Below are positions 1 to 64,000 of a DNA stretch of 64,000 nucleotides, piece by piece (within the stretch, counting starts at the first letter, position 1; every line of letters starts with the position of its first letter). A program made the position numbers and the translations under genes. Under the pieces are notes generated by a model. The model saw nothing but the letters and a program-made list of their open reading frames with translations, had not been told where the DNA came from and ran no database searches. The DNA is from Eledone cirrhosa (taxonomy: Eukaryota), in contig OZ024743.1 of the NCBI GenBank assembly GCA_964016885.1, positions 169,136,001 through 169,200,000 of the forward strand, in the 5' to 3' direction.

Positions 1-1548
1 CCGTTCCTGCGTCGCTTGCCAGAAATAAAAGGTCCATCGACACGTCAAGGCCCCCCTGGGTACCTTTACTAACCCAGATGCGCGTTTTTCGCACATTCAC
101 ATTGATATAGTGGGAAATTGGCCTGTCAGCGACGGTTATTCTTATCTGCTGACTACAGTTGACCGTTTTTCGAGATGGCCTGAAGCCATCCCCTTGAAAA
201 ACATCACCGCTGAGACAACAGCGCGTGCTCTGGTGTCTGGATGGATCTCTCGTTATGGAGTTCCATCCACAGTAACTACCGACCGTGGACGACAGTTCGA
301 GTCGAGCCTTTTCCTCGAACTGTCAAAATTAATTGGTGCTAAACGCATCAGAACTACGGCGTACCATCCCGCTTCGAATGGTATGGTGGAGCGTTTTCAC
401 CGACAACTGACGGCCTCCTTAATGGCCTCAATAGACTCGGCGCGTTGGAGCGAGTACCTCCCTATTGTGCTATTAGGGATTCGGTCAACGGTGAAGGTCG
501 ACTTTGGATTTTCACCGGCCGAAGTACTGTACGGTGCCCCTCTGACGTTGCCCGGGCAAATGTTTGCCCCTATCGATCTTAATGCCCAAGATCACGCTTC
601 CTACGTGTCCCGTTTGCGCTCCTATTTCCAGGATTTGCCGCCAATGGACACTAGGAAACAAACTGTCAAGACTGCTGTCCCGAGGGATATTGCCTCGTGG
701 ACGCATGTCTTTGTAAGGAAAGATTCTGTGAAGCCCCCGCTCACACAGCCTTACACTGGACCTTACCGTGTCTTAGCGCGCTCGGCTAAGCATTTCACTC
801 TAGATATTAAAGGGTCCAGGGAGACAGTTATAATAGACAGGCTTAAGCAGGCACATCTGGACACGGACGCTGTGGTTCCTGATTCACGAACCCCTTCGTA
901 TTTGCCTGTTGAGCGAACGCCTGTTCCTGAACCCCATCATCGCCTGTCCCTACACCACCACCATCGCCACGTTACAAGACCACGACCCGTTCAGGTCGTA
1001 GGGTCCACTGGCCCCAAAAATTTTGCAGCACCGTCTATATTTAGACTGTGTTAGCTGCACCTTTTTTTTTGCTTCTGTGTTTTTTTTTGCTTCTGCTTTT
1101 TTTTGCCTTTTTTTATGCATGCATGTTTTTTAACATTTTTCAAATCCTTATTCTGGATTTAACGATTGGTAGAGCGAATAGCTGCCCCTTGTTGCATTGT
1201 TCGCCATCTTACTCCACGTGTGAGTAATAACATCGATTTTCGATGATTTGAAAATCTGGCAGGGGATACTGTAGTAAGACGCCTTAATCCCCGCTGTCGG
1301 ATAATGGACCATGCCTAGTTGTCTCCCCCTGGTTGAGAACACTATTTAAGTAAGCAGCAGTATTACTTTCTCAGACAAGCCACGGAGACAGCAAACAGCA
1401 GACGGCCTTTGTACCACGAAACAGCAGACAGCCTTTGGACCACGAGATCACACAGATGTGAATACACTGAACTCCTATGCCGAAGCCACAAGGATAGTGT
1501 TGGCCGGGCACTGGCTCATAACTGATTTCACTTTACTGGACCCTCACA
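1..1548 (+). mobile_element. Ty3/Gypsy LTR retrotransposon, 3' part (integrase, PPT, 3' LTR)
   Basis: ORF 110-1054 has rve integrase motifs ([40 protein letters not shown]). PPT GGCAGGGGATAC at 1258-1269. LTR TGTAG...CACA at 1270-1548. Internal sequence is near-identical to the minus-strand copy at 18083-19350. Confidence 0.93.
110..1054 (+). pseudogene. pol: Gypsy pol, integrase domain (5'-truncated by the window; C-terminal frameshift)
   Basis: D,D(35)E integrase motifs. The tail diverges from the second copy ([10 protein letters not shown]) after a small indel near 930. Confidence 0.9.
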
Positions 1549-1875
1549 TTGGTGACCCAGACGTGGGCGTTACATTGGTGACCCACGACAATTGTAATTC
1601 GTTGCCTTCATTTCAACTGATCACGTCTATATTGGTATGTTGTTTCATTTGTAATATAACAAACATATAATAGACAAAATAAACATCATCCTTATTTACA
1701 TTGTTGAATAGAACTCTCGTTGTGGTTATTATCTTGTCTACACACACACCCACTCACTTGTTATAATTCTATGGAGTACCTATCCTCTCACTTACGAAAA
1801 TGGTAAATAGACGAGGGACTTTCCCTCACGTCTATATTGATAAACTATCCAACAAGGATTCTTCATTACCACAAA

Positions 1876-2190
1876 TGTTATTGGGACACGAGTAACATAA
1901 TAATTATGTCAACAGCAGAAATTAGAGATGAAATGTATGTTTATTTTGTTGTAGCACAAATAATTGTTTCTATTTTAGGCACAAGGCCAGCAATTACCCA
2001 GTACATTACTGGTACTTTATTTTATCGACCCCGTAAGGATGAAAGGCAAAGTTAACCTCGGCGGGATTTGAACTCAGATCATAAAGGGACGTAACTCTAT
2101 GCTTCAAAGCATGGTGTCCGACTCTCTACCGATACTGCCAATCCACCATAGCACAAATAATGTTTGTTAATTTGTATGGTGGAAGTTACA
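1876..2190 (-). mobile_element. Short solo-LTR-like sequence related to the LTR of the 17649-24359 Gypsy, interrupted by a SINE
   Basis: 1876-1964 aligns to 17869-17958 (TGTTATTG..ACGAGT..CATAATAAT..CAACAGCAGAAATTAGAGATGAAAT). On the minus strand it reads TG...CA. Confidence 0.55.
1965..2148 (-). mobile_element. tRNA-derived SINE (octopod-type) with 13-bp TSD
   Basis: Shared family sequence GGTGGATTGGCAGTATCGGTAGAG...CTGAGTTCAAATCCCGCCGAGG (A/B boxes). TSD TAGCACAAATAAT at 1952-1964 and 2149-2161. Confidence 0.9.
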
Positions 2191-2775
2191 CATAAAATGA
2201 GGTTACAAAAGGAAAGTGCCATTGTGCCAGGCCCAAGGAAGGCCGGCAGGCCAAAGTGCAAAATCACGCCGATACATGTAAGTGTTGCTCCTTCGAAGTT
2301 CAGGATGGGAGAGGCTGATTCTTCAAATCAACGCGGGAATTTTCCCCTCAGGGCGCGTAGAGATACATGCTCTTCCACTGGCACTGTTTGGCTGAGCTGA
2401 GCCAAATCACGCACAGAGAATGTATGTGAGCCCGCGGAATGTAGGTCACTAACCCTCCTCCCCCTCCTCTATTTCCTTTACTTTCCTTACACTTTCCATC
2501 TTTTGTCGTTATTCCTCTTTTCTTTTTTTATATATTTCTTTTACTCATTCATTCTTTTATCTATTTATGTATGTATTTATATATGTATTTATTTATTTTT
2601 TCTTGCCTTTCCTCCTATTTACACCCTCTCTCATATCTCTAATTTGCTCTATGTCCTTTTCTTCTTTAAGTTTATCATATTATTTGTGGTATATAAACAT
2701 TGAGATTTGATGAAATAAATCACTGTCAATACTGGAATTGTATAATCAAGACCGTAGCGGTATGTCATATATCAA

Positions 2776-2863
2776 ATCATATATTTTATCTGATGAAGAC
2801 GTACTGAAAAAAACAACAACACAGTACCTTTGAAATATATATAATAAAGCATATATTTTGATT
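2776..2863 (+). ncRNA. Type I hammerhead ribozyme (family A)
   Basis: TTTAT-CTGATGA(2790)-stem II GTACTG/CAGTAC-GAAA(2832)-TATATA-TA-ATAAA. Stem I extends via ATATAT/ATATAT. Confidence 0.85.
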
Positions 2864-3313
2864 ATATGAATATCTTTCATTTGTTAATACTAAAGATATT
2901 CAATTGCTTAGTTGAATTGATTGGATGTCCTATTTGATCTACCATTTGAAAACAACGGTTTTTTTTCTCTATCCCCCCCCCTCTATTTGATGTTTCCTTT
3001 ATTTTTCTTTATTTTTCTTTAACCCCCCCCCCTGTTCCCTTTACTTTCCTTACACTTTCCATCTTTTGTCGTTATTCCTCTTTTGTTTTTTTATATATTG
3101 CTTATACGCATTCATTCTTTTATCTATTTATGTATGTATTTATATATGTATTTATTTATTTTACTTGCCTTTCCTCCTATTTACACCCTCTCTCATATCT
3201 TCTTTAAGTTTATCATATTATTTGTGGTATATAAACATTGAGATTTGATGAAATAAATCACTGCCAATACTGGAATTGTATAATCAAGACCGTGGCGGTA
3301 TGTCATATATCAA

Positions 3314-3396
3314 ATCATATATTTTATCTGATGAAGACGTACTGAAAAAAAAAACAGTGCCTTTGAAATATATATAATAAAGCATATATTTTGATT
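3314..3396 (+). ncRNA. Type I hammerhead ribozyme (family A)
   Basis: CTGATGA 3328-3334, stem II GTACTG/CAGTGC, GAAA 3365-3368, TATATA-TA, stem I TTTAT/ATAAA. Confidence 0.85.
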
Positions 3397-4019
3397 ATAT
3401 GAAAATCTTTCATTTTGTTAATATTTTGAATAATATACTATATTTTATATATATATATATATTGTAGGAATCCTATAATGAAACGAGACGTCCGTCTGGG
3501 AAGAGATATATTAGATATGTCTCATTTGAAATAATACAGCCAATACTTTTAGTTAGCACCCCGAACACATAATTGGCCGGAGTATCGCTAAAAAGCTTTC
3601 TCCGATATTGTATTTATTTACTTACTCTTGGCGCAGCAGATTTGAAAAAAATTCCCGGTATAAGGTTAGCATTTCTTTGTTTATTTTTTATATATGAATA
3701 TTGATTGTTCCTTATATCTCATTCTGTTATTTTGCCCGAGAAAATATCTGTGTGTGTCATCAAATGTTGTACACACATAGATATTTTTTCAATTTCCAAT
3801 TGAGTTCTTAGCACGTGGCCTGAATTCCTTTCAGAGTTCATTGTCACGCGCATGTATTGTTTTTTTTGGCGGTAATTCACTTCCTCATTTTTTGAATCAG
3901 TTCGAGCACTTCTTTCAGAACTGCTGGACTGGCAACTTGACAGATACCTCAGGCACAGAAAGTGATTATCGCTAAATGCTGATGTTGGTTGGATTATCAA
4001 TATTAGTGTTATTGGGGCA

Positions 4020-4146
4020 CCCACTGATGAATTATAGGAGCCCACTTGAATATATATCTATTGATGGTATACAAGCTCCTACATAAATTGGTATAATTTC
4101 ACCCAAACTGTAAGAATCCTATAATGAAACGAGACGTCCGTCTGGG
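4020..4146 (+). ncRNA. Type I hammerhead ribozyme with large stem II insertion (family E)
   Basis: CCCA-CTGATGA(4024)-ATTATAGGA...~77 nt...TCCTATAAT-GAAAC(4126)-GAGACGTCC-GTC-TGGG. The 3' half is duplicated at 3465-3500. Confidence 0.8.
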
Positions 4147-4384
4147 AAGAGATATATTCGATATGTCTCATATGAAATAATAAAGCTAATTTTCCACGCA
4201 ATACTTTTAGTTAGCACCCCGAACACATAATTGGGAATATAATCACTTATTTCCTAATGTTTGTTGAGTGAGTTGGAATTTGGCCGGAGTATCACTAAAA
4301 AGCTTTCTCCGATATTGTATTTATTATATATATATATATATATAGCATATATATATAATATATATAGTATATATACATATATAG

Positions 4385-5575
4385 TATAGTTGAATAAATG
4401 AACAGAGAACAAAAAACAGAGATGCAGTACAAATGATATGGTTTTTAGTTTCACGCTTGTGAGTGGGGGGGGGGCGTTTCTGGCATAAGCCCTTCATCAG
4501 GAAAACAGTGGGTAGGAAGAGAGTTCCTAGGGTGTATGGGGGAGTGGTGGAAAGACATCTAAAAATAGGGGCGGAGAAAAGGGAGAAAAAACAATTTTAG
4601 AGAGTAAAGGACATTTTTAAAAAGTACAAATAAATAAAAATAAAAGTAAAAACAAAAACAAAAATAAACAAAGGGTGAAAGGGTGGAGGCGTTTAGGGGT
4701 GGTGGTGGGTGGAGGGGGCTGGATAGGGGAGAGGGAGGCGTTGGGTCCGAGCGGGGAGGGCTAAAGGTGGTGTTTGTGCATGGGTGTAGGTGTACGTGGG
4801 AATGTGAGAGTTGGGTAGAACGAGGTTCCATTTTCAGGTAAAAGGGAAACCGGTGTGTACGTGGGGTGGGGTGTAAGTCGGTGTGTTCATGTGTGTGGAT
4901 GGAGAGGGGTGGGGGAGAGGGCGTATGGAGTCCGGAGGCTGAGTGTGTGTATGTGGGTATACGCACGTGTGTGTTTGTGTTTATATGTGGTGTGGATGTA
5001 GGTGGCGTGGTTCGAAATTAATGTAAGTGTTTGTATGTGGTGTGGGCTGTGTGTCTGTGTGAGGAGGTGCGGTGGACAGGGGAGAGGATGGGTAGGTGTG
5101 AAAGGTGGAGGGAGAAGGTGATGGTGTGGGGGATGGTGTGTATATTAGTGGAGATGTTAGTGGGATGTGTGTGTGAGGGGGTGTAGGTGGAGCGGAGAGA
5201 GAGAGAGGGAGAGAAAGGGTGTTGGTGACGGAGGAGGGAGTCTAGTGTACTGGTGTGTGTGTGTGCGTGTTTGGATATGAGTGTGTGTGGTAGAGAGGGT
5301 ATGTAGGTGAGGGGGAAGGTGGGTTGGGGTATGTTAGTATTATTATTTGTGGGGTGGACCAAGGGGGTGGGGGCGGTGAAACCGAGGTGTGTGTTAGTGG
5401 TGTTAGTGGGGGATGTATGTGTGTATGGGGGGGTCGAAGGCTAAAGGAACAGGGTTGGGGATTTCAAACCGGCGGGTGTGTGGGTCTGTAGGGTGAAGAT
5501 GGTGTTTTTTCGACCGTGAGGCGGGTGGCGGGTGTCCCATGGCATTGGATCAGGCCACAAAAGTGGCTGGCGATG
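4385..5575 (-). mobile_element. Penelope-like element, GC/CA-rich (Neptune-like) family, 3' fragment
   Basis: Homologous to 42858-45015 and 62215-63930. End of the GIY-YIG coding region at ~5430-5575. Terminal HHR remnant CTGATGA-AGGGC-TTAT-GCCA-GAAAC at 4476-4500 with the cleavage triplet mutated. Confidence 0.75.
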
Positions 5576-7930
5576 AAAAATCTGACTCCTTTATACGATG
5601 ACTTAGATAGAAAATCAGATGAAAAAATGAATAAATCCAGTTACAAATTCGATCTTATCTTCAAATCTAAGAAGAATCCATCTAACAACAAAATATTAAT
5701 GGAATTTGAAAATGAAGTAATATCTATTACACAAAACATCAAATTCAAGCAAAACCAATTTGTAGGCCAGGAATACCTTAAAGGCCTCAATAATAATATA
5801 GACAATCTTGAAAAAACTGAGAAGATCCTCGTAAAATCTGATAAAACTAATAATCTATACGGAATGCAAAAGGACGAATATAATAACCTTATATTTAAGG
5901 AACTCAGAAAAAAATACAAAATAACAACTATGAAGATCTTGCAACGTTAAATAGAGAAGCTTCCGAAATAATTCATAAATTAGGCATCCAAAATAGGACT
6001 GAATCCTTTATACCTAGAAGACCGAAAATTAACCTGAAAGAACACAAAAGAAACTTTGAAATAGAACTACCAGTCAGACTTACAGCACCATCTAAATCAG
6101 ACTTAGTCATAATTAGTAAACATATATTAGATAGAATCATACCGCAATTTAAAGAAAAATCACACCTAAAACTATGGAACCGTACTAATGAGGTTATAGA
6201 TTGGTTCAATAACATAAAATTTAAACATAACAAAAAATTCATTCAAATGGATATTGCAAAATAATACTCCTCTATTACTCCTAATTTACTTAATAGGGCT
6301 CTTATCTATGCATCTAAACATACACATTTATCTAGTGAAGAAATGCCTATCATTCTAACTGCACAGAAAACTTTAATTAAATTCAACAATCATCTCTGGA
6401 CCAGAGCAGATAGAAAAAACAATTTTGATATCACCATGGGATCATCTGACTCGGCGCAAATAACGGATCTTGTGGGCTTATTTATTAATAATACACTGCA
6501 TAGAAAAATGCCAGAGATGACCGGTGGTTTATATCGTGATGATATGCTGCTTTTAATTGAAAACCATAGTAATTGTGAAATTAATAGGAAAAGAAAATCC
6601 ATAATACAATTCTTCAATAATTATAACGTGAAGTTAAAAATAGAGAATAACTATAAAATCGTTAACTTGTTAGACGTAACATTAAACTTTAGCACAGGGC
6701 TCTACTATCCATTCCGTAAAATTAATTGTTTCTACTTTAGGCACAAGGCCAGCAATTACCCAGTGCATTACTGGTACTTTATTTTATCGACCCCGTAAGG
6801 ATGAAAGGCAAAATTAACCTCGGCGGGATTTGAACTCAGATCGTAAAGGGACGTAACTATGCTGGAAAGCATGGCGTCCGACCCTCTACCGATACTGCCA
6901 ATCCACCGCCCTAAAATTAATTCCGTAAAATTAATGAGAATCTAAATTACGTAAGTTTTAACTCTAATCATCCTAGATCTATTAAGAACACTATTGTCAA
7001 TAGTGTCCAACAACGAATCTCACGCATCTCTGCTAATAAAAATATTTTTGATGATAAGGCTGAATATTATAATGAAGCTTTAAATAGAGCAGGGTTTATG
7101 AATAAAATTAAATACATTGACAACAATAATAAGGCAAATCACCCTACTATTAATTGTAATAATAATAAACAATTTAACTCAAACTCTAAAACAAACAAAA
7201 GAACTAGAAATATTATTTGGTATTCACCCCCATTCTCATTAAGCGTTAAAACAGCTTTAGCAAAGCTATTCTTTAAAGCACTAAACAAATGTTTTCCTAA
7301 AGCCCTCAAATACCACTCAATCTTTAACAGACATACTATAAAAATGTCCTACTCTACTACTATGAACATAGCTCAAAATATAAATAGAATTAATAATAGA
7401 AACTTAAATTTAAACCCTAACCAAAATAACCATAATAGCAGGAATAATATATCTAGCAATATGCAGTATAATAGTACCGTTCCGAGCAACAGCTACTCCG
7501 TACATGTAACTGTAGAATCAAATCAAATTGCCCTTTACAAAATAAGTGTTTAGATAAAAACGCAGTCTATAAATGCACAGTTAAAACTAGTGAAAATATA
7601 TTTAGCTATGTCGGTGCCACTTCTACAGAATTTAAAGTTTGCTGGAATAACCACAATCACTCTTTTAAAAGATCTGATAAAAAATCTTCTACTTCCCTGT
7701 CGCACCTTATATGGAACTTAAAAAGCAAGAATATAGACTATTCAATATCTTGGAAAACGATTTCGAAGCACCTGCATACTAAAACACGGCTTTATCAAGA
7801 TTCTGTAAATTGTGTATTGAAGAAATTGTTTATATAATTAACTGTCAAAACTCTATTAATCTCAGAACAGAATTATTTAGTTCCTGCAGACATCGCCAGA
7901 ATTCAACATTCAGAACTATATATAACTTAT
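5576..7930 (+). pseudogene. PLE reverse transcriptase + GIY-YIG endonuclease, frameshifted
   Basis: ORF fragments 5516-5950, 6343-6798 and 7098-7553 plus out-of-frame motifs. Interrupted by a SINE. Confidence 0.88.
6728..6911 (-). mobile_element. tRNA-derived SINE inserted in the PLE RT
   Basis: Same family as 1965-2148. TSD TAAAATTAATT at 6717-6727 and 6912-6922. Confidence 0.9.
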
Positions 7931-8610
7931 AATATACTTATAATATTCCTATTAATCTCCAAAATGATCCTATCTGCTTTAACAATTTATATTTTTAATA
8001 TATTGATATCTCTAAATCATATCTGTAATATTTGTAGTACTTTCACTTTTTAGAAAAATTTCTTATAATATATACGTATGTATAAAATTCTAATTTTTAA
8101 ATTTTAATTTTAATTTTTATTTTTTTTTTATTTAAATTTAAATTTTTTAATTTTTCAATTTTTTTAATTTCTTAATTCTTTATTAAGTACAATGACACGC
8201 TCTAAAGCTATTCTTTTAACGTAGATTAATAACTATTAACTGATTCTAGCAACATGTATCCTAAACATCCATATTTCTTTCGACTAAATAATTAAGTAAT
8301 CTCACACTAACGATTAACAAATAAAATCGAAGTTATCTTTCCTGTTCTATTATTATACCTAACTCCGTTAATTTAGTTTAAAACATTCTCAAATTTAACT
8401 ACATTTTTAACTAGATATTTATTTAAAATACAAAATTAACTCCCTCGTAACTCATATTAGAACAACCACCTAAAAACTTGAACTACCGATTTATTTATTT
8501 ATTTATTTATTTATTTATCTACTTAAAACACAAAATCACCTTCCCTCGTAACTCATATTATAAACAACTAATAATTGTAAATTATCCTTTTAATAAAAAT
8601 ACATATGCTA

Positions 8611-8668
<58 letters not shown>

Positions 8669-8868
8669 ACCCACTACAATATAATAAGATAAATACTTAC
8701 AAACATGATTTCTCCATATAAATATATACATAGATAAATATTCGAATATATTTCCCCCAAATTAAAGTTATATGTGGTCTTCCTTTTCCTTTTCCTTTTC
8801 CTTTTCCTTTTCCTTCTTCCTATTTTTCCTTTTCTTTTTTCCTTCTTCTTTCTTTCTCTCTTATTAAT

Positions 8869-8948
8869 AAAACCGTTATTTTAAACGCTATGGAAAGTTT
8901 AGATATATAAATATCTAAACTTTCCATAGCGTTTAAAATAACGGTTTT
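8869..8948. repeat. Perfect ~80-bp hairpin/palindrome
   Basis: AAAACCGTTATTTTAAACGCTATGGAAAGTTTAGATAT-ATAA-ATATCTAAACTTTCCATAGCGTTTAAAATAACGGTTTT. Confidence 0.95.
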
Positions 8949-9084
8949 TCAATTATGTACATATTCATTTGCATATTCATCCATTAGTCTGAAAAATCCG
9001 TTCTATAATCTGACTACCCAAGGATTATTCAACTGATAAGGTTTATTTTCCTTGGCTATGTCAACATTTATAAAACACTCTTTG

Positions 9085-9147
9085 TATTTTATCTGATGAA
9101 AGCGTACCAAAGTTTTTTGGTACCCTTGAAATATATATAATAGAATA
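9085..9147 (+). ncRNA. Type I hammerhead ribozyme (family B)
   Basis: TATTTTAT-CTGATGA(9093)-stem II GTACCA/TGGTAC-GAAA(9128)-TATATA-TA-ATAGAATA. Confidence 0.85.
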
Positions 9148-9273
9148 AATATGGTTTTATAAATATAGTTTCCATTTATTTAATATGATTGAATATTTAC
9201 TCCAGAAAGCTGTCGAAATCAGTTATAAACATTTATATTTGTTGGATTTCCAACAAATTAAATATCCCTTCTG

Positions 9274-9318
<45 letters not shown>

Positions 9319-9465
9319 CGAAGGAAAAGTGGTAAGGAACCAGGTGGACCATAACGCACCAAAGTACTCAATACTTAGGGTAGTAGAGTCGAAACGGCTT
9401 GAGCTCAGCCGTCGGGGTCTTACTTGTTCCTATTTATATATATATATACATAAGCAGAAGGGATA

Positions 9466-9543
<78 letters not shown>

Positions 9544-10806
9544 GTATGGTTGACGGTATAATTAATCGATTTCCACGTGCTATTGAAATGTTGGGTAAAT
9601 ATTCTATAGCGGTTGGTCGCGAATAGACTGCTGTCGTTTATAAATAACGACATCCGCACGCATATACTCCCGCTATGCATACGCACCCAAAGCGAACCCA
9701 TAAAACTATAGACATACGCGTCTACAGACGCCTGCTTACATGACCATGTACATCAGTTCTCATGCACGCACACACACACACGCACACGTATACATGCGCA
9801 CACACATGCATACGCGTATATCTACTCGTATACACAAACACGTACAGACATATACATTGACACGCACTTACACATACACACACGTGTCCATATATATACA
9901 GGCACAAAGACAGACTCGCTCCCAAACACACATATATATGTATATATACACACACATATATGTACACACAAACAAGCCCTTACCCTACAGTAGGTGCACG
10001 TACACACACACACACACTGGCTCATATACACTCAAACAAATACGCGCCTATTAACTACATGCCCACACACGTCTACAACGATACATACATACATATATCT
10101 GTCTATACTCAAATATTATATACTCACAAAGTCATATAAATCTACACAATGCGTCATAAAGGGTCATCCATGAAAGGATGCATCTTGTTATACATATGCA
10201 CAAATATAAACAATATAACTAAATACATACATCCATACACATACATACATATATATACATATAAATAAATGTATATTATATATACACATACATATATATA
10301 TACACACACACACATATGTACATGCACACACATACACATCTATAGAAAAATCTACAATATACTAAAATATACATATAACGTCATACATTAAAACATGTAT
10401 CTTGTATTAAACATGCACATATATAAACAATATAATCATATACATACAGCCATACACATTCACATAACATATACATATATATTTCTCTACATACACACAC
10501 ATATATATACACATACGCATACATATATACACACATATAAAAAAGAAATATAGTGTCACCCGCGGAAAGGGCAGATCTGTGACAGTGTTAAGTGACTTCA
10601 ACTGTTGTAGAACATAGTTTTTTTCATCCTGAGAAATGTCCTTGCAAAAGAGAGGAATTTTTTGCCCACAAATATAAAACATTATATTATATTGTAACTA
10701 TAAGAAATTTCCACAATAGTTACTTTTAAAAATTGTTATGATATTATACCATAAAGTTATCAAAACTAGACTGAACTCCCTAATATTTTTATAGATTTAT
10801 TAATAA

Positions 10807-12400
10807 CTAGCTGCAGTACTCGGTAATACCCGGGAAAGGTGGGGTTATTCGCAGTTCCCAGAGTGCGCCTGAAAATGCTAACGAACCTGGGTGCCCATAC
10901 TGGATTTTCTACAGCAACCTTTGCTAGGTGTGTTTATGGCAGATAAATTTTTTGTGTGGAACTATTAATAGCTGTTTCAGTCATAAGTCCTTCTTCCATC
11001 CAGCTTTCTTCATTCAGAGTGAATAAGCTGGGGAAGTTTGAACTCGAAGATATCGAACTTATTCAACAAACTTATGTAAAGAATAGCAAACTTACTGCCT
11101 TAGAGCTCAAGAACAAACACAGAACAATTGAGGAAGTCATCGCAATTATTGAAAAAATTACAACCGAGTAAACATATACAGGTACTGTTCAGCGCCCTGT
11201 ATATCACCCTTTGTAAAGCCCTTCGAATGACTGAAGCAATTCAATAAAAACACCCCGTTTTCCCCCTTTAGTAGACATAACCCGAGAAAAAATACCATAA
11301 TAAGTCGGATTAACAATCAGAAGTGTTGGCCCTAAAGAGGGCCTTGTAATTCACTGTTGCACGGCTTGACTCCCATGGTGACATCAACGGTGGCTTTCAC
11401 ATGCAAATCCTCTCCAGGTCTTCTGTATGCTTTCAGTCTTGACACTAGCTCATGCAACGGAGATCCAGTTGGTGATGTGCAAATGATTAACCGCCTGATC
11501 GAGAGTGCCTATCGGAAAGTTATCGGCCTCTTCGCGGGTCTGGTCCTTGAACTGCTTCATGACGCGACGCCAAGAAGTTGCAGCTTACTGGGGAATCCGC
11601 CGGGAAAGGAAGAAGTAAAAGCATTGAGCTCATCCTTTGTCAAAAGTATAGATTCACTAAACATTAACAATTATGTTTACAAACATATGGGTTTACACAA
11701 AGATTTACAAATACCTGATGACGCAGGACATATAGACAAATAGGCTTAAAATAAGGGTTACAAACAGACAGATTTATGAATGCATGAAACAATTGATTGT
11801 GGTTGAGGATTATCAGTTTTGCAGAGCCTCTGGGTAAACAACATTATTGTCCTTGCCCTACAGAGCATAAATGAACAAATTATTTGGATTACCGACTCTT
11901 GAACAACCTAGTGTTAAGGTTGCAAGCAAAAAGACTGTTGTTTAAGTGAAAACGAATGGAATTACGTTTAAAAGGACAATTCGTATAATGTGAATTCAAT
12001 AGGGGACGTTTATATACCAAGAACAATCTTCCCATGATCCGACACCTCGATATATCGACAAAATAAACTCATTTCTAATCAGTTGTTGCCTCGTTTTGGA
12101 GGACTGAGTTGTGGGAGGAGGAAGGTGAGTAATGAGTGTGTGTGTGTGTGGGGGGGGGGGGTTAACATAGAGTAGTAGTATCTCTTCTTCCCCCTCTCTC
12201 ACTGAAACGTATTCTCTTTCCTCCTCCATTGTAAAAATGTCCCCAGGGGTTCCATTATGGATTTTTATTGAAATCCAATTAGCCAGTCCTATTTCTGAAT
12301 ATTAGCTTAATATGTGTGGATCAGATCACTGGTGTAGGCGCCAACTGGTTATACACAGATACAAAGATACACAGACAAAAATTGCCATTTATATAGTAGA
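10807..12400 (-). mobile_element. Non-autonomous Helitron-like element with captured internal sequence
   Basis: Minus strand begins A|TCTACTATATAAA and ends with hairpin CCCGGGTATTACCGAG...GCTAG|T. Same terminal grammar as 48508-49405. Confidence 0.6.
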
Positions 12401-12944
12401 TATTAAGGTTAAAATGCAGTTAATATCTGTCATTATTAAAAAATCATGCGATTTTATGTTAAAAAATTGTCATGTTGATAAGCTATCTTTTAATAATTTA
12501 TTACATTAAAGAAATACACATTCTCTCTAAAACAAATTTAGTTTCATTTAGTAACTTATTGAATTTAGTGTGGTAAGGATTGTCCGTAAAATACTGTTAT
12601 GATTACGCGACAAAATAAGTTAGGTACCCACTGCTCTTGTGTGTGTGTGTGTCTATTTTTCTTTTAATACTTTCAGTCATATGTTGGGGCACAGACTTAA
12701 TTGAGTCCATCATATCGAACTTAGTACTTTAACTTTTTTTCCGAATTGCTCGGTTACGAGACATAAACACCGATATATAGAAGAGGACAAAGAAAAAGGA
12801 AAATGCAAAATTAATAAAAAAAATTCTCGTTCATGAGGTTTAGAAGATGTAAGGGAAATAACTCCGAAATGTCAATTTTGAATAAGTTCCCTTGAAAAAA
12901 TATTTTCTTGTGATTTAAACTGCGGTAAATTAGGCTGTAAAGTA

Positions 12945-13085
12945 AATGACTGGTACTTTATTTCATTGATTCCTGGAAGGATTAAAGGCAAAGTTGACCT
13001 CGGTGAAATTTGAATTCGGAATGTAAAGAGGTTATACAAATTCCGCATGACATTTAGACGTACTATCAATTCTGCCAATCCATTC
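12945..13085 (-). mobile_element. Degenerate tRNA-derived SINE
   Basis: TGGTACTTTATTT...AAAGGCAAAGTTGACCTCGG...TTTGAATTC...CTGCCAATCCA. Confidence 0.7.
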
Positions 13086-13179
13086 TTTTATTTACCACAG
13101 GTGATGCATGAAGAGATTAACGGTGAGGTTTTTCGCAGAATCAATTATGAACAAATAAATAAAAGAAAACAAACTCGTA

Positions 13180-14410
13180 TTGAAAACAAAAGTATACAAA
13201 AGGATTGAAATGTGAACGTTCCAATAAGGAAACCGCTATCCCTACCTAAGGCTAATGAGTAACTCCACAGATCCAGGATTACCTTCCTTATTGTGTTCTC
13301 TGACCAACAGGTACTTGCTGAAATTAGTCCCATTCATATAAGTCATACTCAGCACTCTGACTCACCTTTCTGCAAATTCACTGGAGGCAGCAACTTCCTC
13401 ACCACTTTCTATTCGCGTTGATGAGGGCGTAACTATCTCCACTCCTTTCAAGCTTGTCCCCCATAAAATCTTCTTTGTTATGGCCACCAGAAGGAAACGG
13501 AGTGATCATCCTCACTTTAGCTGTGGCTTATAGTTGGATCAGTCCTGCACATCACAACTTTTTAGCATAACTGTTCAAGCCAGCCATATACGAACAATGA
13601 ATGAGTGCAATTAGAATGGTTCTGCTGATCTGCACGAATCTGGGACAGGTCCGGCTGCTATAGACGAAGAATTTCTTGAAGTTGTCTATAAAGCCAAGGC
13701 TGATAATCCTCTCGAATAGACTAATTGATTCTCGTCGATTAAGAGATTCTTCTCAAGAAAGTCGTAGTTCTTACCCTCCACTAACCCTCTATAGAAAGTC
13801 GCTGCTTTTGCCCACCAGTAAACCTCTGTAGAAAGTCGTCGCACTTATCCACTACTAACCTTCTATAGAAAGTTGTCGTTCTTTTCCATAAACCCTCAAC
13901 AGAATGCAAGAGTTGGTGTAACTCGTCTGCTTTGTCCGAATGGTACAGGACTGAGGGTGCTTTTATGTCATTTTGGTCTGTGTTGGTCTAAGACATCAGC
14001 TCCATGAAATAGACTGTGAGGGAATATTCATGCCTTTCAAACGGAGCCCACATCTTCTCGTCCACCAGAAACTTCTACTGAGACATCTGTGAGAAGATGC
14101 TGGCAGTGGATGAATCTTCTGACCAGTGAAACCCAACCTTTCCATTAGAAGCGAATGGGTAAGCTCTCCAGTTTGGTCCACAGCAAACAGGTGCATGACA
14201 CGACGGTCTGGTGTAATTGATAACGAGGAGGTGATGTATACGTTCACTTCACCTGCTCAATTGTTCAGGGATAGTTTCCTCTCAGTCCATTTCTGGATAA
14301 GATTTAACACTCGCATCATAACTTCGCCGAAGTTCCTATTCACGTGGAGATCTGGTTCTAAACAGACTCCAAGCATCTTAAGTAGATCTTCGATGTACGA
14401 CGCTGGCCGG
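13180..14410 (-). mobile_element. Old non-LTR retrotransposon (Tx1/L1-like ORF2, post-RT region) fragment
   Basis: Translation KMLGVCLEPDLHVNRNFGEV..VLNLIQKWTERKLSL..NVYITS resembles the Tx1/L1 post-RT 'LG...W..R.LSL.GR' motif. Heavily decayed. Confidence 0.55.
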
Positions 14411-14609
14411 CATGGTCTTTCCAAATCCGAGTTGCAAACTGGTAAATGTGTGTTATTTCTAGCAAGTCGGGTACTCTCATGTCCCCAATAATAGAGGAGG
14501 GGTGGAGGAGGCAATTTTTCTAGGTTATCTCCTTTGATTTTTTTAAAGAACCATAATAGGTGGATGGATGAATGGGTGGGTGAATGTGTGGATGGATGGG
14601 TAGATGTTT

Positions 14610-15215
14610 GGATGGTGTTGCAGTTGACAACCAAATTTGATCCATCTCAAATAGCTGGTCAGACAATTGTTTACAACTTAAGCAGTGTATATTTGCATGT
14701 CAACACAGGGAACTTCCACTCAATCATTCAACATGAAAGAAGAACCAGCCAGTTCTTCCTCAAAACACACCCTACAATCTTATATATTATAGTCGCAGAT
14801 ATCTCTAAAAGTACAGCTAGGCTGCGGCTGGAATACTTTTGACCATATGTCCGCTCAATCAAAGTTGACCTGAGGCTAAACACTAACAGCAGCAGGCACA
14901 TGAATCAACAATGGAGCCTCTACATGGTTAGTTGAACTGCAGAAAATAGCACAAATCAGATTAGACCTTTAACACAAAAATGAAAGGAAACATTAGAAAA
15001 TGGTATGTTCACGGCTGGAATGTATTTGACACCTCCCACCTTTACCAAAGCTAATTTGGGGCTAAAAACAACAAAAGCATAGAAGCCAACTTTGTCATTC
15101 GATCCACTAAAAACTGCAACCAAATTTCCCTCAATTCACAGCAACCCATTTTATATAACAAATACTCATCTAGAGCATCTTTGATCATAGGTGACATGCG
15201 ACTGAATAACAACAC
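14610..15215 (+). repeat. Cluster of decayed copies of an interspersed repeat 3' end (...GGCTGGAATG..TTTGATCATAGG...GGGGCTAAACAACAAC)
   Basis: The motif recurs 3-4 times here and again at ~16755-16910. Confidence 0.55.
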
Positions 15216-16394
15216 CAGATATACATAAATACGTTAAGCAGTAAACTGTACCTGGGAGACATGAATTGGCAGAGTCATTAGAGCAAAATGTATTGCAGTA
15301 ATTTGTTCCAGTTCGATGCGCTTTGAGGTTAACATTGCCTTTCAGCTTTTCGGGGTCAATTTAATTAGATGCTCATCTGGAGCAGTGGATTGGCGGAATT
15401 ACTAGAACATCGGACGAGATTATTTGTGGTATTTATTCCAGCTCTATAGGTTCTGAGTTCTTGTGTGCCACCTGATTTAACACCACCGCTAGGTTCCAGG
15501 TTTATCTGCCACCTGGTTTAACACCACCGCCAGGTTCCAGGGTGCTTGTAGTTAAGTTCAGTCTATTTCAAACATCTTGCTGTGTCTCCCTTTTGTCCAT
15601 CAATTTCGAAGGCCCTGAAAATATGAAAGAGTCGTGGTAGTCCTTCCCTGACTAAATAGTAAAAGTTAAAAATAAGAATACATATGCATTTCACATAACA
15701 TACTCACACGAGTACTTCCTTTGTCAAAATCACATCTACAAAAGCATCACACCTTAGATAATGAGGCCACCAAGACGAGCTTTGGCAATTTATGGATCAA
15801 GGAGGCTATTCTTATCAACAGGTATACATCTATGAATCTATGACTAACAACAGATCTGGATTACATGGTTATCACTAGCTACTGCGACTATGTTGTAGTG
15901 GTTTGGAGAGCCTCTTAGACATTTTCGGTTGCTCCTTCGGGATCTTGTACAAGGGGTGTATCTAGCATCCATTACAGATTGCAGCAATTGTTTTTCGTTT
16001 AGCGTTTAGGGTGTTCACATGGCTGGCAAAAATGAGTTGTACCTATAGTTCAAAAGGCCAGCCTTGTCACATTGTGTCATGTAGAATCTCCCTGAGAAAT
16101 ACGTTAAGGGTACACGTATCTGTGGAATTATCAGTCACGTGCATGTTAATTTCACAAACAGGCTGTTCAGTTGTTCGATCACCTGGAACAACAAATAGTT
16201 GTTTTGTGGTGACCACCGAAAACAAGTGTTGGAAATGTTGCTCCATCTCTTGTGTTTGAAGCCGTTAACTTCTACCCCCTTTTTGGAAATTGTTTCGTAT
16301 TGTTAATTCGATTACCTGTGTCACAACATTTGTGATTAACAGAGTAAAACTCGTTCCGTATTTAGTCTGTATCTCACTAGTAGGGAAGGCTAAT

Positions 16395-16705
16395 CTATTT
16401 ATCTATCTATCTATTCATCTATCTAGTCATCTATTCATTTATCCACCCATCCACTCTACCACCCATCCATTTATCCACTCAACCATCCATCTACCCATAT
16501 ATCCACCAATCCAACCATCCACCCACCCATCCATCCACCAATTCACACATCCACCTATCCATCCACCCTCCTATCCATCCAACCACCCCTCTAACCAATA
16601 ACCCACCCTCCCATCCACCCACCTATCCATACAACCACCCATCCATCCACCCATCTACCCAGTCACCCACCCTCCCATCGTTCCACCCATCCATTTATCT
16701 ATCTA
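16395..16705. repeat. (ATCC/ATCT)n microsatellite
   Basis: Degenerate CATC/TATC tetranucleotide run. Confidence 0.9.
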
Positions 16706-17671
16706 CATAATCCTCTATAGAAACCCATTAGCATACCTCGTTAGTGCGAGCCATTACGTGGTCGATGAATTTACTGAAATTGCAACTAGATTTCCATCAA
16801 ATCTCATTGTATTGTTTTTTTTTTAAAGGACACATTAAATAATATTTTAAGATCGGAATGCCATTAACGATCGATCTGTTTGATCAGGCTCGACGTGGGA
16901 CTAAACAACCGCAACAAATACTTAGTGTGGTTGATGTGAGGATCGGTAGAGCGCTAATCCGATTCTTGTCGCAGACCATCACTAATCTTCCAATTCGAAT
17001 AAAAGTATCTAATCAGTAACACATACAAGGTCTGTGGTCTGTAAAAAAAGTATCTTACCCTTGACTGGGGGGAATTGTGTATTTGTTAGTGTTCAATTAT
17101 TAATTCTTTTCGAAGTAGTCCCGTTGTGTCTTCACATAGCCCAGCGATCTTTCCAGTGTTGATACAGCTTTGTTTCCCTGTCGTCCCTGTACATCTGCGT
17201 CTCATCATCAGTTGTCACGGTATTTAGGGACTCAGTATTGGCAGGATTGGGTGAAATAAAAATGTGATAGCAACTGATACATGTAATGAGCTCGCCAAAA
17301 TCACATATGTGCATGAATGTATGCAGCTTAACTCTACACAGTTCTGTATCCTTTTTCAACATAATTAATATTACACTTGGTTTAACCCATCTAAAAGTTT
17401 GACATGTTCTTTGCTATTAGAAACAAATAATTACGTTTGCACCGAGTGCTTGCGAATAAATATGATTGGGTGTATTTAATTGAAACAACGAGGTATTTGA
17501 AATACAGTAATGAATTATCTTAATTTACTTTAATGATTTTACTAAGTGCTTCGCAGTATAAGTATGTATGTATGGATACATACATACATCAGCAGAAAAA
17601 ACACAGTTACATAAGACGAACAGACAGATGCTGTGTTCCTGATACTATTTTAGCAGTATTAGTTATAGATG

Positions 17672-17856
17672 AGGCGGTGGATTGGCAGTATCGGTAGAGG
17701 GTCGGAAGCCATGCTTTCCAGCATAGTTACGTCCCTTTACGATCTGAGTTCAAATCCCGCCGGGGTTGACTTTGCCTTTCATCCTTACGGGGTCGATAAA
17801 ATAAAGTACCAGTAATGCACTGAGTAATTGCTGGCCTTGTGCCTAAAGTAGAAACA
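17672..17856 (+). mobile_element. tRNA-derived SINE inside the Gypsy 3' LTR
   Basis: TSD ATTAGTTATAGATG at 17658-17671 and 17857-17870. Absent from the 5' LTR. Confidence 0.93.
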
Positions 17857-18342
17857 ATTAGTTATAGATGTTATTGTGATACGAGTGACATAATAATGAT
17901 TTCAACAGCAGAAATTAGAGATGAAATATATGTTTATTTTTGATGTAGCACAAACAATGGTGTGGTACAGAGGCTGGTTTCTGGCGTGTGATCAGTCGGC
18001 TTTTCAGTGGCTGTCTGTTTTTTTCTTTCTCGCGTTCTCAACCAGCGTTGTTCTATCAAGAGGCGTGAGGCGTCTTACTACAGTATCCCCTGCCAGATTT
18101 TCAAATTATCGAAAATCGATGTCATTACTCACATGTGGAGTAAGATGGCGAACAATGCAACAAGGGGGAGCTATTCGCTCTACCAAAAATTGAATCCAGA
18201 ATAAGGATTTGAAAAATGTTAAAAAAAACAAACAACATGCATGCATAAAAAAACAAGGCAAAGAAAAAGCAGGAACACAGAGGCAAAAAAAAGGTGCAGC
18301 TAACATAGTCTAAATATAGACGGTGCTGCAAAATATTTTGGG

Positions 18343-21300
18343 TCAGTGGACCCTACGACCTGAACGGATCGTGGTCTTGTAACGTGGCGATGGTGGTGGT
18401 GTAGGGACAGGCGATGATGGTGGTTCAGGAACAGGCGTTCGCTCAACAGGCAAATACGAAGGGGTTCGTGGATCAGGAACCACAGCGTCCGTGTCAAGGT
18501 GCGCCTGCTTAAGCCTGTCTATTGTAACTGTCTCCCTGGACCCCTTAATATCTAACGTGAAATGCTTAGCCGAGCGCGCTAAGACACGGTAAGGTCCAGT
18601 GTAAGGCTGTGTGAGCGGGGGCTTCACAGAATCTTTCCTTACAAAGACATGCGTCCACGAGGCAATATCCCTCGGGACAGCAGTCTTGACAGTTTGTTTC
18701 CTAGTGTCCATTGGCGGCAAATCCTGGAAATAGGAGCGCAAACGGGACACGTAGGAAGCGTGATCTTGGGCATCAAGATCGATAGGAGAAAGCATTTGCC
18801 CGGGCAACGTCAGAGGGGCACCGTACAGTACTTCGGCCGGTGAAAATCCAAAGTCGACCTTCACCGTTGACCGAATCCCTAGTAGCACAATAGGGAGGTA
18901 CTCGCTCCAATGCGCCGAGTCCATTGAGGCCATTAAGGAGGCCTTCAGTTGTCGGTGAAAACGCTCCACCATACCATTCGAAGCGGGGTGGTACGCCGTA
19001 GTTCTAATGCGTTTAGCACCAATTAATTTTGACAGCTCGAGGAAAAGGCTCGACTCGAACTGTCGTCCACGGTCGGTAGTTACTGTGGATGGAACTCCAT
19101 AACGAGAGATCCATCCAGACACAAAGCACGTGCTGTTGTCTCCGCGGTGATGTTTTTCAAGGGGATGGCCTCAGGCCATCTCGAAAAACGGTCAATGACG
19201 GTCAGCAGATAAGAAAAACCGTCGCTGACAGGCCAAGGTCCCACTATGTCAATATGAATATGTGAAAAACGCGCATCTGGATTAGCAAACGTACCCAGGG
19301 GAGCCTTGACGTGTCGATGGACCTTTGATCTCTGGCAAGCGACGCAGGAACGGCACCAAGCAGCAATTTCACGCCTCATATTTGGCCAGAAAAATCTAGC
19401 TGATATGAGCTTTGCTGTGGCAGAAGATCCTGGATGCGAGATACTATGTACTGCCAGAAACACGGTCCGACGATGATTCTCTGGAACGAAGGGTATAGGC
19501 ACGTCGAAAGAGACGTCGCAGAGAATTTGGCCAACTGCAGTCGACAGAGGCAAGTATTTCATCTCGCAATTCGCAAACTCAGGCGATGTAACATCCAATC
19601 ACTCAAGGGGAGGCTGATCCACAGCCAAACGAGTCAGATCTATGTCAGAGGATGACGAGATTGCTGTCACGGGTAAGCGGGACAAAGCATCGGCCGCTGT
19701 ATTTAGTGAACCCGGAATGTGCTGGATATCACTCGTATATTGCGAGATGAAATCAAGGTGTCTCGTCTCTCTGGGCGAGTATTTATCAGCCTTCGCTCTC
19801 AAAGCAAAAGTCAATGGTTTATGGTCAGTGAGGATAGTAAATTGTCTACCCTCTAGCACATGTGAAAAATGTTTCACGGCCAAATAGATGGCTAAAAGCT
19901 CTCTTCCAAAGGTGCTGTAGCGCGTCTCAGCAGGTTTCAGCTTTCTGGAAAAAAAACTCCAGCGGTTGCTGGTAACCATTGATGTTTTGCTGTAGTACTG
20001 CGCCCACAGCGATATCCGATGCATCAACACAAAGCGTTAGCTTTGCACCGGGTACCGGGTGAGTCAGTAACGAAGCATTAGCCAAAGCAGTTTTGGCGTG
20101 CTGAAAATCAGCAAGTTGAGTGTCTGTCAAAGAAATATCTTTGTTCTTCCTCCGACAATTTTTCAAAATTTCTGTCACGGAGAAAAGCAATTTTGCACAA
20201 TTTGGCACGAAACGCCTATAAAAGTTAATCAGACCTAAGAACTGGCGTAACTGACGTAGTGACGTCGGTGGAGGCAAATCGTCTATGACCTTAACTCGCT
20301 CAGGCCGGGGTCGAATACCGTCAGCATCGATGACGTGACCCAAGAAAGTCAGTGACTCAGCACCAAAAACACATTTGGGTGCATTAAGCTGCACGTTATA
20401 CGCCTTCAATCGGTGGAAAAGAAGATTCAAATGGTGCGTATGTTGCTCTTGAGAAGAACTAGCAATGAGCAGGTCGTCAATATAGGTATAGACGAAATCG
20501 AGGCTGCGAGTAACCTCATCCATAAACCGCTGAAAAGTACTAGCGGCATTCCTTAATCCGAACGGCATAGTCAAAAACTCGAATGACCCAAATGGCGTAA
20601 CTATAGCCGTTTTAGGAATGTCATTTTTATGGACAGGAATTTGATGGTACGCACGAATTAAATCTAGTTTGGAGAATACCTTGCATCCCTGCAACGAAGA
20701 CGCAAAGTCTTGCAGATGAGGGATAGGATAACGGTCCGGTTCCGTCATTGAATTTAAACATCGATAATCTCCAGTAGGTCTCCAATCGCCAGTCGCTTTC
20801 GGTACCATGTGTAATGGTGACGCCCTCGGGCTCGTGGACGGACGAATAATCCCCAACTGCAGCATATGATCAAACTCTGATCGTGCTGCTTTGAGTTTGT
20901 CCGGAGGCAAGCGACGAGGACGAGAAATAACGGGAGCACCAGTTGTAGTTATGAAGTGCTCCGTGGTATGAGTTGGCTCATCAACTCGAAAATTTCCCTG
21001 AGTCAGTTGCGGGAACGAGTTCAACAACGCATGGTAAGTATCGCCGGTGTTAGCAAGAAAAAAGGTCGGGCTAACCGTTGGAACTCCTGCTGCCTTGCCA
21101 ACAACAGAAAAACCAGTGATGTCATCAATTAGGCGTTTACGACGGAGGTCCACCGTCAATGAAAAATGGTGGAGAAAATCCGCGCCTAGAATCGGATACG
21201 GCAAGGCAGCGACAGTAAAAATCCATTTAAACTCACGCTGCAGATTACGGAACTGCAAAGGTAGCGAGATTTGTCCGAAGGTTCGAATCGGCGAACAATT

Positions 21301-21504
21301 TACTGCCTGCAACTCAATAGGTGACTCAGGGAGAGTCTCCTTCATACAACACACAGGCCATATTGAACAAGCTGCACCTGTGTCAACCAGAAAGGCTCTA
21401 CCTGATAGCAGGTCCTCAATAAAAAAGTGGCGGTTGGATGATGTTTCGCAGAGCGCACTATCCGCCGTTAGTGACTCTGGTCGTCGTTTCCCTTGTAAGC
21501 ACAA
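18343..21504 (-). pseudogene. pol: Gypsy pol: protease, RT, RNase H, integrase (2 frameshifts and 1 stop)
   Basis: FLVDTGA (protease), YIDDLL (RT), VDAS...RYSTFGRELLA...TDHKPL (RNase H), H..SHPG...C..C (IN zinc finger), DDE. ORF pieces 19927-21504, 19599-20030, 19080-19598, 18343-19122. Confidence 0.93.
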
Positions 21505-22243
21505 GGAGGCCTACAACGGGCGGCTTTGTCACCATATTTGTCATGGTAATAAAAATATGATAGATTTCAAGATTTGGAACGGCTACGGCGCCGAGGAGTT
21601 GAATAAGATCGTGAGCGGCTCCTCTGCCGTCCAAAAGACCTGAGTTCCTGGCACAACTCCGCCATTTGACGAGTCATGGCTTCCATAGTTTTGACCAACT
21701 TCTCATCACTCGCTGATGAGCGCGATTGAGGAAGATAAGAGGAAGCAACGTACTTTTGCTTCGAAGTGTCTCTCTTCGTCACTTCTACTATTTTGTCGGC
21801 AGAGACAGCAATGTGGTCGAGTGTGTTTAACTCTAGCATATGGGCTAGGATCGCCTGTACCTCTTGAGGTAGGCGAGAGAAGAACAATTGCTTCAGGAAA
21901 GGGCTATCCTGATCTTGGGAATCACTCAATTCACGCAAATGCCGGAGAAAAGCGGTAGCGGTTCTCTCACCTAATCGTTCGTCCTCGATAAATGACCGAA
22001 AACGACTCTCTACCGATTTACAGTTCCTTCTCAAGATCTCACCTTTTAAAGAATCATACGTTAAGTCAGAGGGGGGTCTGTAATTAGGTCTTGGACCGAA
22101 TCTGCTAAATTAGGGGGAAGTCCGCTAATCAAGACAGCGAGGCGCTGGTCAGACTCGGTCTTACAGACCGTAAAATACGCCTGTAGCTGGGCGAACCACA
22201 GCTTAGGGTTTCCGGTAAAGGTGGGCAAATGTGGCGTATTCAT
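21468..22243 (-). pseudogene. gag: Gypsy gag, copy A (pol-proximal)
   Basis: MNTPHLPTFTGNPKLWFAQL..., zinc-knuckle-like YYHDKYG...CRPPC, slippery GGGAAAC at 21486-21492 before the stop. One frameshift and one stop. Confidence 0.85.
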
Positions 22244-22453
22244 TGTGAAACGACTAAAAAAAAATAGAAACAGCAATTAATGTTCCCTCGTACAGGGAAA
22301 AGTAAACACCCAAAATGGAAAAAAAGATCAACGGTCAAAAAGAAACAGACATTCAAAACATTAGGAAATAGCAAAAATACATAAAGTACATATATGTTTT
22401 TAAAAAAATTTGTTTTTCCTTCAACGTCTGTCCCCTTGTGACTCTGGTCACCG

Positions 22454-23231
22454 TTAGTGACTCTGGTCGTCTTTTCCCTCGTAAACACAAGGAGGCCTAC
22501 AATGGGCGGCTTTTTTACCATATCTGTCATGGTAATAACAATATGGTGTTTCTGGTGTGTTGGAAGGACTACGGTGGCGAGGAGTTGAATAACGTCGTGA
22601 GCGGCTCCTCTGCCGTCCAAAAGACCTGAATTCCTGGCACAACTCCGCCATTTGACGAGTCATGGCTTCCATTGTGGTGATTAATTTGTCATCAGACGCT
22701 GATGAGCATGATTGAGGAAGAGAAGAGGAAGCAACGTACTTTGGCTTCGAAGTGTCTCTCTTCGTCACTTCTACAATTTTGTCAGCAGAGACAGCAGTGT
22801 GATCAAGGGTATTTACCTCTAGCATATGGGCTAGGATCGCCTGTACCTCTTCAGGTAGGTGAGAGAAGAACAATTGCTTCAGGAAAGGGCTATCCTGATC
22901 TTGGGAATCGCTCAAATCCCGCAAATGCCGGAGAAAAGCGGTAGGGGTTCTGTCATCTAATCGTTCGGCCTCGATCAATGACCGAAAACGACTCTCTACC
23001 GACTTACAATTCCTCCTCAAAATCTCGCTCTTCAAAGACTCATACGTTAAGTCAGAGGGGGGTGTCTGTAATTAGGTCTTGGACCGAATCTGCTAGATTA
23101 GGGGGAAATCCGCTAATCAGTACAGCGAGGCGCTGGTCAGATTTGGTCTTACAGACCGTAAAATACGCCTGTAACTGGGCAAACCACATCTTGGGTTTTC
23201 CAGTAAAGGCGGGCAAATGTGGCACATTCAT
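22454..23231 (-). pseudogene. gag: Gypsy gag, copy B (upstream duplicate)
   Basis: ORF 22454-23035 is a paralog of copy A, ending CYYHDRYGKKAAHCRPPCVYEGKDDQSH*. Confidence 0.85.
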
Positions 23232-25456
23232 GTTAACGTTTAAAATTAAAAAAAATATATATACATATATATCTAAACAGCAATTAATGTACCCTTGTAC
23301 AGGGAAAAGAGAACAGCCAAAATTGAGAAAAAGTTAAAGGGCAAAAAGAAACAGACATTCAAAACATTAGGAAATATGAAAAATACATAAAATACATATA
23401 TATATCTTTAAAAAAAAATGTTTCCTTCAACGTCTGTCCCCTCGCGTTGCCTCAACGAACCAGCCAAATCAAATAAGGTAAAAAAGAGGAGAAAAAAAAT
23501 GTTTGTTTTAAAATATATCCACGTTGGATATCAACAAAGGTAGCCAGTGGCTAAAAATCCCTTAGAAAAAGGTAAGGCATGTATATCCCCATGCGGGGCA
23601 GTAATGTTCACAAAAAAAAGTTTCTTCTCTTCTCTCTTGATCAGTCATGGAACACACACGCAATTCAAAAAATGTCCCCGTCGGAAAATTACAAAACGGG
23701 GAAGGAACGCAACGCCACCTTGGAAAAATACTCTTTGTTTTTTTTTGTTTTTTTTTGTAAGTTGCGAAAAGGTTGGCAACGGCAGTGAAATATTCAAGTG
23801 AATAAAAAGGGCTGCTTTAAATTATTTACACGAATGAATCGTTTTGAAATTTCCGATGTGTGGTGGTTTGCGTCGGTAAGGCTATGAAACTGCCACTTAC
23901 TATTCCCTGTTTTGGTCAGTGGTTAAACAATGTTGTCGCTGCTGCTGCTGTCGTTGTTGTTGTCAAGTGTAGCAAAAAGTTTTTGAAATACTGCTAATTT
24001 TTCAAAAAAAACTTTGAAAGGAATATATTGTATCTTCGCAAGTTGCGAAAAAGGCCGGCAACGTGGCAATAAAAGTTCAACTGAATGAAAAAGAAGGGCT
24101 GCGTTAAATTCTTACATCGGTCACCACTTTAGCTGTATTAGTTATAGATGTTATTGAGATACGAGTGACATAATAATGATTTCAACAGCAGAAATTAGAG
24201 ATGAAATATATGTTTATTTTTGATGTAGCACAAACAATGGTGTGGTACAGAGGCTGGTTTCTGGCGTGTGATCAGTCGGCTTTTCAGTGGCTGTCTGTTT
24301 TTTTCTTTATCGCGTTCTCAACCAGCGTTGTTCTATCAAGAGGCGTGAGGCTTACTACACTATCTTACAAGTGAACATACATATATTTGCAACTGTAGAT
24401 GTAGATATTTAAAAAGTAGCTAACCTAAGATTATATGTAATTTACTGTCAATAACAGGTAAACACGTTTGTCATTCTGTTTTTCATTTGCAGTTATCTGC
24501 AGTTAGTTATAGTGTTTTGATTATATTGAACTTCTTAGCCAAAATAATATATCTGACTCTAAATGTAGTGTTTAAGCAAAAGTTAGGGAAATATAATTTT
24601 ATCGAGATTTTGTTTATGCGAAAGTTTGTGAAATATAATTTTTAACACTGATATACTTTTTGTTAATGTCTTCGTTAATGTCTTTTGTTAATGTCAGAGG
24701 TGGAACTGGTGGTAGAAAGCTCGGAAGATATCCTTAGACTGGAGACCTGGTCCAAGTGCTGGTAACAGAGTGGATTCTGTAAAAACAGTCCCTTCAATGG
24801 ACACCCGCACTTTTAATCTACCAAAGTACGACAGGATCCTGTGTTCTTGTGGTTCTGCTAGCGATGCCAGCAATAGCTGCCTCAAACCAGAAATATTTCC
24901 AGTTCTAAATTGAATTAGTCTTGCTATAGTCACAATATTTTTGTCAACGTGGAGCATTTTTAGAAGATACTTTCTGAAAGGATGAGCGATTTGTTTAAAC
25001 TTGAAAACACGTAGTTTCGAAGCAAAACACTTAACCACATAGTCATATGTCTCCGTTAAAATAGAAAACTACTGGATAATCTCGACCAGACGCATTTGAT
25101 CACAGATCTAATATGTCAAGATTGGCAACATCAACAAAAATGACACAGTTACCTAGTGCAAATATTAAAACCACCATCTTTAAAAAAATAATTAAAAAAT
25201 CTCGAAGTTTTTGGCTGACTTAAAAAGACAATCCCACAACTTCTCACAACTTTCGCCGTCCTTTGTAGTTTGAAATGTTGAATGTGAGAGAAATGTTTTC
25301 AACTTTCCTTTCTCTGTCATCACACTGCTAAGAAAAAGAGTGAGGTCTCATGAGAAGTATAAATGTGACCCTCAAAAATAATAAGTATGTTCAAATGTAG
25401 AGTGCTTGATAATTCAACCATGAGATTAACAACATCAATGACTGAGATATAAAATA

Positions 25457-25590
25457 ACAATTGTTTCTAGTGCATTACTGGTACTTTATTTTATCGACCC
25501 CGTAAGGATGAAAAGCAAAGTTAACCTCGGCGGGATTTCAACTCAGAACATAAAGGGCCGTAATTCTATGTTGCAAAGCAATCCACCGCA
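25457..25590 (-). mobile_element. Internally deleted tRNA-derived SINE
   Basis: Family core GGTACTTTATTTTATCGACCCCGTAAGGATGAAA. Confidence 0.8.
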
Positions 25591-25594
25591 ATAA

Positions 25595-26182
<588 letters not shown>

Positions 26183-26772
26183 CTAATATATAATGATTGG
26201 AGAACTGCGTGACTGTCAGGGAAATTTTTTCTGAACACGTTATTAAAATAAGTTGGATTACTTTGAATAAATCATGAATAAATATTATGTAATTTATGTA
26301 CTAAATTTCGTTGCTCTTGATTAAACATAAATATTCTTATACATAATGTATTACTTATTTTAAGATTCACTTCTTTTAAAATTTTCAAATGTCAATACTT
26401 CCGGTTAGCGTCCATTATATTATAACACTTCGCCGTATGCTTCACATTGCTTGTATATAATTATATATAAACTTTCCTATATTTGCATCGATATATCATC
26501 GATATATCATTTCTGTGTCTATTCTATTTTCTCCTTTTTCGTTGACCGTAATGCAGTTTATATGTAATATCTTTTTTTTTAAATGTATCATGGATTACTT
26601 TACAGAAGACAGTGTAACACTGATTCTCTTCAGTTTCTGGGCATATTGTCAATTACGAGTTTATTTGACGTATCATATCTACATGCCTGTATATTTGCGT
26701 ATAATAACAATATGCACACTACACATGCTAGCAGAAAACTAACCTTAGGGTGGTTTTCTTCTAGTAATAATA

Positions 26773-26866
26773 ATTGTTTCTACTTTTGGCACAAGGTCAG
26801 CCATTACCCAGTACATTATTGGTACTTTATTTTATCGACTCCGTAAGGATGAAAGGCAAAGTTAAC
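26773..26866 (-). mobile_element. 5'-truncated SINE with TSD TTCTAGTAATAATAAT
   Basis: Family 3' end flanked by a direct repeat. Confidence 0.8.
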
Positions 26867-26879
26867 TTCTAGTAATAAT

Positions 26880-27210
26880 AATATCTCCACAGTCGACAAT
26901 ATATCTTTCAAGGAAATAGAGAAACGCTCCAAATATAAAGATCTAGAGATAGAAATATGTGGAAAATGAAAAGAGAAACAATACCTATAATAATAGGTTC
27001 TCTGGGATTGATTAAAAAAAACGCACAAATACATAGCCCAAACTCCAGGACTTACAAATATATACAGCATACAAAAGATAGAACTACTAGGCACTGCACA
27101 CATTTTATGAAAAGTACTATCAATACAATAGAAACAAAATCATCAAAAACTACACTGCTCATACCCAAGGCACACAGAGCTGTGCTCGGTAAAGCATTAA
27201 TGATGCGCAA
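26880..27210 (+). mobile_element. R4/Dong-like non-LTR element, C-terminal RLE fragment
   Basis: KEIEKRSKYKDLEIEI / MWKMKRETIPIIIGSLGLI / IQKIELLGTAHIL motifs typical of the restriction-like endonuclease C-terminus. Confidence 0.7.
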
Positions 27211-27544
27211 TAAAAATAATAATGGAAATGATAATAGTAATGATGATGATGATGATGATGAAAAACAAAACCTGTCAAAGGGCAGAGGAACTCAGGAGGG
27301 TCAACGGCCATTCAAAAATTTGTAAAATTTCCAGCTGCAGAGTTTAAAATAGTAGATTGGCGAACACCACAGGATAGCCTACTTCAATTTTAAGGTTTGA
27401 GAGTCCCTTAAAGACGTTTACATAACCCCCTAGAGATGTCCCCCCCCCCTCCGCCCAAAAAATCAAAAAAAACACCAGTTATGGTGGAACCTTAAAACCA
27501 CTAACCTCAATGAGTGAAATAAATCAAAATATTTGTTTACACAA

Positions 27545-27900
27545 AGACGTGAATCGTGATGGAGCTTCTAGTGAAGGTGTCTCGTCCTGAAGGCATCCTG
27601 TGGTTAAGCAGCACAGGCCCAGTCGTTATTATGACACTGCTAGAAGGAAATTGAGTAATGAGGTAAACAAGGCTGTTATGGAGTGTTATTTTAGAAGCAG
27701 GCCTGTGAATAAAAACGGTGAGCCAATTAGAGGATATTAACGAAGGATGTTATGAGTATAACAGGAGATGGGGCTCTTTGAATTAATTAGATTTGTAATC
27801 AGGCAAGAGCAATACACAAAAACGGATGGCTATCTGAGAATGAAATTGAAATGATAAAGAAAAAGATAAGTCAGGAGGGTATGGAGGATATAGAAGCCCA
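27545..27900 (+). mobile_element. R4/Dong-like non-LTR element, N-terminal fragment
   Basis: Translation RRKLSNEVNKAVMECYFRSRP...IRGY..RM...NQARAIHKNGWLSENEIEMIK. Confidence 0.55.
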
Positions 27901-28284
27901 GGATGTTGGAAATTCACATAGAGATGAGAGTATGCCAAACCACCGCCCTAATAATGATTTCTTCATTAACCACAAAGGGTTTAGAAAATATACAGTAAGG
28001 ACAGCACAGGAATAATGGGATGAAAACTTTTTAATCATGAAAATTTCAACGGTTAGTTCTTTACACTTTAAGCGTGAAGTGGTCAAAAAAAATTCTGTGT
28101 AGTGGTCACATGACTGAAGGAACTTTTGATGTGATCTTAGCGTCACATCCTACAGTACCGAATGAACCACACACAGAGATAGAGCATGCAAATGATATTC
28201 TGCTTTCTAGCCCTCTCTGACTGAAGCTCCCACGTCCACTCAAAACCTAGGTTTGGCAGCTTAACAAACACGTATTGAGTTCTA

Positions 28285-31200
28285 GGAAATAAATAATTTT
28301 CTATAGATGATAAACACAACCATAAGGATATGGTCCGAACGTCGAAGAGCCGAATTCCCACTATCATCGCTTCCATCACTTTCGCTCTCCCCATCTCTCT
28401 GTATGGTGAGCAAATGGGGTCCCACGTGCTGGCCGCCCCACAGCCCCGGCGGACAGAATGGAGAAGGCGTTTCCCCGGAGGATGGTAATGGAGATACGCT
28501 GGAAGAGCCATTCCATCTCGCGTGGCTCACACCTGCGGTTGGCCAGCTCAGCACCTATGGTGGTGAGTAGGGAGGTAGCTCTAGGGCCAAGGACACCAGA
28601 AGTCTTCACTGCCAAGGGCACGACCGCAAACCTGTCGATCGGTACTTGGAGAGTTTTCCCTCCTCAGTCCGACGTGCAGCAGAACCTGGGTTTGTCGCAG
28701 ACTGCACCAGGTTGCGGCCGGAGAGAGTGTCGCTGCAAGAGGCATCCCAGACTAGGGGTTTTCCACCGCGGAACGGGAAGATGGTCAACCCGTCTGGACC
28801 TTTGCCGTCCTCTCGATCCATCCCCACCGGCTTGAGCTGGGAGGGGAAGCCTGCAGCATCCAAGCCATGCTTTATGATCTCGATGAGGTCAGCATGGCAT
28901 GGAAGGCGGCCGGCACTGTGGCGACAGGAAAGCCGGTGGGGTTTTGAGGCCGCGCAAAAACAGGCAAGGCGGTGCTGTCGAGCTGGTGCGTGATCCTGTC
29001 TGAGGCCAGGCTCACTGGATGGCATCCCGGGACTTAACGTCAGCAGGGGCAGAAGGAGGACGGACATCTACTGGGCTAAGACCCAGCCGGTCCCACGTCT
29101 CAGAGGCGGCCTCATGTTCCACGATCACAGAAAGTTCCATTGTATTTTGGAGAACCCTGCTGAGGTTACCGACGAAAGAAACGCCAACAAAGCCAGCGAG
29201 ATCGGGGACCGGCGGCCAAGGCCACCATATCTAACATGTAAAGTTGCCTGTTGCCATCCAATGTCGTCAAACCTGGCGTTGCATATCTCCTCAGCTGCCG
29301 CTTGGATACCAGTATAGAGGTCAGAGAAGAGAGATGCGTGGCTGCAGCACAGAACGCTGCGAAGGGTGTAGAGGAGCTTCGGCATGGCGAAGCAGTTCCT
29401 CAACAGGAAGAGTGCTGGGTGGGCGTCAATCAAGCCCAGTCGGCTCGTGAGGGTCTTGAGTTGTTGGAGCCTAGCCTGGACCTGATGATGGAGCGGATGG
29501 CCGGGTGGTGGTTCGGTGACCCGAGGATGAGGGAATCCTCTTTGGGGGTCACCTGTACCTGGTGGAGAATGAACCGCACGTCCGAGACGGAGGCTGCAAA
29601 GCTCTCAGCATCGTGGTTGACATTCACCACCTCCGACTTGGACGAGTTGACCAGGAGGCCGATTCCTGCATGGACAGGAACCACCGATTGTAGGTCATGG
29701 CAGACAGTCTCTACGGTCCGCCTAACGTAGCATCATCCAACTACCAAACGTTGAGAGGGGCCGTGATACTCCGGGCAATGTGGTCTATACCAAGAGCAAA
29801 TAAGGGGGTGGGATCAAAGGGTCACCATTTTGGACCCCAGTGGCTGAAGGTATGACCGTATCAGCAGCAAGGAGCATGCTCGGGGCTCTATATGATAGGT
29901 AGGTCAGCGTGTAGGCAGAGGGGGCTTGGCTGAGGCAGGCATCGAGCACATGGTCACAGCGTGTGCAATTGAAGGCATTCCTCGTGTCAAGCTTGACAAT
30001 GAGGCGTCTGGAGTCCCTGGATGCCAGTTCCAGCGAGCAGCTATTGGAAAACTGACTAGTTGCATGTGCGGACACGCCGACACATAGTTGCACCGGACTG
30101 AGCTCTTCACCGGCTTCTGGTGTTATGGACCTGTAGACCACCTTAGCAGCCAGCCTACGGAAAACATTGCCCACAGTGATGCCACCCTTTTTCTTCCTGA
30201 GAGCGGTCAGGCTAACCGAAAAAAAGAGGCCTCAGGCGTGAGCATTCAGGGCGCCATGGATGAGCCTATTGGTGAGTGCCACAATTGCACTCAGAAGGCG
30301 GCCACCGGCTTCAGTGGAGAGGGGGTATAGAAACTCCTTGAGGTGGCCAGCTCGGAGACCATCAGCACCTCCGGTGCTGCTAGCTGGGAGGGACTTGATG
30401 GCAGATATGATGTCTGCATCGGAAGCCACAAGGAGCAAGTGGGGATCGGGTGGGGGTATGGATTAAATGTCAGCGGGTGGCTCAGGGTGCTTAAGTCGCA
30501 GGGCAGCCGGGACCTCCTCGGTGGGTTGGAGGACAGTATCCTCTGAGGCAATCACTCTGACTGCGGCCGAGACATCACCCATGATTAGTTTTGCGTACAC
30601 ATGGTCGCATCAACGCTTGGCGCTAGCCTCAGGGTTGGGGGATTGAAGACACTCGAGAGCAAGGGGTGTGGAGTCCTTCAGCACGTTTGAGGTGGGCACT
30701 TGCCCAAAGGACGAAACATTGGCCTTGACAAAGGCTGTTGTCGACAGGTCGCCTCGGTCAACGCCAGAGTTGGGGAGGCCGAGGCCGAATGGGCGAAAGG
30801 ATGCGCTCACATTCGCTGGCTCGGTTAGAGTCCAGGGCACTCTCAATCGAGGAAGCGAGGGCATCGCCTACCGGCACCCGGGCCGCTCTCGGAATCTTGA
30901 GCGGAATCTTCCGGAGCTGCCCGAGCCGAGTGATGTTGACCAGCGAGGCTTGGGGATCAGACAATCTATCTCATCCGGTGGTGTGCCAGACGGCCGTGGC
31001 TGGGCAGATGAGGGGAAGGGACAGTTGCTGCATCTCTACGCTGCGTGGGCACTGAAGGCTCAACGCACAAGCCAACACAAGTGAGATGATCAAAACAGCC
31101 GCACCCCGAACAGTTCCGCCCCCTCTTCCATCTGTTCTGGGTGCTGCAAGTGCTGCAGGCGTCGACAGGTGGGGCTGGAGGATGGGTCATGGAGCCTAGA

Positions 31201-31316
31201 ACTGGTGCACCAAGTGGCATCAAGGGCGAGTGGCTGGGTGGAAGGGAAAGTGCTGGTATGAGTGAGACCTCATAGCTCACCTACACCAGATCTGAAGGTG
31301 ACAGAAGACATGAAAG
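28285..31316 (-). mobile_element. CRE-clade non-LTR retrotransposon (PHD-like finger + RT + restriction-like endonuclease), decayed
   Basis: GNVFRRLAAKV, VKLDTRNAFN, GVQNGDPL, W.LDDAT, ATLHVRYGGLG (RT). PDGLTIFPFRGGKPLVWDASCSDTL, EEGKLSKY, PLAVKTSGVLGP, LFQRISITILRGNA (RLE). CSTC...CSGCGCFDHLTCVGL at the N-terminus. The 3' boundary is approximate. Confidence 0.85.
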
Positions 31317-32559
31317 AAAACAAATGAGAGAGAGCTAAATAGAAGAGAAAGGGAAAAGATAAAGAGATGAAGATAAAAACGAAGAGAGGGAGATAGAGAT
31401 GGTAGAATATATAACTGTATAAGGAACAGGAAGAAAGAAGAGAGGGACATGATGCGTGACCGTTTTTGTTTTCAAATACCGTGAAATTTTTAATCTATTG
31501 TATTTGATAGAAATTATACTATTATATTATATCAAAATTAAACAATATACGATAATATAAAAAAATATAAAACATTTGCAATGATAATCTGGAGCATAGT
31601 TAAATTAATAAATACATTCAATAATTTAGTTATAAAATTCAAAGTTAGAAACATTATTAACTAACAAAGATCCTTACAAATATAGTAAATAAGTATGAGA
31701 GTGTTTAACATAACTTACTTGGATATTAGCATCTGTATATGCATTTTATATAATGTTTAGAATTATAAATATTATAAACAATACTATTTAAATCAATATT
31801 TGTCAATTACATATAGGATTAATTATTAGTTATATTTACTGTATTATTATTTCGATTCAACCAAATCTTACTGTATTCAATACTATAAATCAAGGTAAAT
31901 ACAAATTATTAATCAACTTGGATAAAACGAAAATTATACACGATAAATGTAAACAAAAGCTCCGTACGACGTTTAAATTAACTAAACGGTTTAAAAGCCT
32001 GAAGATATTACAGATCTCAAATTTAGAAAATTCAAAACATAAAAAGAGGATTCAAAACCAAACTAAAGGTATTTATTCAATCAAGAGATTATCATACTCT
32101 ATAAAAGAACCGATATGCATTTCCTAAGGTGAGGTAGAACATTATACATAATACCAATAATAATAGCATTACAAGAATTATTAATAAAAGTCAATATCTT
32201 TCCTCACTCGGTCAATGTTTTTTCTAAATTTATATGTTACTTGAAATGTTCTTGCAGATTTATGGAGGCAATTTGAAAATAACTCACTATTTTATTAATT
32301 AAATTACCATAATTAGCAATTATTAATAGAGTCTCTAGATTGCAAATATTGCAGTTAGGTGAGATGGAATTATTCCGATATGCTTCACAGTTTCTACGTT
32401 TAATTCAAGAGATTGAGTATTTTATATTTTTCTCTTTTAAAGACCATATTAATTGTGCTAATGAAGTAGAACATTTTTTATCCGGATTAGAAAAAGAATG
32501 TTTATGATTGGAAAATTTCAGTTTTAAGTTCGATGAAAAGTAATATCATTATTTGTTAA

Positions 32560-32735
32560 GGGTGGTGGATTGGCAGTATCGGTAGAGGGTCGGACGCCAT
32601 GCTTTCCAGCATAGTTACGATCTGAGTTCAAATCCCGCCGATGTTGACTTTGCCTTTCATCCTTACGGGGTCGATGAAATAAAGTACCAGTAACGCACTG
32701 GGTAATTGCTGGCCTTGTGCCTAAAGTAGAAACAA
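32560..32735 (+). mobile_element. tRNA-derived SINE in PLE
   Basis: Family sequence flanked by an ATTATTTGTT duplication. Confidence 0.88.
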
Positions 32736-32973
32736 TTATTATTTGTTTTAATGGTACATTTATATACTAAATTCTTATCAATGCAGTTATTTTGTAAAGG
32801 GCATTCAGATTTCCTTCTACAGTTACAGTTCGATTTCATGCTATTTCCATAATCTAAACTGTTCGCTTTATCATTGTTAATATTTATAGGTGTTCTACTA
32901 TATGTGCTTAAATTATTGTTATTGTTATTCTCAATAACTATGGTATTATTATTATTATTATTGTTATTATATA

Positions 32974-33155
32974 CGGCGGTGAATTGGCAGTATCGGTAGA
33001 GGGTCGGACATGCTTTCCAGCATAGTTACTTCCCTTTACGATCTGAGTTCAAATCCCGGCGAGGTTAACTTTGCCTTTCATCCTTGCGAGGTCGATAAAA
33101 TAAAGTACCAGTAATGTACTGTGTAATTGCTGGCCTTGTGCCAAAAGTAGAAACA
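32974..33155 (+). mobile_element. tRNA-derived SINE in PLE
   Basis: Family sequence flanked by ATTATTATTGTTATTAT repeats. Confidence 0.88.
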
Positions 33156-35015
33156 ATTATTATTGTTATTATCGCTAATTATATGTTGGTTAGAACTATG
33201 AATTCTGCTATTTATTTTTGAAATATTTTGAGCCAAATTCATAGTTGTTGAGTAAGAAAGTTTAACTGTGTGTCTATTGAAGATAGAGTAATATTTATGT
33301 GTTCTAGGGAAACATTTATCCAAGGCTTTAAAAAATAAATGGGCTAAAGGTATTTTAATAGCTAAAGATGCTGGTGGGGCATACCAAATAATAGATGTAG
33401 TTCTAATTTTTTTCACTGATTTATTCTCGAGATTACTATTTTTATTTATATATTTATTTTTATTTTTACAGTCAGTTTTATTTATATTATTCCTATTGTT
33501 ATGAATATTTTGTTTATAATTACAATTATTATTTTCTACATATTCAATATTATTTTTATACACTACTTTATGTAACGCTTCATTATAATATCCAGCTTTA
33601 CTATTAAAAATAGATTTGTTAGCAGATAATCTAGTTAAACATTGTTGAACATTATTGACTATTGCATTTTTAACACATTTAGGATGATTAGAATAAAAAC
33701 TAACATAATTGAGGTTTTCATTGGGTTTATGGAAGGGGTAATATAGGCCTGAGTTTAAATTAAGGGTAACGTCTAGGAAGTTAACTATTTTACTGTTATT
33801 TTCTACTTCTAATTTCAGGTCGTAATTTTTAAAGAATTCTATAATTATTTTCTTTACTCTATTTATTTCACTATCGCTATGAATTTCGACATTACCATGG
33901 GATCGTCCAACTCTGCGCAAGTTACCGATCTTCTGGGAATTTGTATCCTTAATATGATAAATAGAAAACTGCCGGAGATTACAGGTGGTTTATATAGAGA
34001 TGATATATTATTTACTGTAGTTAAACATAGCGATAGTGAATTAAATAAGAGTAAATATAACTAATAATTAATCCGATATGTAATTGACAAATATTGATTT
34101 AAATAGTATTGTTTATAATATTTATAATTCTAAACATTATATAAAATGCATATACAGGTGCTAATATCCAAGTAAGTTATGTTAAACACTCTCATACTTA
34201 TTTACTATATTTATAAGGATCATTGTGAGTTAAATGTTTCTAACTTTGAATTTTATAACTAAATTATTGAATGTATTTATTAAATTAACTATGCTCCAGA
34301 TTATCATTGCAAATGTTTTATATTTTTTTATATTATCGTATATTGTTTAATTTTGATATAATATAATAGTATAATTTCTATCAAATACAATAGATTAAAA
34401 ATTTCACGGTATTTGAAAACAAAAACGGTCACGCATCATGTCCCTCTCTTCTTTCTTCCTGTTCCTTATACAGTTATATATTCTACCATCTCTATCTCCC
34501 TCTCTTCGTTTTTATCTTCATCTCTTTATCTTTTCCCTTTCTCTTCTATTTAGCTCTCTCTCATTTGTTTTCTTTCATGTCTTCTGTCACCTTCAGATCT
34601 GGTGTAGGTGAGCTATGAGGTCTCACTCATACCAGCACTTTCCCTTCCACCCAGCCACTCGCCCTTGATGCCACTTGGTGCACCAGTTCTAGGCTCCATT
34701 CTTCATCTCTTTATCTTTTCCCTTTCTCTTCTATTTAGCTCTCTCTCATTTGTTTTTTCTCTAATACGGATATTTACATATTTAAATATTTAAATATTTA
34801 ACATTTATGTACTTATGTGTTTATGTAGTTATTTATTTTATTTATGTATTTATTTTAATTTTTCTACACTTTCTCCTACTCACCCTCTCCATTATATTTA
34901 GTTTGTCATGTTAGCACTTATGGTATATAAATATTGAGTTTTGTTGTAATTAATCACTGCCAAGACTGGAATTGAACCATCAGCACAGTTGAGGTATGTC
35001 GTACATCAATTTATG

Positions 35016-35082
35016 TATTTTATCTGATGAGGACGTACTGAAAAAACAGCACAGTACCTCCGAAATATATATAATAAAATAT
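35016..35082 (+). ncRNA. Type I hammerhead ribozyme (family A)
   Basis: TATTTTAT-CTGATGA(35024)-GGACGTACTG/CAGTACCTCC-GAAA(35062)-TATATA-TA-ATAAAATA. Confidence 0.87.
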
Positions 35083-35869
35083 ATTTTGATTAAGTGAATG
35101 TCTACATTTATTAATATTTTGAATTAATATTAATAACCCCAGAAACCCTTTACTGTTGAGTGCTTCTAATCTATTGTAAAACTGTATTCATTGATTATTC
35201 AATGAACCTTGTTTAACTTTTGGTTATATATATTTATATATAGATATACATATACATTGTAGGTCGCTTTAACCCGTCTTTTATTATTCAAAAAAATTCT
35301 TTGTGCGCCATTCATCTAACTGTAGACCAAAGGTTCTCAACCCATTTTGGCCAAACGACCCCTTTTTCCTCTCGAAATCACGAAACGCCCCCCTACCCTA
35401 TTTTTCAATTTTTCAATATACTACTGATTTTGATATCAGTAAATTACTGGGCCAAATCAAGTTATCTTAGATTCTTTAAAAAATACTCGTACGAATTAAA
35501 TACAAAAGAGTTTCAATCCAAAACAAAAGCAAGCTATTTCAAATTATATATTTTTGAAATAAAAAAAAAACATTTGATCTCAGTCGAAAAAGCTTTTTTT
35601 TTTTTAAATTCTATATTTCACTGTTAGCTGTTGTAATATATTGAGTGGATAGACTATTGAAACTGCAAAGTCAAAATACAAAGATGCAAAATATGAAGAA
35701 TTTCTTACCTTTCTCTGAAATCACAAACTCAGGGGAAAAATAGTACCTTGCAAAATAATATACCTCGTAGCAAAATAAGTAGTAAGGAATGAATTGAGAA
35801 GCTTGGTGACTGAGAAAGCAATATTTTTATCCCTTATATATAAACATAGATACACACACACACACACAC

Positions 35870-35929
<60 letters not shown>

Positions 35930-36059
35930 GAAGAGAGAAAGAGGGAGGGACAGAGAGAGTAAGAAATGTGTGTGTGTTTGGTACACGTCTATCTATCTCT
36001 CTATCTATTTATCTCCAACAGGGGGCTCACACATGCGGCCCGGAAACTACTTATCTGTG

Positions 36060-36270
36060 GCCCGTGGAATCGTTAGCACATCTGGCGAAATGCTTAACGG
36101 TACTTCTTCCGTTTTTACGTTCTGAGTTCAAATTCCGCCGATCTCAACTTTGCCTTACATCCTTTTGGGGTCGATGAATTAAGTACCAGTTGTGTACTAG
36201 GATCGATGCAATCGACTGAACCCTAAACCCCAAATTTCATGCCTTTTTCCTATAGTAGAAATGATTATAA
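36060..36270 (+). mobile_element. tRNA-derived SINE (related subfamily)
   Basis: GGAATCGTTAGC...TTCTGAGTTCAAATTCCGCCGA...GGGGTCGAT...AAGTACCAG. Confidence 0.8.
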
Positions 36271-36414
36271 CTGGTGAAAATGTTCACCCACGACCGCGTT
36301 TGGCCCACTGTGCCTCTCCTCCAGGACGTAATAGTCCTTTTGTGTCCTTGAGTTTGAGATCCCTCTTCTACATACACACACACACATACACGCATATATA
36401 TATATATTTTACTT

Positions 36415-36776
<362 letters not shown>

Positions 36777-36793
36777 AATATTTATATATATAA

Positions 36794-36973
36794 CCTTACA
36801 CACTTAAATATAAATGCATGTATATATATACAAATGTATAAATGCATAGCTATATACATACGTAAATGTATGTATGTATGTAGATTTATATATATATATA
36901 TGTATGTATGTATGTAGATTTATATGTATATATATATACATATATATATATATAAATATATGTATGTATGTAG

Positions 36974-37035
<62 letters not shown>

Positions 37036-37056
37036 ATTTATATATATATGTATGTA

Positions 37057-37125
<69 letters not shown>

Positions 37126-37217
37126 CTACATACATATATACATACATTTACGTATGTATATAGCTATGCATTTATACATTTGTATATATACATGCATTTA
37201 TATTTAAGTGCGTAAGG
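36794..37217. repeat. Inverted repeat (~100-bp arms) around a TA/TATG-rich core
   Basis: CCTTACACACTTAAATATAAATGCATG... versus ...CATGCATTTATATTTAAGTGCGTAAGG. Confidence 0.85.
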
Positions 37218-38421
37218 ATGTTGATATGATCTATGTCTTCTTTTTTTGGTAAGGAGAAAATATTTGTCCCCAGATTTCATTACCTAGGGAGTTTAAATAC
37301 AACACTTCTGGCTGAAAGCTGACCAGGTTCTCAACTTCATCAAACACTAACGCCGGCCTGTGTTTGTATATATATGTGTGTATGTATATGTATGTGTATA
37401 TATGTGTGTATGTATGTATGTATGTGTGTGTATGTTCACCACCATTGCTTCTTCTTGTCATTTCTGTTGAAGTAGTCCTTACTTTCATTCTCTTTGATTT
37501 CTTTTGATTTTCTTTTATCTCCCTAGGGAATTCGTTGACAAACTTCTTTAATTTAATTTCTTTGTTTTCTTCATTCAAATCACTGACTGTCTAAGAGACG
37601 TACAAATATGACTTATAAAACTTACCAAACTAAAAGGGCTTCTAGCGCCCTCAAAGTTTCAAACGCCCCCTTACTGCATAATGCCCCCTAACGCCCCCTT
37701 ACTGCATAACGCCTCCTTGGGGTTACGAAACGCCCCCCTCCACGCAGGGGGGGGGGGCATATGCCCCCCTGTTGAGAACCTTTACTGTAGACCAACAAAT
37801 ACCAAGTAAACGGAGCGTTGACAAGAACGAGGGTGAATGAATCTTCGAAGTAAGCAGTTTCCTCCCGAGCTGTTAGTTCAGGCGGGATTCTCTGCTTCAC
37901 ATTTTCGTAATATTACTGAACAACGTACTGCTGTTCACTCCTTCATCCAAAAGCCCTACAAAGCGAACATGTGCATCGGGTAGATGGATCGAGTGCAAAT
38001 CTACACCCAGCTACGTTAGAACTTGGCAAGGGACTGCACCGAGAGGGATAGAGAGAAAGAGTAACTTAGTGGAAAGAGTGCCAATGAACTTTTGAGGTAA
38101 GTAGCCTACGCCTTACTGCTATGCCACTGGAACCTTCTGCCAACTTAACCTGTGACTTTCTCCCTCACATTTACTCCAAAAAGAATATTTCTATGAACAA
38201 TGCACGTAGACAAATAAACTGTACTTTCAACTTCTTAATCTTCTCCAAATAAAACAAGTTCCCTGTCAGTATATTTTCGTTAGTTTTTAAGAGGCACTCA
38301 CAAATAAACGTTTCTCATTTGAGGTGCTTTTATCAACGTTTTTACCCGTGCAACGCCGGAATACACTGCTAGTACACTATATATCTATATATACTATGTA
38401 CATTACATATATATATATATT

Positions 38422-38539
<118 letters not shown>

Positions 38540-38571
38540 AGATCAAAAGATGGTTAAAGGAGTTCAATATA

Positions 38572-38638
38572 TTTTATTATGCGCATTTCAAAAACAAACA
38601 TCATCAAACAATAATATTTGTGTTTTCATCAGATAAAA
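38572..38638 (-). ncRNA. Type I hammerhead ribozyme (family C)
   Basis: Minus strand: TTTTAT-CTGATGA-stem II-GAAA-TGCGCA-TA-ATAAAA. TCATCAG at 38626-38632. Confidence 0.8.
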
Positions 38639-39213
38639 CAGGAGAACATGATATGAAGGCTAAAAAAACACTTGTTGATAGTGCAGTTTTAAATCAACAT
38701 ATGAAAAGTGGTTTTAGATTGATGTGTGATATTGGGAAAAATATTTTATTTAGAGAGGGGGGGAGAGAAAAGGATGAAAAGGGAAGGAGATGAGAGGGAG
38801 AGATGGGTGATAGAGAGAAAGAGATAGTTTTTATAACAGAGAGGAGATATATTTAATATAGAGGGGTTGAAAGCCGTTGGAAGATACTGTATAAATTAAA
38901 AATTTTTGAAAAATAACGAAGGGAGGATATGTGCGAGGAAAAAATATATTATATTTAGGGAGGGGTGGGGGTGGAAAGGATGAAAAAAAGGGGAGGAGAT
39001 GAGAGTGAAGGTGGAAAGGGAGAGATGGGTGATAGAGAGAAAGAGATAGTTTTTATAACTGAGAAAAAGATATAATGTTTTAATATAGAGAGGTTGGGAA
39101 CCGTTGGAAGATAATGTATAAATTAAAGGAATTTGAAAATTAACGAAGGGAAATTATGTATGGAGATAGAGAGAAAAAAATAACGAAGGGAGATTATGTA
39201 TGGAGATAGAGAG

Positions 39214-39248
<35 letters not shown>

Positions 39249-39283
39249 ATAATAATTGTGGGTGAATATTCACCCACAATTAT

Positions 39284-39321
<38 letters not shown>

Positions 39322-39896
39322 CTCTCTATCTCCATACATAATCTCCCTTCGTTATTTTTTTCTCTCTATCTCCATACATAATTTCCCTTCGTTAATTTTC
39401 AAATTCCTTTAATTTATACATTATCTTCCAACGGTTCCCAACCTCTCTATATTAAAACATTATATCTTTTTCTCAGTTATAAAAACTATCTCTTTCTCTC
39501 TATCACCCATCTCTCCCTTTCCACCTTCACTCTCATCTCCTCCCCTTTTTTTCATCCTTTCCACCCCCACCCCTCCCTAAATATAATATATTTTTTCCTC
39601 GCACATATCCTCCCTTCGTTATTTTTCAAAAATTTTTAATTTATACAGTATCTTCCAACGGCTTTCAACCCCTCTATATTAAATATATCTCCTCTCTGTT
39701 ATAAAAACTATCTCTTTCTCTCTATCACCCATCTCTCCCTCTCATCTCCTTCCCTTTTCATCCTTTTCTCTCCCCCCCTCTCTAAATAAAATATTTTTCC
39801 CAATATCACACATCAATCTAAAACCACTTTTCATATGTTGATTTAAAACTGCACTATCAACAAGTGTTTTTTTAGCCTTCATATCATGTTCTCCTG

Positions 39897-39963
39897 TTTT
39901 ATCTGATGAAAACACAAATATTATTGTTTGATGATGTTTGTTTTTGAAATGCGCATAATAAAA
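39897..39963 (+). ncRNA. Type I hammerhead ribozyme (family C)
   Basis: CTGATGA 39903-39909, GAAA 39946-39949, TGCGCA-TA-ATAAAA. Confidence 0.8.
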
Positions 39964-40086
39964 TATATTGAACTCCTTTAACCATCTTTTGATCTTATAT
40001 TATGCATACTCCAGTCCCACAAACTGTAGAGTGCTTCTTATCCGATATCTGCATTGCTTTATTGTACTACAATAAAACTCACCTCC

Positions 40087-40592
<506 letters not shown>

Positions 40593-40680
40593 TTTTTTTA
40601 TATATATATATATATAGTATATGTATATATATAGTATATATATATAGTATGTATATATATATATATATATGTATATATAC

Positions 40681-41245
40681 AACCTGTCCCATGGTCGGGT
40701 CGTTGGCGACTAAACTGGCAACCCCACCAAGGTTTCTTGGTGAGGAGGGTGACTTTGGACATCCTGCAGGACTAAAAACAAAACCTGTCAAAAGGCAAAG
40801 GAGCTCTTAAGAGTCAATGGCCATCCAAAATCACCGGGAGAGATGACCCCTTAGCCTTTGTCAAGGCAGAATTCTAGGAGAAGGAAAACTCTGATATAAC
40901 ACCTGCAACCCTGATGGTATCCAATGATGTTGACTTGTTCTTCTTTTTGGTAAATATCATCTTGGTTAAGAGAGTGGGACTGGCTTTGTGCAGTGCCTTT
41001 GCTCACTATAAAAGCTTCACGGCACAGGCATTGCTTTATATCTGGAGATCTCTCTGCATTTGTCGTCACATGGTACCATGGGCCCAGCACTATGTGTCAA
41101 TAATTGTCACAAGTGTAGTGTTTGTACCAGAGCTTTCAAGTCGCTGGCTGGACTAAAAAGTCACACTCGTTCAGCGCATCAGTAGGGGTTCTCCTACATG
41201 GATATAAAGTAGTGGCCGTACTCGAAAACGAGTTGGCAGCCACCA
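40681..41245 (+). mobile_element. Internally deleted RTE-like LINE (5' UTR fused to 3' end)
   Basis: 5' UTR-like GTCGTTGGCGACTAAACTGGCAACCCCACC...TTAAGAGTCAA. The 3' end encodes C2H2 CSVCTRAFKSLAGLKSHTRSAH*, as in RTE C-termini. Confidence 0.55.
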
Positions 41246-41426
41246 TGTATATATATACATATATATATATGTAATATAGTATATATATAGTGCATATATA
41301 TATATATATATAGTATATATATATATATAGTATATATAGTATATATACAGTATATATATATAGTATGAAAATTGACACGTTAAGATCTCCTTCCTGGATA
41401 TGTCAATATTTATGAAACAAACTTTG

Positions 41427-41487
41427 TATTTTATGTGATGAGTGCGTAGCAAAATTTTGGTATCCTTGAAATATATATAATAGAATA
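41427..41487 (+). ncRNA. Hammerhead ribozyme, family B, core mutated (GTGATGA)
   Basis: Aligns to the 9093 copy. C3 is replaced by G at 41435. GAAA at 41468. Confidence 0.6.
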
Positions 41488-41685
41488 TATATGGTTTTAT
41501 AAATATAGTTTCCATTTATAAATGCCATTGATATATATACTATATATATATATATATATGCAGAAGTTATATTTAATTTGTTGGGATTCCAACAAGCTTC
41601 AAAGTTTATAACTGACATAAAGCACTCAACTGATTACTGGAGTAAATATTCAAAAAATTGAAACTATATTTATAAAACCATAATT

Positions 41686-41749
41686 ATTTTATTATATATA
41701 TTTCAAGGACAATTAAGGCATTCTTGGTGCGCTTTCATCAGATAAAATA
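41686..41749 (-). ncRNA. Type I hammerhead ribozyme (family B)
   Basis: TTTC 41701-41704 and TCATCAG 41735-41741. Minus strand reads GAAA-TATATA-TA-ATAAAA. Confidence 0.8.
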
Positions 41750-41830
41750 CAAGAGTTGTTTTATAAAGATTGACATAACAGTTAAGGTTTTTTTTCCACG
41801 GTTATGTCAAGATTTATAAAACAAATCTTG

Positions 41831-41895
41831 TATTTTATCTGATGAAAGCGCACCAAGAATGCCTTGGTTGTCCTTGAAATATATATAATAAAATA
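41831..41895 (+). ncRNA. Type I hammerhead ribozyme (family B)
   Basis: TATTTTAT-CTGATGA(41839)-ACCAAG/CTTGGT stem-GAAA(41876)-TATATA-TA-ATAAAATA. Confidence 0.83.
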
Positions 41896-41936
41896 ATTAT
41901 GGTTTTATAAATATAGTTTCCATTTATTAATATATT

Positions 41937-41967
<31 letters not shown>

Positions 41968-41972
<5 letters not shown>

Positions 41973-42180
41973 GTCTTGCCCAAGGACATAACGTATCGCA
42001 CGGTCCAGGAATCGAACTCACAACCTGACGATTGAGAGTTTAATTCTCTTACCACTCAGCCACGCGCCTTCACGTTCTCCTTCTACCTGGAGTTGCGACC
42101 GATAGATAGTATTAGCAATTGGAAAGACCAATGGAAACATTGTTTCCACGGTCCGATTTGACGAACGTCAATCGGCTAAA
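41968..42180. mobile_element. SINE (third family) with 5' half inverted relative to 3' half
   Basis: 41968-42072 is the reverse complement of the tRNA head seen at 40413. 42070-42180 is the forward 3' part. Confidence 0.75.
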
Positions 42181-42183
42181 ATA

Positions 42184-42263
<80 letters not shown>

Positions 42264-42427
42264 ATATTTAGAAACACACAGATACATGCGGACACACACA
42301 TATACATGAATGCATCCACATCCAACCGTGAGTTAATGGTACCAACCTCACCGATGTTGCTCTATGAATGACTGGGACAGACCAATCCGGTTGAATCAGA
42401 CTGAACTAGTATCAGAGCTAAAAGTAC

Positions 42428-42841
42428 ATTATGAAGAGAGAAGAAACATTTAGATATAATTAGTAATAAAATGTATCATACCTAAACTGCTCCTAGATTC
42501 CTCGACTACGTAGTTTCGTAGTATAAACAAAAACAATACATCATAAAGATATAGAGTTTTTGCGAGGTCTGCCGACTTATCAAGAGGATACTTCGTTTTA
42601 CTAGCTTCAAGAATGCGTCTATATGATGCGAGAAAGAATCCCAAAAGGCAGAGGGGGAGATAGTCACGTGTTACAACGGTCAAGAAACAGAGCTAAGCCT
42701 CTTATAACCCCGAAGAAAATACCATGATGTATTGTTTTTGTTTATGCCACGAAACTACGTAGTCGAGGAATCTAGGAGCAGTTTAGGTATGATACATTTT
42801 ATTACTAATTATATCTAAATGTTTCTTCTCTCTTCATAATA
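42428..42841. repeat. Inverted repeat (~115-bp arms) carrying hammerhead 3' halves
   Basis: Arms 42428-42545 and 42724-42841. Each has GAAAC-TACGTA-GTC facing outward. Confidence 0.85.
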
Positions 42842-42857
42842 TATATATATATATATA

Positions 42858-45012
42858 TATAATAAAAAATTGAACAGGGACAGAACAGAGAGGCAGTACG
42901 ACAAATGTTTATTAGATTCACGCTCAGGAGAGTGGGGGGTAGGTGGAGGACGACGTTTCGGGCATAAGCCCTTCTTCAGGTAAGAGTTCAAAAGGTGTGT
43001 AGAGGAGTGGTGGAGAGACATATAGCGAAAGGAAACGGTGCGAATGAAAAATTAACAAATAAAGACAAAAATATAATAAATAATAAATAAAAATAAAGCA
43101 TGATCAAAATACAAGGAATGAGAACATTTAAAAATAAAGGCATGATCAAAATAAACTGAAATTAAAAGGGGGGTAAACAGGTGGTGGAAGGGTGTGGGGT
43201 GAGTAGAGGTGGAGGCGGGTGGAGTGGGGAGAGGGATACGGGGTGTCCGAGCGGGGAGGGCTGAAGGTGGTGTGTGTGGTTAGGTGTGCGTGTGTGTGTG
43301 TGTGTGTGTATGTGAAAGTGAGGGTTGGGGGAAGAACGGGGTTGCATGTTCAGGAAGGTGTGTGTGGGGGTGTTTTTGTGTGTCGGAGGGTCTGTGCGTG
43401 TGTGGATAGGGGGTGGGGGGAGAGGAATCAGGGGGCTGAGGGTGTAAATATGTGGTGGGAAGCACGTGTGTGTGGTTTAAGCGTGTTGTGGGTGTGGGTG
43501 GCGTGTGGATAAAACAATTTGTTTTGGGATGTGTGTGTGGGTGAGTTATATAGGTGATGGTGTTAGAGGATGGTTGAAAGTGGTAAGTTACACGGATGTA
43601 TGGAGATTTTGGTTGGAAGTCAAAACGCGTGTGGGTAATCCAAGAAGCGGTGGTCGGAAGAGGAGAGATGTGGGGTGCGCGCGCAACAGGAAGTGGTCAG
43701 CAGTGGAAGTGCTGTGGTCAGTTGGTGCTGAGACAGTGGTCGGAAGGGCATAGCAGCAGTCAGCGGAATGGTAGGGAGGCGAGGATGGGTAGGTGTGAGA
43801 GTTGGAGTGAGGAGGGTGTGTGTGTGTGTGTGTGTGTATTAGTAGGGGTGTTAGTGGGATGAGTGAGTGTGGAGTGGGGAGAGAAGGGTGTGTGTGGTTC
43901 TATGGAGGGAGTGTGGTGTACTGGTGTGTGTGTAGTTTGGTGAGGAGGTGTTAGTGGGTGTTAGTAGACGGGAGGTGGGGAGGGGTGGAATGCAGGGGTT
44001 AGTGGGGGTAGGGTGTGTAGAGTTGGTGGTGTACGAGGGTGTGTGGGTACGTGTGCGTGGGTTGGAGGGTGTTAGTGATGTTAGTTGCGTGTGGGGTGGG
44101 TGGTGTAAGTGTGTGCGTGTGATAAGGAGGGGGGAGGAGGAGAAGAGGGGAGGGAAGGGATGTTAGTATGTTAGTTGGGGAAGGGTGGTTAGATGAGGGG
44201 TGGAGTGGAGGTGTTAGTATTGTTAGTGTGGGGTGGGCGGTGAAAAGGAGGGGTGTGTTAGTGGTGTTAGTGGGGGATAAGTGGGGGAGGGGGGCGGTCG
44301 AACGCTAAAGGAATAAGGGTGGGGAGTTCAGGCCGGGGGGAGTGTGGGTCTGTAAGAGGAAGATAGTACGTTGTTCGACCGTGAGGCGATGGGCGGGTGT
44401 TCCGTGGCACTGGAGTAGGCCACAGACTGTGAGATGGTGTGCGGAGTGTCCAGGGCCACCAAAGTGGCGGGCGATGGGGGAACTGCCCCCGAGACGAATG
44501 TCCCGGAGGTGCTCCGTAACTCGGTCCGCCAGGCGGCGTCCCGTCTGTCCGACATAAGTCGCGCTGCACCCCGTGCAACGAAGTCCGTAGACTAGGTTGG
44601 AGGAGGTGCAGCGGAAGGCATGCCGGACCGAGAGAGGGTGGCCGTTGGGACCCTGGAAGGTGGTGGTGTTGGTGATGTGGGGACAGGTGTTGCAGCGGGG
44701 CCTAGAACAGGGGAAGGAACCGGGAGGGAAACGGAGCGTGGGTTGGGGGGTAGGGAGCTGTGGACGAGGAGGGTGCGGAGATTGCGTGCGCGTTTGAAGG
44801 AGGGGAGTGGTGGGGTTGGGAAGATGTGGGAGGTGGAGGGGTCGGACTGGAGGTGTCGGAAGAGGCGGCGGATGGTGCGGTGGAGGGGTAAGGTGGAGGG
44901 GTGGTAGGTGATGGGGAAGGGGAGACGGTGGGTGGGTGTGCGGTGGCGTGGGGTGAGGGTGGTAGAGCGGGGGATAGCACGGGCGCGGGTGAGAGCGGTG
45001 TGGACGAGAGAG

Positions 45013-45015
<3 letters not shown>
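42858..45015 (-). mobile_element. Neptune-like PLE, 3' portion (linker zinc finger + GIY-YIG + long CA-rich 3' UTR), between (TA)n runs
   Basis: RLPFPITYHP...FKRARNLRTLLVHSSL; CSRPRCNTCPH...FRCTSSNLVYGLRCTGCSATYVGQTGRRLADRVTEH. Terminal HHR. Confidence 0.88.
42948..42983 (-). ncRNA. Minimal hammerhead ribozyme (Neptune-type)
   Basis: Minus strand: CTGAAGA-AGGGC-TTAT-GCCC-GAAAC-GTC. Stem I is short. Confidence 0.7.
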
Positions 45016-45107
<92 letters not shown>

Positions 45108-45256
45108 CAAACAGTTAAGGATCTAGTTAATGTAGGAGGTGAGTTTTATTGTAGCACCATAAAGCAATGCAAATATCGGATAAGTACCACTCTACAGTTT
45201 GTAGGACTGGAGTATAAATAATATAAGATAAAAAGATGGTTAAAAGAGTTCCATGT

Positions 45257-45321
45257 ATTTTATTATGCGCATTTCAAAAACAAATATCATCATGGAATGA
45301 TATCTGCGTTGTCATCAGATA
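45257..45321 (-). ncRNA. Type I hammerhead ribozyme (family C)
   Basis: TTTC 45272-45275, TCATCAG 45312-45318, TGCGCA palindrome. Stem I is shortened by a deletion. Confidence 0.7.
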
Positions 45322-48013
45322 GGGAGACATGATATGAAGCTTAAAAAACACTTGTGAATAGTGAAGTTTTAAATTGTAAAAATGACCAAACCATTCCTCC
45401 CAAGAACTCCGAGGATAAATCTCAAGGATCATAAAAGTAATTTTCGAACGGAACTGCTTCTGAGACTAATCGCCCCCTCTAAATCAGATCTTGGGGTTGT
45501 TAGTAAAGTCATCTGGAATAGAATTATTCCACAGGTTCGTTCTAATTGCTCTATTTCTAACTTAAATGTATGGTTTGTTACATCTGAAGTAATTGGCTAG
45601 TTCAACAACCTGAATAAGAAAAACAAACAAAAATTTATTCAATTTGATATTGCCAGCTACTATTCTTCTATTTCCCCTTCACTTCTCAACAAAGCTCTAT
45701 CTTTCGCATTTAAATATTCTGACATCACCAAAGATGAACTTTACATCATTCTCACCACAAGAAAAACTATCATAGAATTCAACAGTGAATACTTTGATAT
45801 CACAATGGGTGCTTCCGATTCATGGCAATTGACTGATTTGATTGGTATCTTTATTTTGAATTCTTTAAATCGGAAAATTCCTCAACTTCGCGGTGGAATT
45901 TATCGTGACGATGGACTTTTAACTATCTTAAACTGCAACTTAGTTAACCTTAATATTAATAAGAACAATATACGTGATCTCTTTAAGCAACATAACCTTA
46001 AAATTGAATTTGATAACAACGTGTAACTAGCTAACTTCTTGGATATATCCCTTAATCTTGTCACAGGCCTATATTACCCTTACCATAAAAACAATGAGAA
46101 TCTAAATTATGTTAATTTTAAATCTAACCACCCCACTAACATTAAAAATGCTATAGTCAGTAATATTGAAAAAAGAATCTCAAACCTATCCTCTAATAAA
46201 GATATCTTCGATGCCAACGCCAATTACTATAATAATGCGCTTTCTAAAGCCGGTTATCCTGATAAAATTAAATAGAGTACAAAACAAATTCTAGAAGGTC
46301 TTATAGTAAAATAATTAATTATGAACATTCAATAACTTTAATAATAGACCTAGATACAAAAATATAACCTGGTATAATGCTCCTTTCTCTATATCTATTA
46401 ATAATAATATTCCTAAACTATTCTTTAGGGCCTTAGATAAATTGTAATTGCCCTATTAAAACTAAATGTCCTCTTAATAACCATTGTCTTGATAAAAACT
46501 TAGTCTATGAATGTAAGGTTATAACTGATACCAATTCCTTTACCTATTTCGGTTCCACTTCCACTTCCTTCAAAGCTAGATTTTATAATCACAATTCGTC
46601 TTTTAAATACCAACTTAAAAGAACTAACACGACACTCTCGGAACTCATATGGTCCTTGAAAGACAAAAATATTAACTATAACATCTCTTGGAGGAAGGTT
46701 TGTTCTGCCTTTCCTTACCTGAATTCTTCCCTATCCAGAACATGTAATCTCTGCCTAGCCGAGAAATTTACCATTATATCTAATTTCAATTCTATAATAA
46801 ATAGACGCATGGATTTATTTTCTCTCTGCTTGCATAAACTCCACAGAACATTCCATAAAGTATACGCTAATATCTAATACCTTACTAGTTTAAAATCCTT
46901 TTTACAAATATACCCATCTTTCTACCTTATTTCAATATTATATATTATATAATACAATTTACACATTCTATATCATTCCTCTTTATCATTTTCCTTTCTT
47001 CCTTTTTTTCTTTTTAATTTCTAACCTCTAATCTGTACTTTTTCTTCCCAACTACTTCCCAATTCTTATTACTAGCCACCACAACATTATCCATTCTTCC
47101 ATCTTTCCTCATATCATTGACCATAAAAATTATTTTTTTAATACATTATAATATTATCATTAGAAGTCCTTCGTAAACATATACATTTTTTGACGTTAGA
47201 TTTTTTTCTTCCTTAAATTTTTCATATCTCTTCTCTCCTTTCATGCTCGTTTTAAACTACTACTTAATTTGACTTTTACATATTACAATACATAAAAACA
47301 AGCTTAAACCCTAACTAATTTCTGTTAATATATTATATTATTACCATTAGAAAATATTTCGTAAACATATATACTTTTTGATGTTAGATATTTTCTTCCC
47401 TAAACATTCTTTTCTTCTTTCCTTCCGCGCTCATTTTAAACAAACTATTTACGTACACATATTACATTACATAAAAACAAACTTAAACCCTAACTAATTC
47501 CTCTAAATTCATAACTCATTCATTCTTCTCCTTCTTTTCACATTATATACTTAATATCATTACATTTTTATTTTAATAATACATATTAATAAATTCTTTT
47601 CTTCGCACATATTATTAAACCCTTCAATATACAAATCTTAATTTACTACTATTCTTAATTCCTTTTTCTTCATGCATAAACCTCATTAACTTTTAATTTC
47701 AAAATCTTTTAAATTATCTATTGTTTTCCAACGGCTTTTTAATTTCTCTCTGTGAGACAATATATTTTCTTCTCAGTTGTAAAAGCTATCTCTCTCTCTC
47801 TATCACCCATCTCTCCCCCTCTCTCATCCATCCTTCTTATACTCCTCCCCCACCATCCTTTACTCTCATTTCTTCCTTCTCCTTACCTTTTCCACACACA
47901 CACCCCCCTCACCTTTTCCCAATCTCATACATCAATCTTAATTTATTTTTCATATGTTGATTTAAAACTTCAATATTCACAAGTGTTTTTTACGCTTCAT
48001 ATCATGTCTCCTT

Positions 48014-48082
48014 ATTTTATCTGATGAGAACGCAGATATCATCCCATGATGATATGTGTATTTGAAATGCGCATAATAAAAT
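48014..48082 (+). ncRNA. Type I hammerhead ribozyme (family C)
   Basis: ATTTTAT-CTGATGA(48021)-ATATCAT/ATGATAT stem-GAAA(48064)-TGCGCA-TA-ATAAAAT. Confidence 0.85.
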
Positions 48083-48112
48083 GCTTGGAACTCTTTAACC
48101 ATCTTTTGATCT

Positions 48113-48145
<33 letters not shown>

Positions 48146-48263
48146 AATAAAAAATGGCGAGCTGTGTTGTTGCATTTAAGTATAAAAAATGAAGAATTAG
48201 AAATAGAAGTTAGGAATATCCATCATCAGTTGTCTACTATGCATCATAGGTTCATTACTTATA

Positions 48264-48294
<31 letters not shown>

Positions 48295-48317
48295 CTATAT
48301 ATATATATATATATATA

Positions 48318-48351
<34 letters not shown>

Positions 48352-48507
48352 TATATGTATATATATATATATACCTTTAGGTTTGTTGGTTCACCACTGG
48401 ATAGAACTGATCATTCCGTATCGTCAATCCTGGTGTAATATCGTGAAGAGTACTCAACGCAGTACCCATCTTCGTTTGAGTAGTTGGTGGAGCGAATACG
48501 CAGTTAA

Positions 48508-49405
48508 TCTATATATATAAAACTGTGGTTGTCTGTCTGTCTATCGATTTTTGGCACACATCTCCTCTTAGAATCTCTCACGGAATTGCACCGAAATTGC
48601 TATACTTGTACATTGAGCCCTAGCGAAGACATCGGAAAAAAAAAATTTCAAATTGACCCGCCCTATGTGACGAAATTGAATATAATGTATTGATTTTTGA
48701 GCGTAAGTTATCAGTTATTTCCCTTTGTTCTGTTTACATTGAGCGTCTTACGTAAAAAATTACGCTGGCTTTAACAGTTGTCGAGCCAGCAAAATATTGA
48801 CCTGCAAAATTCATCAGTTCGAACACTAAGCTTCCGTTTTGCTTCATTTCCATTTAAAAGCATTTTAAAACAATATTTTTACTTAAAAACAAGTCTATTT
48901 AAAGACTACGTAAAACAAGCAAATATTTTGTCGTTAGGCGTGCAGACAGAAAGTCGTGCAGAGAGGTGATATACGCGTGCAGACAGACAGTCGTGCAGAG
49001 AGGTGATATAGGCGTGCAGACAGACAGTCGTGCAGAGAGGTGATATAGGCGTGCAGACAGACAGTCGTGCAGAGAGGTGATATAGGCGTGCAGACAGACA
49101 TAACTGATAATTTGGTTACGCTAATGTTTTTCTCTGCGTTGCAGTGTTTACATTTTCGATTTTTGTTAATAAATAACCAGTGCAGTTTCTATCCCCAGCA
49201 TCCTCTTTTGTTATAACATTCGGGTTATCGTTATGTTTTCTTAACTTCATAAGGCATATTGTTGGTTGAGGGAATATTAATCAAAAACACCACATGCAAG
49301 TCTGCACAGTAGACACTACAGTTTTTAAGCCAAAAAAGAAACTTAACATTGTAACTTTAACACAGCTACTGAGCGACCCCGAGCAACGCCGGGCTTTACT
49401 GCTAG
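48508..49405 (+). mobile_element. Non-autonomous Helitron
   Basis: A|TCTATATATATAAAA start, 3' hairpin CCCGAGCAACGCCGGG then CTAG|T. No TSD. Confidence 0.8.
48937..49100 (+). repeat. 37-bp minisatellite, ~4.4 copies, inside the Helitron
   Basis: GGCGTGCAGACAGACAGTCGTGCAGAGAGGTGATATA repeated head to tail with no spacers. Confidence 0.95.
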
Positions 49406-49446
49406 TTATTAATAAAATAAAATAACAGGAGGCTGGACTGTTTATT

Positions 49447-49503
49447 ATACTATGATCATTTCATTGACCGGGTTCCATATGAATCGGTGATATCATCAGG
49501 TAT
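49447..49503 (-). ncRNA. Type I hammerhead ribozyme (family D)
   Basis: Minus strand: ATAC-CTGATGA-stem II-GAAA-TGATCA-TA-GTAT. TCATCAG at 49493-49499. Confidence 0.8.
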
Positions 49504-50762
49504 TGGAATATATCAAAGGAATATGTAAAATAAACATCCCTAGTTATTTACCTTTATTAATTTTTTTTATTATTTCATTAATGTACATTTTATTTTTTTT
49601 TTATTATTTTATTAATGTATTTTTATTAATGTATTCTATCTTTATATTTGTATTTTATCTTTGTATCCTGCTTTTATTATTTTTTTGTAACTTTCCATAC
49701 TCAGGTCATTATGCACCTTTCATAGCCCCCTACCCACCTAAGAACCACACTACATATAACCCGGACTAACTGGGACTTTAAAATAATTTTGGGTTTTGCA
49801 CTTTTCATTGGGTTGCTACATTCGACTTGTGTGGTGGCTTTTCCCGGATGCGCGCTGGGCACTCGGAAAAATATATTTCTCCTCTTTCGGTAAACGAAAT
49901 TACTCGGAGCGGATTGCTTTGCCCCTCTCCCACCGCGCTGCCTGTTTTGGCCGCCATATTATACTTATGCCTATAAACTCCAGGTATATCATGCCTCTAC
50001 TAGCACATAAATAAATCCCTCATGTGTCATTTAATAATATTCCTTTGGTATAGACGATGGCCTGTCGAAATTGTGGAGTTCCCGCTAGCGCGCCCGGGGC
50101 CTAAGGTAGCTACGTTCCTAGAGTACTCGGAAAAATTAATTTCCATTTCTTTCGCTGGACGATACCACTCGAGACTGGATGACTCATGGTGGGGGGAGGG
50201 TGCTGGCTGGGACTCGCAATCGAAATCTTTACTCTATATCCCATCCTAATATCTTATCGAGATAAATTTTTTCATATAAGACTCTCTCCATAAGTTCATT
50301 AAATAAATCTCGCTACTTTAACCTTTAATTTTCTAATAACTTATTTTTCAATTTATCATTTTGCAATTTAATATTTTTAATTTAATTTAATTTCATCCTA
50401 TAACTCGCCACATAAGTTTAACGTTCTAATCTTCGGTTCACACATTAGACCATACAGACACCCATTATAGATTCTTTGGAGTACCATTTTTTCGCAGCAT
50501 TTTCTAGCATGAATGTAGTGTGACCCTTACGCTGACTTCTTTCTCCCTTTATTTATTTCTTCCCCGTTTTCTTTGACGGAGAAGTGGTAGTGCATTATAA
50601 GCCTTCGCCTCCTCACCAGATGTTCATTAGTAGATTCAGTTGCCACCACTTTGAAGGCGACTGGCCGAGATAAAGGCAGCTAGTTGGTCGGTCGTCCTCT
50701 TTGTCTCTGTCTCTGATTTTTCGGACCCATGGATTTTTTACATATTCCTTTGTTATATTCCA

Positions 50763-50820
50763 ATACCTGATGATATCACTGGATTCATATGGAACCCGGT
50801 CATTGAAATGATCATAGTAT
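50763..50820 (+). ncRNA. Type I hammerhead ribozyme (family D)
   Basis: ATAC-CTGATGA(50767)-ACTGG..TTCATATGGAA..CCGGT-GAAA(50805)-TGATCA-TA-GTAT. Confidence 0.82.
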
Positions 50821-51016
50821 AATAAACCTTTCAAGGATTTACACCAGTCCAGCCACCTGTTATTTTATTTTATTTATATATATATGTTACAGTCTTATAC
50901 ACGCCACGAATCTCAACGTACACCCACTTACATCTCTCTCTCCACCACCGGATCTTGTTACCCGGACATTTACCCATCTGCATTGTTGAGGCTTCCAAAC
51001 CACTTAAAAAAATTTT

Positions 51017-51099
<83 letters not shown>

Positions 51100-52060
51100 C
51101 TATATATAAATGAGAGGTATAGAGATTGTTTTAGCAAGAAGCTAACGGCATTCTATAACATATATGCGACTATAACGTCAAGATGGGAAAAGTAGTTAAC
51201 GAAAGATTTAGGAAAAATAACTCAAACTCATCTCAAAAGAGAATCAGGATATAAATTCATCCACAGAATTTAGTGAAATCCGGGGAAAAATCTATAGACC
51301 TTTAACTCATGATAAAATAAAGTTCGAAACACTTATCCTTCAATTTGGAATAACATCAAATGCTCTGTATAGTCTTAAGAGACTATTTCATGAAAACTTT
51401 CAGTGGAGATGGCCACGGTTGGATTTCATTCATCAGCAGAGCTCAACAGAAAACCAGGGCTCTCACAGTAATATAATCCGAAAAAGGGAATTCTAAAACT
51501 GGCTAGTTCGCCTACATGTGTAATTATGAAAAAGCACATGAGCAAAAAACGGGGCTAGTGACGTCAGGATGGAAGTGAATGTTTATTTACAAGAAACAGC
51601 AGTCAAATACATTCTGAAAAAAAAAAACTCTACAAAAGGAGTTCAGCAAAATAGCAATAATTATCACAGTTTTTATGAAAAAAACCGGGATTTGTCACAG
51701 ATAGTTTAAGCACTCTATGAAAAGAGTCCGAGTATAAATATAAATATATATATACACTATGTATATATATCAGTATATATATAATATATACAGATATCAT
51801 GGCAGTGGGTGCTGGGAGGTGGTGGCTGAACTTGCCTGTTCTACCAAACCAGACCTTTCTGTGTCTGCTACTAATTTTGACCAATCCTCTTGACAACTTA
51901 AATGTTCCAATATAAGGAAGTACACCTTGAAAAGTTCAGCTATTTATTTACCAGACTAAAACAACTCTTACTTTAGTCCAGAAATAGCCGTCGAAACGGC
52001 TCGAGCTCTGCCGTCGGGGTCATACTTTCTCCTATATATAATATATATATACTATATATA

Positions 52061-52141
<81 letters not shown>

Positions 52142-52349
52142 AGTATGTATACGTACATACATATATGTATACAAATGTACAGTAGTATATATATATATAT
52201 ATACATACATGCACACATAAATACATGTACGTATGGATTCACCGAACATTTATTATAATGTTCGGTGTGTTTGTAAGCAAACATCCCGAATTAAGACGTA
52301 CAGTGTCTAGCAACCATCGTTGTTCGTTTGTTCAACACTGACAAAGGAA

Positions 52350-52390
52350 CGCTGTACTAGTTTCAAGCTTATTAGCTATCGTCAGCAACG
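52350..52390 (-). ncRNA. Minimal type I hammerhead ribozyme (family F)
   Basis: Minus strand: CGTTG-CTGACGA-T-AGCT-AATA-AGCT-T-GAAAC-TA-GTA-CAGCG. Degenerate inverted copy at 52698-52737. Confidence 0.8.
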
Positions 52391-52744
52391 TACACCTTTC
52401 TGCCAGATGATTGAACATCTGAAAGTATATACTTTCCTTATGCATATTAACGGCTGAGCAGCCTAATTTGCATATCGAGTGAGTTAATCGGCCGGGCATA
52501 CCAAAAACGATAAACGGAAAAAATGAAACGAAATTTCATTTCTCACGCTGAGTACGGCTGTTACTTATACGTGCATACATATATGTATACAGACGTACAT
52601 TAGTATGTATATAAATATACATACATGCACACATATATACATGTACGTATGGATTCACTGAACATTTATTATAATGCTCGGTGTGTTTGTAAACAAACGA
52701 TAGCTAATAAGCTTCAAACTAGTACAGCGTTCCTTTGTAGCAAT

Positions 52745-53562
52745 AGTAAATATTTAGAAAAATGTAAAAAAAATCAAGCTGATAATGCAGATTGATTTTT
52801 TTTACAAAAAACGTAAATAATCAATCTGTGAAAGCAAAAGTAAATATTTCAAAAAACGTGAAAAAATAAATCTGTGAATAATATATCAATCTGCGTCTAC
52901 ATTAATTTTCTTAGATGTTTCGATTCATTTGCGGTTTTCGTAAATATCTTAAAAAACGTTATAAAATCGAAATATGTAAACAAAAATCAGTAAACGCAAA
53001 TGATTAATCTTTTTACAAAAAACGTAAGAAAATCAATCGGGAAAAATCAATCAAAACTAATTATTTTGAAAAACGTAAAAAAATAATTCTGTGAATGAAA
53101 AAATCATTCAGATTGATTTTTTTACGAAAGACAAAAAGATTAATCTTTTTACAAAAAAACATAAAAAAATCAATCTGTGAACCCAGAAGTAAGTATTTCG
53201 AAAAAAGTAAAAAAGTCAATCTGTGAACACAGATTGATCTTTTAACGAAAAACAAAAAAAAAAAAAATTTGTGAACGCAGGTTGATTTTAAAAAAAAACA
53301 TAAAAAGATTGATTTTTTTACGTTCCCATATAGATTTTTTTACACTTTTCGAAATATTCGCTTTTAATCTCACAGATTGATTTTTTTTTGCGTTATCCGT
53401 ACAAAAATCAATCTGCGTTCACAGATTAATTTTTTTCGTTTTTCGTTTTCATTCACGGATTCGTTTTTTTTCATGTTTTTTTAATTATTTTCTTGAACGT
53501 AAAAAAAATCAATCTGTGAAGTAAATACGAAAAACAAAAAAAAATCAAGCAAATTGATTTTT
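52745..53562. repeat. AT-rich degenerate repeat array (AAAAAATCAATCTGTGAA motif) in both orientations
   Basis: The motif and its complement (TTCACAGATTGATTTTTT) recur many times. Confidence 0.75.
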
Positions 53563-53597
53563 ATACTATATATACTATATATATATATATATACATA

Positions 53598-53681
<84 letters not shown>

Positions 53682-53733
53682 TATATATCGTATATAGATA
53701 TAGAGTATATATATATATATTATATATATACAC

Positions 53734-53774
<41 letters not shown>

Positions 53775-53859
53775 AATTATATATATATAAAGTATATATA
53801 TATAAATTATATATATATAACGTATATATAACGTATATATAGTATATATATATGTATCG

Positions 53860-53937
<78 letters not shown>

Positions 53938-54063
53938 TATATATATATATAGTATATATATAGAGAGAGTACATATATATATATATAGTATATATATATA
54001 TATACTATATATATAATTCAGAATAATAATAAATGAAGACATTCACATAATCAATATATATGT

Positions 54064-54125
54064 CTTATTATATATATTTCGAAGGTACTGTGCTGTTTTT
54101 TTAGTACGTCCTCGTCAGATAAAAT
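54064..54125 (-). ncRNA. Type I hammerhead ribozyme (family A, CTGACGA core)
   Basis: TTTC 54077-54080, TCGTCAG 54112-54118, TATATA palindrome. Confidence 0.8.
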
Positions 54126-54913
54126 ACATGAATTGTTGTACGACATGCCTCAACGGTCTTGATGGTTCAATTCCAGTACTGGCAGTGATTTATTACAACA
54201 AATCTCAACATTTATATACCATAAGTACTAACATGATAAACTTAAATTTAAAGAACAGGAGGATGTGGAGCGAGATATGGGTATATGGAGGGGTTATATG
54301 AGGAAATGCAAGAAGAAAATAAATAAACACATACATACATAAATATTTAAATGAGTAAATAGAAGTATTAGGGAATAAATATATAAAAAGAAAAATGAAG
54401 AGAGAGAGAGACGAGAGAAGAAAGAAGAAATAACGACAAAAAACAAAGAAAGAAATGAGGTGGATAGGTATAAATACCGTTGTTTTCATAACATGAACAT
54501 TTTAATATCTTTTGTATTTGGTTATGTTTAAGCTGATTATACTTATATATTATATCAAAATTAAACAATATAAAAATATTTTCTATAGCCATCAGATACA
54601 ATGTTTAATTAAGTAATATATTCATTAAATATTTTGTTACAACATTTAAAAACATTTTTATCTTTAATGCATATTTAATTAATTATTAAATATGTATAAA
54701 GATATTTATTAAAACATATGCATATATCACCATCAGTATATATACTTTATATTATATTAAGAACATTTCTTATCTGAATTATTCTATTTTCTTTATAAAA
54801 TCATTTCAATTCATTGATTGTCATTTCATTACAGGATTAATTGGTAGTTATATTTATTCTCAAAAGTTTTATTATTTTTAATTTACTTCCATAATTACTC
54901 ATTATTATATATA

Positions 54914-55103
54914 GAGGGCGATGGATTGGCAGTATCGGTAGAGGGTCGGACGCCATGCTTTGACGCATAGAGTTACGGTCTTTGCCATTCTGAGTTCAAA
55001 TCCCGCCGAGGTTAACTTTGCCTTTCATCCTTACGGGGTCGATAAAATAAAGTACCAGTAATGCACTGGATAATTGCTGGCCTTGTGCCAAAAAGTAGAA
55101 ACA
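54914..55103 (+). mobile_element. tRNA-derived SINE in PLE 3' UTR
   Basis: Family sequence with TSD ATTATATATAG. Confidence 0.9.
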
Positions 55104-56654
55104 ATTATATATAGTTTCCCTTTAAGAATTACCATATATTATTAGACCCTATAAATCATGTTAAATATACTTTAGCAAGCTATTCGGACAGAACACAATT
55201 ATTTACGTAGAATGTAAAGAAAGGAAGATAACTCGTTCATCATATGTGAACATTTAAAACATTTAAGTATTTTGAAAACCAAAAGATATTTCAAACAACA
55301 AATCAAGAAATTTCTAGTTAAACAATGACCTTTCAAAATCCAAACATAGTATACTGAGACACATCATGAGATTTATTTAATAGATAAAAACGACAAAAAT
55401 TTTACAGGTAAGGCAAAACGTTATATATATAATTTTTTAAGAATTATTAATAGTCAATATGTTTTCAAAATTTGTATAATGCTTGAAAAGTTCTTCCAGA
55501 CTTATGTGGACAGCTGCTAAATAACTCGTTTTTCTTATTAATTAAATTACCATAATTTGTAATTATCAATAGAGACTCTATATTGCCAAGATTGCAATTT
55601 GGTGAAATGGATGCAATCCGGTAGGAATCAGAATTTTTTAACAGAATTTGTTAACCAAGGAATTGGGTATTTGATATATTTTTCTTCAAAGACCATATTA
55701 ATTGTGAGAGAGATGTAGAAAATGTTTTATCTAGATTAGAAAAAGAATGTTTATGATTGTAAAAGCGAAACTTAAACTTAGATGAAGTTGCACCAATGTA
55801 GTCATATGTATTATTATTATTATTAGTCTTAATGGTACATTTATATACTAGATTCTTGTCAAGGCAGTTATTTTGAAAAGGGCATACAGATTTTCTACAG
55901 TTACAATTCATTTCGATTAAAATTAACTATTTTATTGTTATTTTCTACTTCTAATTTCAGGTCATAATTTTTAAAGAATTCTATAATTATTTTCTTCACT
56001 CTATTTAATTCGCTATTATTATGTCTATCTACAGTAAATAATATGTCGTCTCTATATAAACCGATAATCTCCGGCAGTTTTCTATTTATCATATTAAGGA
56101 TGAAAATTCCCACAAGATCAGTAACTTGCGCCGAATCAGACGAGCCCATAGTAATGTCAAAGTTCTTCTGCCTATTAGATCTAGTCCAAAAATCATTATT
56201 AAAATCAATCAAGGTTCGCCTTGCTGTTAAAATGATATTTATCTAATCACTAGATAGATCTGTGTGTTTATATGCATATGAAAACGCCTTACTTAGTAAG
56301 TTAGGAGTTGTCCATTTGAATGAATTTATGATTTTTATTATTTTCGATATTATTGAACTAATCTATGACTTCAGTAGTGCCCTTCCGTAGGTTAAGCCTT
56401 GACCTCAATTTTAACGTTGGCAAAATCATGTCTATTATGTTTTTACTAATTATACCAAGATCTCATTTCGAAGGTGCAATAAGTCTAACAGGTAAGTCCT
56501 CTAAACATAACCAAATACAAAAGATATTAACAATTTCATGTTATTTAATTGGTTGCCTCAATTTGACTTAATATTTGAAAACAACGGTATTTATACCTAT
56601 CCACCTCATTTCTTTCTTTCTTTTTTGTCGTTATTTCTTCTTTCTTCTTCTCAC

Positions 56655-56718
<64 letters not shown>

Positions 56719-56980
56719 TTTTATATATTTATTCCCTAATACTTCTATTTACTCATTTAAATATATATGTATGTATGTGTTTATTTATTTTCTTCTTGCA
56801 TTTCCTCATATTAACCCCTCCATATACCCATATCTCGCTCCACATCCTCTTCTTTCAATTTAAGTTTATCATGTTATTATTTGTGGAATATAAATGTTGA
56901 GATTTGTTGTAATAAATCACTGCCAATACTTGAATTGAACCATCAAGACCGGTGAGGTATGTCATACATCAATTCATGTA

Positions 56981-57042
56981 TTTTATCTGACGAAGACGTA
57001 CTGAAAAAACAGCACAATACCTTCGAAATATATATAATAAAA
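56981..57042 (+). ncRNA. Type I hammerhead ribozyme (family A, CTGACGA core)
   Basis: TTTTAT-CTGACGA(56987)...GAAA(57025)-TATATA-TA-ATAAAA. Confidence 0.82.
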
Positions 57043-57191
57043 CATATATTTTGATTATGTGAATGTCTTCATTTATTATTATTCTGAATAATAATAACTC
57101 CAGAAAACCTTTTCTGTAGAGTAATTTTAATCTATTGTAAAACTATATTCATTGAGTAATCAATTAACCATATTAATCTTTGGTCATACTA

Positions 57192-57252
<61 letters not shown>

Positions 57253-57339
57253 AGTGGGTGTAACTAGGAGTTACTGCAGGTTCACCCAGGTACCAATAGA
57301 GACAAGGAACATAACGCCAATAGATTACCTGGAACCTAT

Positions 57340-58200
57340 TTGAAACACAAGCCTGACCAAAACACACACAAACTCACTAAACAACGCATAAACCGAAGTA
57401 GACCTGTCACGTGGTATAACCCACCCCCCTATTCTATACACGTCGCCACTAACATACCGGGAACCTTTTTCAGGGCCCTCGAACAATCTTTTCCACACAC
57501 ACACAAATACCACAAGCTTTTCAATAAACACACCGTCAAATTCTCTTTCTCCACCGCACCAAACCTAGGCCACACAATAGCACACAATAACAGGGCAAAA
57601 ATACAAAAACACATGGTTTCCCCTCAACAAACCACCACCACAACCCAGAACGAAACCACACACACAACACAACACAACAACACACACACCACACCAACAC
57701 CGCACGACACCAACCGCCACCGTTGCACCGCACCGGTTACTCCCAAATGCAACTGCAAAAGACGAGACGAATGCCCACTAAACGGGGAGTCCCTCGTTAA
57801 GAATATTGTTTACCGGTGCGATGTCACAGCCGGCAATAAAGAGTACTCATATATAGGTGCGACATCCACTACGTTTAAGGAGCGCTGGTATAACCACAGA
57901 AGCTCCTTCAAACATAGATCGAAACGACCCCAAACAAAACTGGCCGATCAGATCTGGGACCTCAAGGACAGGAATATTGAACCCTGGATCTCGTGGTCAG
58001 TAAAAAGACGTGTGGCATACATCCCCAGTGACAGAAACCACTGCAGATTATGCCTAGCTGAGGCGGCGGAAATAATTAAACTTGAATCCGCCATAAACTA
58101 TAGGTCGGACATAATTGTCAATTGCAGACACACTAGGATGCACACCTTTTCTGCACAATCTTTCGCGGGAAGACCACGCACTAACCATGACCCACCATAA
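57340..58200 (+). CDS. PLE C-terminal linker + GIY-YIG endonuclease (open frame, 5'-truncated element)
   Basis: VTWYNPPPYS, KLFNKHTVKFSFS, CNCKRRDECPLNG..LVKNIVYRCDV...YIGATSTTFKERWYNH, CRLCLAE, CRH. Confidence 0.85.
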   Translation: MKHKPDQNTHKLTKQRINRSRPVTWYNPPPYSIHVATNIPGTFFRALEQSFPHTHKYHKLFNKHTVKFSFSTAPNLGHTIAHNNRAKIQKHMVSPQQTTTTTQNETTHTTQHNNTHTTPTPHDTNRHRCTAPVTPKCNCKRRDECPLNGESLVKNIVYRCDVTAGNKEYSYIGATSTTFKERWYNHRSSFKHRSKRPQTKLADQIWDLKDRNIEPWISWSVKRRVAYIPSDRNHCRLCLAEAAEIIKLESAINYRSDIIVNCRHTRMHTFSAQSFAGRPRTNHDPP

Positions 58201-60292
58201 TAACAACCACACCTGCCCCGTATCACCATCGCCCATCTCAACGAACTTTAATTCTAATCTAACTTCACTTTATCTTATTTCATTACATTGAATTTAACGA
58301 TATGTAAGCCCGTATTTTGTATATCATGCCGCATACATAACCCACACCAAAAATCACACTAACCATGACACACCATATTAATAACCACCTATACCCCGTC
58401 TCAACATCGCCCACTTCAATGAACTTATTGTATTGTACTACATGTTACCTTTTCTAAGCCCGCATTTGTATATCATGCCGCACACATCACCATCACCACC
58501 ACCAAAATGCACATCAACATACGCACCTCATAGTTGCAACATCGTATTAAATCGGTACCCTATGATACGTTCTACCTTGCAATCCACAATGACAAGGGAC
58601 CTTGTAAATACAAAGTCGATCATATCACACCATCGCTACCACCACCACACCACACATCGTCATGTGCCTACCATACACGCCTACAACCTCATCCCCCCAT
58701 GTTCCCTCTATCTACCCTAACCTACAACCCCACGCTAAATTCGACCCTGTAACTGTACTGTCTCAGGCACACACAACCACCGCCACCACTAAATACATCC
58801 ACATACTTGAACAATCATTATCATTAACATCATCAACACATATCATCCCTCGCTCCCAGATCGTCTGCCTACCATATAACACACCGTAACCTCTGATCAT
58901 GTAATCATCTAGTCGAACATATCACCCCAGCACCACCACCATCACCATGTCCACAACACACATCGCCGTACATCCATAAACGCTTTTCCCCCGCGTTCCC
59001 TATGTCACCTTTTAACCGGTATTCGATCCGGTATATATATTTTTGTCCCTCACAACTCCATACTTCATCAACACCGACAACACATACCTCCACTCCCCAA
59101 CCAACAATAGTGTGTGTGTCAGTGTGTAAGTATTTTTACTCATATTTTTACTCATACGGGCGTTTAAGTGTGCGTGCGTGTACGCATATTTATGTGTATG
59201 TGTGTGTGTATGTGAACACACGTGTATGCATATGTCTATGTGTGTGTGTATATATATATCTGTATATATATGTGTATGTGTATGCGTATGTGTATGTGTG
59301 TGTATTTATGTATGTGTATGTATGTGTGTGTATGTATGTGTGTGTATGTGTACGTCTACATGTATGTATATGGGTAAATCTGACTGTATGTGTAGGTGAG
59401 CTCATATATGTGCATGTATGTGTATATGTGCGTGTATGTGTGCGTTGTCGGTACATGTGTGTGTATATATATATGTATATACATATGTGTGAGTACACGT
59501 GTGTGCGAGTGTGTATGTGTATATCTTGCATACATGAGTGTGAGTCCATGTGCCCATACCCATGTGTATGTATGTGTATGTATATATGTAAAACACCTTC
59601 TACATTGCCTCTCACCTTCCCCCTATCTCTGTCGTTCGCCACCCCCACCGATACTCCCCCACTCTCCATGTTCGTGTCCGCATGCGCGCATACACATACA
59701 TGTGTGTACATATACATATGGCTGTGTGTGAGCGTATGTCGATATGTGCGGGCAAGGATGTGCGTATGTGTTTTATGTTGTGTGTGTTTATACAACAATA
59801 TGTGTGCAAATATATACATATATGTGTGTGCGTATACGTATATACAAGGTATCTGTCAGACGAAGAGCGTCTAACTATGTATCTATGTAAGGACCTTGAC
59901 GCCACCAATACATCCACCACACCACCACAAACGCCGCTACCATAGACAACGGCACCACTTCCACACACCCACCCCCACGCCAACCCGTCTACTGACAATC
60001 CACTAACCTCATACCACAGCCCATCCCACTAAATAACCTTAACCACCACCATATCACCACATCCACCCCCACATACTCTACACGCCAAGGCCAACCCACC
60101 ACCACCACACCAAGCCCACCTCATCCACACACCGTCACCAACATCTCACCATCACACCCACCCCCATATACACTACAGGCCAGTACATCGCCTTGATCCT
60201 TCCCACCAATCAAAACAACTCATTTTGTCAAACTCTTGAAACTCTGACTTTACCACATAGCATGTATTTCATTTTCTTATAGCATTTTAAGA

Positions 60293-60379
60293 GGGTCCGT
60301 CGAGCTGCTGATTATTGAGTCGGGTAGGATCGATATAGATCGAACTTTGAGTTGATTAGTGGCGAAACGCGCGTCACCT
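60293..60379 (+). ncRNA. Hammerhead-like fold with variant core CCGTCGA
   Basis: GGGT-CCGTCGA(60297)-GCTGCTGATTA/TGATTAGTGGC stem II-GAAAC(60364)-GCGC-GTC-ACCT. Confidence 0.55.
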
Positions 60380-60424
60380 ATCAATAAATGCAATGAAGCA
60401 ATAATCAATCGTCCTTTTTATCCT

Positions 60425-60471
<47 letters not shown>

Positions 60472-60479
<8 letters not shown>

Positions 60480-61510
60480 TTAGAGTATACACTCAAAGAG
60501 TCATTTACAATTAATTAGCTCAAAGAAAGAAGCATTTCTGAGCCGTGCCATACAAGTGAATATAAATTAATATATGATAAACACCTAAGTGTTTGTATTG
60601 TAAAAGACAAAAGTTAGCTAGAATAAAACAAAATAATTCAAATAAATATAGCCTGCCTGTATCGATTTAAAAAATAATAAATCAATATACACAAACTCAT
60701 ATTGGCAAATAGCCGTGGTACCTAGACAAATTTAAATTTCAAAATTCAAACCTTTTCCGCAGATCAATCTTAACCTCAAAATCAAAATAGGTTTCGCAAA
60801 CGATGGTATAAAAGTGAAATAATCAATTTTCTGTGCTTATCAATAGGTACCCAGAAAAATTAGGTTACTTCACCTCGAAAAAATGTTGAAGGTTTGGTTT
60901 ACGAGCACAAACGCACGAGGTTTTGCACTCGGTTCTTCCAGCTCACTAGCCTATCTCATACTCATGGCGCTAGAAATAACAGCCGTTTATATGGGATTAA
61001 AAATTAGCTCAACCGAGGGAGCAGTAATATATTATATTTAGAGTATACACTCAAAGAGTCATTTACAATTAATTAGCTCAAAGAAAGAAGCATTTCTGAG
61101 CCGTGCAATACAAGTTAATATAAATTAATATATGATAAACACCTAAGTGTTTGTATTGTAAAAGACAACAGTTAGCTAGAATGAAACAAACTAATTCAAA
61201 TAAATATAGCCTGCCTGTATCGATTTAAAAAATAATTAATCAATATACACAAACTCATATTGGCAAATAGCCGTTTCATTCTAGCTAACTTTTGTCTTTT
61301 ACAATACAAATAGTTAGGTGTTTATCATATATTAATTTGTATTAACTTGTATTGCACGGCTCAGAAATGCTTCTTTCTTTGAGCTAATTAATTGTAAATG
61401 ACTCTTTGAGCGTATACTCTAAATATAATATATTACTGCTCCCTCGGTTGAGCTAATTTTTAATCCCATATAAACGGCTGTTATTTCTAGCGCCATGAAT
61501 ATGAGATAGG
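60472..61510. repeat. Direct duplication plus adjacent inverted duplication
   Basis: 60472-60716 repeats at ~61030-61274. 61274-61510 is the reverse complement of ~60950-61187. Confidence 0.85.
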
Positions 61511-61679
61511 TTGTGCGGATGACGGTTTAACCATCGTCTCAGTGTTGGCCTTTAACGTATGTTGTAGCTCTGGTTCGTCAGAATTATTGAGCGCTTGCCA
61601 CACATCTTGGAAGTTGCTTTTCGCTAATTCCAAAGCCGAAATACGATTCTCGCTAATTTATATATATATATATATAAAC

Positions 61680-61895
61680 TCGCGTGGCCGAGTTGTTAGA
61701 GAACTGGATTCGCAATCGTGAGGTTGTGAGTTCGATTCCTGAACCGGGCGATGCGGTGTGTTCTTGGGCAAGACACTTTATTTCACGTTGCTCCTTCTAC
61801 CTGGAGTTGCGACCGATAGATAGTATTAGCAATTGGAAAGACCAATGGAAACATTGTTTCCTCGGTCCGATTTGACGAAAGTCGATCGACTGTAA
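61680..61895 (+). mobile_element. tRNA-derived SINE (third family)
   Basis: GTGGCCGAGTTGTTAGAG...GAGTTCGATTCC...GGCAAGACACTT. Confidence 0.85.
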
Positions 61896-62214
61896 ATACT
61901 ATATATACACTATATATATCGTATATATATATATATATATATAAAGTATATATAGATGCATAGTATATATATATATACAATATCTATGTGTATACATAGC
62001 ATATATACTATATATATATATACATATATACTATATATAAATACTATATATATACTACATACATATATATACTATATATATATATTAATAATGTACTATA
62101 TATATATACTCTATATATGTATATATATGTATGTATACTATATATTTATATATATGTATATATACTACATGTATACTATATATATACATATATAGTATAG
62201 TTAAATATATATAT

Positions 62215-63930
62215 AGTATAGTTGAATACAGAGAATAAAAAACATAGAGGCAGTACAAATGATATGGTTTTTAGTTTCACGCTTGAGAGTGGGGGATGGG
62301 GGAGGCCGGAGAACAGTGGGTAGGAAGAGAGTTCCAAGGGTGTATGGGGAGTGGTGGAAATACATCTAAAAAGGGGGAGGGGAGGAAAAACAATATTTTT
62401 AGACAGTAAAGGACATTTTTTATAAGTACAAATAAAAATTTAAATAAAAACCAAAAAGGTGTGAGGCGTGTTGGGGTGGTGGTGGATGGAGGGAGGCTTG
62501 AGAGGGGAGAGGGAGGTGTGGGCCGAGCGGGGAGGGCTGAAGGTGGTGTTTGTGCATGGGTGCAGGTATACGTGTGTGTGTATGGGAATGTGAGAGTTGC
62601 GTGAAGAACGAGGTTCCATGTTCAGGTAAAAGGGAAACCGGTGTGTACGTGGGGTTGGGGTGTAAGTCGGTGTGTGCGGGCGTGTGGATAGAGAGCGGTG
62701 TGGGAGGGGGCGCGTGTTGTACGGAGGCTGAGTGTGTTTATGTGGGTATACGCACGTGTGTGTTCGTGTTTATATGTGGTGTAGATGTAGGCGGCGTGGC
62801 TCGAAAATAATGTGTTTGTTCGTGTGTATGTTCCTAAGATATTTCCATGGAGTGTGAGACAAGATGGAACGATGCCCGGTGGTGTGTAATCCTGGTGTGG
62901 TTGTGCGGAAGTGGAGACATGTGGGGTGCGCGCGCAATAGGAAGTGGTCAGAGGGTCAAGGCAGGGTGAAGAGATAGCAGTAGATGAGGATGACCGTTAA
63001 AGAAAGGGTCTGTGGTGTGGACTGTGTGTCTGTGTGCGGAGTTGCGGTGGACAGGGAAGAGGATGGATAGGTGTGAAAGGTGGAGGAGGAAGGTGGTGGT
63101 GTGGGGGATGGTGTATATATTAGTGGGGATGTTAGTGGGATGTGTGTGTGGGAGTGTAGGGGGAGCGTGGAGAAAGAGATGGAGAGAAAGGGTGTTGAGG
63201 CCGGAGGAGGAGGTGTAGTGTACTGGTGTGTGCGTGTTTGGTTATGAGTGTGTGTGGTAGAGAGGGTGTGTGTTCGTGTATGGGGGTGAGGGGGAAGGTG
63301 GCTTGGGGGCTGTTATTATTTGGAGGGTCCACCAAGGGTGTGGGCCGGTGAAACTGAGGAGTGTGTTAGAGGTGTTAGTGGGGGATGTGTGTGTGGGAAG
63401 GGGTGTCGAAGGCTAAAGGAATAGGGTTGGGTAGTTCAAACGGGAGGGGGGGGGTATGTAGTGTGAAGATTGTGTGTTGTGGGACAGTGAGGCGTGTGGC
63501 GGGTGTCCCATGGCATTGGATCAGGCCACAAAAGTGGCGGGCGAGGAGGGAACTCTCGCCGAGAGGAGGACCGAGCCGTGAACCGATCCGCCAGGCGACG
63601 GCGAGTCTGTCCGACGTATGTTGCGGTGCACTCCAATGAACGAAGTCCGTAGATGAGGTTGGAGAAGGTGCAGCTGAAGGCGTGCCGGACAGAAGAGAGT
63701 GGCCGTTGGCACATGGAAGGTAATCTTGTTCGTGATGTGGGGGCAGGTGTGGCAGCGAAGCCTGGAGAAGGGAAGGGAACGTGGGGGAGCGTGGGATGGG
63801 GGGGGGGGGTCTGGAGGTGCGGATGAGGAGGAATCGGAGATTACGTGCGCATTTGAAGCAGGGGAGGGGTGAGGATGGGAAGATGGGGGAGGTGGAGGGG
63901 TCGAACTGGAGGCGGACGATGGTGGTGTGG
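62215..63930 (-). mobile_element. Neptune-like PLE, 3' portion; HHR deleted
   Basis: FSCTFSNLIYGLRSLECTATYVGQTRRRLADRFT (GIY-YIG) and RCHTCPH. The 3' UTR aligns to 4385-5575, but the HHR segment is missing near 62300. Confidence 0.85.
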
Positions 63931-64000
63931 AGATGTATAGTGTATATATGCTAACGAAGGAGTTGTGGTAAGGAAACAAATAGACCATAACGCACCAGAG

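What the first reader, a model, noticed from the sequence alone, without database searches (positions are those of the whole stretch)
49411..50874. MITE-like 1.46-kb element whose terminal inverted repeats are outward-facing hammerhead ribozymes
Seen: ~120-140-bp inverted arms, each with a complete family D HHR (GAAA-TGATCA-TA), around ~1.2 kb with no recognisable RT or transposase. The core has two diverged GC-rich units (ACTCGGAAAAAT...TCTTTCG...ACTCG at ~49860 and ~50125) and hairpins at 50557-50695. Inference: a non-autonomous PLE derivative or retrozyme variant in which a transcript of either strand ends in a self-cleaving ribozyme and the termini can pair into a panhandle. It would be mis-annotated as a DNA-transposon MITE. 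No family D autonomous partner is in this window.
Basis: partly seen in the sequence, partly recalled or inferred. Interest (0 to 1): 0.8.

Follow-up and report, generated by a model that had tools for sequence, protein, structure and literature searches.

The report
Inverted non-coding Penelope retroelement copy
This stretch is one copy of an abundant protein-free repeat with the build of a Penelope-like jumping gene, whose ribozyme-like end was likely pasted in twice, back to back, at the moment of insertion, so it only looks like a miniature DNA transposon.

Summary
Both hammerhead motifs and the inverted arms are real. The MITE-like two-arm unit is not. The left arm is not a terminus: a young 898-bp Helitron-like insert (48508-49405) splits it from a 133-nt continuation (48375-48507) that ends in (TA)n. 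The true insertion spans 48375-50876. It belongs to a non-coding repeat superfamily (units of about 2.0-2.4 kb; 4,382 exact ribozyme-motif matches genome-wide) with every DNA hallmark of Penelope-like elements (PLEs): one fixed 3' end plus an optional 148-nt tail, 5' truncation, partial tandems, head-to-head inversions and (TA)n targets. This inversion junction occurs once in 3.0 Gb; other inverted copies span 143-1,806 bp. Such inverted PLE ends are in print, and this scan reached the same reading earlier in another genome. Of more interest: 32 of 33 two-ribozyme insertions carry exactly one tail, the tailed arm is often the shorter, and four inversions consist of tail only. This favours two priming events at two fixed RNA sites over fold-back copying. 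No autonomous partner was found. Expression and cleavage are untested.

The parts
48260..48373 (.). (TA)n microsatellite, left target flank
48375..48507 (-). Tail of the inverted arm (unit positions ~3-143 of the 148-nt tail); true left end of the insertion
   Evidence: 88-89% match to family unit; same tail end abuts TA repeat at 1,316 exact places
48508..49405 (+). Later Helitron-like insertion (TC...CTAG, 3' hairpin, between A and T) that splits the inverted arm from its tail
   Evidence: 40 of 40 scored candidates full length at 98-99%; A|TC and CTAG|T ends in 8 of 10 loci; flanks match the family junction with one mismatch
49406..49530 (-). Inverted pLTR end (unit ~1824-1964) with an 18-nt deletion
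49451..49499 (-). Left minimal type I hammerhead core; predicted cleavage after 49451; stem II weakened by private changes
49531..49533 (.). Head-to-head inversion junction, unique to this locus
   Evidence: 1 exact match in 3.0 Gb; context
49534..50876 (+). 5'-truncated direct arm (unit ~581-1964 of a 1,964-nt non-coding unit), ends without tail
   Evidence: 91% to L002
49858..49915 (+). GC/CpG-rich unit 1 (approximate ends); conserved in three subfamilies; candidate internal promoter element (inferred)
50115..50171 (+). GC/CpG-rich unit 2, 77-79% like unit 1
50767..50816 (+). Right minimal type I hammerhead core with palindromic stem III; predicted cleavage after 50816
50877..50885 (.). Short (TA)n, right target flank

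Best explanation
This is one insertion of a high-copy, non-coding repeat family built like a Penelope-like element, and its second ribozyme-bearing arm is an inversion specific to this locus that was likely made during insertion. Likely mechanism: a PLE reverse transcriptase/GIY-YIG protein supplied in trans cuts both strands of a (TA)n tract (inferred). Each cut end primes cDNA on the element's uncleaved RNA, one at site A (end of the pLTR, unit 1964) and one at site B (148 nt further 3', end of the tail) (inferred from copy ends, shown as DNA junctions). Both cDNAs stop early and are joined head to head, which gives outward-facing pLTR copies of unequal length with the tail on one side only (structure shown; joining step inferred). 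A Helitron-like element later landed between this arm and its tail (shown). The hammerhead is a minimal, dimer-type motif that would cleave poorly as a monomer and would be masked by arm-arm pairing in a transcript of this copy (predicted). Odds: about 0.9 for the identity, about 0.65 for two-site priming.
For: Family unit and two fixed 3' ends. Ends abut (TA)3+ in 48 of 51 tail ends and 46 of 49 tail-less ends. 4,382 exact motif matches, control 0; of 22 neighbours under 5 kb among 100 listed places, 21 are divergent, 28-1,477 bp apart. In 63 position-sampled insertions, 37 have both orientations; 33 have a hammerhead end in both arms, of which 32 carry one tail, 1 none, 0 two (binomial p 4e-9 against 0.5). 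The tailed arm is shorter in 13, longer in 9, tied in 7 of 29. Four insertions pair a tail-less arm with an inverted tail-only piece (L089, L234, L235, L241). Arms of one insertion are closer than the median other copy in 16 of 19 (p 0.002), and share rare variants in 8 of 45 pairs against 26 of 1,980. Partial tandems exceed one unit (L002, L004, L011, L016/17, L021, L221). Literature: two RT start sites bound the tail, both strands are cut and extended, and uncleaved RNA is the template in vitro (PMC11167929).
Against: No autonomous PLE sharing the pLTR, tail or hammerhead was found, so the trans partner is assumed. The tail is 148 nt, against 30-40 nt in the papers read. In this copy the two arms are not closer than average (4.1% against 2.9% over 97 nt). 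Shared variants between arms could also come from gene conversion inside palindromes. Sampling on an intact ribozyme motif favours two-arm insertions. No RNA data were obtained.
Confidence: 0.85

Rival explanations
1. MITE-like unit: the 1.46-kb two-arm structure moves as such, its terminal inverted repeats being ribozymes.
For: 120-nt inverted arms around a non-coding core, TA-rich flanks.
Against: Junction unique; left arm continues into a tail beyond a later insert; spans vary 143-1,806 bp and inverted repeats 71-682 bp in 31 sampled pairs; 26 of 63 insertions have one orientation only.
Confidence: 0.02
2. Same family, but the inversion arises by fold-back: the first cDNA (or an antisense RNA, as proposed in PMC3846280) self-primes and copies itself.
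For: Arms share private variants; many junctions are near-perfect palindromes with little spacer; self-priming is a published proposal.
Against: Fold-back of a tail-initiated cDNA needs the tailed arm to be the longer; it is the shorter in 13 of 22 resolved cases and here. Tail-only inverted pieces have no template in the other arm (4 cases).
Confidence: 0.2
3. Long retrozyme: the unit is cut by its hammerheads into a ~2-kb monomer, circularised, and copied by rolling-circle reverse transcription.
For: Covarying hammerhead; more-than-unit copies; circular templates were proposed for PLEs (PMC4209133).
Against: Copies are mostly dispersed and truncated, not arrays of 150-450-nt monomers (PMC7229834). 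5' junctions to (TA)n show no peak at the cleavage site: 3 of 35 distinct places listed. Most copies have U-U at the base of stem II. Tandem source loci explain more-than-unit copies without circles. This rival is compatible with two-site priming.
Confidence: 0.15
4. Two independent insertions of the family landed back to back.
For: The arms here differ by 4% plus an 18-nt gap; all copies favour AT-rich targets.
Against: Only 3 nt separate the arms; 21 of 22 close neighbours genome-sampled are divergent rather than random in orientation; the one-tail pattern fits a single event.
Confidence: 0.05

Closest known systems
EN+ Penelope-like elements with inverted pLTR and optional tail (PMC3846280; PMC8557442 Fig. 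2 legend and text, passages read)
   Same: 5' truncation, partial tandems, an inverted truncated copy at the 5' side, tail at one end only, hammerhead in the pLTR, (TA)n targets
   Different: No ORF; tail 148 nt instead of 30-40 nt; no cognate autonomous element found
Minimal hammerheads of metazoan PLEs (PMC4209133, parts 1-2 of 4 read)
   Same: Type I core, long helix II, short helix I, palindromic stem III; the paper already reports dual motifs about 100-700 bp apart on opposite strands
   Different: Base of stem II is U-U in most copies rather than the conserved G-C; activity untested here
Non-autonomous PLEs such as Chlamydomonas MRC1 (PMC8557442 passage) and pLTR-flanked cargo moved in trans (PMC3846280 passage)
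   Same: Non-coding or foreign core moved by cis-acting pLTR ends; pLTRs and head-to-tail copies
   Different: Those share 3' ends with an identified autonomous family; none found here
Metazoan non-LTR retrozymes (PMC7229834 passages; bioRxiv 10.64898/2026.07.22.740005 part 1 and passages)
   Same: Non-coding, type I hammerhead, PLE-derived
   Different: Those are 150-450-nt tandem monomers with mostly canonical ribozymes and circular RNAs; this unit is about 2 kb, dispersed, truncated and inverted
PAc (Poseidon of Anolis) in vitro (PMC11167929, parts 1-2 of 4 read)
   Same: Two internal RT start sites that bound the tail, AT-rich target, AC-rich sequence at the distal start, cleavage not needed
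   Different: Autonomous, 30-40-nt tail; inversions were not analysed in the parts read
L1 twin priming (recalled, no call)
   Same: Two primers from the two target strands give a 5' inversion
   Different: Here both start sites are fixed and 148 nt apart, so the arms usually duplicate the ribozyme region

Membership tests
Penelope-like element (non-autonomous) | Hammerhead motif in the terminal repeat | tested here: met
   93.6% of cells paired, 13 of 17 pairs with two-sided change across 12 window motifs; 0 of 500 shuffles reach the score (related sequences inflate this control)
Penelope-like element (non-autonomous) | Fixed 3' end, variable 5' truncation, partial tandems forming pLTRs | tested here: met
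Penelope-like element (non-autonomous) | Inverted 5'-truncated copy adjacent at the 5' end | tested here: met
   37 of 63 sampled insertions
Penelope-like element (non-autonomous) | Optional tail at one end | tested here: met
   32 of 33 two-arm insertions have one tail; length 148 nt differs from the 30-40 nt in print
Penelope-like element (non-autonomous) | AT-rich or microsatellite target | tested here: met
   94 of 100 ends abut (TA)3+
Penelope-like element (non-autonomous) | Autonomous RT + GIY-YIG element sharing the ends | tested here: inconclusive
   none; searches score only top candidates or exact patterns
Penelope-like element (autonomous) | ORF with RT and GIY-YIG endonuclease | tested here: not met
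   longest frames 83, 86 and 118 codons in three subfamily units; no PLE peptide hit
MITE | Copies of uniform length with the same two termini | tested here: not met
MITE | Terminal inverted repeats at both physical ends | tested here: not met
   left arm is internal; insertion extends to 48375
MITE | Fixed target-site duplication | tested here: inconclusive
   both ends lie in (TA)n, where a duplication cannot be read
Non-LTR retrozyme | Tandem arrays of 150-450-nt monomers | tested here: not met
   units 1,964 and 2,412 nt, mostly dispersed and truncated
Non-LTR retrozyme | Self-cleavage and circular RNA | not testable with these tools
   no RNA data obtained; indirect test negative
Hammerhead ribozyme | Core CUGAUGA, GAAA, UH and stems I-III | tested here: met
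   stem III is an 8-nt palindrome (duplex -7.2 kcal/mol)
Hammerhead ribozyme | Catalytic self-cleavage | not testable with these tools
   constrained monomer fold is far less stable than the free fold (-2.7 vs -14.4 right; +0.2 vs -9.8 left)

The most novel reading that the evidence does not exclude
Thousands of insertions of this family record a twin-priming reaction in which a dimeric PLE protein starts cDNA from two fixed RNA sites 148 nt apart, one per target strand. That would explain the long-unexplained inverted pLTR with a one-sided tail. The family would also be an orphan 2-kb non-coding retroelement moved by a PLE with which it shares no detectable sequence.
Probability: 0.4. Interest if true: 0.55.

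Novelty: new member of a known kind. Interest (0 to 1): 0.3.

Why it matters
It removes a false class (ribozyme-ended MITE) and warns that inverted PLE insertions can pass as MITEs. The family itself is a useful natural data set: its long tail makes the two priming sites easy to tell apart, and the one-tail rule with tail-only inversions discriminates between published ideas on how PLE inversions form, a step the PLE papers read here call unresolved.

Tried and rejected
Rfam: no hammerhead or other family above noise. ARAGORN: no tRNA in 4 loci, so no tRNA-SINE head. Hairpins and GC-rich units: no folding signal. Tail structure: one conserved long-range helix encloses the tail but shows no two-sided change in 24 sequences, so it is only suggestive. 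Autonomous partner: 30 of 289 tail-continuing matches viewed, those that continue are all non-coding relatives; the window's GIY-YIG family shares no DNA with the unit in 31 loci; variant-ribozyme patterns gave almost only family members; PLE fragments upstream of L224 and L174 are separate insertions. The tblastn hit of 'L018_0' to the unit is an artefact, a frame overlapping the unit itself. The 'near-between' control was biased (nearest ten chosen) and was replaced. A YY1-like and a TATA-like motif (labels recalled) at about 49952-49977 occur in one of three subfamily units only, so a promoter role stays a guess. Paper searches for PLE twin priming, MITE plus hammerhead plus Penelope and non-autonomous TA-targeting elements found no description of this family or of the one-tail count; subscription papers and supplements were not seen.

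Full report
Observation. The arms at about 49407-49530 and 50736-50878 are inverted copies, 83% identical, with an 18-nt gap on the left. Each has a hammerhead core pointing outward, with predicted cleavage after 49451 (-) and 50816 (+). Across 12 hammerhead motifs of the window, stems I, II and the palindromic stem III covary (13 of 17 pairs with two-sided change; slid controls far lower). Rfam does not score them. The core has a true 61-nt internal duplication. The named hairpins fold no better than shuffles.

The left arm is not an end. A genome search with the whole stretch gave copies that match query 130-1481 or shorter 3' parts, never with this left arm attached (40 of 3,210 candidates scored). 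Longer copies define a 1,964-nt unit (from L002). Mapped on it, the window reads: (TA)n, inverted unit 3-143 (48375-48507), an 898-bp insert, inverted unit 1824-1964, then direct unit 581-1964, (TA)n. The insert has TC and CTAG ends between A and T and is a separate young repeat: 40 of 40 scored candidates are full length at 98-99%. Its flanks match the family's pLTR-tail junction with one mismatch. I call it Helitron-like from these ends (features recalled). The inversion junction has 1 exact match in 3.0 Gb (mismatched copies were not searched).

The family. A 32-nt ribozyme motif has 4,382 exact matches, control 0. With 21 pairs per 100 listed matches this suggests roughly 3,500 insertions (inference, lower bound). 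At least three subfamilies exist (units of 1,964 nt, 2,412 nt and an older one, 70-83% alike where alignable); none has a frame over 118 codons or a PLE peptide match. Copies end at one of two fixed points: the pLTR end or 148 nt further on. The second abuts TA repeats at 1,316 exact places. In the sample, 48 of 51 tail ends and 46 of 49 tail-less ends abut (TA)3+.

Architecture count. I took the first 83 of the 100 listed matches on contig C1; two (L201, convergent single copies 4 kb apart) were left out, giving 63 insertions. 26 have one orientation. 37 have two; 33 of these carry a ribozyme end in both arms, with spans of 143-1,806 bp in the 31 measured. Of the 33, 32 have one outer tail, 1 none, 0 two. 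That count includes L211 (tail displaced 2.6 kb), L196 (second arm seen) and the complex L221. The other 4 pair a tail-less arm with an inverted piece of tail only. In 29 simple cases the tailed arm is shorter in 13, longer in 9, tied in 7. Arms of one insertion resemble each other more than the median other copy in 16 of 19 (1 of 20 skipped), though not in this window's copy. Sampling on an intact motif favours two-arm insertions.

Mechanism. Shown: two fixed ends, TA targets, variable head-to-head junctions, one tail. Inferred: a PLE protein in trans cuts both strands and primes two cDNAs, one at each fixed site; they stop early and are joined. This joins up with in vitro work on the Anolis element, where two internal start sites bound the tail, both strands are cut and extended, and ribozyme cleavage is not needed (PMC11167929, parts 1-2 of 4 read). 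Simple fold-back cannot give a shorter tailed arm or a tail-only inversion. For the ribozyme: the monomer fold is unfavourable and stem III is an 8-nt palindrome, as for dimer-type PLE motifs with low activity (PMC4209133, parts 1-2). In a transcript across both arms, the -177 kcal/mol duplex pairs the core with the antisense arm, so panhandle and cleavage would exclude each other. 5' junctions with (TA)n fall at the cleavage site in only 3 of 35 distinct places listed (100 of 152 rows), fewer than at neighbouring TA microhomologies.

Partner. None found. 30 of 289 tail-continuing matches were viewed; those that continue are non-coding relatives. All but 2 of 85 variant-ribozyme matches are family members. 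Of 270 motif occurrences in 284 loci, a few had PLE fragments upstream; the two best cases are separate insertions. L278 is a distant relative with another stem III palindrome and a similar tail (score 122, best of 300 shuffles 101). Coding PLE fragments in the window with related ribozymes look Hydra-like (motif recalled), and Hydra elements are reported to target (TA)n (PMC8557442 passages); the link is a lead only.

Known and new. Inverted truncated copies with a one-sided tail are described (PMC8557442 and PMC3846280, passages). Dual minimal hammerheads on opposite strands were reported in 2014. New here are the family, its 148-nt tail and the counts. Searches did not show them in print; supplements and subscription papers were not seen.

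Verdict. New member of a known kind; the MITE reading is refuted; interest 0.3. Expression and cleavage remain open.

Noticed in passing
window 48508-49405: Young 898-bp Helitron-like repeat with a 37-bp internal tandem array; 40 of 40 scored copies 98-99% identical, some in head-to-tail pairs.
   Followed up: partly
window 2790, 3328, 9093, 35024, 38632, 39903, 41741, 41839, 45318, 48021, 54118, 56987: Further hammerhead motifs with stem III palindromes TATATA or TGCGCA; several in inverted pairs (38378-40208, 41646-41933, 45213-48125). The window is dense in PLE ends.
   Followed up: partly
window 5630-7911 (+), 32318-34049 (-), 45391-46853 (+), 55480-56495 (-), 57292-58197 (+): Broken PLE RT and GIY-YIG fragments, Hydra-like by recalled motif; a first look with the last gave 54,988 candidates genome-wide.
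   Followed up: partly
window 18343-21510 (-) and 29-1051 (+): LTR-retroelement pol remains (RT, RNase H, integrase) in several frames, and a separate integrase frame.
   Followed up: no
hammerhead stem II across loci: Most copies have U-U at the base of stem II; a minority have A-U, and an older subfamily shows a compensated G-C at the next pair. The most abundant form may be the weaker ribozyme.
   Followed up: partly
L278:1501-1748 and L275:1501-1620: Distant relatives with a different stem III palindrome but similar downstream end; possible bridge to the autonomous driver.
   Followed up: partly
L022/L035, L032, L033, L036, window 49430-49440: Recurrent small deletions of different lengths just downstream of the cleavage site, over a short hairpin.
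   Followed up: no
L221:3217-5628: Complete 2,412-nt unit of a second subfamily with internal ~230-nt repeats, between two ribozymes in tandem.
   Followed up: partly
window 52738-53461: Array of diverged ~46-bp units next to a long TA tract.
   Followed up: no
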